Virus record (IMG/VR): IMGVR_UViG_3300050343_000270
Span: 32,001-96,000 of that record
Source of the DNA: a virus
Reading direction: 5' to 3' (one strand)
Length of the DNA: 64,000 bases
In this document: piece by piece, positions 1-64,000 of the stretch
How positions within the stretch are numbered: position 1 is the stretch's first letter
Layout of the letters: each line of letters opens with the position of its first letter
Notes under the pieces: generated by a model
Database searches by the model: none
What the model saw: only the letters and a program-made list of their open reading frames with translations
Told to the model about the DNA's origin: nothing
Translations under genes and position numbers: made by a program

Positions 1-92
1 TGTTTCGCAAGCTGTCTTTTTCTCACTTGCTTGGATTCATTATAGTATAATTCTCAGAAAGCGCAAGGATTATTTCGCCCTTTTATCACTTT
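1..92 (-). repeat. Copy 1 of ~92-bp early promoter/leader module (copy 2 at 685-776)
   Basis: Near-identical direct repeat; minus strand reads TTGCGC-16nt-TATAAT followed by a GCAAG...CTTGC hairpin. Confidence 0.85.
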
Positions 93-93
93 G

Positions 94-384
94 TCAGTTC
101 TCCCAAGGAAATTTAGTTACGCTCGCCTCACTCCACCCGTCGATAAGACCACGCGCCCACTCAGCTTCTTCTCGCGCTTCGTTCCTTTCGCGTTCAAGTC
201 TTTCAACATCTTCAAGCTTTAACGACTTATCATTTTCTTTTTTAAGGCGGCGAATCTCTTGAATGAGCATATTCATTTCATCAATGAAGTCGTCAACTCC
301 TGACATTTTGTCACCGTAAACATCGGTTACAGTTCCATCGTTGCAGTTGTATTCGTAGTTGTGGGCGGTGAATTCGTTTTTCAT
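94..384 (-). CDS. Hypothetical early protein, coiled-coil
   Basis: 96-aa ORF, co-oriented with neighbours, ERERNEAREE coiled-coil segment. Confidence 0.7.
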   Translation of the reverse strand: MKNEFTAHNYEYNCNDGTVTDVYGDKMSGVDDFIDEMNMLIQEIRRLKKENDKSLKLEDVERLERERNEAREEAEWARGLIDGWSEASVTKFPWEN

Positions 385-407
385 ACCTAATTATATTAGT
401 GTTTCAA

Positions 408-668
408 TTAGTCTACAACTTCCTCTGTCAATTCGGTGGTAACCACCTTAGTTAATTTGACGACTTCTACTTTTTCGTTAGGGATGATTACCTGAACTCC
501 ATGACCTAAAACATAGGTATATTTGTCATTCTTGTATGGTGTTTTGGTCTTGTTAGTAATCTCTTCTCCAACATCGATTGTGCGTTCCACGCCATGCCAT
601 TTGAACGTGTGTTGTTCGCGCATGCGGTGCATGTAGTTTGTGGTAGTTTTTCTGTTAGTGTTTTTCAT
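408..668 (-). CDS. Hypothetical early protein
   Basis: 86-aa ORF directly downstream of promoter module copy 2. Confidence 0.7.
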   Translation of the reverse strand: MKNTNRKTTTNYMHRMREQHTFKWHGVERTIDVGEEITNKTKTPYKNDKYTYVLGHGVQVIIPNEKVEVVKLTKVVTTELTEEVVD

Positions 669-684
669 AGTAGTATTTTTTTAG

Positions 685-776
685 TGTTTCGCAAGCTGTC
701 TTTTTCTCACTTGCTTGGCTATATTATAGTATAATTTTCAGAAACCGCAAGGATTATTTCGCCCTTTTATCACTTT
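685..776 (-). promoter_or_regulatory. Copy 2 of early promoter/leader module (sigma70-like)
   Basis: TTGCGG-16nt-TATAAT on minus strand; repeat of 1-92. Confidence 0.8.
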
Positions 777-808
777 TTTTTGTGGAACAAAATGTTCCAC
801 GGAGACTC

Positions 809-890
809 TGTAACTCGTTCATTATCAACGACTTATGACGGTGCGGCGGGGGCATCGTTGTAACTCGTTCAGTATCAACGACTTATGACG
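809..890. repeat. Two 32-bp direct repeats (809-840, 859-890), each an imperfect palindrome
   Basis: TGTAACTCGTTCA[T/G]TATCAACGACTTATGACG, 50-bp spacing. Confidence 0.9.
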
Positions 891-914
891 ATTTTTCTGT
901 TAGAGTTTTGAGCC

Positions 915-953
915 AAAAAAGCCCCGCCTCCCACACTACTAGGAGACGAGGCT
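915..953 (-). terminator. Rho-independent terminator
   Basis: Minus strand AGCCTCGTCTCC-loop-GGAGGCGGGGCT then a T-run, after ORF 993-1352. Confidence 0.75.
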
Positions 954-992
954 AACACTACTGCACTATGAAAGCTGTTAGATTGTTAGATG

Positions 993-1352
993 TTAGTTTT
1001 GCGCTATGCGTTTTATTTTAAGATCATGAAACCTTGAACCAAGAGCATTGCCACCTAACATATTTTTGCGGGATGTTAGAGTGAAAGAATACTCGCCTTG
1101 TCTAAGTAATGCTATGTCGATGTTAAGTCCCCAGTTTGTGCTTGGATGAGAATTGATTATGTTAGAATCTTCCTCTGTGAACTCTGCACCATCGGCGCGT
1201 GTTAGTTTTGTATTCGACGCGCTTTTGATTAAGATGTATTCGTTCGTTTGTATTTCTTCCGTGGTGATCATGGACGCGCAGACATAAGCCACGAGCGCCA
1301 AGACTAAAACGGAGAAGGTGATGGGAAGTATGTTAGAGATTATGTTTTTCAT
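993..1352 (-). CDS. Hypothetical membrane-anchored protein
   Basis: 119 aa with an N-terminal hydrophobic helix. Confidence 0.7.
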   Translation of the reverse strand: MKNIISNILPITFSVLVLALVAYVCASMITTEEIQTNEYILIKSASNTKLTRADGAEFTEEDSNIINSHPSTNWGLNIDIALLRQGEYSFTLTSRKNMLGGNALGSRFHDLKIKRIAQN

Positions 1353-1381
1353 TTTAGTTGTTAGTATTTAGTTGTTAGGTG

Positions 1382-1621
1382 TTAGTAGAGAGATGATTCG
1401 ACTGCTTCATAACGGAATTCACCATCATCATTCATCTGGTCAAGCTCCTCGTCGGTAGCTTGCCGCCCGTCAACTCTCGCATCCATGATGAATGCGTCCA
1501 CAAAGTCGGGATAATCGCGATGATCAATTCCATCTATTTCCATATCATGGATTTGTGCGGTGTAAGCTCCACGCTCGGAGCAATTGAATTTGAACTCTGT
1601 TCCTGTTAGTGTGTTTGTCAT
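1382..1621 (-). CDS. Hypothetical phage protein (DYPDFVDAFI motif)
   Basis: 79-aa acidic ORF with A/C-rich leader. Confidence 0.75.
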   Translation of the reverse strand: MTNTLTGTEFKFNCSERGAYTAQIHDMEIDGIDHRDYPDFVDAFIMDARVDGRQATDEELDQMNDDGEFRYEAVESSLY

Positions 1622-1649
1622 AGTGTTAGTGTTGTTAGTGTTGTTAGGT

Positions 1650-1844
1650 TTAGTCGATGATTGCTGTCACTTGCTCTTCCGTAAACTCGATTTCTTTTCC
1701 ATCGGTATCAGTTCCAGAGAAACCTGTTAGGCGGCTTCCTTCTTCGACGGAAACTTGAATTCCGTTCACGATCACCATCATTCCCCTGAGAACGATACCA
1801 GCATCGATTGCGTCTTGCCATGCTTTCATTGTCATTTTTTTCAT
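1650..1844 (-). CDS. Hypothetical protein
   Basis: 64-aa ORF in operon-like arrangement. Confidence 0.7.
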   Translation of the reverse strand: MKKMTMKAWQDAIDAGIVLRGMMVIVNGIQVSVEEGSRLTGFSGTDTDGKEIEFTEEQVTAIID

Positions 1845-1863
1845 AGTGTTATTTTTTTAGTTG

Positions 1864-2121
1864 TTAGTTGTTAGGTAGTTCTAAATTTCTGTAAGCGTAT
1901 TCTGCTTTGACCGCTTCAAGTTGTTTTTTCAGTCTATCGGTATCATACTTGCGAGTTAAAAGGTCGCTTGTGGTATTTAAAAACCAAGTGCGCAAAACAC
2001 ACTCGGAGCTAAAGTGCAATTCTATTGCGAACGCGCTCGGCTTATTGGATTGAAATCCGTTTGCCTTGCATGGTGCTTCGTATCCTTCAGTCCAGTAATC
2101 TTTTGTAGTAGTGTTGTTCAT
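1864..2121 (-). CDS. Hypothetical protein
   Basis: 85-aa ORF preceded by TTGCTC-17-TAAAAT. Confidence 0.7.
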   Translation of the reverse strand: MNNTTTKDYWTEGYEAPCKANGFQSNKPSAFAIELHFSSECVLRTWFLNTTSDLLTRKYDTDRLKKQLEAVKAEYAYRNLELPNN

Positions 2122-2159
2122 GGCAGTATTTTAGTGTATTTTTCCGATAAGAGCAAGTT

Positions 2160-2324
2160 TTAATTTGCTGTTTTATTAACTTTTTTTAACTCGGTTACAG
2201 CGTCTTGTATTTGCTTTGTGCTTTTGTCAGAAGTGACTTTCATTGAAGCTATAACTTGATCAAAAGCGTTTACGTTTTCTTGCATCTTGAGGAGTGTTTC
2301 TTGGATTGTCTCTTGGTTGCTCAT
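2160..2324 (-). CDS. Small coiled-coil hypothetical protein (54 aa, not in the ORF track)
   Basis: MSNQETIQETLLKMQENV...; extended -10 TGGTATAAT just upstream. Confidence 0.55.
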   Translation of the reverse strand: MSNQETIQETLLKMQENVNAFDQVIASMKVTSDKSTKQIQDAVTELKKVNKTAN

Positions 2325-2437
2325 GTGGATATTATACCAGAAAACACGGAATTAAAAAGCTTTTTCTGCATCAAAAGTGCTTTTTTTTTAATGTTCCACG
2401 GAATTGTTCCACGGAGAATGTGAGCCAGATACCAAAA

Positions 2438-2483
2438 GATACCACCTAACAGATACCACCTAACAGATACCACCTAACAGATC
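2438..2483 (+). repeat. Tandem 14-mer AGATACCACCTAAC x3 plus partial copies
   Basis: Directly visible; non-coding, followed by G-runs. Confidence 0.9.
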
Positions 2484-2709
2484 CAGACCCACGGCGGGAA
2501 AGGGGGAGGGGTTTTTTGAAAGTTCCTGTTAGAGTTATTCTGTTAGAAATCGGCGGGGGGTGGTTTATACTAAAAATCCAAATCAGAACCATCCAAACAA
2601 AAAAAGCTAATTCAGCTTTATATAGCCCTCATTTAAAAAACCAGACTTAATGTATCCATTATTTTTCTACAATGGGGCGTGTTATTTTGTTGTGTTGTGT
2701 TGTGTTGTG

Positions 2710-3021
2710 TTATTTCTTAGAGAATGTTTTAAGAAGAGACTCGGTTTGTGTGTTGGAGAGGATTGTGGATTCTATGTTTGACAGTAGGTTTGTTCCATAC
2801 ATATTTGTTCCATAATTTTTCTTATAGCATTTGTATTTTGAGTTGCTATTTCCGTGGATTATGTAGTGGTCGTCCATATCTTCGACATTTTTTATACCTG
2901 AGTTTACTCTCCAGCTATCTCCGTCTAGATAACCGCCGCTCCAAACGGCGAAAACTTTATAAAGGTCGTTGTCGCAATCTATTACGAGCCATTTGTGTGG
3001 GATATATGTGTTGTTTGTCAT
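2710..3021 (-). CDS. Conserved phage hypothetical protein
   Basis: YKVFAVWSGGYLDGDSWRVNSGI resembles a widespread phage hypothetical family. Confidence 0.75.
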   Translation of the reverse strand: MTNNTYIPHKWLVIDCDNDLYKVFAVWSGGYLDGDSWRVNSGIKNVEDMDDHYIIHGNSNSKYKCYKKNYGTNMYGTNLLSNIESTILSNTQTESLLKTFSKK

Positions 3022-3172
3022 TTTATTAGATTATTTTTGAGAAGATAAAGAATATGAGTAGCCAGAATACGAGTGGACCTAGTATCCAGATGAAGGTGGC
3101 TATATAAGGCGGCGCTTTATTAAAGAGTCTCGATTTGTTATGTGATTGTTTTAATTTCATAATATGATTATG

Positions 3173-3370
3173 CTAATATGTGTTGCCATGCCAGATGACC
3201 TTTGGTCGTGCGGGCTTTGATCCTTGTAGTGATATGACTTCTAGTTCTAGTCTATCAATGCGGCGCGACTGTTCATCAATCCATTTAGTCATCCCGCATA
3301 TTAAAATCCCAAATAACCCGATACAGCAAAGCGTGGCAACATAATCCCAATCTGTTTTTTTATTTTTCAT
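3173..3370 (-). CDS. Small membrane protein
   Basis: 65 aa, one TM helix, ATGA overlap with the upstream gene. Confidence 0.65.
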   Translation of the reverse strand: MKNKKTDWDYVATLCCIGLFGILICGMTKWIDEQSRRIDRLELEVISLQGSKPARPKVIWHGNTY

Positions 3371-4215
3371 TTTTGTTTATTGTTTTGTGTAAGTTTGCTG
3401 ATGTGGTGTCCGATGTGGTCACCTTTGTGGTCGCCGACTTGGTCGCCTTCGTGGTAGCCGATGTGGTCGCCGTCGTGGCGTCCGATATGGTCGCCCCAGT
3501 GGTAGCCGATGTGGTTGCCCCAGTGGCTACCTTCGTGGTCGCCGTAGTGGAGTCCTTCGTGGTCGCCGTGGTGGTTGCCGATGTGGTCGCCTTCATGGTC
3601 GCCTTTGTGTCTGCCTTTGTGGTCACCATCGTGGCTTCCAATGTGGTCGCCTTCGTGGTAGCCGATATGGTCGCCCCAGTGGTAGCCTTTGTGGTCTCCG
3701 TTGTTGTAGCCGATATGGTCGCCTACGTGGTCGCCGATGTGGTCGCCGTAGTGGAGTCCTTCGTGGTCGCCGTGGTGGTTGCCGTAGTGGTTACCCTCGT
3801 GTTTACCTTCGTGCTTGCCAATGTGGTTTCCGTAGTGGTCGCCCCAGTGGATGCCTTCGTGGATGCCGTAGTGGCTTCCTTTGTGTTTGCCGTAGTGGTC
3901 GCCGTAGTGGCTTCCTTTGTGGTCGCCGTGGTGGTTGCCGTAGTGGCTTCCTTTGTGGTCACCTTTGTGGTCACCTTTGTGGTTGCCTCCGTGGTCGCCG
4001 TCGTGGTCCCAGTGGTTTCCGTAGTGGTTTCCGACATGGTCGCCGTAGTGGCATCCGTAGTGGTCGCCGTAGTGGAGTCCTTCGCGGTTGCCGTAGTGGT
4101 TGCCTATGTGGTTGCCTATCAGGTCAGTTTTCAACTTTGTTAAGACTAGCTTTCCGTCTTCGTCATATCCAAACGACGCAACCTCTGATATTTCTTTTAG
4201 TGTTGGTTCTTTCAT
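3367..4215 (-). CDS. His/Gly-rich tetrapeptide (G-x-H-x) repeat protein
   Basis: 282 aa; about 55-60 G-[DNSKY]-H-[YEIKWH] units from a 12-nt repeat; normal N-terminus and AT-rich leader. Confidence 0.8.
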   Translation of the reverse strand: MKEPTLKEISEVASFGYDEDGKLVLTKLKTDLIGNHIGNHYGNREGLHYGDHYGCHYGDHVGNHYGNHWDHDGDHGGNHKGDHKGDHKGSHYGNHHGDHKGSHYGDHYGKHKGSHYGIHEGIHWGDHYGNHIGKHEGKHEGNHYGNHHGDHEGLHYGDHIGDHVGDHIGYNNGDHKGYHWGDHIGYHEGDHIGSHDGDHKGRHKGDHEGDHIGNHHGDHEGLHYGDHEGSHWGNHIGYHWGDHIGRHDGDHIGYHEGDQVGDHKGDHIGHHISKLTQNNKQK

Positions 4216-4666
4216 TTTATTTTTAGTTGTTTTTAGTTTATTTTAGTTTATTTTAATTTTGCCTATTTTGGCTCTAACACTGCGAAGCTCTTTTTTTAGA
4301 ATGCCTATGATAACCCCCACCGAGGCATCCTCCATTTCTTTAACTAAGTCTTCATTATCGACCCAGACCCTTTTTTCCCCAAGGTAGGCAGGTGTAGTGG
4401 TGTAGAGGTGGATTCCGCGATTCTGAGATTTTTATGATTTGTCTAGATATCGAGTCACGGTAATCTCTTAAATCAATAAGAGATTCTATTTTTTAGTTGC
4501 CTTTTGTTTGCGAAGCTCTTTTGCCTATTTTTTTCATGTCTTCATTATCTTTTTTCCTTCCGCGGTGGACTAGATATCGAGCAAATCTCTATCAGAAAAT
4601 AGCAATCTAGTTTTTAGTATTGGTTAAATTATCGAACAAGCCGAAGCATTTCCTTGGTGGACGTGC

Positions 4667-4695
4667 AAACTATCAGAAAATAGCGTGAATGTCAA
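4667..4695 (-). promoter_or_regulatory. sigma70-like promoter
   Basis: TTGACA-17-TAGTTT on minus strand. Confidence 0.6.
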
Positions 4696-4730
4696 TAATT
4701 ATTTTAATTCTTCTCATCTTGGCGCGATAG

Positions 4731-4952
4731 CTATGGTTTCTTTTGGTATTTCATTGAAGCCTCCCAGCAATCCTCAAGTTCTTTACTGAAACGTTCCTGC
4801 TCCTCCTCCGTAAATGGTTCTGGTCCGTCGTCCATATAACTGTTAGCCAAATCTGCGGCACAATTATCGCAAAGGCATTCATAGCCTGCGCCGAGGACGA
4901 AAGCACCACATCTGCGGCAGGTGTCTGGTTCTGAGATTGTGTCTTCGTTCAT
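4731..4952 (-). CDS. Small Cys-rich (CxxC) hypothetical protein
   Basis: 73 aa, CRRC...CDNC. Confidence 0.65.
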   Translation of the reverse strand: MNEDTISEPDTCRRCGAFVLGAGYECLCDNCAADLANSYMDDGPEPFTEEEQERFSKELEDCWEASMKYQKKP

Positions 4953-5019
4953 GTTGTTTTTAGTTGGGCGGTTGAGCTATACGTTCTGCTTAAAATGAAT
5001 GCGGTAGTATTGGTAATAA

Positions 5020-5190
5020 TCATTTTATATATTTAAGGGATTTTTTAGCGTGGTGCATCATCGCCCCTATCTCTCCATTCCTGCACGCCCTACGCAACTC
5101 GCTCTCGTGGTATTCAATAAAAAACAACCGAACAAGGCATTGTATCCAACGCCATGCATCGTTGGAGGGTTTAATTAAAAGTTTTTTCAT
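5020..5190 (-). CDS. Cassette ORF (56 aa, not in the ORF track) starting inside an attC
   Basis: MKKLLIKPSNDAWRWIQCLVRLFFIEY...; ATG at 5190. Confidence 0.55.
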   Translation of the reverse strand: MKKLLIKPSNDAWRWIQCLVRLFFIEYHESELRRACRNGEIGAMMHHAKKSLKYIK

Positions 5191-5216
5191 GGCGTGGATA
5201 AATTTAGACGTTCTCC
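5127..5216 (+). other. Complete attC-like site (90 bp)
   Basis: ACCGAAC-AAGGC-ATTGTATCCAACGCCATG...CATGGCGTGGATAAAT-TTAGAC-GTTCTCC; two extrahelical bases, 5/6-nt spacers. Confidence 0.85.
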
Positions 5217-5410
5217 GAAGATGAAATAGCGTGTCGCCATGTCACATCGGTCAGACCATGATGGATTATTTCGAGCGGGTAGTCGCCAAGTGTGCCGAGA
5301 TTGGCGCGGAGCACTCCGCCCTTCCAGTAGACCGCGACCCACTCGGGCTTGTAATCGTTTTCCATGCATCGCAAGTAGTAGCCTCCCGTTTTTATGTCTT
5401 TAAGTTCCAT
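5204..5410 (-). CDS. Cassette-borne hypothetical protein
   Basis: 68 aa; stop codon lies in the attC right arm (...SENV*). Confidence 0.7.
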   Translation of the reverse strand: MELKDIKTGGYYLRCMENDYKPEWVAVYWKGGVLRANLGTLGDYPLEIIHHGLTDVTWRHAISSSENV

Positions 5411-5487
5411 GTTGTTGATTATTTTAAGTCATTGATTGTTTTTAGTTGTGCCACCGTTTAGACGGGGCGGCTGTTCTTAGCGTTCGC

Positions 5488-5715
5488 CTAATCATTTCTA
5501 AATGCGCTCCACCGCTCTCCGTCATCTAGGTAGTCGTCCATCTGGCAGGACTTTAAGAACTCTCGGTCAATTACCAAGACATCCTCACGGTCGAGCCATA
5601 GAATGTAGGCGTTGTCTTCCTCTGCGATTCGCTCAAGGCTTTTGCCTTTGTGTTTCCCAAACTCAAGAACAAACTCGGGCGAACAAGGCGTTGAAATCAA
5701 TTTCGTTTCACTCAT
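5488..5715 (-). CDS. Cassette-borne protein with FGKHKGK motif (DUF3820 / exonuclease X C-terminal-like)
   Basis: LEFGKHKGKSLERIAEEDNAYILWL. Confidence 0.7.
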   Translation of the reverse strand: MSETKLISTPCSPEFVLEFGKHKGKSLERIAEEDNAYILWLDREDVLVIDREFLKSCQMDDYLDDGERWSAFRND

Positions 5716-5736
5716 GATTTAACTTGGTCGTTATCC
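5678..5736 (+). other. Complete attC-like site (59 bp)
   Basis: GGCGAAC-AAGGC-GTTGAAATCA...TGATTTAAC-TTGGTC-GTTATCC. Confidence 0.88.
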
Positions 5737-5930
5737 AAGGAATATTTCACAGGTCCAGTCATGTCCCAAACGCTATCGAAGGGGTTGCCATCTGCCTCTT
5801 TCTCCCACCTCTCAAGCGTCTTCTTGGCTTTCGTCTCGCTACTGAATACGTGCGCCCCGTCGAGAGGGTCAAAGAGCACCCATAAGGCTCTGACCGCTTT
5901 TCGTGTTCTTATTTGTGTTTTTACGCTCAT
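5712..5930 (-). CDS. Cassette-borne hypothetical protein
   Basis: 72 aa; ends inside attC with an ATGA overlap to the next gene. Confidence 0.7.
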   Translation of the reverse strand: MSVKTQIRTRKAVRALWVLFDPLDGAHVFSSETKAKKTLERWEKEADGNPFDSVWDMTGPVKYSLDNDQVKS

Positions 5931-5940
5931 AATAAAAAAT

Positions 5941-5999
5941 GGATAACAAGGCGATGCACGGGCAACGGCTACGCCGTGCCGTGATCTTGGTCGTTATCT
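5941..5999 (+). other. Complete attC-like site (59 bp)
   Basis: GGATAAC-AAGGC-GATGCACGGGCAACGGC-TAC-GCCGTGCCGTGATC-TTGGTC-GTTATCT. Confidence 0.9.
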
Positions 6000-6409
6000 C
6001 TATATGCATTTAAGGCTTCAATCACCCACGCCTCGAACTTGTCTTGAGCTTCACACGCTGAATCGTTGCTCATCGCTAGCCCTCCACCTCGCCCCGTCAG
6101 ATATCCCCACGCTCTCACGTCGAGCACGTTGGTATCTCCGCATTTGGTTCTGATGAATATCTTCCCCATGCTCCCGACACCGTAGAATTTACCATCAAAT
6201 TCACTAGGGAGAGAACAAGGCGAAACATCCGACAGCTTGCCGCTTGGTTTGGTTTCTGTGTTATCTTTTCCTGTGCCGTTGCATTTATGGCAGTCGGTTC
6301 TCCCTCCTCCACCAAAACCTTCAAGCTCGCCCAATCCATCGCAAAGGGAACAAGGCGAAGCATCCGACGGCTTGCCGCTTGGTTTGGTTTCTGTTTTATC
6401 TTTTTTCAT
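5969..6409 (-). CDS. Two-module cassette protein (DnaJ-type CxxCxGxG Zn finger plus unknown domain)
   Basis: CSLCDGLG / CHKCNGTG; duplicated leader TETKPSGKxSDxSPCSL. Confidence 0.7.
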   Translation of the reverse strand: MKKDKTETKPSGKPSDASPCSLCDGLGELEGFGGGGRTDCHKCNGTGKDNTETKPSGKLSDVSPCSLPSEFDGKFYGVGSMGKIFIRTKCGDTNVLDVRAWGYLTGRGGGLAMSNDSACEAQDKFEAWVIEALNAYRDNDQDHGTA

Positions 6410-6424
6410 GTCAATAATTTGTGT

Positions 6425-7132
6425 TTAACTTTCGCGGTTATCAACGGCTTCGCCGTGACATCGCTGATTGTTCGCTTCAAAACAATGGTTGAGATAGCCG
6501 ATTGCGAGACAAGCGGCATGTTCAGCCTGTTCCAGTGTGGTCTTGCTGGGGGCTTTCGTCCATATCGCCTCGTTAAGAGCCAATTTTAACTCAACCCAAT
6601 CGGGATCTTCGGAAAGCGAACAAGCCGAAGCATCCGACCCTTCACCGTTAATAGTTGTTTTTTCTTTTTCTTTGTGCATGTCAATAATTTGTTTTAACAT
6701 AGAATCCCTTGGATACCATCGGACTACATAATGCGCATGCACCATTGACCCGTCAGCGTTTCCTACCACCTTCTCGCAAATGCCGCGAAAAACTACGCGA
6801 CCATTAGAAAGCCGCCTCATCCTTCTCTTTCTAATCTTTCCGTCATAGTCCTCTGTCCATATTGGTTCTCCAAAAATAAGGCTAACAAGGCGCTTCATCC
6901 GACCGTTAACCGTTCCTGAGTTGGTTTCGTTTTCTTTTGTGTTCATAAGTTTTCTGGCATCTAAGCAAATATTGCAAATTGACCCGCAACATTCTTGTTT
7001 AACAATCACTTTAACGTGCCGTCCTGTCCCTGCCTCGGTCAACATTTCGTCGTTGATTGACTTGCATACATCACAGCTAACAAGCCGCTGGACATCAATG
7101 CCCACTTCAGCGGGCGTTTCTTGTGTTTTCAT
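6425..7132 (-). CDS. In-frame fusion of three cassette modules (internal starts 6946, 6679)
   Basis: Three attC-arm-derived leaders (VQRLVS, MKRLVS, DASACS) within one ORF. Confidence 0.6.
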   Translation of the reverse strand: MKTQETPAEVGIDVQRLVSCDVCKSINDEMLTEAGTGRHVKVIVKQECCGSICNICLDARKLMNTKENETNSGTVNGRMKRLVSLIFGEPIWTEDYDGKIRKRRMRRLSNGRVVFRGICEKVVGNADGSMVHAHYVVRWYPRDSMLKQIIDMHKEKEKTTINGEGSDASACSLSEDPDWVELKLALNEAIWTKAPSKTTLEQAEHAACLAIGYLNHCFEANNQRCHGEAVDNRES

Positions 7133-7490
7133 GTTGTTTCTGTGTTGTTTCTGTGATTCCAAACGGTTCCATTGAAGTCATAAACCTTTCTAGCAGTTCG
7201 TCGGATCTCCATGCCACTGCGCACAAGTGGTAAACCGCCTCTTCCTTATCGCCTCTCATGTAAGCCTCCTCAAAATCGATGAGGTGTCGGCATATTTGGT
7301 TGCCATCGCCAATGCTGGCATCGACATCCCAAACCATACCCTCGTCCCCAGAATGTTTTAGGTTTGAGTTGTAAGAGTGGATGGATTTGGCGACATGTGC
7401 ATTGGGAAAGTATCTTGTGATATAGTGTAGTACGCGAGCTTTGTTTCTTTCGCTGTCTTCGCGTGGAAGAATTGTATTTTTTGACTGCAT
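7107..7490 (-). CDS. DUF5664-like dATP/dGTP diphosphohydrolase domain protein
   Basis: YFPNA..., W...S....RHL..., HLCAVAWR motif pattern; start reassigned to MQSK. Confidence 0.6.
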   Translation of the reverse strand: MQSKNTILPREDSERNKARVLHYITRYFPNAHVAKSIHSYNSNLKHSGDEGMVWDVDASIGDGNQICRHLIDFEEAYMRGDKEEAVYHLCAVAWRSDELLERFMTSMEPFGITETTQKQHENTRNAR

Positions 7491-7497
7491 GTGATAT

Positions 7498-7526
7498 AAG
7501 ATAGCGCAAATTGATTCAAATGTCAA
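7498..7526 (-). promoter_or_regulatory. sigma70-like promoter reading into the cassette array
   Basis: TTGACA-17-TATCTT on minus strand. Confidence 0.7.
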
Positions 7527-7616
7527 CATGATTTATAAAAAAAAACAACAATAAATTAAAATACAAAAATTTGAATAAAAAATAGATTTTTAGGTGTAAT
7601 TATTTTAACATTTTTT

Positions 7617-7970
7617 ATGAATAAAATTTTCTGTGTATCATGTGGAACTAAAAACGTCTACGAAACAACTAAGCCTAAATTTTGTGCTAATTGTGGGGAG
7701 GCGATTTCTGGAGTATCTCAAGCAACTCAAAAGACTTCAGATGAGGTCGAAGAGGTGTCTGTGAGTAGTATTGATTTAGATGGTCTAAAGAGGGGCATTG
7801 GAGTTCAGTATAACAAATCTGTAACTAAAATTGAAGATGTTTTCGGAAAAGGGGCGGATGGATCTGCTAGCAGACGCGCTCCTAGTAATTTACCAAGTGG
7901 TAAAGACATCATCAAGCACAACATGCAAGATTGTGCGCAAGCCTCAAGATCAAAAGATATTAATGAATAA
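7617..7970 (+). CDS. Zinc-ribbon protein
   Basis: FCVSCG...FCANCG. Confidence 0.75.
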   Translation: MNKIFCVSCGTKNVYETTKPKFCANCGEAISGVSQATQKTSDEVEEVSVSSIDLDGLKRGIGVQYNKSVTKIEDVFGKGADGSASRRAPSNLPSGKDIIKHNMQDCAQASRSKDINE

Positions 7971-8643
7971 TCAATACGAGGATATGCAAGACGAGATTGA
8001 ACGTCTTCTAGCTCGTTATAGATCAAAGTGGCAATTGACCGCTTTGGCATGGCTAGATTATGATGATATCTCACAACTGATTCGCACCCATATTTACAAG
8101 AAATGGCATTTGTGGGACCAAAAGCGACCCTTCGCGCCTTGGTGTGCGCGGCTGATCTATAATCAGATTAGGAATCAAATCAGGAATCATTATGGTAATT
8201 TTGCGAAGCCGTGTCTCAAATGCTCTCACTATATGGGAGGCGAGGAATGTTCGCTTAACAAAAGCGGCAACATTAGCGCGGAATGCAGTTTATACGCCAA
8301 GTGGAAAAAGAAAAAAGAAAAGGCTTACAATCTTAAACTACCTTTATCTTTAGACCCCGCCGTTTCTATTGGAGAGACCTGTATTAAAGAAGGTATAGAC
8401 TATGAGGAGAAAACTGGGACGCTTCATAAACTTATTATTAATAAAATAACCAACGATAAACAAAAAGAGATTTACAAAATGATCTATGTTGATCACTGTT
8501 CTGATCAAGAGGTGGCGGAAAAGTTTGGTTTTAAACAAGATAAGAAAAACAGGAAAACGCCACGATATAAGCAACTAAATAACCTGAAGAAGAAATTCTA
8601 CGAAATCGGGAAGAAAATAATAGAAGAGGAGGATTTGATTTGA
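7963..8643 (+). CDS. Phage RNA polymerase sigma-factor-like protein with Cys-rich insert
   Basis: Region-2-like DYDDISQ...WDQKRPFAPW...NQIRN, C-terminal HTH (SDQEVAEKFG); start at MNNQ. Confidence 0.65.
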   Translation: MNNQYEDMQDEIERLLARYRSKWQLTALAWLDYDDISQLIRTHIYKKWHLWDQKRPFAPWCARLIYNQIRNQIRNHYGNFAKPCLKCSHYMGGEECSLNKSGNISAECSLYAKWKKKKEKAYNLKLPLSLDPAVSIGETCIKEGIDYEEKTGTLHKLIINKITNDKQKEIYKMIYVDHCSDQEVAEKFGFKQDKKNRKTPRYKQLNNLKKKFYEIGKKIIEEEDLI

Positions 8644-9704
8644 ACAAATACAAACTTTCAGACGAAGAAAAGCAACAAGTGATCAGAGAATTTAAAAAAG
8701 ACCCTGATCTTAAGCGCATTACACAAGTTGTTTCTGGTGATCCAGAGGCAGACGGTCGTCATAAGATAGGCAGGGCTATAAGAGCCTTTTTAAGCGAGCA
8801 AAACAAGGAATACAAGACTACAAAGCACGAAGAATGTAATGCAGTCAACCTAACGGAACAACAAAGGGATTTCCTTATGGGCGACCATATCGATTCTGAC
8901 ATGACTCCACTTGATATCGCTCGTATTGTTTTTGAGAATGGAGAAATTAAGAGTTTAAGCCTACATCACCGTGCTGTTATCAACTTTCTTACTCAATATC
9001 GACCAGATATCATCAACGAGAATGAAGTGGTGACTTCTGAAAGGTGGAATCCGCCGACAGCAGTTTCAAGGTCTGTTAAAAAAGTAAACGATTGGGCGGG
9101 TCAGGAAATATCTATAGAAAGCATTAGCAACAAGCATGAAAAGATGATGCGTATGCTTATCAAGTATCTCCACAGCCCCAGATTGAAGCAAACCATAAAT
9201 GAGTATTGCCGCGTTACTGACAGGGAGTTATTTGAGAGTGAATTTGTGCGAGCGACATGGGATAAGCCCGATTTGACCTCCGATGAGCAAAATCAATACA
9301 TAACCCTATGTACCAACTACGTCAGAATTAAGCACATACAGGCGCGACTAGATAAATTGAACAAGATGCTCGATGACATGGGTGACGACGCACAGGGGGC
9401 AACTATACGCTTTACAGAGCTTATTAAGACCACTAGTGAGGAACTCAATCAATGCGAGAAGCGAGTAGAGGCTCTTACGAAGAGTCTGAATGGTAGTCGT
9501 CAAGACAGATTGAAGGCGAAAGGTGAAAGAAGTGGATCTATCGAAGCTTTGGTTGAAGCGTTTCAAGACAAGCAAGATCGTGATCTTATGATCAAGATGG
9601 CTGAAATGAAAAAACGCCTTGTGGCAGATACTGCGGATAAGTTGGAGACAATGAGTGAGTTTAAGGCTCGCGTCCTTGGGATTTCAAAAGAAGAATTGTT
9701 ATGA
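8640..9704 (+). CDS. Hypothetical helical protein, terminase small subunit candidate
   Basis: 354 aa, coiled-coil C-terminus, upstream of TerL. Confidence 0.45.
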   Translation: MNKYKLSDEEKQQVIREFKKDPDLKRITQVVSGDPEADGRHKIGRAIRAFLSEQNKEYKTTKHEECNAVNLTEQQRDFLMGDHIDSDMTPLDIARIVFENGEIKSLSLHHRAVINFLTQYRPDIINENEVVTSERWNPPTAVSRSVKKVNDWAGQEISIESISNKHEKMMRMLIKYLHSPRLKQTINEYCRVTDRELFESEFVRATWDKPDLTSDEQNQYITLCTNYVRIKHIQARLDKLNKMLDDMGDDAQGATIRFTELIKTTSEELNQCEKRVEALTKSLNGSRQDRLKAKGERSGSIEALVEAFQDKQDRDLMIKMAEMKKRLVADTADKLETMSEFKARVLGISKEELL

Positions 9705-10648
9705 GTGAATTTGAATGTAAAGAATGCGGTAAAACCTTCACATCCAGAAGGGGTTTACACCAGCATACAAAATGTCATTTTGACAGCCTTGCGGAGTATT
9801 ATGTTAAACACCATCCACGCTACGATCTATTTTCAAAAGAACCTATACCTTTTAAAAAATACAGTCAATATGTGGATACTGATTTTGTTTCTTACGACAA
9901 TTATTTAAAGTGGATCAAGGTAAGCCCATCGTCCGAAGTAAAAGAATACATTATTAAGAAATTTAAACAAAAAGCAGAACACAAAGAACTTGGGTTTATG
10001 CCGCCCAATGCTTTTTATGATTTGTATGAGATGCCGAACATCATGACCATGCGGAATGTGTGGGGAAGTTACAACGCATTTTGCAAAGAGATTGGTCTTC
10101 CAGTTAAGCTAAACAAAAAACTTCCAGAATCATTTTGGAGTAATGATGCCTCAGATATTACTGTGATGGTTGACACAAGGGAGCAGTTACCGTTTTCATA
10201 TAAAAATAGTATTAGTCAGAAACTGGACTTTGGTGATTACACGGCGGCGGGGGAAGATTTCTCCAAGACATTCGTGGACAGAAAGTCTGTTGGCGATTTT
10301 AGATCGACTTTTGGTAAGGATATAGATAGGTTTAGAAGAGAAATGGATCGTTGTGTTCAGTTTGATTCTTACATGTTTGTTGTAGTCGAGGATTCCATCC
10401 AAGGAGTGAAAGAGGCTAATAAAAAAACAAAATTCAAAAGCAATCTTAATTATGTATGGCACAATGTCCGAGATCTTATGATAGAGTATCCTGACAACCT
10501 TCAATTTATATTCGCTTATTCGCGCAACGGAGCTAAAAAGATTACTCCAAAAATCTTAAAACATGGACAGGATTTATGGAAGGTAGACTTGCAATACTAT
10601 ATCGAAAATAGGGTTTGCGGTAAACAAAGGGTCAGCATGAAAAGGTGA
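9701..10648 (+). CDS. C2H2 zinc finger plus ERCC4/XPF-type nuclease
   Basis: CKECGKTF...LHQHTKCH; VDTREQ...GDY...DRKS..DF. Confidence 0.75.
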   Translation: MSEFECKECGKTFTSRRGLHQHTKCHFDSLAEYYVKHHPRYDLFSKEPIPFKKYSQYVDTDFVSYDNYLKWIKVSPSSEVKEYIIKKFKQKAEHKELGFMPPNAFYDLYEMPNIMTMRNVWGSYNAFCKEIGLPVKLNKKLPESFWSNDASDITVMVDTREQLPFSYKNSISQKLDFGDYTAAGEDFSKTFVDRKSVGDFRSTFGKDIDRFRREMDRCVQFDSYMFVVVEDSIQGVKEANKKTKFKSNLNYVWHNVRDLMIEYPDNLQFIFAYSRNGAKKITPKILKHGQDLWKVDLQYYIENRVCGKQRVSMKR

Positions 10649-10703
10649 TCGTATTAAAAAGATTTTATAATTATAAAAAACAAATTTAGAAGGAATTTAG
10701 ATT

Positions 10704-12602
10704 GTGGCTTGGGATAAAGGAAAACAGCGTTATAGATATGAGTATTCAGCGACGAAAATCAACGAGAAATTGTTGGCTATTGAAGGGGATATGAAAGAAG
10801 AGGAGGCGAAATATCAACTGTATCGTTTTTTACGAAACAATGTTGGTTATACTTGCGAACTCTTTCTTGGGGTTAGATTATTTCCGTTTCAGGAAATGGC
10901 GATAAAATCTATGATGATCGGAGATTACTCGATGTTCGTCTTTTCTCGTGGTTTATCAAAGACTTTCTCAACAGCCATCTATGTTATTTTAGAATGCTTA
11001 TTGAATCCTAGCGCAAATATTGGTGTTATTGCTGGGACATTCCGTCAGTCCAAACAAATATTTTCAAAGATTGAAGATATCATGGCAAAGCCCGAAGCGG
11101 CTATGGCGCGAGAGTCTGGATACAAGCTTTCCAAAGGAACAGATGCATGGACAATGAAGATTGGTAAAAACAAAGCAATTGCTTTACCCTTGGCTAACGG
11201 GGAGAGACTTCGTGGTTTTCGTTTTAATCGTATTGTGCTTGACGAGTTCCTAACCATACCAGAAAAGATTTTCACCGAAGTTATTTTGCCGTTTCTCGGT
11301 GTTGTTGAAAACCCTACGGAAAGGGAAGAGATTTACGATATAGAGAGTATGTTGATTGACTCTGGAGAAATGAAAGAGTCTGACAGGCATGTTTGGTCCA
11401 ATAACAAACTAATCATTCTATCATCGCCAAGTTTCAAGTTCGAATACATGTATAAATTATACTGTAAATACCGAGACCTTATCAGCGGCGTATACGAGAG
11501 TGCCGACGAAGAAGATGACGAGGACGCGGCGGATGATGCTTATCGTATTATTATGCAGTTAAGTTATGACTGTGCGCCGAATACACTTTATGATAAAAAC
11601 CTTTTGAAGCAAGCTAAATCAACAATGAGCGAAATGCAGTTCGAGCGAGAGTTTGGTGGTCAGTTCGTGGATGAGAGTGATGGTTATTTTCGTTTATCTA
11701 AGATGATGAAATGCACTATTCCTGATGGCGAATACCCTGCGGCAGAAGTGGTGGGTAATCCTAAAGATCAATACATACTATCATTTGACCCTAACTGGGC
11801 TGGAAATACAAGCGCCGACCACTTTGCTATGCACGTGTTTAAGCTATTGCCTGACTCCAAGAAGTCTTGCTTAGTCCACAGTTATGCAATCGCGGGAGTT
11901 TCTCTAAAAGACCACATGAGGTATTTTCATTATATATTAACTCATTTTAATATCGTGGGTATCTGCGGTGACTATAACGGAGGGGTTCAGTTTATCGACA
12001 GTTGTAACGAAAGTGAATTATTCAAATCGTCAAATATCAATATTGGAGTAATAGGAATGGATATTGACAAATCAGAAGAATATAATGACAACATGGTCAA
12101 GCTTAAAAATGAATATAATATTAGTGGTAGAAAATATTGTATTCTAAGGAAGCCCACATCTCAGTGGATTCGTTCAGGAAACGAACTACTTCAAGCAAAT
12201 ATTGACCACCAGAAAATTCTATTTGGGGCTAGATCGGTAGATGACCACTTTGACGCTCAAAGAAAAAAGAAACTTCCCATTACTCAGATAAAATGGGACA
12301 TGAATATGTTGGGTAGCAACAATTCTGCTAAGATGATCGACTTCATAGACCACCAAAAAACCATAATCGAACTTACAAAGTCAGAATGTGCAAATATTGA
12401 AGTTAAGAGCAACCCCCAAGGTAGCCAATCTTTCGATTTACCCCAAAATCTTAAGAGAGCAACTGGTCCCAACAGAGCGCGAAAAGACTCCTATTCCGCA
12501 CTAGTTCTAGGAAATTGGTTTATCAAACTATACTACGACATGAATGAAGCAAAAGATAAACCCAAACCTGTTAACGACTTCATTCCAAGAATCATAAAGT
12601 AA
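10704..12602 (+). CDS. terL: Terminase large subunit
   Basis: Walker A-like SRGLSKT, LRGFRFNRIVLDE Walker B, FEREF, RNaseH-like SFDP and KDSYSAL. Confidence 0.9.
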   Translation: MAWDKGKQRYRYEYSATKINEKLLAIEGDMKEEEAKYQLYRFLRNNVGYTCELFLGVRLFPFQEMAIKSMMIGDYSMFVFSRGLSKTFSTAIYVILECLLNPSANIGVIAGTFRQSKQIFSKIEDIMAKPEAAMARESGYKLSKGTDAWTMKIGKNKAIALPLANGERLRGFRFNRIVLDEFLTIPEKIFTEVILPFLGVVENPTEREEIYDIESMLIDSGEMKESDRHVWSNNKLIILSSPSFKFEYMYKLYCKYRDLISGVYESADEEDDEDAADDAYRIIMQLSYDCAPNTLYDKNLLKQAKSTMSEMQFEREFGGQFVDESDGYFRLSKMMKCTIPDGEYPAAEVVGNPKDQYILSFDPNWAGNTSADHFAMHVFKLLPDSKKSCLVHSYAIAGVSLKDHMRYFHYILTHFNIVGICGDYNGGVQFIDSCNESELFKSSNINIGVIGMDIDKSEEYNDNMVKLKNEYNISGRKYCILRKPTSQWIRSGNELLQANIDHQKILFGARSVDDHFDAQRKKKLPITQIKWDMNMLGSNNSAKMIDFIDHQKTIIELTKSECANIEVKSNPQGSQSFDLPQNLKRATGPNRARKDSYSALVLGNWFIKLYYDMNEAKDKPKPVNDFIPRIIK

Positions 12603-12640
12603 AAAATTCGACTTTGAAAAGTTAAAGTGTAACAATTGAC

Positions 12641-14677
12641 ATGGCGAAAAAGAGAAAATATACAAAACGTTCCGATTACTGGGAAAAAAGAAAAAATCAA
12701 GGTCAAGATAAGAGCTTGGAGGCACTTGCGTCAGCAAATCAGCCAGAAGTCTTTGAGCCAAAAATGCTTGGAGATAACCTATACGAAACTACAGCCTCAA
12801 GAAGCCTTCGCCCAAATAACGCACAACGTTCTAAATCTAGAAAAAACTCAACAGCCACAACCTTGGCGACAGATCGTTTTAAGAATATCGATGACGGTTT
12901 ATTGCCGTTCGCCTACTCGGAAGACTCTGTTAGTGCTGGCGACGCAATTAGGTTGACTCAAAAAGCTTATTTTAATATTGCGGCGTTTCGTAGCACAATC
13001 GATCTTCTTTCTGAGTTTGCAGATGCAGACATCTACCTTGATGGTGGAAGCGCAAAATCGCGTAAACTAATCAAAGCTTGGTTGCAAAGAATCAATATCG
13101 ACGATTTAAAAAGCCAATATTTTAGAGAATATTATAGATCAAGTAACTTCTTCGCGCACCGTATTGATGGAAAACTCAAAGCTACAAATGCAGGGAAACT
13201 GTATGAGGCTTATGGGGCGCAAACTAACAAAAACTTCAAAATACCTATCCGATATCTTGTTCTTAATCCCACTGATATTGTAGCTAAAAATTCTCTATCT
13301 TTCTCACATCAAGAATACGCCAAAGTATTAACTCCGTTTGAAGTGGCTCGTTTGAAAAATCCCCAAACAGAACACGAAAAGGAAACCTACGAATCTCTCC
13401 CTGAAGAAACACAAAAGATGATTCAGTCTGGGGCTGGCGGGTTATCTAATGAAAGGGCTGAAATCAAACTTGATTCAAAGTTCCTTCATGCGATCTTTGC
13501 TAAGAAGCAAGACTATGAACCTTTAGCTGTCCCATACGCGTTCTCTGTTCTTGATGATATGAACAAGAAGATGGAGCTAAAGAAAATAGATCAGGCGATT
13601 GCTCGTTCTATTGAGAATGTTGTGTTGCTGGTTACAATGGGCGCAGAGCCAGACAAGGGCGGAATTAACCATAAGGCTATCGATGCCATGCAACAAATCT
13701 TCCAAAACGAAAGTGTTGGTCGTGTTCTTGTTTCCGATTATACAACGAAAGCGGATTTTGTCATACCTGACCTAAAGAAAGTAATGGGTGCTGAGAAATA
13801 CGAAATTCTAAACAAAGATATTCAAGAAGGTCTACAGAACGTTCTAATCGGAGATACAAAATATTCTGATGGTTCTATGAAAATGAAAATATTCATGAGC
13901 CGCCTACAAGAATCAAGAAATCAATTTCTTAAAGAGTTTTTACAACCAGAAATCAAGAGGATCTGCAAAGGTCTTGGTTTAAAAAGTTATCCAGAAGTAA
14001 AATTCGTAAACACGGATACTTTAGACAATTCAGATTTGACCAAACTAGCCACAAGAATGATGGAGCTTGGCATACTAACTCCAGAGCAAGGCATGGATGT
14101 CGTTCATAGGGGTGAGTTCCCTCAAGCTGTTGATCTAAAGCCCTCGCAAGAAGAATTTAAAGAATCTCGCGAGAAGGGTTACTACACACCGATGGTGAAC
14201 AGTATTAATTTCTACGAAAACGAAGAGGATAGTCCCAACAGCGTAAGCAAACCTTCTGGAAACGGCAATCCAGCCGCGCCATCTGGAGAGGGTAGACCTG
14301 CCAGCGTAACTAATCCATCGCCTTCGGGTGGAAGACCAATGGGTCAATCTAACGCCTCTATTTCCAAGAGTAATCTTATTGAAGTTACAAACAAAGCAAG
14401 TGAATTTGAAACAAAAGCTTATAGAGATTTTGCTTTTAAATATGGAATGGATGAATTAGACGAAAACCGCAAGGATCTTGTGGGTAGGGTTTGCGAATCA
14501 ATCTTTGCTTCTAAGGAAATGGACGAATGGGAAGCCACGCTTGCTAAGGTGGTTGACAATTTAGAAGAGATTCAGTCACTCGATGCAAAACCTGAAGTCT
14601 TGGATTTTGGAGCAGAACATAACTTAAATGATTTATGCTCTGCAATTTTATATCATTCTACTAAAATTTCTGTGTAA
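12641..14677 (+). CDS. Portal protein
   Basis: 678 aa immediately after TerL; synteny. Confidence 0.75.
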   Translation: MAKKRKYTKRSDYWEKRKNQGQDKSLEALASANQPEVFEPKMLGDNLYETTASRSLRPNNAQRSKSRKNSTATTLATDRFKNIDDGLLPFAYSEDSVSAGDAIRLTQKAYFNIAAFRSTIDLLSEFADADIYLDGGSAKSRKLIKAWLQRINIDDLKSQYFREYYRSSNFFAHRIDGKLKATNAGKLYEAYGAQTNKNFKIPIRYLVLNPTDIVAKNSLSFSHQEYAKVLTPFEVARLKNPQTEHEKETYESLPEETQKMIQSGAGGLSNERAEIKLDSKFLHAIFAKKQDYEPLAVPYAFSVLDDMNKKMELKKIDQAIARSIENVVLLVTMGAEPDKGGINHKAIDAMQQIFQNESVGRVLVSDYTTKADFVIPDLKKVMGAEKYEILNKDIQEGLQNVLIGDTKYSDGSMKMKIFMSRLQESRNQFLKEFLQPEIKRICKGLGLKSYPEVKFVNTDTLDNSDLTKLATRMMELGILTPEQGMDVVHRGEFPQAVDLKPSQEEFKESREKGYYTPMVNSINFYENEEDSPNSVSKPSGNGNPAAPSGEGRPASVTNPSPSGGRPMGQSNASISKSNLIEVTNKASEFETKAYRDFAFKYGMDELDENRKDLVGRVCESIFASKEMDEWEATLAKVVDNLEEIQSLDAKPEVLDFGAEHNLNDLCSAILYHSTKISV

Positions 14678-14685
14678 GGAATGTT

Positions 14686-16206
14686 ATGGCAGAAAAGAAG
14701 AAAGAGTTTAGTTTTCAAATAGCTCCAAAGTTTAAAGTATTAGATGTTCAGAGTTTTGATGATGTAGAAGTTTCAGAAGCTTCCGTCAAGTCAATGTTGC
14801 CAGAGGGCTTTAACGCCAAGATGAACATTGATTTGATGCCAGTCGTTTTTAACTTGGCTGTAGTTAACGAGGTTAATCAGAATGATGATGCCATGAATAC
14901 AATGGCGGCAATCAAATGTGTAAAGAATTTCGCTAACAAACCAATCAACATAGAACACAAAAAGCACAAAATTGTTGGTCACATGATCAATGCGTCGCTT
15001 TCTGAAAAAGAGTTTGATTTTGGCGATAACGACATTGAATCATACGCCGACAAAACCGAACCGTTTTACCTGAATGCTTTTGGCTTTATTTACAGAAAGA
15101 TTTTCCCTGATCTAGCAGAATCCATCATAGAGTCTGCCAGCGAAGACAGTGAAGATTACCAAAACATTTCAACAAGTTGGGAGTTAGCTTCTCGTCAATT
15201 TAAGATTATCAAGGGCAATAGTAAAAAGGTTTGCGAATGCGAATTTGTTGAACAGGATGACTACGAAGAGTATCGAGCATACCTAAAAAGATTTGGGGGA
15301 TCTGGAAAAGATAAAAATGGAGATAGTGTAGCACGAGTTTTTTGTGGTGATGTTATCCCATTGGGCGCAGGTCTAACCATGAAGCCAGCCGCAAGAGTGA
15401 AAGGAATCTATCCAGTTGACCCAAACAAAGAAGAATCAAAGGATGAAAAAGCGGTCGCCAATAAACAAAAAAATTCCCAATTAGAGAAAAAAGATGTAAC
15501 AACAAACAAATCAAATATTTTAAATATGGACGAAAAACAATTCCAAGAATTCGTAAAACAGACTACCGAAGCAATCGCTTCCGTTGTTAAGGGCGACGAT
15601 CAAGCTAAATCAATTGGCATTTTGATGCAGGAAACCCTTGAAAAACACGGCGAAAGCTGGAAGTCTAAAGTTGACCTAGAGTCAGAAGCTCGTGAAAACA
15701 CCGAAAAGGAACTTAAGTCCCTACAGGACCAGCACCTTGAGGTTTCCAACGAACTTGATAAGTTGAAAACTGAAATTGAAGCGAAAGCTTCTGCCGAGCT
15801 ATTTAACGACCGCATGAATCATTTCGATGACAAATACGACCTTTCTGAAGAAGAGAGTAAGATCATCGCTTCTAAACTCAAGGCGGTCAAAGAAGACGAA
15901 GCATTTGAAGTTTTGAAAAACGAGATCGAAGTCATCTTCGCCCACAAGGATAAAGAGACTATGGCTCAAGCCAAAAAAGATCAAGACGCACTTATCGAGC
16001 AAGCTATTGCTGAGAAACTCGAAAAGAGCGACGCAAAAACTGACGAGACAGAAGTTAAAGCTTCAACTGAAGAAGAAACTGAAACTGAAATCGAAACCGA
16101 AGAGATCGAAGCTGAATCTTCGCTCCCTAACGGAAACGGTGAAGGAACTCAGGAAGAAACTCTTTATGAAAAAGCCAAGGCTGGTTTCGCATACAAAATC
16201 TCCTAA
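14686..16206 (+). CDS. Prohead protease / scaffold fusion
   Basis: NxNDD, KPINIEH...IVGH, TSWE motifs; acidic coiled-coil C-terminal half. Confidence 0.7.
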   Translation: MAEKKKEFSFQIAPKFKVLDVQSFDDVEVSEASVKSMLPEGFNAKMNIDLMPVVFNLAVVNEVNQNDDAMNTMAAIKCVKNFANKPINIEHKKHKIVGHMINASLSEKEFDFGDNDIESYADKTEPFYLNAFGFIYRKIFPDLAESIIESASEDSEDYQNISTSWELASRQFKIIKGNSKKVCECEFVEQDDYEEYRAYLKRFGGSGKDKNGDSVARVFCGDVIPLGAGLTMKPAARVKGIYPVDPNKEESKDEKAVANKQKNSQLEKKDVTTNKSNILNMDEKQFQEFVKQTTEAIASVVKGDDQAKSIGILMQETLEKHGESWKSKVDLESEARENTEKELKSLQDQHLEVSNELDKLKTEIEAKASAELFNDRMNHFDDKYDLSEEESKIIASKLKAVKEDEAFEVLKNEIEVIFAHKDKETMAQAKKDQDALIEQAIAEKLEKSDAKTDETEVKASTEEETETEIETEEIEAESSLPNGNGEGTQEETLYEKAKAGFAYKIS

Positions 16207-16233
16207 TTAAACAATCTACTAACTATAACTATT

Positions 16234-16857
16234 ATGGCAAACGAAATTACACGACTATTACCATACCGTAGCTACGATGAGAATGATGTTATCAACTTCT
16301 ATTCTCTTGACGCAGTAACGGGTGAAGCTGGTTCTGTTGTTCAGGTTAGCTCTGCTAATCTCACCGACGAACCTGTATCTATGACCACAAGGGGCGACTC
16401 TGATTCTTATAACAATGTTATGGGAAATGGATACTCTCCTTATCCAGAAGTTAATTACAAAGTAAGCAAAGTTGCTGGAACTGGAGCCGCTGTGCGTCCT
16501 CTAGGAATCATGCTACGCGATGTAAGAGCTAATGACGAAAACGGACAAAACTTGATCTACGATTCAGTGAAGCGCGAAGAGCTTCAGTGCGTTATTTCTG
16601 GTCAAGCTGTTCCAATCGCTACCAAAGGCATTTTCACTGTTAATGTGAACGCGCTTGCTGGTGGAGTTGCTCCTGCTGTTAACTCTCTTGCTGTCCCAGC
16701 CGCAAACGGAACTCTTACTGGAGTTGCTTTCGCTTCCGCTGAACAAGCTGAGAAGGACGCCGCTGTTGGAAAATTCATCGCAACTGGCGACCGTGTCGGA
16801 CAATCTTCGACTGACGCTTTTGAAGGTGCATACGCAATACTTAAACTTGAACTCTAA
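16234..16857 (+). CDS. Head decoration / cement protein
   Basis: Ala/Val/Gly-rich, directly before the capsid gene, high-expression codon bias. Confidence 0.6.
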   Translation: MANEITRLLPYRSYDENDVINFYSLDAVTGEAGSVVQVSSANLTDEPVSMTTRGDSDSYNNVMGNGYSPYPEVNYKVSKVAGTGAAVRPLGIMLRDVRANDENGQNLIYDSVKREELQCVISGQAVPIATKGIFTVNVNALAGGVAPAVNSLAVPAANGTLTGVAFASAEQAEKDAAVGKFIATGDRVGQSSTDAFEGAYAILKLEL

Positions 16858-16875
16858 TCCACATCCTCTACAAAA

Positions 16876-18021
16876 ATGAAAATTAATATTCAAAGAACTG
16901 AAGATCAATTGGCTCTTGTTCGCGCAATGGGTTCCAATAATCGTGAGGAAGCTTATGAGGCACAAGCCGCCGTTGCTCAACTCCTTTCCCCTGTGGTTAG
17001 CGAAGTTATCAACAACGCTGTGACAGTTGGAAGCCTTTTCTCTACACTTACGTTTGGAGAAGATGACAATCCATCTATCCCTCTTGATCTTTATTACGAC
17101 ATCACCGACGAAGATTACATCCAAGTCTACTCTCAACAGGTAGCTGGTGGTCTTCCATATAACCAAGTGTTCCCTGCTCATAACGAGCTTAAGTTCCAGA
17201 CCTACACTCTTGATAGCGCCCTTGCGTTTGACAGGAAGTATGCTCGGAAAGCTCGCTTGGACGTTGTTTCTAAAACCTTCACCCGCATGGCTCAAGAAGT
17301 TATGCTCAAGCAGGAGCGCACCGCATTTAACGTGCTTGCCGCCGCGCTTGTAAAGGGTGATACCACAAGTGGTTCTGCTGGTGATCATATCATCGGTTCT
17401 ACCCAAGAAAGCCGTTTCGTGCTTCATGACCTTAACCGTCTTATGACGAAGGCAAAGCGCATCAACAGTTCTTTCTCTGGTGGCACTCCTACTGGTGGTA
17501 GCAAGGTTGGCATTACTGACCTTTTGGTTTCTCCTGAAATCATCCAAGAGGTTCGCGCAATGTCTTACAACCCAATCAACACCGTCGCCGCTGACGGGGG
17601 CGCTCCTGCCAATACCGAAGATGGTCTTCCTGCTCCAGAGAGTCTGCGTGATTCTCTATACGGTGCTGGTGGTCTTCCAAGCTTCTACGGCATGAACCTT
17701 ATCGAAGTTCTGGAAATGGGCATCGATCAACGTTTCAACAAGATCTTTGACGCAGTTGTTACTGCTGAAGGAGCTACTGTTGTAGGCGGAGGTGACACTG
17801 GAACATTCTCGCAGTCTGCTGACGAAATCGTTATCGGTATCGACCGAAGCCGCGACGTTCTACTTCGCCCTGCTGTTTCTGAAGAAGGAACAGGATCAGA
17901 AGTTAGCGTTGTTGTTGACGATCAGTTCAGCGTTCGCCAGAACAAGATCGGATACTACGGTAAAGTCGAAGAGGGTCGCGTCTGTATTGACGACCGCGCC
18001 CTTGTCGGTATCTCTGTCTAA
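16876..18021 (+). CDS. Major capsid protein
   Basis: 381 aa, strong codon bias, HK97-like C-terminus, followed by a terminator. Confidence 0.85.
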   Translation: MKINIQRTEDQLALVRAMGSNNREEAYEAQAAVAQLLSPVVSEVINNAVTVGSLFSTLTFGEDDNPSIPLDLYYDITDEDYIQVYSQQVAGGLPYNQVFPAHNELKFQTYTLDSALAFDRKYARKARLDVVSKTFTRMAQEVMLKQERTAFNVLAAALVKGDTTSGSAGDHIIGSTQESRFVLHDLNRLMTKAKRINSSFSGGTPTGGSKVGITDLLVSPEIIQEVRAMSYNPINTVAADGGAPANTEDGLPAPESLRDSLYGAGGLPSFYGMNLIEVLEMGIDQRFNKIFDAVVTAEGATVVGGGDTGTFSQSADEIVIGIDRSRDVLLRPAVSEEGTGSEVSVVVDDQFSVRQNKIGYYGKVEEGRVCIDDRALVGISV

Positions 18022-18040
18022 TCCACACTGAACCCCTCAG

Positions 18041-18075
18041 AAGAGTCGCTCCCAGCGGAGCGGCTCTTTTTTTTT
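18041..18075 (+). terminator. Rho-independent terminator
   Basis: AAGAGTCGCTCC-CAGC-GGAGCGGCTCTT then T-run. Confidence 0.9.
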
Positions 18076-18107
18076 GATTTTTTTTATTTAAATCTATATC
18101 ATATGTT

Positions 18108-18653
18108 ATGGACAAAAAAGATTTAGACTTCATTCACGGTAAAATAGAACACGAAGAAAAACCGAAAGGTAACAACACAGAACTTCAAATCAACGGATTG
18201 CCTGAAGGAAAGGATCTTCTTTCTGCTTCCGCCGAAGATCTAGAAGGACTTGATGTTAAAAAAGAGATTACTGACGGCAATCAGATTGACATGAGTAAAT
18301 TTGACGAGGTTGATGGTAAAGATAGAAATTCTAAACAGGCTCAAATCGAAAAAGCAAAAGAGCTTGAAGACTTGCTTGGTATTAAAGACGCTAATCCATA
18401 CAGGACTCTAAACAGAGACATCTTCAAAGAGAACCTTTCTGGTATGTCTGTTGCTGAAATGACAACTCTAGCTTCTCGCGTTGGCATCCAACCATCTGGT
18501 GGAAGAAACCAACTAAAAGGCGCGTTAATTAAGTCTTTTGATTTTTACGCACAAAAACATGATGTTACAGTAGGCACTCCCGCTAGACCAATCGAGCTAG
18601 ATAAAAACGATCCAAATTACAAAGAAAGTGTAAGATTATTCAAAGACATTTGA
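18108..18653 (+). CDS. Hypothetical protein
   Basis: 181-aa ORF in the structural block. Confidence 0.7.
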   Translation: MDKKDLDFIHGKIEHEEKPKGNNTELQINGLPEGKDLLSASAEDLEGLDVKKEITDGNQIDMSKFDEVDGKDRNSKQAQIEKAKELEDLLGIKDANPYRTLNRDIFKENLSGMSVAEMTTLASRVGIQPSGGRNQLKGALIKSFDFYAQKHDVTVGTPARPIELDKNDPNYKESVRLFKDI

Positions 18654-18660
18654 ATAACAC

Positions 18661-19188
18661 ATGAACGACTTCGGAAATCTAGCCACACAAATCGTCACAT
18701 ACGACTTCCCTGACGATACTGGGACTTATCCCACCTCATACGTTTCAGGCTGGTTAGACGCCAATTTGGGCGAATTAAACCTACTTACAAACGAAGAGTT
18801 CTCCGCAAATGATACAGGTGCTATTGTTTTAGGATCTGGCGACTCTGCCAGTCACGGGTTAACGTCTCAAGAATTAGAGATATTCAAAACTCTTTATGAG
18901 GTTCACTATTATGAGAAAGCCGCAAGAGATTCTTTGAGGTCTGCGACTTATGGAACATCAGCAGATTGGATCACACTGAAAGAAGGTGATACCACTATTC
19001 AAAGGCAGAATAAAAATTCTGTAGCTAAAACCTTTAGGGATTTTTCGAGCGACTCAAGAGAAAAGCTTGGTCAGATTGTTTTCCAATACAACCGATACAG
19101 GTCTGGACCAAGACAAGTTCATGGGGCTGATTCAATAAGTAGTCACGACGCTTTTGATTCTACGAGCGTGGCTAATATCCGAGATTAA
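18661..19188 (+). CDS. Putative head-tail adaptor
   Basis: Synteny and size. Confidence 0.5.
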   Translation: MNDFGNLATQIVTYDFPDDTGTYPTSYVSGWLDANLGELNLLTNEEFSANDTGAIVLGSGDSASHGLTSQELEIFKTLYEVHYYEKAARDSLRSATYGTSADWITLKEGDTTIQRQNKNSVAKTFRDFSSDSREKLGQIVFQYNRYRSGPRQVHGADSISSHDAFDSTSVANIRD

Positions 19189-19190
19189 TT

Positions 19191-19631
19191 ATGGCTTCTA
19201 TACTAAATGACACTGAAAAGGCTGAGATCCAGTCTTCCTTACAGGACGTTCGGGATACGTTCGCAAGAGATATTTATGTATATACAAAAACCCAACAACC
19301 TGCATCTTGGTCGAATAATCCATTTTATGGAAATTCTGGCACGACATCATCTCTGTCAACCCAAGAGGAATTAACTAAATTCACTTACTCTGCAAATATT
19401 CTATACGAAAACGACCAAGACGAAAAATTGTTTGATGGTGGGGGTCAAGCGGGTCTGTCTTCTTCAGAAGGTAGAATAAGAATAAAAGTCAATGCAGAGG
19501 CAAACGAAAAGATTAAAATATGTGAGCGCATAGAGGTTGACGGCAATTTATTTGTTGTAGATAGCGACCCAAAAGCAATTGGACCGTTTAGCCCACAGGC
19601 TTATATGTGGTATCTAAAACGCGAAAACTAA
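19191..19631 (+). CDS. Putative head closure protein
   Basis: Synteny; beta-rich RIEVDGNLFVV. Confidence 0.5.
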   Translation: MASILNDTEKAEIQSSLQDVRDTFARDIYVYTKTQQPASWSNNPFYGNSGTTSSLSTQEELTKFTYSANILYENDQDEKLFDGGGQAGLSSSEGRIRIKVNAEANEKIKICERIEVDGNLFVVDSDPKAIGPFSPQAYMWYLKREN

Positions 19632-20239
19632 TGCCTCGACAAAGTGTCAAAGTTTATATTGATCCCAAATTACTGAAAGATAGTTTATCTTCTGGTGGTA
19701 ACGGAGCGAGTGTTGCTAGGCTTATGTCAGCGTCCGCGCAAGATCACATAAAAACAAAACAAGATGACCTAGTTAAGAATTTGATGGAACATCCTGTTTC
19801 GAAGGAGATTTCTGATGGTTCGACAGCATCAAATATAAGCGGAACACTTGGTGGTTATGGAAACTTGTTTTCTTTTTTGGGGTTCGATAACGGAAGTGAT
19901 CCTGTAGCAGTGATTGAGGGAATTTTATCCAAGAAATTAAGACATAAAGTCAAACCTCGTGGTAGAGGTAGTTTTTTAATTACGGTTTTCATACCAGAAG
20001 CTAAAGAGATTTTTGCAGATACGCCCATGCCTTGGGCTTCTGGATTAAGTTGGGCGGAGGGAGTAGAAAAGGGGGTAAGTAATGCGGCGGCATATTTATT
20101 CAACCCCAAAGGTTTCCCTGATTCTAAATCTGGAACTGGTTTACAGTCTCAAAATAAGGTTTCAGGTGTAAGTTTCAAGAGAACTCCGTATATCACTAAT
20201 TTGATACAGCAGTTTAAAAAAGACCTACTAAAATCTTGA
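19631..20239 (+). CDS. Putative neck / tail completion protein
   Basis: Synteny; TAATG overlap start. Confidence 0.45.
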   Translation: MPRQSVKVYIDPKLLKDSLSSGGNGASVARLMSASAQDHIKTKQDDLVKNLMEHPVSKEISDGSTASNISGTLGGYGNLFSFLGFDNGSDPVAVIEGILSKKLRHKVKPRGRGSFLITVFIPEAKEIFADTPMPWASGLSWAEGVEKGVSNAAAYLFNPKGFPDSKSGTGLQSQNKVSGVSFKRTPYITNLIQQFKKDLLKS

Positions 20240-21114
20240 AAGCGCAATTCGATCATCAACTATTAATGAGTTTTTATCTTTGGTTTGAGAAACAACTTCT
20301 CAGCCAAAATATAGAAGCTTACCAAACTGGTATATCCAATACTTTCAAATATGTTGATTTTAAGGATATTCCAGATAGCTTTGTGGGTTATCAGGGGCAA
20401 TTCAGACAGCTTGTGGCAGAACAAGAAATAACCAATCCCAACTCTGGTTTTTTTGTTGGCGGGTCATTTGTAACAGGTGACTCTAGTGAAAATGGAGGTG
20501 TGCATACAGACTACAATAATGGTAGGATTCTTTTCCCATCTGCATCTGGACAAAATTTAACGGTGACAGCCGATTCTGCGGTCAAAGAGATAAATACTTA
20601 TACGAGCAACGACGATGATTTATCTATTCTTATCCATTCCGACTTTGTGGAAGAGGGACAAGGCTCTCAATACATGTATAACCAAAGCTCCAAGCTTGAT
20701 GAGAAGTCTTACTTTTTGCCCGCTTGTATTATTACATTGGTGGACTCCAGTAATGAGGAGTTCGCTTTCGGCGGAGAAGAAGACACGAAAAGTAGGATTC
20801 GAGTTATCTTGTTGTCCAAGAATGAATTTATCATGGACGGCGTAGCTTCCAGATGTAGGGATATGGTTAGAAATAACATAACTCACATCCCTTACAGTGA
20901 ATTACCATATGGTCAGTCATTTAGTTTAAAGAACTACCCTTATCAGTATGATGAACTAAAATCTTCTCAGGGCGATAATGCCCTTGTCTCCCATGTAAAC
21001 AAAGTGTCTGTCACTACTGCGGTGTCAGAAACGGTCAGAGAAAGGCTCAATAAGAATGTTGGTGTTTCCTTTATAGACTTTGATTTGTCTACATATAGAT
21101 TCCCAAGAGTATAA
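20236..21114 (+). CDS. Putative tail terminator / structural protein
   Basis: Position before the tail tube gene. Confidence 0.45.
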   Translation: MKAQFDHQLLMSFYLWFEKQLLSQNIEAYQTGISNTFKYVDFKDIPDSFVGYQGQFRQLVAEQEITNPNSGFFVGGSFVTGDSSENGGVHTDYNNGRILFPSASGQNLTVTADSAVKEINTYTSNDDDLSILIHSDFVEEGQGSQYMYNQSSKLDEKSYFLPACIITLVDSSNEEFAFGGEEDTKSRIRVILLSKNEFIMDGVASRCRDMVRNNITHIPYSELPYGQSFSLKNYPYQYDELKSSQGDNALVSHVNKVSVTTAVSETVRERLNKNVGVSFIDFDLSTYRFPRV

Positions 21115-21147
21115 TTGGGTGTAAGTTTTAAAAACATTTATCTACTT

Positions 21148-22320
21148 ATGTCATCAAGAACTCGCGTAATTTCACAAAACAAGTCCGTCTATGTATCTGA
21201 TACTGGATGGTATATAGATGCCGACGAAAACATGATCGAGCCGCATCAGCTACATCGTGTTGATACCTTCTCCTTTGAAGTTGATTTAGCTGGCGCCCGC
21301 GAAGATATTCGCGAATTTGGTCAACTTGCTAGAATCGGCACTTTAACAATGAGGGAAATCAACCCAACAGTGTCATTTGGCTATTACCTCGGTAACGGCG
21401 AAAATGAACTTGCAATAGGACTAACTTCTTCAGAAGATTTCAATGCACAAATGATCAGTGGTATTTTAACTGAAGATGTTGCTAGTCGCGAGAAGAACAT
21501 TTACACCGTTATTGTTAAAGAAGGCGAAGACGCTTTCAACTCATCTGCTTATCAATCGCAAAGCGAAAACCATGATGTTATTGGTTTCGGAAACTCTGTC
21601 TTAACAAGTTACAGCAGTAACTTCGCTGTTGGAGAAATCCCTAGGGTAGATGTTGAGTGGGAAGCCTCAAATGTGATTTTCTACACAGGTGGTCACTCTG
21701 GCTTCAAGAACCCATCAATTGATAAAGAGGGCGCTCGTGCTGATGAAGGTGTTTTCAATCTTCCTGCACCAAGCACTGGAAACATGAACGTTTTAGTTCT
21801 TCGTCCCGACGACATCACTGTTAGCTTTGCTAATGACGACATTACCGCTGGAAATCTCGGTGGAACAAACTTTAGTGACATGTGTATCCAAAGCTGTTCT
21901 GTTGAAGTTCCATTAAGTCGTGGTAATATTGAATGTCTTGGCGAAGAAAGAGCGGTTGCAAAACCACTTGAGTTCCCAATCGATGTTACTGTCAGCATTA
22001 ACGCTATTGTCAAAAACTTCAAAGAAGGCGCTCTTGAGTATGTTCTCACAGGAACTGCTGGAGACAATAACACCGACATCAGTGTTGATATTAAGAATGA
22101 CGCTCTCGATGGAGTTCACAAGTTCACCCTTAAGAATGCTGTTCTCGACAACCAAAGCTTTAGCCAAGGTCTAGACGACAACGAAACTGTTGACTTGACT
22201 TTCTCTGCTCAAATTGGTGGAGCTAGCACAACCACAGATGGATTATTCTGGAGTGGTGCGGGAACTTACACTTCAGCAGTCCCAACCAGCGGTGACGCGG
22301 TAGCGGCTCAACCAATCTAA
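21148..22320 (+). CDS. Major tail (tube) protein
   Basis: High-expression codons, beta-rich, followed by a terminator; start at MSSR. Confidence 0.7.
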   Translation: MSSRTRVISQNKSVYVSDTGWYIDADENMIEPHQLHRVDTFSFEVDLAGAREDIREFGQLARIGTLTMREINPTVSFGYYLGNGENELAIGLTSSEDFNAQMISGILTEDVASREKNIYTVIVKEGEDAFNSSAYQSQSENHDVIGFGNSVLTSYSSNFAVGEIPRVDVEWEASNVIFYTGGHSGFKNPSIDKEGARADEGVFNLPAPSTGNMNVLVLRPDDITVSFANDDITAGNLGGTNFSDMCIQSCSVEVPLSRGNIECLGEERAVAKPLEFPIDVTVSINAIVKNFKEGALEYVLTGTAGDNNTDISVDIKNDALDGVHKFTLKNAVLDNQSFSQGLDDNETVDLTFSAQIGGASTTTDGLFWSGAGTYTSAVPTSGDAVAAQPI

Positions 22321-22344
22321 GCTAATTTATTATTAGTTGCTCAA

Positions 22345-22378
22345 TAGCGGCTCTGCCTTGTGGCAGGGTCGCTTTTTT
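22345..22378 (+). terminator. Rho-independent terminator
   Basis: AGCGGCTCTGCC-TTGT-GGCAGGGTCGCT-TTTTT. Confidence 0.88.
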
Positions 22379-22392
22379 GTGTAATATAAGAC

Positions 22393-23331
22393 ATGCCAGT
22401 GTTTCGTATAGATTCAAGTGACAAACAGGTTTTCATCAACAATACTAGGTTGATGGGCGTTCAGGCTTGTAATATAGAGACGGATAAGGATTTCGAAACT
22501 ATACGATCAATTGGAGATATCAATGTCACTGATAGGATTTTAAAATCAAATCAAACGACAAATCTATCGATTGACTTCATGCTTTGCGATACTAATCAAA
22601 ACGACCCATTTTTTGATTTTCAAACAAGCGGGATTCTTTCTGTTGAAGATTTCAATTACAACATTAAAGACTCTGTTCAGGAAACTGTCATTACTGGCGC
22701 ATACATGACCTCCTACAGCATTGAGGGTGCTGTTGGTGAGTTGGTCAAGGGAAGCGTGGCTTACGAGTGTGATGGCTTTGATTTCAATAATACAGGCATA
22801 TTAAGCGGAAACTATCAAAGTAGCGATTCTTACAGTGTGTATCAACCGCAGGATATTTCTATTTCCACGGATTTTAATGAAGGTGTGTCTACTTCTGGTT
22901 TGTGCATACAGAACTTTAGCTTAAATTTTGATATTAGTAGGAACGCTATAAACCAAATGGGCAGTCTTACGCCAAAAATGCGATACCCAGAGTTGCCAGC
23001 GGAAGGTGATTTGAGTTTCTCTGTTATTAAGAATAAAGTAACTGGAATTGATTTGTCTTCACTGGTTCTTGATAAAGGCTTGTTGAGTATAACGCTTAAT
23101 GAATCCCAATCCAACCAAAGACAATACAATATAAACGACTGCTCTTTAATTTCTATATCAGAAGGGCATTCTTTAGACGACAATGCGACCTTAGATTTTA
23201 AATATGTATTTAGTGTAAATAAGAGCGATGTATATGACACTGACCATTTTTATAGATCACCTGTTTACAGATCGACTTCTGGATTTACTTATCTACAACC
23301 TGACGGGTCCAGTTTTTATATACAACCTTAA
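22393..23331 (+). CDS. Tail tube-like minor tail protein (paralogue of preceding gene)
   Basis: Shared motifs: AVGE, CIQ.....SR, LDDN.T.D.. Confidence 0.6.
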   Translation: MPVFRIDSSDKQVFINNTRLMGVQACNIETDKDFETIRSIGDINVTDRILKSNQTTNLSIDFMLCDTNQNDPFFDFQTSGILSVEDFNYNIKDSVQETVITGAYMTSYSIEGAVGELVKGSVAYECDGFDFNNTGILSGNYQSSDSYSVYQPQDISISTDFNEGVSTSGLCIQNFSLNFDISRNAINQMGSLTPKMRYPELPAEGDLSFSVIKNKVTGIDLSSLVLDKGLLSITLNESQSNQRQYNINDCSLISISEGHSLDDNATLDFKYVFSVNKSDVYDTDHFYRSPVYRSTSGFTYLQPDGSSFYIQP

Positions 23332-23351
23332 TTCTAACACCACTAAAAATT

Positions 23352-24581
23352 ATGCCTGACGTAACTGTAACATCCGATATAGATACTTTTTTAAAGAGTT
23401 CAAATAATTCAACTGCCAGAACAAACCTTGGAGCAGAATCTGCACCCACCTCTATCGCCAACAAAGAAGCCGCCTATGCCCTGACAGGTGTGGCAGTCGG
23501 CACCGTTTATAAGACCGAGGACACGGGGCAGGTGATGGAGTATCGAGGGGGAGGGGAATCTTTGCCTACCAGTTGGCAATTTAACGTCACTGTAGACGGG
23601 GGCAGTAAAAACGCGAAACTCTCCGACATACCAGCAGGGAACCCAGCAGGTATCGTCAGAATGGTCAGCACAAAGACCAGCAACTTATCCGTCACGGTAA
23701 AACATGATGGCACGGAGTCGGCTACGGGCATCTGTTACTCAGTGGACGGAGGCGCACCTGTCTATGGAGCCATTGCGGCAGATACCAGCCTTAATCTATC
23801 CATCCCACACAATGGCGGCGCCCCCACGGAAATTTACATTTGGAGTGCTACCAGTGCCTCTAGCGGCAAGAAAGGGGAGTTGACCTATCTGTCTTGCTCC
23901 AACATCTCCTTGACCTCACTTGATGTTTCGGGCTTGACGGCATTGACCCTTCTGTATTGCCACAACAACTCCTTGACCTCACTTGATGTTTCGGGTTTGA
24001 CGGCATTGACCACTCTGTATTGCCACGAAAACTCCTTGACCTCACTCGATGTTTCGGGCTTGACGGCATTGACCACTCTGTATTGCTACAACAACTCCTT
24101 GACCTCACTCGATGTTTCGGGCTTGACGGCATTGACCCTTCTGTATTGCCACAACAACTCCTTGACCTCACTCGATGTTTCGGGCTTGACGGCATTGACC
24201 ACTCTGTATTGCTACAACAACTCCTTGACCTCACTCGATGTTTCGGGTTTGACGGCATTGACCTCTCTGTATTGCAACAACAACTCCTTGACCTCACTCG
24301 ATGTTTCGGGTTTGACGGCATTAACCTATCTGTTTTGCACCAACAACTCCTTGACCTCACTCCTAGCAACGGGCGTTGACCTTAGCTTTGAGTATTATGG
24401 AGTAGTAGGCTCCGACATCGGTGACAACGACCTGACCGAAGCGGCATTGATCGCGTTTGTAGATTCCCTCGCCACAACCGCAACGGGGCTTATCGCATAC
24501 GGCGGCAACATAGGTTCCGCAGAGTTTGAAACATGGCTCGCAACGGGCGATGACAAGGGATACATCTGGTTAAATAGTTAA
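23352..24581 (+). CDS. Leucine-rich-repeat protein, putative tail fibre / receptor-binding protein
   Basis: 7 x 21-aa LTSLDVSGLTALTxLYCxxNS; N-terminal ARTNLG fibre-like motif. Confidence 0.85.
   Translation: MPDVTVTSDIDTFLKSSNNSTARTNLGAESAPTSIANKEAAYALTGVAVGTVYKTEDTGQVMEYRGGGESLPTSWQFNVTVDGGSKNAKLSDIPAGNPAGIVRMVSTKTSNLSVTVKHDGTESATGICYSVDGGAPVYGAIAADTSLNLSIPHNGGAPTEIYIWSATSASSGKKGELTYLSCSNISLTSLDVSGLTALTLLYCHNNSLTSLDVSGLTALTTLYCHENSLTSLDVSGLTALTTLYCYNNSLTSLDVSGLTALTLLYCHNNSLTSLDVSGLTALTTLYCYNNSLTSLDVSGLTALTSLYCNNNSLTSLDVSGLTALTYLFCTNNSLTSLLATGVDLSFEYYGVVGSDIGDNDLTEAALIAFVDSLATTATGLIAYGGNIGSAEFETWLATGDDKGYIWLNS
23907..24362 (+). repeat. 63-bp tandem repeat x7 plus partial unit
   Basis: Near-identical units encoding the LRR. 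Confidence 0.95.
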
Positions 24582-24582
24582 T

Positions 24583-25089
24583 ATGAAATGCGCTAATTAC
24601 AATAACACAGGTAAGCAGGTCGAACGTGACTTTGCAGCGTCACAGGCTGTAGAGTTTCGGGAGACGGGCAACGTCTTTGAGTTTGGAACCTACCATGGTT
24701 TCACCACTGCTTGCCTTGCCGAAGTTGCCGACCACGTATGGACTCTCGATCTACCTAACGGTGGTGAAGGTCTGCACCTTGAAATCCAACCGAACAAAGA
24801 CCTTGGGCATTTTTACAAGTTCCACAAGTTTGATAACATCACTCAACTCACGGAAGACTCCATGACGTTTGATCCGTCAGTCATTCCTCCATGTGATCTT
24901 GTGGTAGTCGATGCAAACCATGACTACGAACACACCAAGAACGACTGCGACAAAGCACTCTCCATGCTCCGCGCTGGTGGCTGTCTCCTTGTTCATGACG
25001 CACATTATCCCTCAGTGGCTAAATACCTAGCCCAACACGATCACGAACTCATACCTAACACACGCTATGCAAAAATATTACACAACTAA
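24583..25089 (+). CDS. Class I SAM-dependent methyltransferase (Methyltransf_24-like)
   Basis: FEFGTYHGFTT, DLVVVDANHDY, LRAGGCLLVHD. Confidence 0.85.
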   Translation: MKCANYNNTGKQVERDFAASQAVEFRETGNVFEFGTYHGFTTACLAEVADHVWTLDLPNGGEGLHLEIQPNKDLGHFYKFHKFDNITQLTEDSMTFDPSVIPPCDLVVVDANHDYEHTKNDCDKALSMLRAGGCLLVHDAHYPSVAKYLAQHDHELIPNTRYAKILHN

Positions 25090-25555
25090 AGAAGACAAGG
25101 ACGGAGATTACGTCACCGTCAATCACACCCGCTACACAGTCACCGAGATTGATCCAGCACGGGTTCACATCCCAGCAGGACGTGAGGCTGACATTGATCT
25201 CTATGACTCTCAAGCGGAGTTTCTAGCCGCCATGGGACTATCGCCAGTTGAGGGTCATGTATTCCCCGAACCAGAACCATTTCCTGCGGTTGCACCAGTT
25301 GTGCCTGACGTAGTGGACATGTGGAAGCTAAAGGCTGTTTTAGACATTGTAGGTAAAACCGCCATGATCGAAACTGTCATCGCTGGCATTCCCGACGAAG
25401 ATACGCGAGTTGCAACACAGGCTGGATGGAAACATGCTTCTACTATTGAGCGTGGGCATTCATTAGTTCAGGCGATGATTGCAATCCCCTCTCTCGATAT
25501 TGACGAAGAGGACATGGACGAATACTTTTTGGCAACTAAACAATACGATAAGTAA
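25067..25555 (+). CDS. Tail-fibre-associated hypothetical protein
   Basis: C-terminal W..A.TIER.H.LV...DEYF pattern typical of fibre-adjacent proteins. Confidence 0.5.
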   Translation: MQKYYTTKEDKDGDYVTVNHTRYTVTEIDPARVHIPAGREADIDLYDSQAEFLAAMGLSPVEGHVFPEPEPFPAVAPVVPDVVDMWKLKAVLDIVGKTAMIETVIAGIPDEDTRVATQAGWKHASTIERGHSLVQAMIAIPSLDIDEEDMDEYFLATKQYDK

Positions 25556-25611
25556 TTATTGAGACAAAGAACCGTAAAAAAATAAAAACCATAAGAGCCG
25601 CTTATTTTACA

Positions 25612-26070
25612 ATGATTGTTTACAAAAAAATATCATCCTATACTCAATCTGAGATTGATCTAACATTTTCCTCAAGTAATACAGAGGAGGTTTTTACTGT
25701 TTGCGGCGGATTAGCGGAAACGGGCGTGGGTTCAACGGGTCTTGTGACCACTGGGTTTTGTTTTTCTGGATACGATGGATATCTGTTTGATCAAAGTGGT
25801 AATTTTTTTGGTGGGTATCAGCCGAATAAACCATTTAGCTTGCAGGTTCACTTAAAGACAGGCAATACACTATCTTATTTTCAAAACGGTCAATTGATTG
25901 CAAACAACCTACATGTAGACGAAAACGTTGAATATATAAAACTAGAAAAAGAAAACATGTCGTCCACCGCGACTGTTTACGGTCAACCTCACGAAAGATT
26001 CACTCTTCCGTTTTTAATGCTTTCTGGAGGGGCGATTTCATTAAGTGGGGAATTGGTGGCTCAATCTTAA
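25612..26070 (+). CDS. Hypothetical structural protein
   Basis: 152-aa ORF. Confidence 0.6.
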   Translation: MIVYKKISSYTQSEIDLTFSSSNTEEVFTVCGGLAETGVGSTGLVTTGFCFSGYDGYLFDQSGNFFGGYQPNKPFSLQVHLKTGNTLSYFQNGQLIANNLHVDENVEYIKLEKENMSSTATVYGQPHERFTLPFLMLSGGAISLSGELVAQS

Positions 26071-26113
26071 TTTTTTTTGTTTTTTTCCTTTTTTAAATAT
26101 ATAATATGTAGAT

Positions 26114-26935
26114 ATGAAAGAACTTTATTCGTTTGAAATTAAAAGAGAAGTTGAGGTCGAAATACCTCATGTAAAAAAAGTAAAAGGTAAAACTGTAGAT
26201 ACAACAAAAAAGGTTAAAAAAGACTTACCTTATCGTATCGTTTTCCAAAAACCAAGCAAGGCGGACATAGAAGACGCCGAGTTCTTTTACAGTCAAAAAT
26301 TTAACGAGTTCATTAACCTTGGGTTTCTGACTCGCGCAATGCTAAACAAGAAGATGGGTGATAACGGAGGTGTGGCTTCCAAGGAATTTTCTGAAGACTT
26401 GCAACGTTTGCTCAAAGAAAATATGGACGCGAGCAGGATTGTTGAGTTTTATAATTCAGCCAAAGATCTAGACAAAGAACAACAGAAAAAATTAGAGGAA
26501 GCAAAGTCTGTAATCGCAATTACTCAAAAGGAGATTATGGACTATGAAACAGCCATAAGCGAACAATTTAACCATACGGCGGATGTTAAAGCGGAACATA
26601 AGCTTTATGAATTTTTTATCTTTAATTTTTCATTTTTTGAGGAAACCATCAAAGGTGAGAAAAAGTTTTTCCCCATTTTTGAGGGTGAAGGTTATGATGA
26701 GAAGCGTGAATTTTACTTGTATATTTCAGAAGATGCTGAAGACATCGATGAGGACACACTTAAGAACAAGGATATTTTTGAAGAATCTTTTGATAAGCTA
26801 GTTAAAGTAATTAACGTGTGGTATAGGGGTCTTGGCAAAAACCAGAAAGAAATTGACGAGATATTAAAAACTATTGACGACGCTATTGATATTGAAAAAG
26901 AAGACGATAGCGAAGAAACCGAAAAGGATGAATGA
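26114..26935 (+). CDS. Putative tail assembly chaperone
   Basis: Charged helical protein upstream of tape measure. Confidence 0.45.
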   Translation: MKELYSFEIKREVEVEIPHVKKVKGKTVDTTKKVKKDLPYRIVFQKPSKADIEDAEFFYSQKFNEFINLGFLTRAMLNKKMGDNGGVASKEFSEDLQRLLKENMDASRIVEFYNSAKDLDKEQQKKLEEAKSVIAITQKEIMDYETAISEQFNHTADVKAEHKLYEFFIFNFSFFEETIKGEKKFFPIFEGEGYDEKREFYLYISEDAEDIDEDTLKNKDIFEESFDKLVKVINVWYRGLGKNQKEIDEILKTIDDAIDIEKEDDSEETEKDE

Positions 26936-27801
26936 GCAAAAGCAAAATAAATGCGGCTCAAGTCTTACTTGAAGTTTCTAGAGGGTATAGCATCATTGAT
27001 GTTAACGGCGAAGTTTTCTATTTCAAACATCCCAATAATATGGAGTCCTTGCAGAGCGAGGAACAGTATGAAATAATATATAACCGCGCCATTAAGAGGG
27101 GTATTTCTTCTGAGGAGAAACTTCTCAACAATTATATCAAAAGAGGCAAGTGGTCGTTAGAGAAGGAGGAGAAAATAAAGAGTTTGAAATGGATGATTGA
27201 TAAATCCACGACAGCCTCCTTAAAAATAACAGACGACCACCAGAGAAATGTGTTTTCTTCTGGCATCAAAAAACAAGAAGAGGAACTTAGCGAGTTGCAA
27301 GATAAACGTCATGCGTTGATTGGTCAAAGCGCGGAATCGTGGGCTAGCCAACAGCGAATGTTTAAAATGGTAGAAGACCATGTCTTTTCTGATGCTAAAT
27401 TCAAAAAGAATATAACCATTGGTGAAGATGTTTCATTTGTCGTAAATATACAAAAAAAGATATTAGAACTGTCTGAAAAGAGGTCTTTGCTCGCCGCAGT
27501 ATTCCAATCAGAGTTCTTTGATGTTTATTCGATTCAGTATAGAAACCCGATGACTATTTTTGGTGTTGATTTTTTCAATATCACAATATTCCAGAGGTAT
27601 CTGTTCTCTTATGCATCTGTTTTGTTAAACAAGCTTAAAAACGTGGAGATGCCAGATGAAATAAGGAATGATCCTGTTAAAATATTTGATTATAACCCAG
27701 ATAATAAAAACAAGGAAACTAAGACTAGTCATGGTATAGATGACATAAAGCAAACTTTAAAAAACAAAGGAAAGCTCACTGCGGAAGACCTCATAAACTG
27801 A
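26932..27801 (+). CDS. Putative tail assembly chaperone 2
   Basis: Directly upstream of tape measure. Confidence 0.45.
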   Translation: MSKSKINAAQVLLEVSRGYSIIDVNGEVFYFKHPNNMESLQSEEQYEIIYNRAIKRGISSEEKLLNNYIKRGKWSLEKEEKIKSLKWMIDKSTTASLKITDDHQRNVFSSGIKKQEEELSELQDKRHALIGQSAESWASQQRMFKMVEDHVFSDAKFKKNITIGEDVSFVVNIQKKILELSEKRSLLAAVFQSEFFDVYSIQYRNPMTIFGVDFFNITIFQRYLFSYASVLLNKLKNVEMPDEIRNDPVKIFDYNPDNKNKETKTSHGIDDIKQTLKNKGKLTAEDLIN

Positions 27802-27820
27802 TTTGGTGTAATATTTTGTA

Positions 27821-30800
27821 ATGGCGGCACCAATCAATATACCTGCGAACATTTCGATAAGCACCACTAGCCTGAATAGATCTACTCGTCAGGTTCAGCA
27901 AGCGTTGGGGCGTATTACAGGTCAAGCATCAGAATTTCAAAAATCTCTTGATGCTTCAACTGCGCGTGTGTTTGCTTTCGGAGCTACCACGGCGGTTCTG
28001 CAAGCTGTTAACCAATCATTCAAAAAGCTTATCAGCACCACGGTTGAGGTTGAGAAAAAGCTAATCGAGATAAACTCTATCTTTCAAGCTACAAACGCTC
28101 AGTTTAGCAAGTTTAGAGATTCTATCTTCCAAGTCGCCAAAGATACTGGGCAGTCTTTTAATACCGTTGCAGAAGGTGCGGCGGAATTAGCTCGTCAGGG
28201 TTTAAGTGCAGAAGAGACCGCGAAACGGTTAAAAGCCGCATTAATACTCACTCGTATTTCAGGTATGGACGCAGAGAAGTCTGTAAAGTCTCTGACCGCC
28301 GCAATGAACGGTTTCACCTCTGCTGGATTAAGTGCCGAGCAGATTGTTAATAAAATTGTAGCGGTTGATACGGCATTCGCTGTATCTGCACAAGACTTGG
28401 CTGACGGTTTTTCTCGCGCTGGATCTACGGCAGAGGATGCTGGTGTATCATTTGATCAGCTACTAGGTCTTATAACCGCTGTAGAGCAGAGAACTGCGCG
28501 AGGTGGTGCTGTGATCGGTAACGCATTTAAATCTATATTTACACGACTAGCCCGTGGAACAACCATTGAAAAACTAAAAGAACTTGGTGTTGAGATTGAC
28601 TCTAGCCAAACAGGTATTCAAAAACTACAATCTTTATCAGCGGCTCTTGAAAAGATATCAGACCCAACTATAGCAAGTCAGATAAAAGAGCTTGCGGGTG
28701 GCGTGTTCCAGATTAACGTTGTTAGTTCTACATTGAAGGATTTATCAAGCGAGACTTCTATTTTTGCCAGTGCCGCGAAAGAAGCCTCTAATGCAACTAA
28801 CGAGGCTTTTCAAAAGAACGAGCTATTAAATACTAGTTTGGCGGCGCAAATAAATAGTCTGGTGGCTGGGATAACAAATTTAGCAGAAAAAATTGGAGGC
28901 ATAACAATCGCGCCACTGCTTGGTAATTTAGTAAAGATAGCAACAGTGCTTTCAGACTCTTTAGATGGCGCTCTTGACCCAGAAAAAGGTAATGCTTTCA
29001 TCAAGGGTCTTTTAGCCACTATTAGTTCTTTTATATCTGGTCCAGGGTTGATTATGGTGACTGTGGCGTTTTTAAAGATCACCAAGCTGGTGGCTAAATT
29101 TGCCATGGATGGTTTTAAGTCTGTTATGGCAATTGGTTCAGCCCAAGAAAAGAATAAGCAAATTGAGGCTGGTATAGTTAGATTGTTACAACACGACGTT
29201 CAGTTAAGAAAACAGTTAGCTAACCAAAGTTTATCACAGGCTCAAAAAGAACAAGCTGTTCTGGATGCTATAAAAAGAGAAAATGCCTTACTAAGAGATC
29301 AAGAGAGGCTAATGCGAAATCTTACATCTCTTGCGAGGCAGAGGGGTGTTACTGGACATAGTTCATCTAGAGGATTTAAGGGAAGGGGTTTTTCGGCAGG
29401 TCACATGCAAGAGGAGGCGAACGCCAGAATGTTGGGCGCTACATCTTCTGTTAGGGCGCACAGGGGGCAGGGAACCATTGGTGGTAAATCATTCATAATG
29501 AATAACCAAGAAACCGAAATACCAAATTTTGGTCGAAATGGTGATTCTGCGGTCATACCTCATTACGCAAAAGGTTTTGTTCCAAATTTTGCAATGATTA
29601 GCACTAGCGCGTATTTCAACAAAAAAGGCGCAAGTTTACGGGGGTATACAGATGGAATAAAAAATGGGACTATAAGAAGGACCGAGGTTGGAAAAGATCG
29701 GGTGGTGGGTGACGTGAAGTTCAGTAAAGACGAGATTAACGCCGCTGGAAAATTAGGGATAGATGAAAAGGGAAAACAAGCAGATAGCAAAAAGAAACAA
29801 ACTATTGATGCATCAAGAGTCATTGGGAAAAACACAATGCCTACGGTTTTGACCCCTTCAAATTCAGGCGGGACGCGATCAATAACAACGAGAAAAGACT
29901 TTAACCACCCTGTAAAATTTCAATTTAAAAGTTTTAAAGTTGATAAAAATGGAAAGCTTGGTTTGCGAAAGGATTTTGACAGAAAATTTTCTGACACAAA
30001 AATAAAAGAAATGGCGGAAAATACTGCTTTAAAATTTGCCAAAAAAGCGGCAGAGGCAGTTTCAGAAAAGCCAGTTGATCCAAAAACTATTGAAGAGGTT
30101 GACAATGTGAACGGATTCATCAGCGGAATAAAAGGAGGTTTTGGTGGAATATTTGATGCGGCTTTAACCACTGCGCTGAGAACAAATGTCGGTGACGGTG
30201 TTGGTGGAGATTTTGACGTTAATACTGCGGACAACGCCAAGGCAAAATCAAACGTAAGAAAAATATTTGGAAGTAGATCACTGCCTCTTAGTGGGCTTGC
30301 TGACTACAAGATAAATGATGGTAATTACACGTTAGAAAGTATGATTACAAAATTCATGGGAACTAAAATTTTAACAGACCCAATCAAAGCAACAATTAAC
30401 AAACAGAAGGTAGATAGAAAAGGTTTAAATAGAGTTAGTAAAGGCAGGGGAAGGGCTGGAGGATTTATACCCAACTATAGCCAAACAGACCGAGGAGTTC
30501 CTATGTCTAAAATTCGCGCCCACTTTGATGGCGCAGGAAACCCTGTTGCTGTTACAAATACAATGGACGAACCTAACGGCTTAAGTGACGTAAGGAAGAA
30601 TGGATTGGCTGATGCAATAGGCAGAGAGAGGCAAGGAATTGGAATGCATAGTGAGGGTTTTGTTCCTAATTTTAGGCTTGGGGGTCTTGTTAAGCTTGGG
30701 GGAGCGGCTGGAAGGAAGATCGGGGCGGGGGCTTCAAGGTTATTCGGGGGGGCTAAAAATAAAGGTAAAAATGTATTGGACTCCCACAAAGCCTCTAAAG

Positions 30801-32609
30801 CTAACATAAAAAGTCTCAAAGAGAACACCAAAAAGTTAAAGAAAGAAAATCAAGAAATTCAGAAAAGGATAAGCGCTGGCAAATTAAGCAAAGAGCAACT
30901 CAAAATACATGAAAAAAAGCTGAAAAAAAACAATTCTAAAATATCTGACAACGCTAGTCAGATGCAAAATGATAGTGGTGCTGGTATGCTGGCGATGTTT
31001 GCTTTATCTGGGGTAGACACAGGCTTTCAGGCTCTGGCGGACAGCAGGAGAGAGAAGGGGGACGAAAAAGGAGGCATGCTCGCGGATCAGGGATCGGCTG
31101 CCGCACAGTTTGCGTCTATGGGTGCAATGTTTGGACCCATGGGGATGGCGATTGGGGCTGTAACTGGTCAAGTTTATAGTCTTGGATCTGCGCTTCTTGA
31201 CGCTAACAAAAGAATAAATGAAGGCGAAAAAAAGGGGGAAAAGACCTAGATAGGGGTAAAGAGGCTCAAGCTAAAGGCATTCAGAGACAAAGAAGTGCCA
31301 TGAGGAATCTTGGCTTCAGTAAAGGCAACGAAGTAATGGAAGTCGCTCAAAAAGTTGCAAGTGTGGGTCTGCGCGACTACACAGATGAAATAAAAAAAGT
31401 AAAGGATCGTTTGCGTTCAGCCTCTGAGAGTCCTGCGGAATACAAAAAAGCAACCGATGACTATATTAAAGTTATGGAAAAGGTAGCTATAGCCGAGACA
31501 AAGGTTGCCGAAATAAAAAGAATACAAGCAAGTCTGACAAAAAAACAAAATGATTTAATTAAACTAAATGCAGAACAAGCTCAAGCAAGCCAAGCAAGAG
31601 TAAAATCCGCACAAAAGGCTGTTGATACATTAGGGTTTATGAGTGAAATCAGAACACCTGAATTAACTGGCGAGAGAAGAAATGCGGTTGATAGATCTTT
31701 GAAGGGTCAGTCGGCTGTTGCTGGAGCGCAATTAAATAAACAAACATTAAATGACTTAAAAGTAGAGTTAAGTCAAACAACAGATAAAGATAAAAGAGAA
31801 GAAATAGTAGAGAAAATCGAACAAGCCACGACAGTCTTCAACAAATCGGTTGTTTCTGCGGCAATAAGTCTAAGGAACAATTTAAACCAAGCTGAATTTG
31901 ATCTTGGAAAGCTGAAAGAGACTCTAACTACACAAAAAGAGCAAACATTCGACAGTAGGCTTGGCTTTGTAATTCTTTAAAAGACAAAACAATAGACGCC
32001 GATGTTGTTAGAGATAACGTAAAAAGGCTTAGGGAAGCTGGGGACGACCCTAAAAAACAATTAGAGGCGATGGAACGACTGGCTGGCAACAAAGAACAAC
32101 TTGACGCGATTAACCCAGCAATCTTCAAAGGTATTTTAGACTCTATGGGTCTGACACCCAAAGAGCAAGAAGAATTAACTAGGAAAACAGACGAGGCAGG
32201 TTTGAGGGGTGCTGGGATCACTGATCAGAAAACTATTGATGCAATAATAGAGAGACTAAAAAAGGATAGACCTGACATCAAAAATACACAGCAGGAAATA
32301 AAAGTTCTTGAAGAATCAATAAAAGAGTCTAAAAAGCAAATAGAGAAGTTCGGGAAAGCGTTTAACGCCGAGAAGATTAGCGAAAGCACTAAGAACATAT
32401 CCGAAGCCCTAGAAAAATTTGGTAAAGGCATGGGGGACGGCACAAAAATATTAGAAGCAATAAACAAGGTAAATACAAAAGCGGCTACTGAAATAGCCAA
32501 ATCAAATACTCTTGTTAAAGAAGCCGCTAAAGATATAGAGAAAACCAAGAAAGATATAGTTTCTCTCAAGGCGGGGGTAGCACAGGTAAAAGCACAGCTA
32601 GAACCATAA
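27821..32609 (+). CDS. Tail tape measure protein (TP901-type), ~1600 aa, two apparent frameshifts (~31235, ~31970)
   Basis: AAELARQG, SAQDLADGFSRAGS, IGNAFKSIFTRL; ORFs 27821-31249, 31300-31980 and 32070-32609 join by single-base shifts. Confidence 0.85.
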
Positions 32610-32619
32610 TAGAAATATC

Positions 32620-34173
32620 ATGTGTTTAACTACAACAACTGTAACCAATGGATCTCTAAATATCAATTTTGATTATTTAGATGGGGATGAAATGTTTGGG
32701 TATACTGTGGTTGGTAATTATACTATCGACATCTCCGATATAAGCTTCACAGATCAACAGGGTGTTTTGTTTGAAGGTCGGGACGCTATAAGTTCAGCCT
32801 ATAAGCAGAAAAATATTACCGCTCGCATAGGTGCAGACGAGTATGTAAACGGACGTATAAAAAGTTTAAGTTTTGATGAAAGTGCTTTGGTTGGTTCTCA
32901 GACAGCGAATGTTGAAATAGAAGAAAGTAAGAGGCTTGATGATTATTCTAACCACACTTTTGCAAAGTATATACCCAACCCTCATCTCCTTGAATCATTT
33001 GAAGAAAGTTTTGACTTTAGTTGTAATGGTAGTGAATACAGTTACAATAGAAATATTTCTATAAAATACAAGCAAAGCACTGAGTCTTCCGACGAGTTTC
33101 TGCATAACTTAAAGGTGTTTGTATCAAACTATTATCATACAGTTCGACCTAATTATGGATTACAGCAAGATGGTATTTCAGAAAACGCCACAATAGATAA
33201 GGGATTTAATGGGATTATCTCTGAAACTATAGACATAATTGGTCTTTCTTACTCAATTCAGGAGAATTTCGCGTCCTCTCGCATACATGAAAATGAAAAC
33301 GTCAGCAAAAAATTCACACAAGTAGAAAAACTTGATGAAGCAGGATATCTTGGTAAGACGGTTACTGTTGATATAACTTCTTTACGCCGAGACAATCAGA
33401 ATGTTTTGCGAAGCGCTGTTGCAAGCACTATAGATGATATTTTATCTGAGGAACAATCGGTTTATGGACCTCCTGTATCTATAGCAAGGGGTTTTAAAAG
33501 AAACTCAAAAACTGCGAATCTTGTAATTAATTTCTCAACTGCGCCCAAATATTACAGAGACGCAAGTGTGACGTATAATTGTCAAAAAAGAAAACAAGGT
33601 TCTTTTAATGATTTCTCTATGACGGTTGATTATTGTGCGGTTGGCGTCAACAATAGAGAAAGATTGAATGCTTGCAGAAATTTTTGGTCATCTGATTCTG
33701 CTAATGCCGTGGTCAGGGCTAGTGATTTATTTCCCGAATCTGGGACTTTATATGAAAAAAACAGAAGCACATCTTTCGATTATGGTGCTGGCAAAATTTC
33801 AGAAACAATAACGTTTACCGATGATGATTCTTACAGGTCGGATTTGCCAGATGGTATTTTGAAATACAAGACGACAATAAATAGTCAGAATGGAGTTAAA
33901 AGGTTTACAAGAGTAAACGACCTTGACTCTTTTGCAGAAAAACTAACAATTTCTGATAATAAAACATTAACCAATGTGTCAATAACGGCGGAAGCCGTTG
34001 CCATACCTCAATATGGATTATATCACGCAAGAGACTTCTTGGATTCAAAAACATCCGAATTACAAGGCTTACTTAATTCAAGCGAATTTTATGTAATGTC
34101 AGATCAATATTCTATTGATTTGGCGAATGGCACCGCAAATCGTGTAATAAGTTGTGTAATCCCTACTACATAA
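32620..34173 (+). CDS. Putative distal tail / hub protein
   Basis: 517 aa, beta-rich, after tape measure. Confidence 0.5.
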   Translation: MCLTTTTVTNGSLNINFDYLDGDEMFGYTVVGNYTIDISDISFTDQQGVLFEGRDAISSAYKQKNITARIGADEYVNGRIKSLSFDESALVGSQTANVEIEESKRLDDYSNHTFAKYIPNPHLLESFEESFDFSCNGSEYSYNRNISIKYKQSTESSDEFLHNLKVFVSNYYHTVRPNYGLQQDGISENATIDKGFNGIISETIDIIGLSYSIQENFASSRIHENENVSKKFTQVEKLDEAGYLGKTVTVDITSLRRDNQNVLRSAVASTIDDILSEEQSVYGPPVSIARGFKRNSKTANLVINFSTAPKYYRDASVTYNCQKRKQGSFNDFSMTVDYCAVGVNNRERLNACRNFWSSDSANAVVRASDLFPESGTLYEKNRSTSFDYGAGKISETITFTDDDSYRSDLPDGILKYKTTINSQNGVKRFTRVNDLDSFAEKLTISDNKTLTNVSITAEAVAIPQYGLYHARDFLDSKTSELQGLLNSSEFYVMSDQYSIDLANGTANRVISCVIPTT

Positions 34174-34179
34174 TTTTAC

Positions 34180-35746
34180 GTGAGTTCAATTCAATATTCT
34201 GGTTATAATTTTCCCGAACCTCTTCCTTTGTTGGCAGAGAGTTCTACGCCGATTCATATCAGTGGTTTATACGACCATAGTTCCGTCGATGTGCAGTTAG
34301 TTGGTTTTTTAACTGGTAGTGATATTAGTAGCTTAAGTTTGCAGAAACAGGAGATGGTGAACGGATTATTGAATGAATATGGTGATTTGGTAATTGATGT
34401 TGGAGGATATACTAAGACTTACGCGAAGGCACTTCCTGTTTCATTAGATTTTCAGGATAGTGATATGACCACGATGGTTCCCTACTCTGCCTCGTTTAAG
34501 ACATTTACTGGAGAGAGTTTTTCTAATTTTTTTGGCGTGTCTTCCCCAAAAAACGAATGGTCGTTTCAGGAGCAAGAAAACCAGATAGTTCAAGCTACTC
34601 ACACAATTTCGGCGCAGGGGAGAAAAAGTTAACGATCAAGACGCTTTGCAGAATGCCATTGATTTCGTTACAGGTCAAACTGGTTTCTATAATGTCGCGC
34701 CAATACTAACTGGGTCAAATGCTTTTTTAAAATCACGAAACGAGAATATAAATAGAAAAACAGCGAATTACTCCATTACTGAGGTTTACCATTTTGATGG
34801 ATCTGATAGACAGGAAACTGAATCTGCAATAGTAACTTATGAAACCACAGTCAATTACAACAAAGATGGCGGCTTGAATGCTGGTATCAATGGTTCGATT
34901 TACGGCTCATTTGACGGTGAGCAGGTGCATACTGGGTTGTTTACCCCTCAAGACGCTACAAACGCTCTGATCCAAGATGTAGCGGCTTCAATGTCATCCT
35001 ACGACTCTGATGCATTCTCGTTTATTAGAAACCAGCCCAATACCTATTCTTACAATATCAATACTGGAGCTAATACCATAGATTTTTCATTTTCTTACAT
35101 GGATCTAGACAATATAGACCAGATAGGTAATATCGGGCATAAATATAAGTCGTCAGTTCAAGCAGATAAAGATAACGCGAACTTTATAGTGTCAGCAGAA
35201 GGGGAGTTGTTTTTTAATGGTATAAGCTCCGTTATTAACACTGGATTATATGAGAACTCAGCAAGATTTCAAGAAATTGATGCCACCTATGACGGTATAG
35301 ATACTTACAATATAGCCTATCAGGGCTGGTTAGATTTTCAACTTGGGAACACAGACTTTACGGTATCAAATATTGATTTAAACAATACTGTAAAAAGCAG
35401 TAGTGTTCAAAAAGATCCTGTTAATAACAAAATAACTTATAGCATACAATTTGACACGTCTATAGATTTAGATGCTGGATTGAATAATGTTGTTTTATCT
35501 ATAACAGATAAACTCCCATTACAGCTTTCTAATGTAGTTCCCACTATTAAAGGATTCGCATCACAGCTTGTTTCTGAAAGAACACTTGGAGAATATTCAA
35601 TATCTGCCACAGCAGATGAACAAGAAGATCGATTACAGGATCTTAAGAGTCTAGTTTCACGATATATGAAAGGAAGTTATGATCAATCAGATAGCCACTC
35701 TATTGGTGTAAATAATATAAGCTACAACATTTCAAAATTTTATTAA
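34180..35746 (+). CDS. Putative tail structural protein (frameshift at ~34620 joins two ORFs)
   Basis: Removing one G from CAGGGGAG fuses 34180-34632 with 34646-35746. Confidence 0.6.
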
Positions 35747-37110
35747 TGAGCGCGAGTGGATTACATTACATACTTACATCTCAATTTCAAAGCAATGAGA
35801 GGTTGGCGGCTTATTATGATTTTGCCGAATATAATGGAGAGATAAACCCAGAATCAAGCGGCACTTATACGGGGATTCTAAACAACCAATACCCTGCTTA
35901 TGATACGGGCAAGCATACAGCAACAATTGTCAGCGCTACAGGAGCTACAGAGGTTGGTGTGTCGGGCTTGATTACTGGAGCAGTAAGTGGGCGAGGAAGA
36001 TTGGATCAAAGCAATCTAAAGATACCCATTGAGGGATTGGATATTAAAAGCATGTCTTTGTTGGTTGACTTTCAATGGAATGCTGAAGTTGAAAATGGAG
36101 TCATTTTAGGATCTTATGAAAGGTTTGAAGAAACTGTGGGTTCTGTAGATGTAACAGGTTCGCGAGGATTTAACTTTGGCGTAAATGATAGAGGCAATAT
36201 GTTTTTCGAGGCTTATCAACCTAGCGGACCATCTATTGTGTCAACCAATTCCATAGAGATGTCCGAAAGAAACATAATTGGTTTGTCTTTTGATCGGGGA
36301 AATGTTGTTTTTTCAAAATTTGATTTATTCAATGATGTTGTTGATAAGGAAACTTTTAATTTTAATTCTTCAGAAATTGCTCAACCGACAGATTTATATG
36401 TAGGCGGATCACCTCAATATTTTAAGTCTTCAAGTGCGTCTGTGCCAACGGTCAATGCCTCATTGAATGAATTGGCTATTTTCTCTGGCAGTATATCAGC
36501 CCATAACTTAAAGAAATTAACTAGTGGTATTTTGGGTGATTATTTTTACAATACGGGAATACAGACTGTTCAAAATTTTATTACTGGATATACAGACACA
36601 GTAAATTATGCAACAGGTTCTACAGGTACAACACTGCAATCCGCTGGAAATTTGACTGTTTCAACAGGTAGGATTAGCTACACGGGAGTTTTGACTGGTG
36701 CTACGACCGTATCTGGAAGTGAGGGCGACGAAATGTATGTTTTTTATAATTACGATAATGATGGGTTAAAGACATCTTACAAAGAAAAGTTGGGTTATCT
36801 TGATCCATCTAATTCTAACGACTATGCGCCAACTGGAGAATGTGCATTTGATACGCTAGGTCTGCAAGGCGGAAACTATACCTTAACGGGTGATATAGCA
36901 TTGAATCTTGAAACTAAACTATCAACAGGAAGTTATTCGATATACCAACAAGTTGAGCAAACGGGTGTGTTGGGCGTAGTGAGTGGAGTTGATAAGACCG
37001 CTCTTTATGAAAGTGTAACAGGATCAACAGGTCAATACTCAGGTATAGTATTTAATGAATCAATTGAGGCGTTGAAAAGCGACTATATTTACTACAAAGG
37101 ATTAAGATGA
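35746..37110 (+). CDS. Tail protein with LamG/concanavalin-like domain
   Basis: LAAYYDF, GFNFGVN, LYVGG, LNELAIFSG. Confidence 0.6.
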   Translation: MSASGLHYILTSQFQSNERLAAYYDFAEYNGEINPESSGTYTGILNNQYPAYDTGKHTATIVSATGATEVGVSGLITGAVSGRGRLDQSNLKIPIEGLDIKSMSLLVDFQWNAEVENGVILGSYERFEETVGSVDVTGSRGFNFGVNDRGNMFFEAYQPSGPSIVSTNSIEMSERNIIGLSFDRGNVVFSKFDLFNDVVDKETFNFNSSEIAQPTDLYVGGSPQYFKSSSASVPTVNASLNELAIFSGSISAHNLKKLTSGILGDYFYNTGIQTVQNFITGYTDTVNYATGSTGTTLQSAGNLTVSTGRISYTGVLTGATTVSGSEGDEMYVFYNYDNDGLKTSYKEKLGYLDPSNSNDYAPTGECAFDTLGLQGGNYTLTGDIALNLETKLSTGSYSIYQQVEQTGVLGVVSGVDKTALYESVTGSTGQYSGIVFNESIEALKSDYIYYKGLR

Positions 37111-37877
37111 ACTATAATTACATAATGTCAACAGGCTCTGCTAGCTTGTCTGGTAGTAGATACAAGTTAGAGGAGCGTAATAATACAGCTTCTAAATCTC
37201 AATATTATAATATTGATTACTCTGTTATATCTGGAATTAACATGTCAAGGGTTTCTTTAAATTCGCAAACTCTTTTTCAGGCGCAACCATTTTATTACAC
37301 TGGGACAAGTCAAGTATATATAGAAGCACCATCTGGTGATTACTATTTGGATTTCAGCAAGCAAGCTAGTAAAGGAAAAATATTCCTAGATGAAACATTA
37401 CCTGTTAATCGTTCTGGAGTTGTTTTATATGATAAAACTGAGGTCGATACTGGTGTATTGACAATGCATACAGGGGGTAACCCAACGGGGGCGCTTAATG
37501 ATTTAACGGAAGATTTAATTACTCAGGGTTTGTTGGCTGGTGGTTCAACATATAGTGGTGATTTGTTTTCTGGATGGGATGTTTTTTGCAATGGTCAAAA
37601 ATTCCCATCTTATGATGAATTTACTGGGTTAGACCCACAAGTAACTGGAAAATTCTTTGCTTTAAAAAAACCCGAAAATATTTTTGAATATAACAGCGGG
37701 GCGGCTGATTCATTTGGTCAGAAATTCATCCCAAACCAAGTAGACGCTTACATAAATGGTACAGAACAGCCAATGTCTAGCTTCATTTTCACTTATACTG
37801 GTGTAAGTTTAGTTGAAGTTGGCAAGAGCGCAACAGCAGAAATTTATAAAAAAGAAACAACTTCTTACAATTTATGA
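37107..37877 (+). CDS. Hypothetical tail protein
   Basis: 256 aa, Ser/Thr/Gly-rich. Confidence 0.55.
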   Translation: MNYNYIMSTGSASLSGSRYKLEERNNTASKSQYYNIDYSVISGINMSRVSLNSQTLFQAQPFYYTGTSQVYIEAPSGDYYLDFSKQASKGKIFLDETLPVNRSGVVLYDKTEVDTGVLTMHTGGNPTGALNDLTEDLITQGLLAGGSTYSGDLFSGWDVFCNGQKFPSYDEFTGLDPQVTGKFFALKKPENIFEYNSGAADSFGQKFIPNQVDAYINGTEQPMSSFIFTYTGVSLVEVGKSATAEIYKKETTSYNL

Positions 37878-40384
37878 GCGAGGTAATAAATGGACTGGAG
37901 TTAAACTTAGGAAACAATGGAGGGGGTCACACGGCAACGGTAAACTCTATAAAGGATACTGTTACACCTAAAGGAACCGCAAGCCTTGGGGCTATGAGCG
38001 GGGCTTTGGGCGAAAGATTTGATTTCTCTAATAGTGACGTACAACAAATAATGAGCCTTTTTATTGCCGTTGAAGAGACTAACTCTCAAGATTCAAATAA
38101 CGTTTTAAAAAAATCAGTCAAATTTAGAGACAAAACTTCATTAATATTAGATTCTCATGTATTTGCGGTTAGAGGTGTATCAGCTTCACCAGAAAGCGAA
38201 TTAGTTTTTGAGGGAAAGATATACAAACATAGTGAACATCCTTTAAGTAGTATCGAGCCAGCACCAGCACTAAATCCAGAGAAGGATGGCGGATTAATTG
38301 TTATTGGCAAAACTTATTCTGTGTATGCTGGAAAACACGACAATGAGCCTTATTCATTGGGTTATCATAATAAGGAGGAGGAGGAAGGTTTGAGTTTCAA
38401 TACAGATGTAGCAAAACAAGATGACGAAAGTGAAAATATATCAAATTATTCTTTATTATATGGTTTCAAACTTTCAGAATTTAAAGAGGCGATGAAACTT
38501 ATGAACTTGACAATCAATGGTCTCCCAGACAACGATTCAACGATTTTCAATACTTCAGGTAGGGCTTCTGCCGTTGTTTCTTCTATTGCATCTAGCTTGG
38601 GATACTATTGGTATATAAACGCTGAAGATGGAAGTATTAACTTCATAGATTCTCTAGAGGCTTCTAAGATACAAGTTCCCAATAAAGTGGATAACCCCGA
38701 AACTGAAAAGATACAAAATGTTTCTTTTACAGAATCAAAAATAAACAAGGTTATAGTTAATTCTTTAATTGGAGATTATGAAGGGGGTGATCGAAAGATA
38801 ATTCAAAATGATAATGCGGGTCGGAAAGATAGAGCTACTAATTTCTATAGAATAGCATTAACGGGATTGATGTCGGAAGACCATGAAGAATTTTTTAAAG
38901 TTTTTTATGCTCTATGGGCTACTAAAAGTTTGAACGGGTTTTCATTTGATGCTGTCTTTTTTTGGTTAATGTTTAAGAGCCAAAATTTTAGAGAATTTCT
39001 ACCTGATTTATTAAAAATTGGTGAAGATGGTGAAGATGGTGAAGAAAATGAAGAAAAAATAAAAAAAATAAAGGCACATAGAGAAAAAGAAGTTATATGG
39101 AAAGATATAAAAGGAGCCGATAAAGCGGATAAAGTGAATAGAGATACTGGTTTTAAAAGAGAAGAAGCGAAATGGTATGATGCAAAATCACAATCTCAAA
39201 GTATAGTTGAAGACGAAGACGGTAATCAAGTTGTGGCTCAAGCCACTTTAAACAAACCACAAGACCTAGGTTTAATACAAGTTATTGAATCTTTCTTTGA
39301 GTCGATGCATAGATCATTGTTTGTATCTGCAACTTATACAGAACAACAAGCCCTAAAGAAGAATTTTGATGGTACTAATTTGCAAATACTAGGTCCATTT
39401 AAGGTGGGAGACAAAATAATGGACGTAGAAGATTTGTCATTCATGAGACCATTATTAGAATTCTTTGGTGAAAAGGACGTAACCATAGATGAGTTATTGA
39501 AAAAAAATAACCTTAAGGAAAAAGATGATGCAGGTGTTGGTGACGTAAACAGACCTGGGTTTACCAAAGAATATATTTTCATTGGTTTAAAGCAAAGACC
39601 AGTTGTTAACATAAAATTCGTGGAACAAGCCGATACTCTTAAATTCAAAAAATGGTTGAACGAAACTAATATAGAAATGTTTTTTGAACCTGCAAAACTA
39701 AGCGATATTTATATTGGCTACCAAAGAATTGCCGATGAAAATATAAGACAATCAATAGAGTTGTCAAAAAAACTTTATGAAAAAGTAGCTCCTGTTACAA
39801 GTGCTTTAGGGGTGCGAGAAAACGATGCTAATGGCAATCCGATAGATGTTCCAGATGATGTAATTAGGATTACTTATAGAAATAAAAGCAAAATGGAAAT
39901 TGATGCAGAAGCGAAAGGTGATGCCGATCCTGATGCCGATCCTTCAGATAACTACGACGCAAAAAACACAGATACTGGAGAAGATGCTTCTGCTGATTTT
40001 GAGTATAAGAGCTATTCCATTATTAATGGAAGTACAGGAGATCCATTAGACACAGCCGATTTAAACACTAAAAACGGAATGCTTGGAGAAATCAAAGCTT
40101 TTGCAAACAATATTAACAATTCTACACCATCAAGCCCTCAAAAAAGCTCTTCTGAGACTATTTACGGGCTAGAAATACCAGAATTTGATGATATAACAAT
40201 AAACTCACTGTCTATAAGCTTGGCTGGGGGGGGTGGCGTGACAACGACAATATCAAGATCAACAAGGGACTTGATACCGATTGACGATCAGGTAATTGTT
40301 AGCGACTTCTATAAAAAAGCTACTAATCTGAAGTCAACATCACCCCGAACAACAGCGGGTCAAAGAAACCTGTTTGGAGTTTAA
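37874..40384 (+). CDS. Putative tail tip / baseplate hub protein
   Basis: 836 aa; SIASSLGYYWYIN...INFID resembles hub proteins; ends the late block. Confidence 0.5.
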   Translation: MSEVINGLELNLGNNGGGHTATVNSIKDTVTPKGTASLGAMSGALGERFDFSNSDVQQIMSLFIAVEETNSQDSNNVLKKSVKFRDKTSLILDSHVFAVRGVSASPESELVFEGKIYKHSEHPLSSIEPAPALNPEKDGGLIVIGKTYSVYAGKHDNEPYSLGYHNKEEEEGLSFNTDVAKQDDESENISNYSLLYGFKLSEFKEAMKLMNLTINGLPDNDSTIFNTSGRASAVVSSIASSLGYYWYINAEDGSINFIDSLEASKIQVPNKVDNPETEKIQNVSFTESKINKVIVNSLIGDYEGGDRKIIQNDNAGRKDRATNFYRIALTGLMSEDHEEFFKVFYALWATKSLNGFSFDAVFFWLMFKSQNFREFLPDLLKIGEDGEDGEENEEKIKKIKAHREKEVIWKDIKGADKADKVNRDTGFKREEAKWYDAKSQSQSIVEDEDGNQVVAQATLNKPQDLGLIQVIESFFESMHRSLFVSATYTEQQALKKNFDGTNLQILGPFKVGDKIMDVEDLSFMRPLLEFFGEKDVTIDELLKKNNLKEKDDAGVGDVNRPGFTKEYIFIGLKQRPVVNIKFVEQADTLKFKKWLNETNIEMFFEPAKLSDIYIGYQRIADENIRQSIELSKKLYEKVAPVTSALGVRENDANGNPIDVPDDVIRITYRNKSKMEIDAEAKGDADPDADPSDNYDAKNTDTGEDASADFEYKSYSIINGSTGDPLDTADLNTKNGMLGEIKAFANNINNSTPSSPQKSSSETIYGLEIPEFDDITINSLSISLAGGGGVTTTISRSTRDLIPIDDQVIVSDFYKKATNLKSTSPRTTAGQRNLFGV

Positions 40385-41187
40385 GACTTTTTTATCAGGT
40401 TGAGAATTTGTCTGGCGTCTTTTGCTGGTATATCAGAGAATGATTTCCAATCTGCCGTATTATTATTTCGATAAGAATTATTCTCCCAAAACTCTCGAAG
40501 TTTTGTAGATTTGAATTCGTCGAAGTCTACTGCAAATTTATCTGCAACCGTTTGGTCAAGCTGTGACTGAGGCGATAGTGATGCATTTGGATCTTCATTA
40601 TCTAGCGTCTCGAATTGAGGAACACCGCTGGAATTGTCAAGTTCGTCAACTCCAACAATATGAATATTTAAGAAATTACGCACACAACGAACAAAGGCGC
40701 GGTTACAAGCAATGGTTTCCAAGAACTTTAAACAAAAGCTATTTGTATTTTCAGATGTAGCATTAGCATATTCTTGATAAACAACATCTTCTTTTTGAGG
40801 AAATTCAGATGAGCCGATGCTTTCAAAGTTATGATTCCAGTGAATGGTGCATTTACATGAAATGTAGTCTTTGCGAACATGAGATACGTCAAACAAAACC
40901 TTAGAAAACCCGCGTATTTTTGCTAGGTATTTAATGCCTCCAAGCATAATGGCAAGTTGATTATCCTGCAAGCCTTCGGGCGATTTAGGAACATCCAAAC
41001 CCTTTCTAGTAAACCACTCAGAGCGAACGTAAAGAAACTCATTGGGGATCATTGATCTCCAATCAATAGAACCATCTACATTATGCTTGTATTCTATATT
41101 TTCCAGCAAACCTAGTTGGTCGCGGGAATATGGGTTTTTTTGTTTTGCTTCTGATTTACTTTTTGGAGCTTTCTTTTTTGCTGGCAT
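40381..41187 (-). CDS. Hypothetical protein, possible ssDNA-annealing protein
   Basis: GGIKYLA...ETIACNRAFVRCVR resembles the Rad52/RecT-like A.TRA..RA.R helix; next to SSB. Confidence 0.4.
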   Translation of the reverse strand: MPAKKKAPKSKSEAKQKNPYSRDQLGLLENIEYKHNVDGSIDWRSMIPNEFLYVRSEWFTRKGLDVPKSPEGLQDNQLAIMLGGIKYLAKIRGFSKVLFDVSHVRKDYISCKCTIHWNHNFESIGSSEFPQKEDVVYQEYANATSENTNSFCLKFLETIACNRAFVRCVRNFLNIHIVGVDELDNSSGVPQFETLDNEDPNASLSPQSQLDQTVADKFAVDFDEFKSTKLREFWENNSYRNNNTADWKSFSDIPAKDARQILNLIKKS

Positions 41188-41241
41188 GTTGCTATGATAT
41201 AATAAATTGATTAAACAGTCAAGAATTAATTTAACAGAAAT

Positions 41242-41272
41242 AAAAAAAGGGGATGCTTATAGCACCCCCTTT
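41242..41272 (-). terminator. Terminator-like hairpin
   Basis: AAAAAAGGGGATGCT-TAT-AGCACCCCCTTT. Confidence 0.6.
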
Positions 41273-41308
41273 TGAGTCGCGACTCGGATTCCTACCCGAA
41301 AATTATTT

Positions 41309-41656
41309 TTAGAATGGAATGTCGTCGTCTACATCATCATTTGATGACTCTGGCTGAGATCCAGCGTTGCTTGATGCTTTTAGGCTATCAATCCTCCAAG
41401 CTGACAGACTGACATAATGATTGCCATTATACTCATTGCCTCGCACATTGAAGAATACCTCAACTGACTGACCGTCATTCAAATCATCAAGCTTGCCGCA
41501 ATTGTCTTTAATAAGTTCAAATTTAACATCTTGAGGATACTTGTCGTCATTTGTAGTGATGACAAATTCGCGCTTAGAGAAGCCGCTGTCAAATGTAACA
41601 GTTTCTCCAATTAGTTTGATTTTACCGTCTAGTTTTAGTTCGTTTTTCATTTGCAA
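41309..41656 (-). CDS. DUF3127-family single-stranded DNA-binding protein
   Basis: KREFVITT.DKYPQDVKFE, FNVRGNEYNG, C-terminal DDDIPF. Confidence 0.85.
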   Translation of the reverse strand: MQMKNELKLDGKIKLIGETVTFDSGFSKREFVITTNDDKYPQDVKFELIKDNCGKLDDLNDGQSVEVFFNVRGNEYNGNHYVSLSAWRIDSLKASSNAGSQPESSNDDVDDDIPF

Positions 41657-42777
41657 ATATTATATAACATAATCCAATCTAAGTCAAGAAAAATATCATC
41701 AATATTTTCAAAAGAGTTCGATTCATAGTGGCTATTGTATTGTTGATTGTTTTTAAATACTTTTTTTCTACTGGCAATACGACTATTTTTGATAACCTCT
41801 TCGCTTATCTTTTCTTTTGACTCGCTTAATTTAGATTCTTCATCATAAGGTATCACTTTGTAATCAAAGAACTTAACTCGCTGTTGTTTTAAATTAATTT
41901 TATTTGTGCAAATGAGGTGCATATCGATACCTCTCTCGCGAATATTATTAACAAAATTCTCGTCAAATTCATCTGCAACGTAGTTAATTAATTTAATTCT
42001 CGAACTATTAAGTAATTCTTTATCAATGGGTTTATTTGTAATTATCGATGCAGGGCTAGCCTCTAGCGATTGAGCGAGGTTGTCTTCATTGTGAAGCATG
42101 TCCATGCGTATAAATAAATTAGGGTGTTTGATTTGATATGGAAAATCTGGAACGATCTCGAATTGCTCTATAGTGTATTTAGGTCCTATGTAAGAAACCG
42201 AAGGGATTTGTGCTTTAAATTCAGGATCAACAAGGTCGCAAAATTCTTTGGATATCTCGTCTGGCTTAAGTCGGTTGATTGTCTTTGGGTTTTCTTCAAA
42301 TGAGAAAGATGGCTTCTCACCATTCGGGCGGTGAGTTTCAATTAGCTTTTGATTTTCGGGGTTACCCCAATATGGTCGCACACAAGCAACGTAAGAGTTT
42401 GCATAAACAGATAACATCTTTTTGTTGTAGTGACCAGCAAGATGGGCGGGAAAAGAATCAACACCTATAAAGTAATCACAGCGCCTGATAACATAAGCCA
42501 TTTGGTTTATGGTTGTTTGACCACGTAAATCAATATCACAATTAATTGTTGGATCTTTTTCTAGCCCTATTTGAACTGTTGTTATTCCGTGTTTTTTAAA
42601 CAGCGGTTGAAGCATCAATTTCACCTCGTTCCAATAATCATAGTCGCGCAAATTATCCTTTGCAGAAGTATGAAACACGACATACTTATCTGATACCACG
42701 GGGTAGAATTGTGCGTTAATTTCAGGGTTTTCAATTTTTAAACCCGTAGATAAACTATATCGTTCTAAGAGGTGCAT
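41647..42777 (-). CDS. GT9 (heptosyltransferase-like) glycosyltransferase
   Basis: DLRGQTTINQMAYVI...FIGVDSFPAHLA. Confidence 0.75.
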   Translation of the reverse strand: MHLLERYSLSTGLKIENPEINAQFYPVVSDKYVVFHTSAKDNLRDYDYWNEVKLMLQPLFKKHGITTVQIGLEKDPTINCDIDLRGQTTINQMAYVIRRCDYFIGVDSFPAHLAGHYNKKMLSVYANSYVACVRPYWGNPENQKLIETHRPNGEKPSFSFEENPKTINRLKPDEISKEFCDLVDPEFKAQIPSVSYIGPKYTIEQFEIVPDFPYQIKHPNLFIRMDMLHNEDNLAQSLEASPASIITNKPIDKELLNSSRIKLINYVADEFDENFVNNIRERGIDMHLICTNKINLKQQRVKFFDYKVIPYDEESKLSESKEKISEEVIKNSRIASRKKVFKNNQQYNSHYESNSFENIDDIFLDLDWIMLYNICK

Positions 42778-44507
42778 TGCTTATTATAATTTTCAGAGTG
42801 AATATCGAACATTATTTTATCGGCATCTCCTTGGTGCAGATAATCCAACATCCGTTGAGTTCCGATGTGAGGCAAGAAACATAAGTGGAAGTATCCTTTG
42901 TGGTTACTCGCGCCTTCCATCATCGGTAAGTTTTCCATGGCAGTATGGAAATTTAAAACTTTGTATATGTATGGATTGCCTTTGAGTATCGGTTGGAACT
43001 GTTCTTGGGTAGCGAAGTAAATGTCTTTGTTGGGATATGTTTTTTTCAGAGAAGGTAATAGTGATGTTGCTATGAATACATCGCCAGCAGATTCTGGCAT
43101 AACAAACAAAATGCGGTCATCAATTTCTCCATCTAACATGTCGGACAATTCTGGTGGGGCAAGGCTATTATCTTGCTCTTGTTCGACTTTAATTTTTTCA
43201 GCTTTGTAAACCTCCCTGAATGTTGTCTTTAACTTCTCTACTGTAACATCAACGGAAAAGCGGTCATCCAGACATTTTCTGCCGTTTTTCAAAAAGTGTT
43301 TTTTCATTTCATCATCCATTCTGAAAACTTTATGTAAATTGGAAGATATACTAGAAGGTCTTGTTGTCGCTTTAATGAAGTTCGTATGAGGTTCACGATA
43401 TTCATCCCAATCTAATGGCATTCCGCCATCTTCTTGAGAACATGAATCAAGACCACAAGAATAAGATGTGGCAAGAGTGATTAAGCCAGCCGATTTAGCT
43501 TCTTGAATGGGAAGCTCTTGACCGCCGCTGGTAAATGGATGGCAATAAACATCCATAATGTTGTAGATTTGGTTGAGTTGGTTCTCATTTACTCCCTTGC
43601 CACTGTTTTTTGTTTTGACGCTTTTCGTTGAACCGCAAACACCGCAATTTTTATCTTCACCAGAATACGGAGCTAGAAAAAACTGACCGCATTTGTGGCA
43701 CAGGTAGGTAGCTAAGACATCTTTAGGGTTGATCTTTTTTTCGACGATGTATTTTTCAATATCCCAACCAGCATCTTTTTCTGCCCAATCGGTGTGTAGT
43801 AAAAGTTTCGTTTTTAATTCGGGGTGACTTTCTTGAAAAAGCCTAAATCCTTCAAGGATGTTTGGGACAGATTTTCTAAGTTGATTTTTGAATACAAAAC
43901 CAATGACGTAGTCTTCACTTAGATTGTGTTTTTCTCTTAGTGCGTTTCGCTCGATAGCAGGAAGGGGATAATAATCTTTGTAATCTATAGCCCCGTGAAT
44001 AGTTTCCACACCTTCGTAGCCATTCTCCTCCATTGCTTTTTGAGCAAACGTAGCCCACACCAACATCTTGTCACATACGCCGTGCATGTGATATGCTTGA
44101 TCAAGTATAGGTAAACTATCTAAAGTTGTCCACAGAATGGTTTTAACATCTTTCCACCATTTCTTTTTTTCAAATTGAGAGAAAGCCCATATATCTTCAA
44201 TACCAAGATAGATATCGGGATTTTCTTCTTCAACAATTTTGTCAATCATGTAGTAGCCATAAGAAGCGGCGCGTTCTTTGGCTGGGTCTCCTTTTATTTT
44301 TTGTAAGACATCTGCCGTGGGGTGAGTTCCATAACTCTTCCAAGGAGTCATAAGGTCATTACCAAACCCAACCCCATTAGCCGCCTCAATAACCTCAAAC
44401 TCATCGCTGTCATGGAGAGCGAGAAGAATGTTTTTCATATTCTTCCCAAACCCCGTGACAAGACGAGAGTAATTTGAATGAACTAATACTTTGATTTTTT
44501 TAGACAT
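42765..44507 (-). CDS. GT4 glycosyltransferase with Zn ribbon and GT9-like C-terminal domain
   Basis: NQLRK, GGQELPIQEAKSAG, CHKC/CGVC, AGDVFIATSLLPSLKKTYP. Confidence 0.8.
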   Translation of the reverse strand: MSKKIKVLVHSNYSRLVTGFGKNMKNILLALHDSDEFEVIEAANGVGFGNDLMTPWKSYGTHPTADVLQKIKGDPAKERAASYGYYMIDKIVEEENPDIYLGIEDIWAFSQFEKKKWWKDVKTILWTTLDSLPILDQAYHMHGVCDKMLVWATFAQKAMEENGYEGVETIHGAIDYKDYYPLPAIERNALREKHNLSEDYVIGFVFKNQLRKSVPNILEGFRLFQESHPELKTKLLLHTDWAEKDAGWDIEKYIVEKKINPKDVLATYLCHKCGQFFLAPYSGEDKNCGVCGSTKSVKTKNSGKGVNENQLNQIYNIMDVYCHPFTSGGQELPIQEAKSAGLITLATSYSCGLDSCSQEDGGMPLDWDEYREPHTNFIKATTRPSSISSNLHKVFRMDDEMKKHFLKNGRKCLDDRFSVDVTVEKLKTTFREVYKAEKIKVEQEQDNSLAPPELSDMLDGEIDDRILFVMPESAGDVFIATSLLPSLKKTYPNKDIYFATQEQFQPILKGNPYIYKVLNFHTAMENLPMMEGASNHKGYFHLCFLPHIGTQRMLDYLHQGDADKIMFDIHSENYNKQCTS

Positions 44508-45076
44508 TAGAAAGGAGGATCGTTGTTATCCTCTTCTGGTGCATTTGTATTTGTTCTCTTAGCGGGTGCTGATGCTTTTTTAGCCCTCTCCCTTACATCT
44601 TGTTCACTAGTATCAATTAGAGAGTCGGCAATAAATTTCTTTAGAAGGACATTGAGGACTTGAGATTCACCAGAACTAATTGGCAACCTGAATACATCAC
44701 TACCGTTCCGCTTAACACTCAAAGACCATGCTGGAGTTTTATAATTTACGTCTCCGTTTTTTTCTTTGACATTGCGATTCTGCTCCCAAGGAACAAATCG
44801 GATGATTGTTGAGTCGTCCTTGAATTTGTGAAAAGCGACAAACGGAATGCGTGATTTGATCGAAGAGACCATTTCGCCAGCTTCCGCCACACTTAATTTG
44901 AAATTAATATCTTTACCTCCACTAAAAGACCCTGTTTTCTTAGCATTATCCCAGCCTTTTTGCTGGATCATTGAGATAAAAAGGTTGCTGACAGAGTCGT
45001 CTCCGATTTTAGCAATATCAACAGTTGCGGCGCAACCAGTGTTTTTAGGGTTTGGTTTATAAATACGATATTTCAT
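44507..45076 (-). CDS. Hypothetical protein, possible PC4/whirly-like ssDNA-binding protein
   Basis: FKLSVAEAG motif; acidic C-terminal DPPF. Confidence 0.4.
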   Translation of the reverse strand: MKYRIYKPNPKNTGCAATVDIAKIGDDSVSNLFISMIQQKGWDNAKKTGSFSGGKDINFKLSVAEAGEMVSSIKSRIPFVAFHKFKDDSTIIRFVPWEQNRNVKEKNGDVNYKTPAWSLSVKRNGSDVFRLPISSGESQVLNVLLKKFIADSLIDTSEQDVRERAKKASAPAKRTNTNAPEEDNNDPPF

Positions 45077-45112
45077 GATTTACGTGTAATTTGTTAAGTA
45101 ACCTATTGTATC

Positions 45113-46063
45113 ATGAACTTCAATAAAATTCAACCTCAACAGTTGCAAATGCCCACTTTTTTTAGTAATAGTGGTGATTTGGCGTTTACAGACCTAACTA
45201 CTGGTTTCAAAGTTGAGTTGAGCCGATTCTTAACTGGCGATTTTGACATTAGCGGCGACTTAACAATTAATTTTAGAAGAATACCTCAAATGTCACCAAG
45301 CATTGTGTTCGATAGAGATAGAGGTATGCTTATTGGTGGAACAAACTCAACTATAAGTGGAGAAGGCAACTTTGTAGTTAATGGAGACGGCAACTTGATT
45401 GGAGGAGAAGATAATACAATATTATTTTCGAAGGACTCTTATTTTCAACCCGCTTCTTCAGGTAACGTTTTGATTGGTGGCAATACTGTCACGTTTCCAA
45501 GTGGTGTCACAGGAAGCATGATGTTGGGAGACAACAATGCAAACAGGGAAATAGAGGCAAGTAATACTCTTTATGTTGAGTTTGACAGCGGTCAAAGATT
45601 TATTAATGGTACAGTTTTTGAGGATAATATTGATGTAAGTGGAAGTTCAATATTTAACGGAACCGCAGATTTTGAAAATAATTTTACTGTTAACGCACCC
45701 GCAGATTTTAACGATGATTTTACTGTTAGTGGAGACACGACAATAATCGGTGATATAAACGGATCAGGTAATTTTGATGTTACTGGATCAACTTTTGATT
45801 TTACTGGATCAGCAATGAGGTATAATGGCGAACAAGTGGCTTTATTAGGATACGTTAATGACGCTATTGATTCAGCTAAAAACTATTTGGAAAACCTAAT
45901 AGACGATCTGGAAGTCCGAGTAGACGATCTGGAAGTCCGAGTAGGAGATTTAGAATCACAAACTGGTTCGTATGTTCAAACGGGTAATTTTGTTATTGGT
46001 TCAGATACTGTTGATATTACTATCGATGGAACAACTATAACAAGTTCAGGAGTGGTTTCTTAA
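45113..46063 (+). CDS. Putative fibre / structural protein (beta-helix plus coiled coil)
   Basis: Gly/Asn repeats, DDLEVRV heptad repeats; opposite strand to neighbours, own GTGTAA motif. Confidence 0.55.
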   Translation: MNFNKIQPQQLQMPTFFSNSGDLAFTDLTTGFKVELSRFLTGDFDISGDLTINFRRIPQMSPSIVFDRDRGMLIGGTNSTISGEGNFVVNGDGNLIGGEDNTILFSKDSYFQPASSGNVLIGGNTVTFPSGVTGSMMLGDNNANREIEASNTLYVEFDSGQRFINGTVFEDNIDVSGSSIFNGTADFENNFTVNAPADFNDDFTVSGDTTIIGDINGSGNFDVTGSTFDFTGSAMRYNGEQVALLGYVNDAIDSAKNYLENLIDDLEVRVDDLEVRVGDLESQTGSYVQTGNFVIGSDTVDITIDGTTITSSGVVS

Positions 46064-46446
46064 TCTAAATCAACGCTAATGCCGTTGCGTTCAATTCTCT
46101 TGGGTTTGTCTGCCAAGTGTTTTTTACCAATATTTTTTTCGTAATTATCAAAGAATTTGCGCTTCACGGGATCTTCTGTGCCTGTTTTTTCTGATCTCTG
46201 TGCTGACATTTCTTCTGCAAGACCCATCATGTCTCCGACCGTGCCTTTCATATTTCCAGTCTTATCGATAAAGTCTCGTTTGTTAAATGGATCTAGGCTT
46301 GCTAGAGATTGAATCGAAGCGTTGGGTTTTGTGAAAATACGCTTCCAGTCTACGCCGTCTTCTTGATATACGTGTTCTTCATTCATTGTTTGAATGATTT
46401 CTTTAACCTCTTCGGTTTCTGGGTTTTGATATAGGTAGATAGGCAT
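46060..46446 (-). CDS. FmdB-like small regulatory protein
   Basis: MPIYLY N-terminus, WKRIFTKP. Confidence 0.55.
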   Translation of the reverse strand: MPIYLYQNPETEEVKEIIQTMNEEHVYQEDGVDWKRIFTKPNASIQSLASLDPFNKRDFIDKTGNMKGTVGDMMGLAEEMSAQRSEKTGTEDPVKRKFFDNYEKNIGKKHLADKPKRIERNGISVDLD

Positions 46447-46447
46447 A

Positions 46448-47536
46448 CTATTGAAAGATTACACTTAAAATTTTATCGATACTCTTCTCGTAGGTGAACT
46501 CGCTTTTCAGTTTTTCGCCTTCTTTGTTCGGTTGTTTCGCCATAACGACAGCCGTTTCAAAAGCTGAAAAGATTTTTTCTTCGGAGATTTTATAATAACT
46601 GCCTTGGTTAAAAAGAAGACCTTCGTGGAAAAATATGTTGTCGTAGCATGGCTGTTTGTGTTCTGGCTCAACAAGAATACAATTATCTTTTTTCGCCCAA
46701 TCTTTGTGAGACGAACAGTTTGAAACTATACTCCACTTGCCGAGAGCCGTCGCATTAAACGCTGGCAGATTCCAACCCTCGCCATTTGAAAGACCTGATA
46801 AATCAATGTCAATTGAGTTGGTGAGTTCGTTAACCTCTGAGTTGGTAGTAAGATGTGGTAGGAAGTTTATATTACTCCAACTTTGATTCATTAAGCTATA
46901 CTGCAACATCTCATCCATAGTCTCTTTTGCAAAGAATGGATTATTAACCAAACAAGTAAGTTGGTATTTTGGATTGTTTCCAAAACGCTTTAACCAAGAC
47001 TGGATGATTAGAGATGTATTTTTGCGCCGTTCAAATTTGCCGACCAAACCAAAATGAGTAACATCGTCCATATACTCCTTATCGGTTTTACAAAAATCAG
47101 GATCGAATCCTAGAGGGACGTGAGATACGTTATCACAACCAGCGGATTTAAAAGCATCATAAGCGTCAGAAGAAGAAAAGAAAACATGCTTCTGGGCTTT
47201 GACGATATTGATCTCAGCTTCGGTTGGGCTATCAAGTTCGTAAAACGTGTATAAGTATTGTTCCTTTCCTATCCAACGTTCACTGCCATTAATGTGCCAA
47301 ACTCGAAGTGTCGGCGTGTTGGCATTCAAGTTGGAGTATCTGGATTGACCTGATTTCTTGATATACTCAACAAGTTCATCAGATTTTTTATCATAGGAGG
47401 CTAGCTCCGCTTTATCCCCAACAGGGAAAAGGTTTACATCTACGCCTTTTTTGTGAAGCTCTCGCATAAAGTTAAAGCTCACATTACCCAAACTAAGGGA
47501 GTTTAGGGGCGCATCAAAATTCAATTGTTTGTTCAT
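46448..47536 (-). CDS. GT4 glycosyltransferase
   Basis: VGKFERRKN, EGWNLPAFNATALGK. Confidence 0.8.
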   Translation of the reverse strand: MNKQLNFDAPLNSLSLGNVSFNFMRELHKKGVDVNLFPVGDKAELASYDKKSDELVEYIKKSGQSRYSNLNANTPTLRVWHINGSERWIGKEQYLYTFYELDSPTEAEINIVKAQKHVFFSSSDAYDAFKSAGCDNVSHVPLGFDPDFCKTDKEYMDDVTHFGLVGKFERRKNTSLIIQSWLKRFGNNPKYQLTCLVNNPFFAKETMDEMLQYSLMNQSWSNINFLPHLTTNSEVNELTNSIDIDLSGLSNGEGWNLPAFNATALGKWSIVSNCSSHKDWAKKDNCILVEPEHKQPCYDNIFFHEGLLFNQGSYYKISEEKIFSAFETAVVMAKQPNKEGEKLKSEFTYEKSIDKILSVIFQ

Positions 47537-48119
47537 TTTTTACTCGGTTTTGGAAAATTTTAAGTGTTTTGTCGTGAATGTTTATACAGCTTTGTGCTGA
47601 AAGATCTAAGGTTTTGGCTATTTTCTTCCATGGCGTAAGCTTGTTATTGTTGGTCTCAAAGTATCGCATTTTGAATATTTGTTGCACACGCTTGTCATGA
47701 TAATTAGTTATCATGTCTTTAATTTTCTCCATGGATTCGTTTTGTAGACAGTCTTCGTCTGGAGTAGGAGAGTTATCGCTCTGACAAAATTCCGTCTCTT
47801 CCAGACTTGTCATTATGCTGTGTTTTTGGAATTTAGTTTTCTCCGATAAACATAAGTATTTAGTCGTGTTAGCCAAGAAGGTAGAAAACTTCGACCTTTC
47901 TGGATCATACTTCTGAGCGGCTTCATATATAACAGAGTCTTTCTGGTCTATAAAGTCATTCAATTGGTTTTGGTTAAAACTTTTACCGCCATATGCTTTT
48001 AGCATATCCATAAAAATACCAGAATGCCTAAAGATTAATTCTTTTAACGCATCTTCATCACAAGCGGTTTCTCTCACTTGTGCGGCTAACTCTTGATCTG
48101 TTGATTTAGTTAAGTCCAT
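47514..48119 (-). CDS. Sigma-70 family sigma factor
   Basis: IYEAAQKYDPERSKFSTFL; HTH TPWKKIAKTLDLS. Confidence 0.8.
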   Translation of the reverse strand: MDLTKSTDQELAAQVRETACDEDALKELIFRHSGIFMDMLKAYGGKSFNQNQLNDFIDQKDSVIYEAAQKYDPERSKFSTFLANTTKYLCLSEKTKFQKHSIMTSLEETEFCQSDNSPTPDEDCLQNESMEKIKDMITNYHDKRVQQIFKMRYFETNNNKLTPWKKIAKTLDLSAQSCINIHDKTLKIFQNRVKNEQTIEF

Positions 48120-48418
48120 ATACGTATACTATTATGTGCAATATAGTAAAAAAGTCAAGATGAAAAAAAAGTGAAGTTTTTGTAGATTTTTTGGACGAGG
48201 TTTTTATAATAAGTATCTAAGCGAGACGCTGAAGTTAAAGTCAGGTTAAAGAATTGTGTTTTAATTATTCACTACGTTCATATATAAAACACTGTAAGAC
48301 ACTATATTTATTTCTTTATAAGAAGAAAACTTCGGTGCAAAAATTATATCTACTATTAGGCGAGATTTACCTTGCTTTTTTCTTCGACACGGGTTACATT
48401 CGTGTAAACATAAACACA

Positions 48419-49393
48419 ATGATTTTCGAAGAACAAGTATCAAGGAAGCCGAATTATTACCCGTGGGCAGAAGAATTTATTGAAGTCATGCATAATGGCT
48501 TTTGGACAGATAAAGAGTTTAGCTTCTCTTCTGATGTTCAAGACTTCAACACCACGATGGACGATCAACAAAGAGAGATTATTATTAGAACTCTTTCTGC
48601 CATTGGTCAAATCGAAGTCGCCGTCAAGAAATTTTGGGCGAAACTAGGAGACAACTTACCACACCCATCTCTTACAGATCTGGGCTATGTTATGGCTAAC
48701 GTAGAGGTAATCCACAATAACGCTTACGAGAGACTACTTAAAGTTCTTGGTCTTGAGGATGTATTTGAAGAAAACCTCAAGCTTGATTTTATCGAGGGGC
48801 GGGTTAACTATCTGCGAAAGTATAATCACAGATATTACAAAGACAGCAAGAAGCAGTATGTTTATTCTTTAATACTATTTACTCTTTTTGTTGAGAACGT
48901 ATCTCTAATGAGCCAGTTTTATATTATCAATTGGTTTTCAAGAAACAAGAATGTCTTAAAAGATACAGAACAGCAGGTTCGTTACACAAGGAACGAGGAG
49001 AATATCCACGCTCAGGTTGGTATCAAGATCATCAACACTATTAAAGAAGAGCATCCAGAGCTTTTTGATAAAGAGTTGGAAGATAGAATCATGCATGAAG
49101 CGGAACAAGCTTATTTTGCCGAATCTAAAATCATAGACTGGATGGTCAATGGTATTGATGAGCAAGGACTGAGTGCGCCTCTTCTCAAAGAATTCATTAA
49201 AGAGCGTATAAACGACTCTTTACAACAAATTTCATTTCCTAAAGCATTTGATGTTGACAATAATATCATTCAAGATACAATGTGGTTCGAAGAGGAGTTA
49301 ATGGGAAACAATTCAACAGACTTTTTCCATTCTCGACCTGTAGAATATTCAAAAAAATCACAAACATTTGACCTAGACAGCGTATTTGCATGA
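48419..49393 (+). CDS. nrdB: Ribonucleotide reductase class I beta subunit
   Basis: EVIH, VENVSL, EENIH di-metal ligands; TDFF; start at MIFEE. Confidence 0.92.
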   Translation: MIFEEQVSRKPNYYPWAEEFIEVMHNGFWTDKEFSFSSDVQDFNTTMDDQQREIIIRTLSAIGQIEVAVKKFWAKLGDNLPHPSLTDLGYVMANVEVIHNNAYERLLKVLGLEDVFEENLKLDFIEGRVNYLRKYNHRYYKDSKKQYVYSLILFTLFVENVSLMSQFYIINWFSRNKNVLKDTEQQVRYTRNEENIHAQVGIKIINTIKEEHPELFDKELEDRIMHEAEQAYFAESKIIDWMVNGIDEQGLSAPLLKEFIKERINDSLQQISFPKAFDVDNNIIQDTMWFEEELMGNNSTDFFHSRPVEYSKKSQTFDLDSVFA

Positions 49394-51060
49394 AAAAATA
49401 TTATTGGAACAACAACATATCAAAACAAATCTTAGACAGAGGGTATCTTGAAGGCGAAAGCTTACAGGAGAGAATACTCAGTGTCGGGGAATCTTTTCAG
49501 AAAGACTTTACATCCCGCGCACCCGATAAACATAAGGAAAAGTTTGGTGATTTATGTCAAAAGTTTGAACATTACATGTCTCTTGGTTTTTACTCGCTTT
49601 CTAGCCCTGTTTGGGCTAACTATGGAAGAGCAAGAGGTTTACCTGTTTCTTGTAACGGCGTTTTTGTCCCCGATACAATGGAGGGCATCCTAACGAAACA
49701 ATCAGAGGTCGGTATCCAAACTAAAAATGGAGCAGGAACTTCTGGTTACTTCGGTGATCTTCGCTCTAGAGGTTCATCTATTAGCACTGGAGGCACTTCT
49801 ACAGGATCTGTTCATTTTATGGAGTTGTTTGACAAAGTTACTTCTGTAGTTTCCCAAAGCAGTGTCCGACGAGGATCTTTTGCCGCCTATCTGCCTGTTG
49901 AACACCCCGACGTAGAAGAGTTTTTGCGCATCAGATCTGACGGTCACCCTATTCAGGACTTATCGTTTGCGGTCACCATCACAGACAAATGGATGGAAGA
50001 CATGCAAAATGGAGATATTAGCAAGCGTAAAATTTGGGCTAAGATTGTTCAGAAGAAATTTGAGTCTGGATACCCATATCTTTTCTTCCAAGACACGGCA
50101 AATAAGAATGCGCCCGATGCTTACAAGGATAAGGATATGAAGATATATGCTTCTAACCTGTGTAATGAAATTTCTCTACCCTCCTCTCCAGAAGAGTCGT
50201 TTGTTTGTTGTCTTTCTTCTCTTAATCTGGAGAGGTGGGATGAGATAAAAGAGACCGACGCTGTCGAAACGATGGTTTACTTCCTTGACTCTGTTATGGA
50301 AGAATATATTAACAAAACCAAAGATTTGCCATATATGGAAGCCGACCACAGATTTGCTCGTCGTCACAGGGCTTTAGGAATGGGCGTTCTCGGTTGGCAT
50401 TCTTACCTTCAAAGCAACATGATTGCCTTTGAAAGCATGGAAGCTAAATTAAAAAATTCAGAAATATTTAAAACAATCAGGGAGAAAGCAGACAAAGCGA
50501 CAAAGGAACTGGCTGATATTTTTGGAGAACCAGAAGTTCTTGAAGGTTATGGTCGTAGAAATACAACCACTATGGCTGTCGCTCCAACAACCACAAGCTC
50601 GCTTATATTGGGGCAGGTTTCTCAAGGCATTGAACCCACGGTTAATTACTATACAAAGAACTCAGCCAAGGGTAAATTTACAATTAGAAGCCCACACTTG
50701 GAGTCATTATTGGAGTCTAAGGGTAAAAACACGCAAGCTATTTGGAAATCAATATTACATAATGATGGTTCTGTTAAACATTTAGACTTTCTTAGCGATC
50801 ACGAGAAAGATGTGTTCAAGACTTTCGGTGAAATTTCACAAAAAGAAATTGTAATTCAAGCTTCTCAACGTCAAAAGTATATTGACCAAGGTCAGTCTTT
50901 AAATCTCATGATTCACCCCAAGGCTTCACCAAAAGAAGTTAGCGAATTAATGATCCTTGGGTGGGAAATGGGGTTGAAGGGTTTTTACTATCAGCGAAGC
51001 ATGAATCCTAGTCAAGAACTGGCGAGGTCTATCATGAACTGCTCTTCTTGTGAGGGTTAG
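49390..51060 (+). CDS. nrdA: Ribonucleotide reductase class I alpha subunit (no ATP cone)
   Basis: SNLCNEI, VCCLSSLNL, APTTTSS, YYQR, C-terminal CSSCEG. Confidence 0.95.
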   Translation: MKKYYWNNNISKQILDRGYLEGESLQERILSVGESFQKDFTSRAPDKHKEKFGDLCQKFEHYMSLGFYSLSSPVWANYGRARGLPVSCNGVFVPDTMEGILTKQSEVGIQTKNGAGTSGYFGDLRSRGSSISTGGTSTGSVHFMELFDKVTSVVSQSSVRRGSFAAYLPVEHPDVEEFLRIRSDGHPIQDLSFAVTITDKWMEDMQNGDISKRKIWAKIVQKKFESGYPYLFFQDTANKNAPDAYKDKDMKIYASNLCNEISLPSSPEESFVCCLSSLNLERWDEIKETDAVETMVYFLDSVMEEYINKTKDLPYMEADHRFARRHRALGMGVLGWHSYLQSNMIAFESMEAKLKNSEIFKTIREKADKATKELADIFGEPEVLEGYGRRNTTTMAVAPTTTSSLILGQVSQGIEPTVNYYTKNSAKGKFTIRSPHLESLLESKGKNTQAIWKSILHNDGSVKHLDFLSDHEKDVFKTFGEISQKEIVIQASQRQKYIDQGQSLNLMIHPKASPKEVSELMILGWEMGLKGFYYQRSMNPSQELARSIMNCSSCEG

Positions 51061-51257
51061 TTAATTAAGTGCAAAGTAATTATCTTACTTAAAAATTAGA
51101 CAATCATCACATTCTATGCTAATATAGTGTGTGATGATTTTTTTTACGTCAGGTATCATTGCGAGCTTCTTTCTGGAGACACCTTAAAGCACTTAACAGA
51201 TTCTACAACGCCATTTTCTTTTTACGATCCACAAAAAATTTACGCACAACATATAGG

Positions 51258-52121
51258 ATGAAACTTTGGCTAACAGGAATGACTAACGCTGGCAACGGCA
51301 ATCACTTAAAGGAACTCATTGAGCCTATCAAGAAATACTTTGATGGGATGGTGTGGGTTTATCACACCGATCCCTTTGAACAGTCTAAGAACAAAGACTT
51401 GGAAGACGAAGGATATCAATACCTATCTGAGAACTGTGAAGACAATGAGTTAATATGTGTCCCTTGGTGCAATCGAACAGACTTCAGCCGAAACATTGGT
51501 CTTTATCACGGTCCAATAAAATACGGCGACTGGTTTATGACAATTGACACTCTAGAGCGTATGCATTTGGATTTTGCCGAACAACTACCTGATCTTGTTA
51601 AACGCTTCGATGAAAATCTTATTGATGGAGTATTTTGCCGCAACAAACATTTCCTTTTTAAATTCAACGAGCGCACAGCTTACGTTCAAAACCCTCATAG
51701 TGGGGTTTCTGGTATTACTAACAGTCTTGAAATATCTTCACTTCCTTTTTGGAAAGACGAGTATTGGCAAAATGTACGCCACCTTCACCGCGACAAACAT
51801 GAATTTGTTGACCACAATTTAAAATATTATTTATTCCCCAACACTAACCACCTTATCTTAAAGTGTGAACATGACCGCGATTTTATCAATAGAAGATATA
51901 CCATTAGAAAAAAGTTTTTTGATGAGTTGGCTAAGATAGAATTAGATATTCAAGATTTTGAAGCTGTAAAAAATTACATCATTACTGGTGATTTGACAGA
52001 TGTTGTCAAACAATGTATACGCGAAGAGAAATATCTAAATGATGTTTACCGATTCTACAAAGTTGGAGATAAAGATATTGATGATGATTTTGATTTTAAT
52101 AACTTAGTGCCAGTAGGATGA
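51258..52121 (+). CDS. Putative GT2-like glycosyltransferase
   Basis: W...DFSRNIGL...DWFMTIDTLE pattern; start at MKLW. Confidence 0.5.
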   Translation: MKLWLTGMTNAGNGNHLKELIEPIKKYFDGMVWVYHTDPFEQSKNKDLEDEGYQYLSENCEDNELICVPWCNRTDFSRNIGLYHGPIKYGDWFMTIDTLERMHLDFAEQLPDLVKRFDENLIDGVFCRNKHFLFKFNERTAYVQNPHSGVSGITNSLEISSLPFWKDEYWQNVRHLHRDKHEFVDHNLKYYLFPNTNHLILKCEHDRDFINRRYTIRKKFFDELAKIELDIQDFEAVKNYIITGDLTDVVKQCIREEKYLNDVYRFYKVGDKDIDDDFDFNNLVPVG

Positions 52122-53026
52122 TTTTATCGGATGAACAGAGGATATCCTACTACCTAGGACATCAAAATTTAAACTTCAAAGAAGAACCTTTTGACTTCTC
52201 GCCTCACGAATTGTTTGACCATCCATTTTGTGTTGATGCTCGAAATAAACAATGCCTGTCTAGAGCGCACTATGACCCTGACATAATAAAATACGTCAGT
52301 CTAAACAACCTAGAAAAGCTTTGGTTTTGCTGTGGAGATAAACCTTATACTGGAGTCAACTACCCTGTTCTAGTTAAAACTCGCGACACTTTCAATAAAT
52401 TAAGTAAGGGAGTTATTGCTAACTTAAATAGCGGTAGACACTGGAATTTAGATCTTTCTCAAGACATTGACTGGCATGATAAAAAAAACGAAGTTTTCTG
52501 GAGGGGCGCGGACACAGGACACAATATTCATTGCAATGACCGCATAGGTTTTGTTTCTAAATACTTTTCAGAACACGATGTTGCATTTTCCGACTATTCT
52601 CAAAACTACAAGTCTGCACCATACCTGTATAAAAATGAATGGCTAAAGGGATTTTGCACAAGGCAGGACTTTTTAAAGAGAAAGTTTTTGCCAATTCTCG
52701 ACGGCAACGATAAGTCCTCTTCTCTTAATTGGATACTAGCTTCTAACTCTGTCCCCATAATGCCCAAGCCTAGATTTCACTCTTGGCTTTGCGAAGATTT
52801 CCTAGAAGACGGGGTTCACTATATAGAGGTTCAACCAGACTTCTCTGATCTTAATATTGTTTTAGATTGGTGTCGCGAAAACGACGAAGAATGCGAATCT
52901 ATTGCAAAAAACGGTGCTAAGTTTATTTCAGAAAACTTTACTAATCAAGAAACAGAAACTCGCATAATTAAATCTTTACTTGAATTTATTCGTTCTGGTT
53001 TGTATGATATTAAAAACAAGGGATAA
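52118..53026 (+). CDS. GT90 (CAP10/LpsA-like) glycosyltransferase
   Basis: VFWRGADTG, LDGNDKSSSLNWILASNSV, HYIEVQPDFSDL. Confidence 0.8.
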   Translation: MILSDEQRISYYLGHQNLNFKEEPFDFSPHELFDHPFCVDARNKQCLSRAHYDPDIIKYVSLNNLEKLWFCCGDKPYTGVNYPVLVKTRDTFNKLSKGVIANLNSGRHWNLDLSQDIDWHDKKNEVFWRGADTGHNIHCNDRIGFVSKYFSEHDVAFSDYSQNYKSAPYLYKNEWLKGFCTRQDFLKRKFLPILDGNDKSSSLNWILASNSVPIMPKPRFHSWLCEDFLEDGVHYIEVQPDFSDLNIVLDWCRENDEECESIAKNGAKFISENFTNQETETRIIKSLLEFIRSGLYDIKNKG

Positions 53027-54066
53027 TGAAAAAAGTAATAATCACAGGGGTAACAGGTCAAGATGGAAGCCATATGGTTGACTATTTGTTAGCAAATACG
53101 GACATCGATATTATTGCTGGCGTCCGCCGACTCTCAGTTAAAAACCATGAGAATATAAAACACTTGGTTAATAACGACCGCTTTAAACTGATTGACCTAG
53201 ACATTACAGATCAATCCAATGTTGATCGTGTTATCTCGGATGAGAAACCCGATTACTTTATCAACTTTGCGGCAAACTCTTTTGTTGGTGTTAGCTGGGA
53301 CATGCCAGAAAACCACATGAATACAAACTGCATGGCAGTCCTGTATCAGCTTGAGGCTATTCGCAAGCACTGTCCAGAGTGTAGGTATTACAATGCTGGC
53401 TCGTCCGAGGAGTTTGGAGACGTTGCATTCTCTCCGCAAGACGAGACTCACCCTCTGCGACCAAGAAGCCCATACGGAGCTTCTAAGGCTTCCGCAAGGC
53501 ATCTGGTAAAGGTGTGGCGGGAAAGTTACAATTTATACGCCATCCAAGGATGGTTATTCAATCACGAGGGAACAAGGAGGGGCGAGGAGTTTCTTACTCG
53601 CAAAGTGACTAAAGGCGTGGCTAACATTATAAAAGAGATCAGGGAGGGTAAAGAAATCACGCCATTGCAACTTGGTAATCTAGATGCAAAACGAGACTGG
53701 TCGGACGCTGAAGATTTCGTTGACGGCATTTGGAAGATGTTACATCAAACAGCAAACTCTTATGAAGATTTAAGTGAATACGTTCTAGCATCTGGTGAGA
53801 CATATTCCATTCGGGATTTTGTTGAAGCGGCTTTTGGCTTTGCTGGTTTCGGCGCTGAAAAGTGTCGTTGGGAGGGTCAAGGTCTGGATCAAAAATACAT
53901 TCACGGAGATCAGGTGCTTGTAACAATCAATCCAAAATACTATCGACCAGCAGAAGTTTCATTATTGCTGGGTGATCCCACAAGAGCAGAAGAAGAGCTT
54001 AAATGGGTTAGAAAAACAGACTTTTATGGTCTTGTCATAAAAATGCTTAATAAAGACTTATCATGA
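53026..54066 (+). CDS. gmd: GDP-mannose 4,6-dehydratase
   Basis: ITGVTGQDGS, SPYGASK, LFNHE, GNLDAKRDW, YYRPAEV. Confidence 0.95.
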   Translation: MKKVIITGVTGQDGSHMVDYLLANTDIDIIAGVRRLSVKNHENIKHLVNNDRFKLIDLDITDQSNVDRVISDEKPDYFINFAANSFVGVSWDMPENHMNTNCMAVLYQLEAIRKHCPECRYYNAGSSEEFGDVAFSPQDETHPLRPRSPYGASKASARHLVKVWRESYNLYAIQGWLFNHEGTRRGEEFLTRKVTKGVANIIKEIREGKEITPLQLGNLDAKRDWSDAEDFVDGIWKMLHQTANSYEDLSEYVLASGETYSIRDFVEAAFGFAGFGAEKCRWEGQGLDQKYIHGDQVLVTINPKYYRPAEVSLLLGDPTRAEEELKWVRKTDFYGLVIKMLNKDLS

Positions 54067-54332
54067 AAACAATACTAATTTTGCCTTTATTTTTGTTAGT
54101 TTCTTGTGCAAGCACTAAATTTTATCAAGATGGAAAGCTGATTGCTAAATTTAATGCAGATATGGATCAAGTTCAGTATATACAAGGCGCTGATGGATCA
54201 ATAACATGGACAGCAATATCTGTTGATCACTCAACTGCAACCAAGGCGCAGGGCGAAGCCTTTTCTAATAAAACAACGGCTATTGGATCTGCTGTCGCGG
54301 CATCAGGAGTGGTTGGTATACTTTTGAGATAA
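54063..54332 (+). CDS. Small lipoprotein
   Basis: Signal peptide with lipobox LVSC. Confidence 0.7.
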   Translation: MKTILILPLFLLVSCASTKFYQDGKLIAKFNADMDQVQYIQGADGSITWTAISVDHSTATKAQGEAFSNKTTAIGSAVAASGVVGILLR

Positions 54333-54385
54333 AGTAAACAAACCCCTCTTAACAGAGAACAGGTTTTTAAATTTGCAAAAACATG

Positions 54386-54414
54386 TTGACAAATTTTTCA
54401 ATTTGGCACATAAT
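54386..54414 (+). promoter_or_regulatory. sigma70-like promoter of replication block
   Basis: TTGACA-17-CATAAT. Confidence 0.75.
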
Positions 54415-54422
54415 ACTTATGT

Positions 54423-54881
54423 ATGCCAAGAGGTCAAAAAGAATGTCCCAAATGCAAGCGGTTGATTGGTGCTAGATCCTCAACCTGCAAGCATTGCGGA
54501 GAGGTTATAAAAGCCGCCAAACCCAGAAAAAAAGCGAACCCTTTCTATAGAGAGCGTTTGGCTTTTATTCGTCGAATGCTTGGTGGAGAAAAATCAACTA
54601 ATTTCCGCCTAGATATAACCATTGCAACAAACATATTTACTTTGTTTGACAATGATATTGATTTCTTGTCAAAGGTTAAACCGCCATTTAAATTCTCTGG
54701 CGGCATAACTTACCTACGCTCCAAAGCGGGTAGAGATTATTTAACCAAAAAGCATAGAGAATTTTATTACAATCCAGAAAACAAAGAAATATTTGTGGAA
54801 GGTTCGGATAAAATCGGAGAAGATATAGTAAAGCCTAGAATTAGATCAATTAGAAAATTTTTAAATGAGCGTGAAAACTAA
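54423..54881 (+). CDS. Zinc-ribbon hypothetical protein
   Basis: CPKC...CKHC. Confidence 0.7.
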   Translation: MPRGQKECPKCKRLIGARSSTCKHCGEVIKAAKPRKKANPFYRERLAFIRRMLGGEKSTNFRLDITIATNIFTLFDNDIDFLSKVKPPFKFSGGITYLRSKAGRDYLTKKHREFYYNPENKEIFVEGSDKIGEDIVKPRIRSIRKFLNEREN

Positions 54882-56004
54882 AAAACAAGAAAAGACAAAA
54901 GTAGATGTTCGTGATTTCGCAAGTGGATTCATGAAGAGTAATAAAGAACACCATTTGAACTTTGAAGAATCCATTGCAGAGGATGACTTCATTTCCAGTG
55001 GTTCTATGATTATGGATTCAGAAATTGGCGGCGGATTCCTCGCTGGCTTACTTCGTTTCTGTGGCGGTAATGAGTGCGGTAAAACAAGTGAAGCATTACA
55101 AGTTATGTATGAAATGCTTAATACTCAAGAAAATTCAAGAGGTTTATTTATTCAAGCCGAAGGTAGACTTGGTAAAAAAATGAAGGCTCGATCTGGAGTT
55201 AAGTTTGTTTATGATATAGCAGAATGGGTTGACGGCACATGTTTTGTTCTACAATCAAACATTTACGATTTTGTTTTTGATTTCATTCGCGGAATAATGT
55301 CAAACAACCCAAATAAAACTCGGTTTTGTATGATTATCGACAGCATGGATAGTTTAATCCCGAAAGATGATGCTAAGAAAAGCACAAGTGAGGCTAACAA
55401 GGTCGCTGGAGGAGCGTTACTGTCTTCCGATTTTCTTCGTCGTGTTAGCTTGGGTATGGGTAAGTTCGGTCATCTTTGCATCTTGATTTCTCAAGTCCGT
55501 TCGACCATTAAGGGTCAATACGAAAGCCTTGATCCGAACAGCACTACCAGTGCTTCAGGCGCTCATGCTCTATCTCATTACCCTAATTGGGTTTTTGAAT
55601 TTGAGCGTCAGTTCCAAAAAGATAAAATTCTTGAGAAACCAGATCAACAAATGAGCGACACCAATAAAGGTATTGGACATTACGTTAAAGCGAGAGTAAG
55701 AAAGTCTGACAATGAAACCACGGGTCGCTTAATTAAGTATCCAATAAAATATGGACGTAATGGAGGCAAGAGTGTCTGGATTGAGCGTGAGATTGTAGAC
55801 CTACTTCTTTCTTGGGGTTTCTTTTCTAAGAGCGGATCTTGGTTTGCTGTTGAAGAAGAGCTTTCTGAATACATTAAATCGGGCGGCTTTGAATTTCCAG
55901 ATAAGATTCAAGGAATGAATAAGATATATACCATCCTAGAGGATAGTGAAAAATTGACTTTGCATTTGCGCAAGTTTGTTGAAAAAAATATCTTAAGTGC
56001 ATGA
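54865..56004 (+). CDS. recA: RecA/UvsX-like recombinase
   Basis: GGNECGKT, IIDSMDSL, ISQVR, SGAHALSHY, KSGSWF. Confidence 0.88.
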   Translation: MSVKTKKQEKTKVDVRDFASGFMKSNKEHHLNFEESIAEDDFISSGSMIMDSEIGGGFLAGLLRFCGGNECGKTSEALQVMYEMLNTQENSRGLFIQAEGRLGKKMKARSGVKFVYDIAEWVDGTCFVLQSNIYDFVFDFIRGIMSNNPNKTRFCMIIDSMDSLIPKDDAKKSTSEANKVAGGALLSSDFLRRVSLGMGKFGHLCILISQVRSTIKGQYESLDPNSTTSASGAHALSHYPNWVFEFERQFQKDKILEKPDQQMSDTNKGIGHYVKARVRKSDNETTGRLIKYPIKYGRNGGKSVWIEREIVDLLLSWGFFSKSGSWFAVEEELSEYIKSGGFEFPDKIQGMNKIYTILEDSEKLTLHLRKFVEKNILSA

Positions 56005-56408
56005 TTTTTTACACATCATACGGTGCTAAAAAAAAGCTACCTAGCTCTCATAAATATAAAATTGATTGGGAGTTGGGTAGCAGAAGCAAGCTACAGAAGA
56101 GTGTAAAAGATTTATTACAACCTCATTGGTTTTGTGACATGGTCTTCGAGGAACTGCCTGTTGTTGGCACTAGAATGACTATAGATTTTTATAATGCTTC
56201 TAGGAAGATTGCTCTTGAAGTTGACGGAGAGCAACATTATAAATACAACAAACATTTTCATGGTAAATCCAAGCAAAATTATTTAAAGCAACTGTGCAGG
56301 GATAACGAGAAAGAAGTTTATTGTGAAAAAAACAACATCACCATGATTAGAGTCTTGCAATGTGATTCAATATCGACAGAATTACTTAAAGAATTAGGAG
56401 CAATATGA
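56001..56408 (+). CDS. DUF559/Vsr-like endonuclease
   Basis: IDFY...ALEVDGEQHY...RD..K. Confidence 0.75.
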   Translation: MIFYTSYGAKKKLPSSHKYKIDWELGSRSKLQKSVKDLLQPHWFCDMVFEELPVVGTRMTIDFYNASRKIALEVDGEQHYKYNKHFHGKSKQNYLKQLCRDNEKEVYCEKNNITMIRVLQCDSISTELLKELGAI

Positions 56409-56629
56409 CAGGAGAAATAATAGAAGAAGAAGAACTCAAAATACCAGTTTCAATCATAAGCAAACTTTATGATTCAACAGGCTCTGAAGATGGGGCGAAC
56501 AAAGGTTATTTTTTATTTTATATAAATGAAGATGGTCAACCGACTTTGACAAGCAGAATGTCTAATGCATGTGTTAAAATAGCTTTAGAAAAAACAATAC
56601 AAATATACTCCGAACAAACAGCAGAATGA
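56405..56629 (+). CDS. Hypothetical protein
   Basis: 74 aa, ATGA-coupled on both sides. Confidence 0.65.
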   Translation: MTGEIIEEEELKIPVSIISKLYDSTGSEDGANKGYFLFYINEDGQPTLTSRMSNACVKIALEKTIQIYSEQTAE

Positions 56630-58188
56630 TTTACTCCTTTGACATAGAAAAGAAAGTCCTAAGTGGATTACTACAGCATCAGCACAAGTGGGAAGAAATA
56701 GCCTCACTTATTACAGATGATGACTTTTATAGTGAAGACTCTAAAGTTAACATCTCTATATTCAAGTTGATCCGAGCATCTCTCAATAAAGGTGAGGCAA
56801 TTGACGATACGATTCTCATTGAAAAAATGAAAGGTCTCAGCGTTAGTTTTCCAGATAATATTGAAATTAGTGAATTCATTCACTCTCTCGCTTACTTTAA
56901 AATAACAGAAGATGTATTTCTAACCTGTGTTGCAGAACTCAAGAAAAAGTCGCTCTGCCGAACAATTTACGACTCATGTTCTAAAACAGCAAAGTTTGTG
57001 AAAAAGGTAGACCCTACAATGGGCTATCAAGATATTCTTGATAAAGCCGATAATATCTACAACAAAGATCTTCAAAACTTTGAAGCGGGCAACTCTAATG
57101 TTGTTGATCTTTTTGAAATCATGGAAGACATGATTGAGGAGCGCGGAAACAACCCTCAAGAAGAATTTGGCTTAACAGGTCCACATAGGCGTATCAATGA
57201 AATTTATGGACCTATTTTGCGAGCAGGTAACATTACTGTTATTGTAGCTAGATCTGGTCAAGGTAAGACCAGTTTAGCTTTAGACTATTGCACCCGAACA
57301 GGTGCGGAGCATGGAGTTCCAGTGGTTCATTTCGATAATGGGGAAATGAGCGAAGAGGAACTTATTATGCGCCAATGTTCTGCAATGAGTGGTGTCCCTA
57401 TGTGGCTTCTTGAGACTGGAAAATGGCGAACTACTGGTTATAACAACTGGAGTGCAGAAGATGTTGTCAGAAAGGTTCGTGAAACATTCAAAAAAATCAA
57501 AGAAGGTCATGGCATGAAGCTTTATTATGTGAATGTTGCTGGAATGGATGCTGACGAAATGTGTTCTCAACTCAAGCGTATTTATTATTCTAAGATCGGT
57601 CGAGGTAACGAGATGATCTTCAGTTTCGACTACATCAAGACAGATTTTGCCAACATGGGTAAAAATGATGGTTGGGCGCAAGTGGCTTATATGGTTCACA
57701 AGTTCAAGCAAACTATTCATCGTGACCTGTGTTTTGACGGCGAGCCTTGTGTGTCAATGCTTACATCTGTTCAATCAAACCGACTTGGCATAACAACCAA
57801 CCGTGGCGTAGAGAGTATTGTCGATGACGAAAGTGTTGTCTCTCTGTCTGATGCAATTACTCATTTTTGTTCTTGGCTTTTCCTTTTAAGACAGAAGGTT
57901 GTAGATGAAATCACTGAGGATGGAGAGCAATTTGGGACTCATAAGCTTGTTCCTTTGAAGGCTCGACATTTAGGTAAGGATGCTTTGCGTCACATAAATC
58001 CTGTAAATATGCCAGACGGGACAAGTAAACGTAATTTCATCAACCTTAAAATTAACAACTTCGCGGTTGAGGAATGTGGAGATCTACAAGATATAGCTAA
58101 TTTCCGCAATGGCGTATCTCTTGAACCAAACTCAACCACTCCAGAAGAGGACACAAGTCTACCAGAAATACTGCGCGGCGATGCATAA
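56626..58188 (+). CDS. dnaB: DnaB-like replicative helicase
   Basis: ARSGQGKT, NGEMS, FDYIK, QSNR. Confidence 0.9.
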   Translation: MIYSFDIEKKVLSGLLQHQHKWEEIASLITDDDFYSEDSKVNISIFKLIRASLNKGEAIDDTILIEKMKGLSVSFPDNIEISEFIHSLAYFKITEDVFLTCVAELKKKSLCRTIYDSCSKTAKFVKKVDPTMGYQDILDKADNIYNKDLQNFEAGNSNVVDLFEIMEDMIEERGNNPQEEFGLTGPHRRINEIYGPILRAGNITVIVARSGQGKTSLALDYCTRTGAEHGVPVVHFDNGEMSEEELIMRQCSAMSGVPMWLLETGKWRTTGYNNWSAEDVVRKVRETFKKIKEGHGMKLYYVNVAGMDADEMCSQLKRIYYSKIGRGNEMIFSFDYIKTDFANMGKNDGWAQVAYMVHKFKQTIHRDLCFDGEPCVSMLTSVQSNRLGITTNRGVESIVDDESVVSLSDAITHFCSWLFLLRQKVVDEITEDGEQFGTHKLVPLKARHLGKDALRHINPVNMPDGTSKRNFINLKINNFAVEECGDLQDIANFRNGVSLEPNSTTPEEDTSLPEILRGDA

Positions 58189-59251
58189 CATACAAGAAAT
58201 ACTTCAAAACCTTGGATACAAACTCAAAGACTGTGGCGCTTATTGGCAGACAAACGCTCTTTATAGAGGGGGAGACAATCCAACAGCACTTCAAATCTAC
58301 AAAGATAGTGGAGTATGGAAGGACTTTGTTGAAGACACAATGTATTTACCCATCGATGCTCTAATAGAACAAACTATAGGCTGTAAAGATTCTGTTGAAG
58401 TTAAGAAGTATTTAAGCAACGCGAGGAATTTAATCAATAAAACTCATCAACCCAAGAAACATCTTTTGAACGAAGAAAAAAGCTATTCAATCACTTGCTT
58501 GCAAAAACTTTTGCCGCAATACGATTTATACCAAAAAATAAATCCAAAGATATCAGAAAAAACTCTTAAAATATTTAAGAGTGGGCTGGCTACTTCTGGA
58601 AAAATGTATCGTCGGTTTGTATTCCCCATCGTTAGATCTGATGGAAGGGTTCATGGATTTTCTGGTCGAAAGGCTGTGGACTTTGATGCCCCAAAATGGA
58701 TTCATATGGGTAAGAAAAACACTTGGTTTTATCCTTACCATCTTGATAGATCTATTCCATCTTCTATAGAATCAAGTAAGTCAGTTCATATTGTAGAATC
58801 TATTGGCGATTGCCTTTCTTTATATCAAGAGGGGATTCACAACAGCCTTGTTTCTTTCGGCGTTAGCCTATCTCCTAAATTTGTTTCTCGTCTATCAACA
58901 CTTGGGTTAGAGAGGATTTACATTTCTTTTAACAACGACTTTGATAGCGAAAAGAATGCGGGATTTGAAGGTGCTATAAAATCTATTTTCAAACTTCTTG
59001 AGTCTGTAGATTTTGAAATGATTTTCTTTGTCCCCCCTCACGAAAATGATTTTGGAGAAATGAGTTCGGAGGATATAAAATTATACAAGACTAGGTGTGA
59101 ATCTCATGATCACAAGTCCTCTTGTGAGGCTGTAATATCAATTGCTCAAAATATGCACAATGCCTATGCTAAGAAGCGGCAGGGTGGAAACAAGGCTTTT
59201 GCCAAGAGTTTGGCTAAGTTCAAAAAACTATATAAATTTCATTATGACTAA
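58181..59251 (+). CDS. DNA primase (Toprim)
   Basis: RFVFPI...GFSGR, PKW, IVESIGD, FNND; start at MHNI. Confidence 0.85.
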   Translation: MHNIQEILQNLGYKLKDCGAYWQTNALYRGGDNPTALQIYKDSGVWKDFVEDTMYLPIDALIEQTIGCKDSVEVKKYLSNARNLINKTHQPKKHLLNEEKSYSITCLQKLLPQYDLYQKINPKISEKTLKIFKSGLATSGKMYRRFVFPIVRSDGRVHGFSGRKAVDFDAPKWIHMGKKNTWFYPYHLDRSIPSSIESSKSVHIVESIGDCLSLYQEGIHNSLVSFGVSLSPKFVSRLSTLGLERIYISFNNDFDSEKNAGFEGAIKSIFKLLESVDFEMIFFVPPHENDFGEMSSEDIKLYKTRCESHDHKSSCEAVISIAQNMHNAYAKKRQGGNKAFAKSLAKFKKLYKFHYD

Positions 59252-60434
59252 AGTTACAGTAGGTATCGCAGGGATCTCGTTTGCTCTGGAAAGCAACCCC
59301 GACTTAAAATACGAAAAGATAGAAGAAGGATCTTCAATGGAGCTAATTGCAGAGCCAACTAATAGTTTTGACAGCAAGGCTATACGTTTAGAATACAAGG
59401 GTCTAAAGTTAGGTTATGTTCCTAGAAAAAAAGAGGGGGTATCTTTTGTCATTCAGTCATGGTGTCATGAAAATTTTAACTCTGTTACCGCTAAAGTAGA
59501 GCAAGTCTGGTATAAGAAAGATGGTGTCGTTGATTCAGAACATTCTGAAGGATCTGAGATAATCGGTGTTGATGTGTGTTTTAACATACCAAAAGAAGCC
59601 TATCCATCAACAGATGTAATTATTACAAAACATTCTTTTTCTGAGCCTAATGTGATTGTTGATTTTAATGATACTCAGCATATTTACAATATGCGTTGTG
59701 AAAACGGCGAGTATAAAGTGCTTCAGGGAGGCACTACATTCATTAAACGATTTTTTAAACCATTTGATGCAGAAAGAATATCTCGTCAATGCTCTCGGTA
59801 TTGGGGAGTCCCTGCTGAAGAAATATCAGAAATGTGGAACTCTAACGGCATGGTCGCCGCTGGATTTGGAACAGTTGTTCACGCCGCTTTGGAACATTAT
59901 ATCAACTTTGAAAAATCTGGTAAAATCATAACCGATGCTCGTAAGAAATCAGGCAAGGGCAATAACGAAAATTACGCCATGCCTAAGCATCCTTTTTTAA
60001 AGCAAACAATTAAATCTTTGCGTAGGATTACAAACAAGCTCGACAAAGAACATAACGCGGAAGAAATTGTTGCGGAAGCACTTATCACAGACTCTGCTAC
60101 GGGCTGGGGCGGTTTGGTAGATCGACTCTGTGTCATAGACTCGAAGAAAAAAATAGCTAGAATTCAAGATTATAAAGTTAACATCAATGCTGAAGTTATT
60201 GAGTCTCATAGCAAACCGCTACCTCCGTTTAATAATATGCCAGCCAACAAGCTGACTAAATATGCTCTTCAGATGAGTTTTTATGGAGGGCTTCTGCAAA
60301 AGCATGGTTGGACTATTGATGGGTTGGATGTTTTTATATTTGAAGACAAGTGGGTTCACCATGAACTTCCTATAGTGGATTTTTCGGTATTAAAAAATAA
60401 AAAAAAAGAACTAAAGCAGGGTAACTTACTCTAG
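59244..60434 (+). CDS. HIRAN domain plus PD-(D/E)XK exonuclease
   Basis: EPTNSFDSKAI...KLGYVPR; GTVVH, GLVDRL...DYK, YALQMSFY. Confidence 0.8.
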   Translation: MTKVTVGIAGISFALESNPDLKYEKIEEGSSMELIAEPTNSFDSKAIRLEYKGLKLGYVPRKKEGVSFVIQSWCHENFNSVTAKVEQVWYKKDGVVDSEHSEGSEIIGVDVCFNIPKEAYPSTDVIITKHSFSEPNVIVDFNDTQHIYNMRCENGEYKVLQGGTTFIKRFFKPFDAERISRQCSRYWGVPAEEISEMWNSNGMVAAGFGTVVHAALEHYINFEKSGKIITDARKKSGKGNNENYAMPKHPFLKQTIKSLRRITNKLDKEHNAEEIVAEALITDSATGWGGLVDRLCVIDSKKKIARIQDYKVNINAEVIESHSKPLPPFNNMPANKLTKYALQMSFYGGLLQKHGWTIDGLDVFIFEDKWVHHELPIVDFSVLKNKKKELKQGNLL

Positions 60435-60471
60435 CTTTACATTGTGCTAATTTTATAATTAGTTTTCTGTC

Positions 60472-60500
60472 TTGACTTGTTTGTCATTATATCCTATATT
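60472..60500 (+). promoter_or_regulatory. sigma70-like promoter
   Basis: TTGACT-17-TATATT. Confidence 0.65.
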
Positions 60501-60520
60501 CTCGTTCATAGGATATTATT

Positions 60521-61225
60521 ATGTTACCTTTGTTTAAAACCCAGTTCAGTGTCGGCAAATCGATATTAACTATCGACCATATTCTTGAATTAGCTAAAGA
60601 AGCTGATCTTGATCAGCTTTGTGTTGTTGAGGACAACTTTTATGGCTTTCGCGAACTTAATCAAAAATGCCTTGAACAAGAAATCAAACTTGTTTTCGGC
60701 ATCAGACTGCCCGTTATTTCTGATTCTTTTGATGAAAACGAGCGTTTTAGCAAGCTGGTTTTTTTTGCTAAAAACAACCAAGGTTTGCGAGACATAAAAA
60801 ATCTTTATACAAACACCTATACAAGTGAATCGAGTGTCTTGGCGTTCTCTGAAACAAAAGACAAACTACAGAACATTAGAGTCGGTGTCCCATTCTACGA
60901 TTCCTTCGTCTACAACAATGTTTTTCATTTTGGGATGAGTAATATCGACTTGGATGGCGTTGATCATTTTTATATGGTTGAGGATAACAACCACCCGTTT
61001 GATTTTCAAATTAATCGCACACTTGACAAATTAAAAATCAACAATAAAACTTTAGTCAAAACCATTTGCTACGAAAACAGAGAAGACTTCAAAGCGTTTC
61101 AAATGCTTCGCGCCGTTTGCTCCCGCTCTCAAGGCAAAAGCCCAACCTTTGGCAACCCTAACCTAAACCATTTTTGCTCTCAAGAATTTTGTTGGCAAAG
61201 CTGGAAAGAACAATCCAATGCTTAA
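60521..61225 (+). CDS. Stand-alone PHP domain of DNA polymerase III alpha
   Basis: FSVGKSIL, IKLVFGIR, LVFFAKNNQG...L. Confidence 0.75.
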   Translation: MLPLFKTQFSVGKSILTIDHILELAKEADLDQLCVVEDNFYGFRELNQKCLEQEIKLVFGIRLPVISDSFDENERFSKLVFFAKNNQGLRDIKNLYTNTYTSESSVLAFSETKDKLQNIRVGVPFYDSFVYNNVFHFGMSNIDLDGVDHFYMVEDNNHPFDFQINRTLDKLKINNKTLVKTICYENREDFKAFQMLRAVCSRSQGKSPTFGNPNLNHFCSQEFCWQSWKEQSNA

Positions 61226-61836
61226 ATACGACCAAAAATATATTGTCTTTGACACAGAAACAGAAGGTTTTGAATCTTTGTTATTCTCGACCTTGGCAGA
61301 TTTCATGGGTGGAGGCTCAAGGTAAAAAAATAATCTCTGAACACGATCTTTATGTTGATTATGACGACTTAAATCTTTCTCCGATGATTAAAAAGATGAC
61401 TGGCTTTAGTGACGCAAAATACAACAGGGAGAAACAACCCTTGGCTGATGTGTGGGAAGCCTTGAAAAAATATCTTTTAAATCCCGAATACATAGTGGTT
61501 GGTCAAAACCTGTTGGGGTTTGATGTTTATATGGTCGCGATTATGCAGAACATGTTGGGGGAGACTCCAGACTATAGCTACTTGGATCGTATTTACGACA
61601 CACGCGCTTTGGGCAGGGCATACCGAGAAGACATTCGGAAACCAAGCTCAGACTTCTTAGCGTGGCAATATAAGCTCATGCATCAGCGCGGAGCAAGGGG
61701 AAAGAGTGTTAGTCAGTTGCAGTTACTGAAGCTGTTTGGCATTGACTTTAATGAAAAGTTGTTGCATAATTCTCTCTACGACACAAAGATGTGCTTCGAG
61801 GTGTTTTTAAAATTGAAGAAAGCATTAGAACTATAG
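61218..61836 (+). CDS. DEDDh 3'-5' exonuclease (epsilon-like), frameshift at ~61270
   Basis: VFDTETEG(LNL), GQNLLGFD, YDT, HNSLYDT; one extra T in GGTTTTG. Confidence 0.8.
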
Positions 61837-61910
61837 TGAGCATTCAATGATCATTTGCCTTAGATAAAGAAATAGAGATAACCAATAAAAAATTCAGAAT
61901 TACCCAAATA

Positions 61911-64000
61911 ATGTTTAAAGACTTTACTATTTATGATTGCGTAGAACCAGCGGGTGTTGAGCTTCCTCAGACTCCCTGTAGATGAATCCGTTCTTGAAGA
62001 ATTGGATCTTAAAAAAGGCAGTTCGAATTACGAAATTGTTCGTAAGCTTTGTTATCAGGGTATGGTCGCAAAGGGTCTAGAAAAAGAGAAAAACTATATT
62101 GATCGCGTTAAGTTTGAATTAAACACCCTCAATACGCTTGGGTTCATTGATTATATTTTATTGAATTGGGATGTGATTAACTTCTGTCATGATAACGACA
62201 TCCCTGTCGGTGGAGGTCGCGGAAGTGCGGCGGGTTCTCTTGTCTTGTTTCTTTTGGGTGTAACGGACATTGATCCAATCCCACATGGTTTATTTTTTGA
62301 GCGATTTGTTTCCAAGAGTCGAGCGCGTAAAGTGACAGACAGTAACGGCAAAGAGTTTCTTGTTGGTAGTGTTCTTCCAGATATCGATAATGATATTTCT
62401 TATGAGAAGCGAGGGAAGGTAATCGAATATATTGAAAAAACTCACGCTGGTCGCACCGCTAAAATACTAACCTTCAATACCTTCAGTTCTAAGCTTTGTA
62501 TTCGCGAGGCGACAAAATATTTCGATGAAGCTAAAGAAGACGAAGCTAAAAATGTTAGTGACTTAATACCTAAGTTACACGGTCAAGTTTTATCCCTAAA
62601 GAACGCTAGGGAAGAAAGCGAGAAATTTGATGAGTGGTGTTCTTCTCATAGAACAACTATTGAAAACGCCATAGCTATAGAAAACCTAATAAAAAACACA
62701 GGTGTTCACCCATCTGGTATTGCAATTTGCAGTCAGAATATTGAAGATGTAGTTCCTCTACAGCTAACGAAAGATGGCGACTTGGTTACAGGCTACAATA
62801 TGCATGACGTTGCTGATCTTATGGTTAAGTTTGATATACTTGGCTTGAGAACTCTAACAATTGCTCACAAAACATGTCAGAAGCTTGGTATAAAATTAGA
62901 AGATATTGACCCTAACGACTTTAATATTTACAGGGTTTTGCAGGATTTCAATCACCCAGTGGGTCTGTTCCAGATTTCTGCTGATACCAACTTTCAAGTT
63001 TGCCAAGATGTTAAACCAATTGACCTGAATGAACTATCTGACGTTGTAGCTCTTGCTCGCCCGTCCAGCCTTCAATTTGTTGAAGATTACATTAGGCAGA
63101 AAAGATCTCCCGAAGAGTTGGGTATTGACCCCGTCATGGATGAACTTCTTCGTGAAAGTAAAAATGTATTTTTATATCAAGAAACCTTGATGCAATGTAT
63201 TTCTCAAGTTTTTGGTTTTTCTCTACAAGATGCTGATGATGTTCGCAGGATTGTTGGTAAGAAAATGGTTGAAAAAATGCAACCTTGGAAAGAGAAAATT
63301 TACAATGCCGCTCAAGAAAAGGGTATGGAAGAAAGAGTTGCTGATTTCTTCTGGTCAGCGTTGGAAGCCGCCGCGCACTATTCATTCAATAAATCTCACA
63401 GTTTCGCGTATGCAACCCTAGCGGCTAAGACTGTGTATCTTAAGTTCAACCACCCACAAGAGTTCTTCTTGAGCGTCTTGGAATCAGCAGAGTTTGAACC
63501 CGATCCCCTGCAAACTATTTCTTCAGTGAATCAAGAATTACCAGATTTTGGCATCAAACTTCTACCCCCCGATCTTTTTAAGTCAGGTTTAAATTTCCAG
63601 ATTGAGGGAGACGACATTCGATACGGCTTGAATAGTATTAAAGGTATTTCTCTGCGTTCTTTGAGGAGTCTTGTTTCATTTCGTGGCAATTCTTTTGACA
63701 ACAAGTATCACGCATTTGTTGCGGCGAAAGAATGCGGAATCAACATTTCTGTTCTTGCCGCTCTGATTCAAGCTGGAACGATGGACAGTAACACCGACAA
63801 TAGAATTCGTCTAGTTCTTGAGGCTCAATCATTTAACCTTCTAACAGACAGGGAGAAGAGAAATCTAGATAAGTTGGGAAATAAGTATAATTTTGATGTA
63901 TTGGATTCTATTGCTGATATCGTTGATAAGCAAGTTTTGGGTGATGACAATCGCCCGATTATGAAGCCAAGTCGATTTGAGACGTTCAAAAAGAAGTTTG
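61911..64000 (+). CDS. dnaE: DNA polymerase III alpha catalytic core (runs off window; frameshift at ~61975)
   Basis: GRGSAAGS, FERF, PDIDND, HPSG, KFDILGL, YSFNKSH read from the sequence; not in the ORF track. Confidence 0.92.

Follow-up and report, generated by a model that had tools for sequence, protein, structure and literature searches.

The early region of this phage consists of small gene cassettes separated by attC sites. They occupy positions 4631-7132 of the window, by which we mean the whole 64-kb stretch of phage DNA that was analysed; one open frame extends to 7162. The features are listed below with their coordinates and strand; sites are written from R'' to R', with the extra base of L'' in square brackets.

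4631..4648, plus strand: truncated left half-site recognised by motif match (R'' ATCGAAC, spacer AAGCC, L'' starting GAAGCAT); relative to the full version in contig L082 the leader part is deleted
4649..4706, minus strand: conserved promoter-like element, TTGACA (4695-4690), 17 nt, TAGTTT (4672-4667), then AAGGA
4731..4952, minus strand: 73-aa ORF with CxxC...CxxC motifs and no family match, 100% identical in L136
4967..4989, plus strand: host-type right half-site (L' CGGTTGAGC, spacer TATAC, R' GTTCTGC)
5127..5216, plus strand: complete 90-nt attC (R'' ACCGAAC, AAGGC, L'' ATT[G]TATCC, loop, L' GGATAAAT, TTAGAC, R' GTTCTCC)
5204..5410, minus strand: 68-aa ORF of the next cassette, no family match
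5430..5488, plus strand: right half-site with R' GTTCGCC (5482-5488), resembling the right end of the host GAAGCATCC-variant attC
5483..5732, plus strand: self-contained cassette, opened by TTCGCC and closed by the G of the next GTT
5488-5715, minus strand: 75-aa ORF inside that cassette, with an ExoX-like_C domain (Pfam PF20600) and its ATG in the attC loop
5678..5736, plus strand: complete 59-nt attC (GGCGAAC, AAGGC, GTT[G]AAATC, loop, GATTTAAC, TTGGTC, GTTATCC)
5712..5930, minus strand: 72-aa ORF of cassette 5731-5999, its last 7 codons lying in the neighbouring attC
5941..5999, plus strand: complete 59-nt attC (GGATAAC, AAGGC, GAT[G]CACGG, loop, CCGTGATC, TTGGTC, GTTATCT)
5969..6409, minus strand: 146-aa composite ORF made of a leader, a CxxCxGxG zinc-finger unit, a second leader without ATG and the body of cassette 5994-6216
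6210..6270, plus strand: left half-site, R'' AGAGAAC and a host-like left arm, read through in frame and without a start codon
6342..6476, plus strand: long composite site with a host-like left arm, ATG/TTGACA, the hairpin ACGGC-TTC-GCCGT and R' GTTCGCT
6615..6699, plus strand: left half-site, R'' AGCGAAC, left arm, ATG at 6682-6680
6880..6946, plus strand: left half-site, the closest host attC match (GCTTCATCCGACCGTTAACCGT...), ATG at 6946
7075..7132, plus strand: left half-site of another attC type (R'' AGCTAAC, AAGCC, GCTGGACATC...), ATG at 7132
6425..7162, minus strand: 245-aa open frame, three leader-plus-body units fused in frame without stops, which may be one protein or three

All plausible ORFs lie on the minus strand and the attC sites on the plus strand, which bears out the claim of a preliminary description of this DNA that every gene is inverted. 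The cassette ORFs all occupy the bottom strand of attC, and many of them begin within the site. Embedded there are the start codon and a leader of some 20 N-terminal residues, in some cases with a promoter-like element as well; that they serve expression is inferred, as are the functions of the genes. Copies of the element at 4649..4706, 86-90% identical, are present in at least ten sister contigs. A consensus promoter scan gave it no score, so that its promoter function is only inferred. The body of cassette 5994-6216 has a different leader in L136, L081 and L099, and the arm of half-site 6615..6699 is 100% identical in L081 and L136, where it stands on another body. Homologues of the 72-aa ORF (78-84% identical) occupy other positions in L119, L099 and L117, while the long frame 6425..7162 shows 98.8-99.7% DNA identity in L119, L099 and L118. 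L096 has a complete 100-nt site whose left part is homologous to the half-site at 7075..7132.

A folded attC has an unpaired central spacer, one or more extrahelical L-box bases and a variable terminal loop (PMC4889954). The architecture scan used here called for AAC, a 5-nt spacer, a 9-nt L'' (3 bp, one extra base and 5 bp), a loop, an 8-nt L', a 6-nt spacer and GTT. Without any mismatch it returns, in the stretch of the array, exactly the three complete sites that had been claimed, namely 5127-5216 (90 nt), 5678-5736 (59 nt) and 5941-5999 (59 nt), with loops of 17-48 nt. Only one such match occurs elsewhere in the whole window; 0.92 Mb of other loci contain four, two of them from the same element family. 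A fourth site of perfect architecture, in contig L081, has perfectly paired R boxes and a fold z of -4.0. The three window sites, like others in sister contigs, consist of imperfect inverted repeats, R''-L'' on one side and L'-R' on the other, in which R'' contains AAC and R' contains GTT. They also have the spacers of 5 and 6 nt, the helix of 3 bp, extra G and 5 bp, and the loop that define the attC fold. The extra L'' base is G in all three, and their L-box sequences differ yet remain complementary, that is, they covary. The length of attC sites is roughly 57-141 nt.

The additional left arms noted near 4631, 6210, 6345, 6615, 6880 and 7075 are indeed six left half-sites on the plus strand, and the right arms ending at 4989, 5488 and 6476 are all present on the same strand. 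AACAAGSC occurs nine times on the plus strand between 4635 and 7079 and six times in the remaining ~61 kb, both strands together; for a stricter left-arm 10-mer there are six matches where 0.46 are expected. No pairing right arm accompanies six of the nine window left arms. With three complete attC sites, nine half-sites and no tyrosine recombinase, the window qualifies as a CALIN, an attC cluster lacking an integron integrase. It fails as a complete integron: it contains no intI, and its genes read against the attC top strand.

Folding upholds the claimed sites in part. The 59-nt sites form the expected hairpin, with z = -2.4 on the plus and -3.4 on the minus strand for 5941-5999, but most long sites of the window do not fold as attC. 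In the long site 6342-6476, L'' and L' are unpaired and folding is no better than in shuffled sequences (z = -0.8 on the plus strand, -0.3 on the minus strand). Half-sites and chimeras unable to fold as attC make up most window copies, which lends some weight to another explanation. The repeats might now act as regulatory cassettes like the PeSLs of T4-type phages and be shuffled by homologous recombination, their attC likeness being the relic of one old capture, with no integrase acting today. That the elements hold a conserved promoter-like block, a GC hairpin, a start codon and a leader fits this proposal. It does not account, however, for covarying L boxes that retain the extra base, and complete, well-scoring attC sites exist in many sister contigs.

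The phage sites are homologous to attC sites that lie beside an integrase gene in Oceaniferula spumae NT6N (Verrucomicrobiota). This bacterium carries a sedentary chromosomal integron of roughly 100 cassettes (NZ_AP026866.1, about 2.796-2.879 Mb), whose integron integrase, encoded at 2796309-2797250, scores 394.5 bits with TIGR02249 against a curated cut-off of 265. The preliminary description had invoked a host integrase, and intI is present in this candidate host genome. After intI, on the opposite strand, come ~98 uniform attC sites of ~118 nt each. Each R'' in the array is complementary to the preceding R', and the median spacing from R' to the next R'' is about 480 bp. The phage left-arm sequence has more than 100 copies in NT6N, ~98 of which follow intI, and a 20-mer of the window left arm is found there. 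A blastn comparison of window positions 4300-7700 with NT6N gives 113 matches, up to 98-100% identical over 30-46 nt. Half-site 6880..6946 is up to 98% identical to dozens of O. spumae attC sites, and positions 4967-4985 agree with the host right-end consensus at 18 of 19 positions (chance expectation 0). The left-arm motif is carried by only 2 of 201 genomes sampled from the same order as O. spumae.

The covariance model rests on 94 host attC sites (O. spumae integron), in which the L box shows compensatory changes; IntegronFinder/HattCI was not the source of the model. Its six best window matches are all on the plus strand, within 5127-6955. The best is half-site 6880 (E 6.5e-6), followed by 5127-5216, which is matched at full length with compensated L-box pairs (E 2.1e-5). 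Half-sites 6210, 6345 and 6615 give E values of 0.0025, 0.012 and 0.09. The model is weak on both 59-nt sites (E 0.34 for 5678-5736 and 2.3 for the other). Full-length matches in sister contigs go down to E 3.7e-15, and there are none in more distant phage relatives.

Since the phage sites belong to the O. spumae attC family, the O. spumae lineage with its close kin is the predicted host, a prediction that rests on the attC family alone. Besides attC there is no DNA similarity between the phage and the O. spumae genome, and the phage cassette proteins have no homologue in the O. spumae integron regions examined. The homology also fixes the orientation of the phage attC, as 89 of 96 cassettes are forward in the host array. 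The occurrence of one attC family in both the phage and a chromosomal integron means that the phage probably relies on the integron integrase of its host for swapping early genes. This dependence on IntI is inferred and no recombination data exist.

The window itself encodes no tyrosine recombinase, as had been claimed for all 64 kb: none was found by Pfam on 30 large ORFs or when all frames were searched with five O. spumae tyrosine recombinases (phmmer/hmmsearch). Nor was one found in five records of related phages, one of them a complete genome of 146.9 kb. A site-specific recombinase other than host IntI, be it a phage enzyme encoded outside the window or an unrecognised protein, might nevertheless be at work, given that the 64 kb are only part of the phage genome and many window ORFs lack a family match. 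The phage R' boxes (GTTCGCC, GTTATCC, GTTATCT, GTTCGCT, GTTCTGC, GTTCTCC) do not meet the class-1 consensus RYYYAAC/GTTRRRY. In the textbook attC the extra L-box base is a G on the bottom strand; the top-strand extra base is G in the phage and T or G in the O. spumae integron. These departures from the class-1 pattern would suit another enzyme, but the host's own integron shows the same ones beside a true intI. Its R' boxes include GTTCGAC, GTTCGGC and GTTCGCC, so that the strict consensus fails for this integron lineage too. We regard a different recombinase as quite improbable.

The cassette boundaries point to the integron crossover between G and TT of the GTT box. In an integron cassette R'' complements the 7-mer that opens the same cassette, and the pairs given in the preliminary description obey this rule. 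Three are exact, GTTCGCC(5482)/GGCGAAC(5678), GTTATCC(5730)/GGATAAC(5941) and GTTCGCT(6470)/AGCGAAC(6615), while GTTATCT(5993)/AGAGAAC(6210) matches at 6/7 positions in the window and 7/7 (AGATAAC) in three sister contigs. For each non-redundant R'' of the window and sister contigs, GTT plus the reverse-complemented 4-mer of that R'' was sought up to 900 nt upstream. It is found for 41 of 88 boxes; permutation gives a mean of 7.0 and a maximum of 15. This cassette-specific 4-nt complementarity is kept in about 30 different phage cassettes. Cut at the G|TT crossover points, the phage cassettes measure 90-360 bp.

Comparison with related phages shows cassettes in motion, with R' junctions exactly at GTT. 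Cassette 5482-5733 recurs with 99.6% identity in L084 and L131, in another phage context, ending exactly at the GTT boxes and without flanking homology. A complete 118-nt attC in L101 contains, as its right part, a copy of the right arm 5429-5486 (100% identity), to which a different gene body is joined immediately after GTTCG. The attC core 5945-5995 is 94% identical in L122, where it has R'' TGCGAAC and R' GTTCGGT. On the left-arm side, the window and L136 differ by an indel of 405 bp (window 6214-6618, or 6234-6618 if the 20-mer common to both ends is left unassigned). This indel and three exchanges of leaders fall at a 20-nt left-arm core that the copies have in common; as the exchanges lie inside the core, ordinary homologous recombination explains them equally well. 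They fit the homology-driven exchange of PeSL-like elements, and PeSL-mediated modular shuffling is documented (PMC2839356, PMC4122927). Yet homologous recombination leaves unexplained both the 4-nt complementarity of some 30 cassettes and the exact GTT junctions beside unrelated sequence on one side, since the flanking homology that PeSLs need is absent at R'. Regulatory repeats with no integrase acting today are therefore, in our opinion, unlikely, though less so than an unidentified recombinase.

The window derives from an uncultured assembly, and one could imagine that bacterial integron DNA had been wrongly attached to a phage contig during assembly, or that the resemblance arose by chance. 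An assembly chimera was rejected: the array is joined independently to the same phage backbone in four contigs (L119, L099, L118 and L136), at 98.8-99.7% identity. The phage cassettes are also unlike those of bacteria, both in size and in the strand that carries the ORF. Chance is excluded by the motif counts, the architecture scans, the right-end match and the boundary permutation. An artefact can hardly be entertained.

We thus interpret 4631-7132 as a CALIN in an early-type leftward gene block of an uncultured marine tailed phage, with host IntI proposed as the shuffling enzyme, and assign this reading a probability of roughly 0.78. What the preliminary description observed is confirmed, and its interpretation as an integron-type cassette array is largely supported in attC identity, boundaries and inversion; one reservation concerns the long sites, most of which are half-sites or chimeras not folding as attC. 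During infection, host IntI would fold and recombine the phage sites (attC x attC), both the enzyme and the recombined strand being inferred. By excision, insertion and exchange, phages infecting the same cell would trade cassettes with one another, and perhaps also with the host array; diversification of the phage early genes would be the outcome.

A more far-reaching proposal can be put forward only tentatively, and we would not bet on it at even odds. The phage lineage may keep its own cassette pool, shuffled by host IntI, in a format undescribed in bacteria, in which all ORFs are inverted and attC supplies a promoter-like block, ribosome-binding site, start codon and leader of ~20 residues. 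Reading of the leader would continue across the R'' box, in one or the other of two frames, and crossovers might occur at both R' and R'' (both strands). If this were true, any body inserted at the R boxes would be expressed at once by early transcription, because attC brings promoter, RBS, start and leader, and the pool would be to the phage what the defence cassettes stored in chromosomal integrons are to bacteria. The storage of anti-phage defence cassettes in such integrons is reported in a preprint (bioRxiv 10.1101/2024.07.02.601686). On that basis it is worth asking whether phage cassettes encode counter-defence or takeover genes.

Integron parts known from phages have so far been mainly software-predicted attC clusters, a few of them tested with IntI1. 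Here sequence comparison shows cassettes passing from one phage genome to another with the integron crossover point as their boundary. The attC family match provides a host prediction for an uncultured phage and a concrete pair, phage attC with Oceaniferula IntI. For integron mechanics, ORFs that are inverted and start in the attC matter to the questions of which strand is chosen, how cassettes are expressed and where they come from.

Qi et al. (2023, Front Microbiol, PMC9892861) have already described CALINs in phages; what is new here is that the cassettes are inverted and initiated in attC, and that their sites match a host integron. That paper reports 17 phage CALINs, and IntI1 recombined five of six tested phage attC sites into attI1. 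The likeness is an attC cluster without intI in a phage without integrase. Unlike those CALINs, the one described here has at least nine sites in 2.5 kb, very short cassettes, ORFs that are all on the bottom strand and often attC-initiated, and an attC family that it shares with the integron of one particular candidate host lineage. Its sister contigs show cassette turnover at GTT boxes, whereas experimental recombination data are lacking.

With the O. spumae integron the phage array shares the left end AAC-AAGGC-G(CTT/AAG)CATCCGAC..., the right end ...GGCGGTTGAGCT(C/A)TAC-GTT and an identical R''/R' cassette rule. It differs in the absence of intI, in its mixture of 59-190-nt sites and half-sites, in its reverse ORFs and in cassettes of 90-360 bp, and no cassette bodies are common to the two.

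The PeSLs of T4-type phages are promoter and stem-loop repeats between small novel ORFs of the hyperplastic early region, where they mark breakpoints of gene gain, loss and replacement (PMC2839356, PMC4122927). The window repeats likewise carry a conserved promoter-like block (unscored in the consensus scan) and hairpins between small ORFs, but the phage is not T4-type. PeSLs recombine by homology. To our knowledge they are unrelated to host recombination sites and have neither the R/L box geometry nor cassette-specific inverted 7-mers.

Inverted, promoter-bearing cassettes exist in Vibrio chromosomal integrons, for example toxin-antitoxin cassettes (cf. PMC13108822). The phage cassettes resemble them in having the ORF opposite the attC top strand and a promoter of their own, the use of which is inferred in the phage. 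Inverted cassettes are a minority in bacterial arrays (7 of 96 in O. spumae) and universal in the phage, where, unlike in bacterial inverted cassettes, the start codon and leader belong to the attC itself.

Nine copies of the left-arm motif AACAAGSC lie on the + strand between 4635 and 7079, and the rest of the window, both strands taken together, has six more; the 10-mer RAACAAGSCG has six matches against 0.46 expected. Read on the coding (-) strand, copies of the motif fall in two different reading frames, and one copy is non-coding. This marks it as an element of the DNA itself, and the idea that the repeat represents a protein motif (SPCS, ACS) was ruled out. The window was also scanned for an attC layout, i.e. 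AAC, 5 nt, a 9-nt L'' box pairing with an 8-nt L' box save for one extra base, 6 nt and GTT. With no mismatch allowed, the scan returns exactly the three complete sites of the preliminary description.

Complete attC-type sites (extra base in brackets)
5127-5216, + strand, L boxes ATT[G]TATCC/GGATAAAT
5678-5736, + strand, L boxes GTT[G]AAATC/GATTTAAC
5941-5999, + strand, L boxes GAT[G]CACGG/CCGTGATC

The L boxes of the three sites all differ in sequence, yet all are complementary, and each site has G as its extra base. The same scan of 0.92 Mb of unrelated loci gave two A/T-rich chance matches and two more members of the window's attC family. The proposed hairpin architecture is borne out by folding for the 59-nt sites, which form an R stem, an internal loop, a bulged L stem and a terminal hairpin, but not for the long site 6342-6476. 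The window holds only three complete sites; 6342-6476 and the other left arms lack a pairing partner and fold no better than shuffles. These unpaired arms look either like chimeras, in which a host-type left half has been joined to a hairpin and right half from a short phage-type site, or like products of deletion.

When one genome per prokaryote species was scanned with the left-arm 20-mer, six sites were found in the chromosome of Oceaniferula spumae NT6N (NZ_AP026866.1; Verrucomicrobiota). This chromosome encodes an integron integrase (IntI) at 2796309-2797250 on the - strand (TIGR02249, 394.5 bits versus a curated cut-off of 265), and the + strand to its right carries about 98 repeats, each about 118 nt long (2799108-2879056). 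Each repeat starts with nnnnAAC-AAGGC-GCTTCATCCGAC and ends with GGCGGTTGAGCTCTAC-GTTnnnn, and each R'' is complementary to the preceding R'. The region 2796309-2879056 is a classical sedentary chromosomal integron. Several subfamilies with covarying L boxes can be distinguished among its attC sites, and from R' to the next R'' the median distance is about 480 bp. Two more attC clusters, neither with an intI gene, are located at about 452-474 kb and at 352-356 kb. Among the papers searched, none mentions Oceaniferula.

By blastn, window positions 4300-7700 give 113 matches to O. spumae, mostly to the arm at 6880 and at up to 98-100% identity over 30-46 nt, and 18 of the 19 bases at 4967-4985 agree with the host consensus for the right end. 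Two of 201 genomes sampled from the same order carry the motif: O. spumae (113 copies) and one other (19 copies). This homology to a bacterial integron is the decisive link for the attC reading. A Bacteroidota host, considered for the A/T-rich DNA upstream of the start codons, was dropped on the TTGACA/AAGGA elements and the Verrucomicrobiota attC match. The cassette proteins have no tblastn match in the O. spumae integron and CALIN regions (attC clusters lacking an integron integrase), blastn detects no cassette body shared with them, and window positions 44001-64000 have no DNA similarity to O. spumae or to the second motif-bearing genome. As far as these comparisons go, nothing apart from attC links the phage to the O. 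spumae genome. Four metagenome contigs (L123, L125, L130 and L137) carry bacterial-type arrays, with attC sites sharing the left-arm 20-mer, forward ORFs and 420-660-nt cassettes; they are probably environmental relatives of Oceaniferula.

A covariance model was built from an alignment of 94 O. spumae attC sites. It is not the model of IntegronFinder, but it rests on true attC sites of the candidate host, and the alignment contains compensatory L-box changes (both sides are changed in 16 and 43 sequences at two pairs, for example). Against the whole 64-kb window, its six best matches are all on the + strand and all within 4631-7132, the stretch for which an attC array had been claimed.

Best matches of the host-attC model
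6880, + strand, E 6.5e-6
5127-5216, + strand, E 2.1e-5, full length with compensated pairs
6210, + strand, E 0.0025
6345, + strand, E 0.012
6615, + strand, E 0.09
5678-5736, + strand, E 0.34

Site 5941-5999 scores weakly (E 2.3). In sister contigs the model finds full-length sites with E as low as 3.7e-15, and in seven more distant phage relatives it finds no match.

Gene bodies are flanked by GTTnnnn on the left and by a complementary nnnnAAC on the right. Among the 7-mer pairs described for the window, CGCC, ATCC and CGCT are exact; ATCT matches at 6 of 7 positions, and three sister contigs keep an intact AGATAAC. The window and 51 contigs fetched via the left-arm 20-mer contain 88 non-redundant R'' boxes, 41 of which have an exact 7-mer partner no more than 900 nt upstream; with permuted 4-mers the count averages 7.0 and reaches 15 at most. 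The 7-mer cassette signature is real and general. A long-range RNA stem and transposon inverted repeats were ruled out as its origin, since neither explains the homology to host attC sites.

The block 5482-5733, comprising an ORF (5488-5715) and its own 59-nt attC site, is 99.6% identical in the related contigs L084 and L131, the latter having one other gene in common with the window, that of a His-rich repeat protein with only about 56% protein identity. Cassette movement takes place at the GTT boxes: at the edges of this block, the two contexts share nothing to the left of GTTCGCC and nothing to the right of GTTA. In L101, a 100% identical copy of the right arm 5429-5486 belongs to a complete 118-nt attC site, and a different body follows directly after GTTCG. 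The core of 5941-5999 recurs in L122 with other R'' and R' boxes. The backbone 6619-9000 is 98.8-99.7% identical in contigs L119, L099 and L118, in which the array to its left is ordered differently. L136 is 99.6% identical to the window over 4649-6233 and lacks a 405-bp stretch of two units, 6214-6618 (the blastn table has this gap begin at 6234, behind a shared 20-mer that contains two mismatches). These last four contigs rule out an assembly chimera. Left-arm swaps between identical bodies (L082/L122, L097/L103, and the window versus L136/L081/L099) fall within the common 20-nt core. They could reflect homologous recombination or a top-strand crossover at AA|C, between which the data cannot discriminate.

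In O. spumae, intI is divergent from the array and the longest ORF lies on the attC top strand in 89 of 96 cassettes. The host array thus fixes the top strand and, by homology, the + strand of the window is the top strand. Every phage ORF runs opposite to it, which upholds the claim that all genes are inverted. About 30 distinct cassettes of the phage type (92-358 nt) almost always have a reverse ORF as their longest; in bacterial-type contigs from the same pattern search, the cassettes measure 420-660 nt and their ORFs are mostly forward. The attC left arm usually supplies the opening leader of the reverse phage ORFs, such as M-K-x-E-x-T-E-T-K-P-S-G-K-L-S-D-A-S-A-C-S, and the frame reads through R'' into the body. 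Two long ORFs on the - strand, 6425-7162 and 5969-6409, are in-frame chains of leader plus body, with internal ATGs and no stops between units; they may encode fusion proteins, or several proteins with internal starts. Domain matches among the cassette genes are limited to one ExoX-like_C and weak zinc-finger matches, functions being otherwise unassigned, and a 75-aa cassette protein has homologues in only four metagenomic clusters.

On the coding strand, long phage sites carry a conserved block, TTGACA-17 nt-TAGTTT, followed by AAGGA and ATG. Its promoter function is only inferred because a simple consensus promoter scan does not score it. Promoter and hairpin content, as well as breakpoints at repeats, would be accounted for by the main rival explanation, in which the units are promoter-early stem-loop (PeSL) regulatory cassettes of T4-type phages (PMC2839356, PMC4122927), but PeSLs leave unexplained the host attC homology, the 7-mer rule and the homology-free junctions.

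The window comes from the large genome of a tailed phage.

Terminase and tape-measure-type genes in the window
10704-12602, terminase
27821-31249, tape-measure-type protein

It also encodes a ribonucleotide reductase, a DnaB-like helicase, a RecA-like protein and a Pol III alpha subunit. The plausible genes at 1-7529 are all small and on the - strand, divergent from a block of + strand genes beginning at 7617. None of the cultured phages is close: 4400-7600 has no blastn match among 50,697 phage records, and the terminase is only about 25% identical to those of Bacillus and Clostridium phages, results that point to neither a cultured relative nor a host. The nearest available virus record (G001, a 16-kb fragment) lacks the array region. 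A 270-aa protein (7831-8643, + strand) weakly matches a family of RNA polymerase sigma factors (phrog_1740, E 7.4e-5) and is conserved in 80 marine viral contigs at no more than 62% identity, one near-identical (99%) fragment aside. These relatives are without the motif or attC sites (attC arrays are absent from most of them at least) and were unusable as a test of cassette gain or loss; the 99% fragment lacks the region.

A 282-aa protein (3367-4215, - strand) consists almost wholly of G-x-H-x repeats; it has no Pfam family match, and the repeat number varies among its homologues in L136, L131, L119 and L099. At 2445-2547, five CTGTTAGR copies are spaced by 14 nt, and the three of them on the - strand (2445, 2459, 2473) face a + strand pair (2526, 2540). 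Of the ten copies in the window, eight are in the first 2.6 kb. The five copies look like an iteron or operator array distinct from the attC sites, though GTTAGR resembles an R' box. To the left of the array, 4400-4630 is non-coding; words resembling CTAGATATCGAG recur in it, it also has another promoter-like block, and no tRNA was found there.

The array had been described as lacking an integrase, and a Pfam search of 30 large ORFs in these 64 kb of a longer genome indeed detects no tyrosine recombinase. When five tyrosine recombinases, the O. spumae IntI among them, were searched against all window frames, individually and as a profile, no match fell below E 0.077, and five related phage records, one complete at 146.9 kb, are likewise without a tyrosine recombinase. 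The host IntI is most likely the mechanism, which has not been shown. Overall, what the preliminary description observed is confirmed, and the reading of the stretch as an attC array of the CALIN type (as defined in PMC4889954) is supported, with a probability that we put at nearly four in five.

Qi et al. reported 17 CALINs in phages, virulent ones included, and IntI1 recombined five of the six phage attC sites that they tested (PMC9892861); the class is therefore already known. Unlike in those phages, the attC sites described here are matched to the integron of a specific bacterial lineage, and the cassettes are all inverted, with the start codon and leader inside attC. The present case also adds internal and comparative evidence for G|TT crossover in phage genomes, as well as a separate phage cassette pool.

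Follow-up and report, generated by a model that had tools for sequence, protein, structure and literature searches.

An uncultured marine tailed phage carries in its early region, at 4635–7093 of the window (the whole 64-kb stretch analysed from IMGVR_UViG_3300050343_000270, i.e., about 64 kb of a genome of >100 kb, with part of the phage genome lying outside), ten sites in direct orientation on the minus strand, and we conclude with good confidence that they form a CALIN (cluster of attC sites lacking an integrase) of Oceaniferula-type attC sites, whose cassettes are probably recombined in trans by a host IntI and whose sites also serve as coding sequence. The array is filed as a CALIN and not as an integron because an integrase and an attI were not found. 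A complete integron would combine intI with attI and Pc beside the array; this combination was not found in the window, in which no attI was identified, and a promoter-like sequence (7498–7526) faces the array.

Composition of the array

The sites of the array start with xxxxAAC and finish with G(C/G)CTTGTT, so that they display the AAC and GTT triplets that, together with an imperfect hairpin containing an R box and an L box, characterize attC sites (PMC5027507). Nine copies of GSCTTGTT fall within 4635–7086 on the minus strand, and both strands of the whole 64-kb window together contain 15, against 4.4 +/- 1.9 in shuffled sequences (0/100 shuffles reached 15). In the direction of gene reading, the features are as follows:

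7498–7526, minus strand: sigma-70-like promoter facing the array, TTGACA-17-TATCTT, 10/12
7079–7093, minus strand: S1, 3' arm (R''/L'' side, bottom-strand version) with the end GGCTTGTT, recognisable 5' arm absent; putative leader from the ATG at 7130–7132, reading ...AEVGIDVQRLV across the arm
6880–6997, minus strand: S2, degenerate full-length attC, now coding throughout; ATG at 6944–6946; covariance model (CM) 20.7 bits, E = 3e-3
6619–6639, minus strand: S3, 3' arm GGTCGGATGCTTCGGCTTGTT; 5' arm deleted; putative leader from the ATG at 6677–6679 (MHKEKEKTTINGEGSDASAC)
6478–6618, minus strand: body SLSEDPDW..., with GTT-CGCTT at start and AAGCG-AAC at end, a 10-bp inverted flank
6349–6477, minus strand: S4, complete long attC (CM 22.3 bits, E = 1.2e-3); R' AAGCGAAC (6470–6477), hairpin CACGGCGAAGCCGTTG (6442–6457) and the stop of the upstream ORF (6425–6427), followed by TTGACATG with the start ATG (6407–6409), leader MKKDKTETKPSGKPSDASPC and arm end GCCTTGTT
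6214–6265, minus strand: S5, short attC without start or stop; CM 11.8 bits, E = 0.43 (weak)
6001–6213, minus strand: body LPSEFDGK..., with the end GAGAT-AAC; found directly after the S3 leader in relatives
5945–6000, minus strand: S6, 55-nt bulged hairpin attC, GAGATAAC...GCCTTGTT; tail DQDHGTA, stop TAG at 5969–5971
5737–5944, minus strand: body, 72-aa ORFan, with GTT-ATCC at start and GGAT-AAC at end
5682–5736, minus strand: S7, 55-nt attC, GGATAAC...GCCTTGTT; tail DQVKS, stop TGA at 5712–5714, overlapped by the start ATG at 5713–5715; leader MSETKLISTPC
5489–5681, minus strand: body, ExoX-like_C domain protein, with GTT-CGCC at start and GGCG-AAC at end
5429–5488, minus strand: S8, 5' half-site, GGCGAAC GCTAAGAACAGCCGCC...; 3' arm missing, full version in relative L170
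5131–5216, minus strand: S9, complete 86-nt attC, GGAGAAC...GCCTTGTT, top match to the bacterial model (35 bits, E = 1e-6); tail V, stop TAA at 5204–5206, start ATG at 5188–5190, leader end ...QCLV
4635–4695, minus strand: S10, truncated site; promoter-like TTGACA-N17-TAGTTT (4667–4695), AAGGAA and 3' arm ATGCTTCGGCTTGTT (4635–4649)

Related sequences complete several of these entries, since a full S1-related site of 96 nt is present in L160/L174 and the S10 leader, deleted in the window, is present in L082, L210 and L170. Because the 5' arm of S3 is deleted, the ORF upstream of it reads through without a stop, and S5 is an in-frame linker that joins a Zn-finger piece (6266–6348) to the LPSEFDGK body within ORF 5969–6409. 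On the cassette proteins, PHROGs and PADLOC gave no function, and Pfam gave the ExoX-like C-terminal domain and a weak DnaJ-type zinc finger. Note that the phage also encodes a RecA-like protein and nucleases, and that its large terminase subunit shows only about 25% identity to Bacillus phage proteins. Neither an Rfam search of positions 1–9000 nor a nucleotide search of cultured phage records returned a match. The motif cluster is absent from relatives with 70–73% terminase identity or 39–62% sigma identity, and complete or large relatives contain the 8-mer at background frequency.

Bacterial counterpart of the sites and the probable recombinase

The first-pass annotation had read the repeats as attC sites, which holds: their 21-nt arm is common to about 157 sites of Oceaniferula spumae (Verrucomicrobiota), most of them adjoining a TIGR02249 integrase, and the arm of S2 (6884–6904, GGTCGGATGAAGCGCCTTGTT) matches, without a single difference, the arm that is most frequent among Oceaniferula attC sites. 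In this bacterium, sites of the family make up an array of ~78 kb that adjoins a bona fide integron integrase (TIGR02249, 394.5 bits for a cut-off of 265, at 2,796,309–2,797,250), with 55+ sites carrying the same arm from 2,799,527 to 2,877,488, about 157 genome-wide and 0 in the reversed control; related genomes contain 246, 68 and 13 sites. The covariance model, trained on 50 bacterial attC sites, found five matches in the window, each of them within the array and on its minus strand, three of them significant (E = 1e-6, 1.2e-3 and 3e-3) and two weak (0.43 and 0.52), as well as 19 matches of up to 65 bits in array-bearing relatives and none in 18 control loci. The half-site S8 has its homologue in the R'/L' arm of bacterial attC sites. 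Site homology is thus established, and it concerns the sites only, as the array DNA matches O. spumae at the sites and has 0 cassette bodies in common with it. Since the phage sites belong to the attC family of their sedentary chromosomal integrons, Oceaniferula and related Verrucomicrobiota are the likely hosts, a link that relies on the taxon-specific attC sequence and is reasoned as in Ghaly et al. 2021 (PMC8352920).

A host IntI probably acts in trans on the phage sites, and we infer this enzyme because no integrase match was obtained in the window or in relatives. The recombinase might instead be encoded by the phage outside the window, as a small Xer-like tyrosine recombinase or a member of another class acting on the same attC sites, an unlikely explanation that draws on the fact that about 64 kb of a >100-kb genome were examined. 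Against it, PF00589 matched none of the window ORFs of at least 120 aa, nor anything in a complete 146.9-kb relative or in three partial ones; in all, the negative searches for a tyrosine recombinase covered the window, G001, G002 and G003-G005. Moreover, the phage sites have kept the exact L''/R'' arm of a bacterial array linked to IntI, an indication in favour of that IntI.

Hairpin structure and flanking sequences

In recombinogenic attC bottom strands, extrahelical bases lie on one arm only, opposite AAC (PMC5027507). The short phage sites fold into two stems, an R stem of 8 bp and a second one, separated by an unpaired spacer of 5/4 nt; this central spacer was found as a 5/4-nt (once 5/3) internal loop directly after the R stem in 8 distinct short sites. 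On the gene-sense strand, about 10 unrelated stems together have 15 single-base bulges on the 3' arm, which is the arm opposite AAC, and a single one on the 5' arm, and the bacterial consensus structure is alike. These one-sided bulges correspond to the geometry of the recombinogenic bottom strand (PMC5027507). The phage R boxes are mostly GTTCGNN / NNCGAAC, with some GGATAAC / GTTATCC, and depart from the canonical GTTRRRY / RYYYAAC at the position of the first R; a like departure is seen in the bacterial family linked to intI, with GTTCGGC beside GTTAGGC. Folded whole, the long sites show no gain in stability over shuffled sequence, and when 76-nt stretches around each motif were folded, significant stability was observed for S6 and S9 only. 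Because several window sites (S1, S3, S8 and S10) are truncated, part of the array may be inert.

The flanks also follow the rule of integron cassettes, by which the core site that opens a cassette is the complement of the inverse core site that closes it, the two being one site in the circular form. The reverse complement of the 4 nt after GTT, followed by AAC, is found downstream in 38/68 distinct bodies, against 11.5 +/- 2.8 (max 19) in 300 permutations, and fourteen flank types are involved. The bacterial array obeys this rule site by site, and the flanks of neighbouring cassettes are mostly non-complementary.

Cassette turnover at the site edges

Four related sequences (L164, L196, L198 and L219) are 99% identical to the window over 9000–6619 and 6233–4649 but are devoid of 6234–6618, and they carry other cassettes in a differing order. 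As another example, the ExoX-like body (5489–5681) is present as 99.6% identical copies in other contexts (L084 and L214), and its depth reaches about 24 x that of the phage backbone in one seawater metagenome. Over 34 sequences, breakpoints cluster directly after ...CTTGTT and directly after ...GAAC, which sets the cassette boundaries, and metagenome contigs display breaks and rejoinings at the site edges, so that turnover of whole cassettes is directly observed. Note that the public-run data are contigs, including those of an RNA library, which are uninformative on strand, starts, transcript ends and circles; joints that go back in these contigs represent other array orders. Several of the public runs contain 70-91% of the window.

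In the direction of the genes, each cassette consists of a site followed by its gene body, and the crossover would fall between AA and C at the body end. Of the 17 body groups that recur in at least two contexts, 10 have differing downstream sites and 5 have differing upstream sites, as expected for cleavage between AA and C, and the linkage of a body with its upstream site is kept more often than that with its downstream site. Homologous recombination contributes too, since upstream sites also change and some breakpoints lie inside modules; others fall at the 5' edge of a shared 20-mer.

It could be argued that the attC homology is historical only, resulting from a one-time capture out of a bacterial integron, and that shuffling now proceeds by homology or microhomology between regulatory modules in a PeSL-like manner. 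The modules do hold a hairpin, a sigma-70-like promoter, a stop and a start, as PeSLs do, and the internal breakpoints, those at the edge of the 20-mer, the truncated sites and the RecA-like protein and nucleases of the phage are in line with such a process. However, homology leaves unexplained that the junctions are always at AAC (the flanks at AAC/GTT junctions share only 3-5 nt), that one body is followed by at least 5 unrelated downstream modules, that complementary flanks are body-specific in 14 types, that bulges are one-sided in about 10 unrelated stems, and that exchange is commoner at the less homologous junction. We therefore regard a purely historical role of attC as improbable, and favour ongoing recombination of the cassettes by a host IntI.

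Sites as coding sequence

The coding strand of the array is the minus strand. The homologous cassette pair of the window (5712–5930) and L164 displays minus-strand ORF differences of 32:12:2 at codon positions 3:1:2, and the antisense frame, although open, gives an atypical 28:2:11; this analysis relies on a single cassette pair, the pooled count being blurred by a His-rich repeat gene. The two proteins are identical at 57/67 positions up to Asn and wholly divergent beyond it. The homologue of body 5737–5944 in L164/L195/L198 shows 78% nucleotide and 85% amino acid identity and has another tail.

The features described earlier from the letters alone were recovered in full. The minus-strand ORFs end in ...SENV (stop at 5204), ...DNDQVKS (5712), ...DNDQDHGTA (5969) and ...ANNQRCHGEAVDNRES (6425); ATGs are present at 5190, 5715 (in an ATGA overlap with the preceding stop), 6409, 6679, 6946 and 7132; these stops and starts lie in S9, S7, S6 and S4 or just upstream of the 3' arms of S3, S2 and S1; and the recurrent peptides (P/A)CS and RLV(R/S) are one DNA stretch read in two frames. 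The same applies to the central claim, which natural variants show directly: a cassette brings a site and a start of its own, and the C-terminal tail and the stop of its gene come from the site of the next cassette. The contrast with canonical cassettes, also proposed at that time, comes mainly from the orientation of the phage genes, which occupy the bottom strand of attC and run inverted with respect to the bacterial array.

AAC is in frame as Asn at 42/49 body ends, against one third expected, and a stop follows 2-20 codons later inside the next site. One frame dominates on leaving GTT: the T-xx frame is open in 44/74, with an ATG about 61 nt upstream. Changes of the C-terminus are equally established, as a single body ends in ...LLAN-DQVKS or ...LLAN-V, another in ...LSSN-THQSHGEAVDSRES, -DQSEPLHG or -GKDQS, and a third in ...FTPN-SQRCHGESK, -SKRCHGEAVDIRES or -AKDHGTA, each ending with a stop and set by the downstream site. 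We propose that the R''/L'' arm would be translated as the end of a leader (...SDAS(A/P)C-S or ...RLV-S/R), that the AAC of R' would be read as Asn, and that the R'/L' arm of the next cassette would give 1-20 tail codons and a stop; in addition to the ATG, long sites bear a Shine-Dalgarno sequence, a hairpin and a promoter of sigma-70 type, and sites without stop and start would serve as in-frame linkers fusing cassettes. We rejected ...SDASAC as a lipoprotein or signal sequence, since this DNA is also read in other frames.

From these frames, we infer that the in-site starts are used in translation. That the sites recombine with only incidental frames, translation starting downstream of GTT so that leaders and tails are not made, is very unlikely: most in-site ATGs are not preceded by a Shine-Dalgarno sequence, some bodies have their own ATG right after GTT (5930) or their own stop ahead of AAC (5488), and leaders run into a stop in some contexts (L084 and L210), but the in-frame AAC, the dominant frame leaving GTT with its upstream ATG, the many bodies without their own ATG near the 5' end and the AAGGAAA found 4-6 nt ahead of the leader ATG in promoter-bearing modules speak against it.

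Comparison with known systems

CALINs occur in virulent phage genomes, and IntI1 recombined five phage attC sites (Qi, Rajabal, Ghaly, Tetu, Gillings 2023, PMC9892861). The present array resembles them in that attC sites are found in a lytic-type phage without intI, for which a bacterial IntI in trans is plausible. In contrast to these CALINs, it packs ten sites into 2.5 kb, displays whole-cassette turnover among 99%-identical phages and clear site homology to one bacterial chromosomal integron family, and has all its genes on the bottom strand, with sites that carry promoters, starts, leaders, tails and stops. The integron of O. spumae NT6N (NZ_AP026866.1) shares with the phage the identical 21-nt arm, homology of both arms, the flank-complement rule and the AAC/GTT core. 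However, its sites are uniform (116–118 nt with 4-nt flanks) and lie beside intI, whereas phage sites range from 38 to 187 nt and are partly truncated; its cassette ORFs are mostly on the top strand within the cassette, whereas phage ORFs appear to span the sites on the bottom strand; and the two have no cassette body in common.

The PeSL cassettes of T4-type phages are repeated intergenic modules that recombine through about 100 bp of homology (Arbiol et al. 2010, PMC2839356). The likeness lies in a hyperplastic early region and in modules with an upstream stop, promoter, stem-loop and downstream start that bound swappable ORFans; in the phage, promoter and hairpin modules are found at 4667–4695 and in L082, L196 and L216, only some sites have a promoter, and junctions are at AAC/GTT. 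PeSLs are without the AAC/GTT core, the flank-complement rule, the one-sided bulges and an integron counterpart, all of which the phage sites have. In the integron literature consulted, most cassettes are described as having no promoter and depending on Pc for expression (PMC5027507), and attC linkers that are coding are found as an engineered design only, in which synthetic attC sites within coding sequence serve as peptide linkers (Nivina et al. 2020, PMC7439510). In both cases, an attC hairpin is read through as a linker and remains a recombination site, which for the phage is suggested by its open frames; the synthetic linkers were designed, whereas the phage sites are natural and would also supply starts and stops.

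Altogether, a taxon-specific attC sequence ties a widespread uncultured seawater phage to its likely host group, the Oceaniferula-like Verrucomicrobiota, and whole-cassette turnover takes place at integron sites within one phage species. The array further provides a natural case in which a recombination site is coding and regulatory sequence, and in which site-specific recombination would alter protein ends and make fusions, beyond moving whole genes. More tentatively, this phage line may have turned the integron integrase of its host into an engine of exon shuffling, with attC sites that have evolved into phase-compatible coding joints. If so, the joints would be AAC = Asn on the 3' side and T-xx on the 5' side, with promoter, start and leader in one arm and tail and stop in the other, and each IntI event would yield an early gene that is expressed and has either a new C-terminus or a new in-frame fusion. 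Such a system would be the natural counterpart of the engineered coding attC linkers, and would place phages and verrucomicrobial integrons in one cassette-exchange system.

The cassette array and its sites

The window represents a portion of an uncultured marine tailed phage, encoding the large terminase, portal, capsid and tape measure proteins as well as a ribonucleotide reductase, a DnaB-like helicase, a primase and a Pol III alpha-type polymerase; no close cultured relative of this phage was found. Small minus-strand genes fill bases 1 to ~7530, with one promoter at their upstream end:

7498-7526, sigma-70-like promoter, directed into the small minus-strand genes

Between 4635 and 7086, the minus strand has nine copies of the 8-mer GSCTTGTT; the whole window, counting both strands, has 15 (versus 4.4 +/- 1.9 in shuffles), and the conserved stretch reaches TCGGATGCTTCGSCTTGTT in several copies. 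Comparison with 33 contigs, viral and metagenomic, that contain the same 19-mer (34 sequences with the window) showed that the region consists of attC-type sites (S1 to S10 in the window) alternating with gene segments, hereafter bodies. Each site starts with xxxxAAC, ends with ...CTTGTT and measures 38 to 187 nt; short sites are plain bulged hairpins, and long sites add the hairpin CACGGCGAAGCCGTTG, an optional TTGACA-N17-TAGTTT promoter, AAGGAAA and an ATG with a leader of ~20 codons. Five sites are complete (S4, S5, S6, S7 and S9), four are half-sites (S1, S3, S8 and S10), and S2 is degenerate.

Other features surround this array. A 92-nt element present twice (1-92 and 685-776, 95% identity) displays TTGCG(G/C)-N17-TATAAT on the minus strand and is likely a repeated early promoter module. 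The 14-nt unit AACAGATACCACCT occurs three times in tandem at 2434-2482, in a stretch without genes, near runs rich in G/C and repeats of the CTAACAG type, which abound all through 1-2600. A 282-aa His-rich ORF (3367-4215, minus strand), which gave no family match, is composed almost entirely of 12-nt tandem repeats encoding G-(D/N/K)-H-x units, and homologous repeat genes flank the array in three of the compared loci (L198, L214, L219). Two weak sigma-factor-like ORFs (7831-8643, plus strand; 47514-48119, minus strand; phrog_1740, with Sigma70_r2 under the cut-off) suggest that the phage directs its own middle or late transcription. The ORF at 9701-10648 (plus strand), located between the early region and the terminase, joins a C2H2 zinc finger to an ERCC4-type nuclease domain and may encode a structure-specific nuclease, and a leucine-rich-repeat protein of the tail region (23352-24581, plus strand; LRR_4, E = 2e-26) is possibly a receptor-binding module.

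Cassette turnover and the flank rule

Four of the compared loci (L164, L196, L198 and L219) belong to the same phage, with 99% identity over two stretches, terminase to 6619 and 6233 to 4649. They lack 6234-6618, the junction falling exactly in the shared 20-mer, and carry other cassettes in a changed order. When the 34 sequences are compared, shared segments tend to end directly after ...CTTGTT and directly after ...GAAC, and one body was seen behind various leaders and before up to five unrelated downstream modules. Seawater metagenome contigs break and rejoin at the same coordinates as the array junctions. The cassette at 5482-5694 (ExoX-like_C domain protein) has a contig depth of ~1030 against ~44 for the backbone in one seawater metagenome (~24x), and two metatranscriptome libraries likewise have their greatest depth there; this cassette is therefore present in far more genomes than those of this phage.

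The bodies obey a flank rule, the four bases that follow GTT and the four that precede the terminal AAC being reverse complements of each other (in the window, GTTCGCTT ... AAGCGAAC, GTTATCC ... GGATAAC and GTTCGCC ... GGCGAAC). Of 68 distinct bodies, 38 conform to it, versus 11.5 +/- 2.8 (maximum 19) in 300 permutations, with 14 flank types represented; the flanks of neighbouring bodies across one site are mostly non-complementary. Such flanks are what would remain of a circular cassette whose single folded site had been cut within the R box.

When closed by their own flanks, short sites form an 8-bp R stem, an unpaired spacer of 5/4 nt and a second stem, in which single-base bulges favour the arm opposite AAC by 15:1 across ~10 unrelated stem sequences. 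Extrahelical bases opposite AAC mark the recombinogenic bottom strand, which is cleaved between A and C of its AAC (Nivina et al. 2016, PMC5027507); by this rule, the gene-sense strand of the phage array is the bottom strand. The crossover falls where a body ends on its 3' side; followed in the direction of the genes, a cassette is a site and then a body. In line with such a cassette, among 17 body groups found in at least two contexts (counts that are not fully independent, since some contigs are near-duplicates), 10 vary in their downstream site and 5 in their upstream site.

A bacterial counterpart in Oceaniferula

A scan of one genome per prokaryote species returned six exact matches to the 19-mer, in Oceaniferula spumae NT6N (Verrucomicrobiota). 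This genome encodes an integron integrase (2,796,309-2,797,250; TIGR02249, 394.5 bits for a cut-off of 265), next to which more than 55 sites with the same arm lie on a single strand (2,799,527-2,877,488, ~78 kb), forming a large sedentary chromosomal integron, and it has two further integrase-less clusters (350-356 kb and 452-473 kb). A looser arm pattern gave 157 copies in the genome and 0 for the reversed control, the commonest arm (GGTCGGATGAAGCGCCTTGTT) being identical to window positions 6884-6904; three other genomes of the family contain 246 (G087), 68 and 13 arm copies. The O. spumae sites are uniform (116-118 nt, including a 4-nt flank per side), follow the same flank rule as the phage bodies, show 3-bp arm covariation (GAA/TTC, GCT/AGC, GGA/TCC) and begin xxxxAACGTAGAG..CAACCG, homologous to phage 5' arms of the AACG(T/C)(A/T)AAGAACA(A/G)CCGC type. 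However, ORFs of at least 60 aa in the O. spumae array are mostly on the top strand (68 versus 29), whereas the phage genes are on the bottom strand.

A covariance model built from 50 O. spumae sites found five matches in the 64-kb window, all on the minus strand and all within the array.

Covariance-model matches in the window (home-built model, E-values rough)
S9, minus strand, E = 1e-6
S4, minus strand, E = 1.2e-3
S2, minus strand, E = 3e-3
S5, minus strand, E = 0.43
S6, minus strand, E = 0.52

It also found 19 sites (up to 65 bits) in array-bearing relatives and none in 18 control loci of related phages. Judged by homology, the phage sites clearly appear to belong to one bacterial chromosomal integron family, of which we found no description in the literature searched. 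Following the logic of host prediction from the attC family (PMC8352920), the predicted host would be an Oceaniferula-type member of the Verrucomicrobiota.

Note that six metagenome loci (L202, L203, L205, L213, L224 and L180) hold the 19-mer in another conserved context, ...GATTCCTCGGGG-19mer-CTGCTTCTTC, which recurs at a spacing of ~490 nt in contigs from microbial mats; these loci resemble attC arrays belonging to a further organism.

Sites as probable coding sequence

The first-pass annotation had proposed that attC sites supply stops, starts and leader peptides, and every minus-strand ORF end and ATG that it listed is present. Of 49 distinct body ends, 42 have an open frame in which AAC is the Asn codon, and in 30 of these no other frame is open; the stop lies 2-20 codons past AAC, within the next site. 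Beyond GTT, the T|xx frame is open in 44 of the 74 joints, for the most part with an ATG ~61 nt upstream, and reads ...SDAS(A/P)C-S, while the GTT-codon frame reads ...RLV-S/R. Before bodies beginning with AG, which have their own ATG, the leader becomes a free ORF of 17-21 codons (TAG at the joint). Where a site has neither stop nor start, it links its two cassettes into one reading frame, as with S5 (ORF 5969-6409) and a 38-nt site in L164.

The expected change of C-terminus with the neighbouring site was borne out, the same body having different C-termini in different arrays; indeed, the body ending ...LSSN continues as THQSHGEAVDSRES*, DQSEPLHG* or GKDQS*. The assignment of the minus strand as the coding strand also held, since one cassette pair differs 32:12:2 at codon positions 3:1:2; the encoded proteins share 85% identity as far as the Asn and have nothing in common after it. 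As read from these frames, the sites would be both coding and regulatory sequence, with the genes on the bottom strand.

Proposed mechanism and implications

During infection, the bottom strands of the array would fold, and the host integron integrase (IntI) would excise, insert and reorder cassettes by AA|C cleavage. Each cassette would bring its expressing site (start, leader and, in some, a promoter) and borrow its tail and stop from the next one, the frame rules leaving most new junctions readable. Homologous recombination between repeated modules would be an additional means of exchange, accounting for breakpoints inside modules and upstream-site swaps. We also considered a phage-encoded recombinase located outside the window and shuffling by homology alone, as for the promoter-stem-loop (PeSL) cassettes of T4-type phages, although recombination by homology does not predict the flank rule. 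Neither these nor a third alternative, that the sites are not translated, matches the integron reading on AAC junctions, flank rule and one-sided bulges together.

Clusters of attC sites without integrase, with at least two predicted sites each, were reported in virulent phages, and IntI1 recombined five phage attC sites (Qi et al. 2023, PMC9892861). Coding attC linkers exist as an engineered design (PMC7439510); no description of natural ones was found in the literature examined. What is new relative to Qi et al. is that the phage sites can be clearly placed in a single bacterial chromosomal integron family, with a predicted host, the population-level cassette turnover inside one phage species, and sites that would be coding and regulatory for bottom-strand genes.
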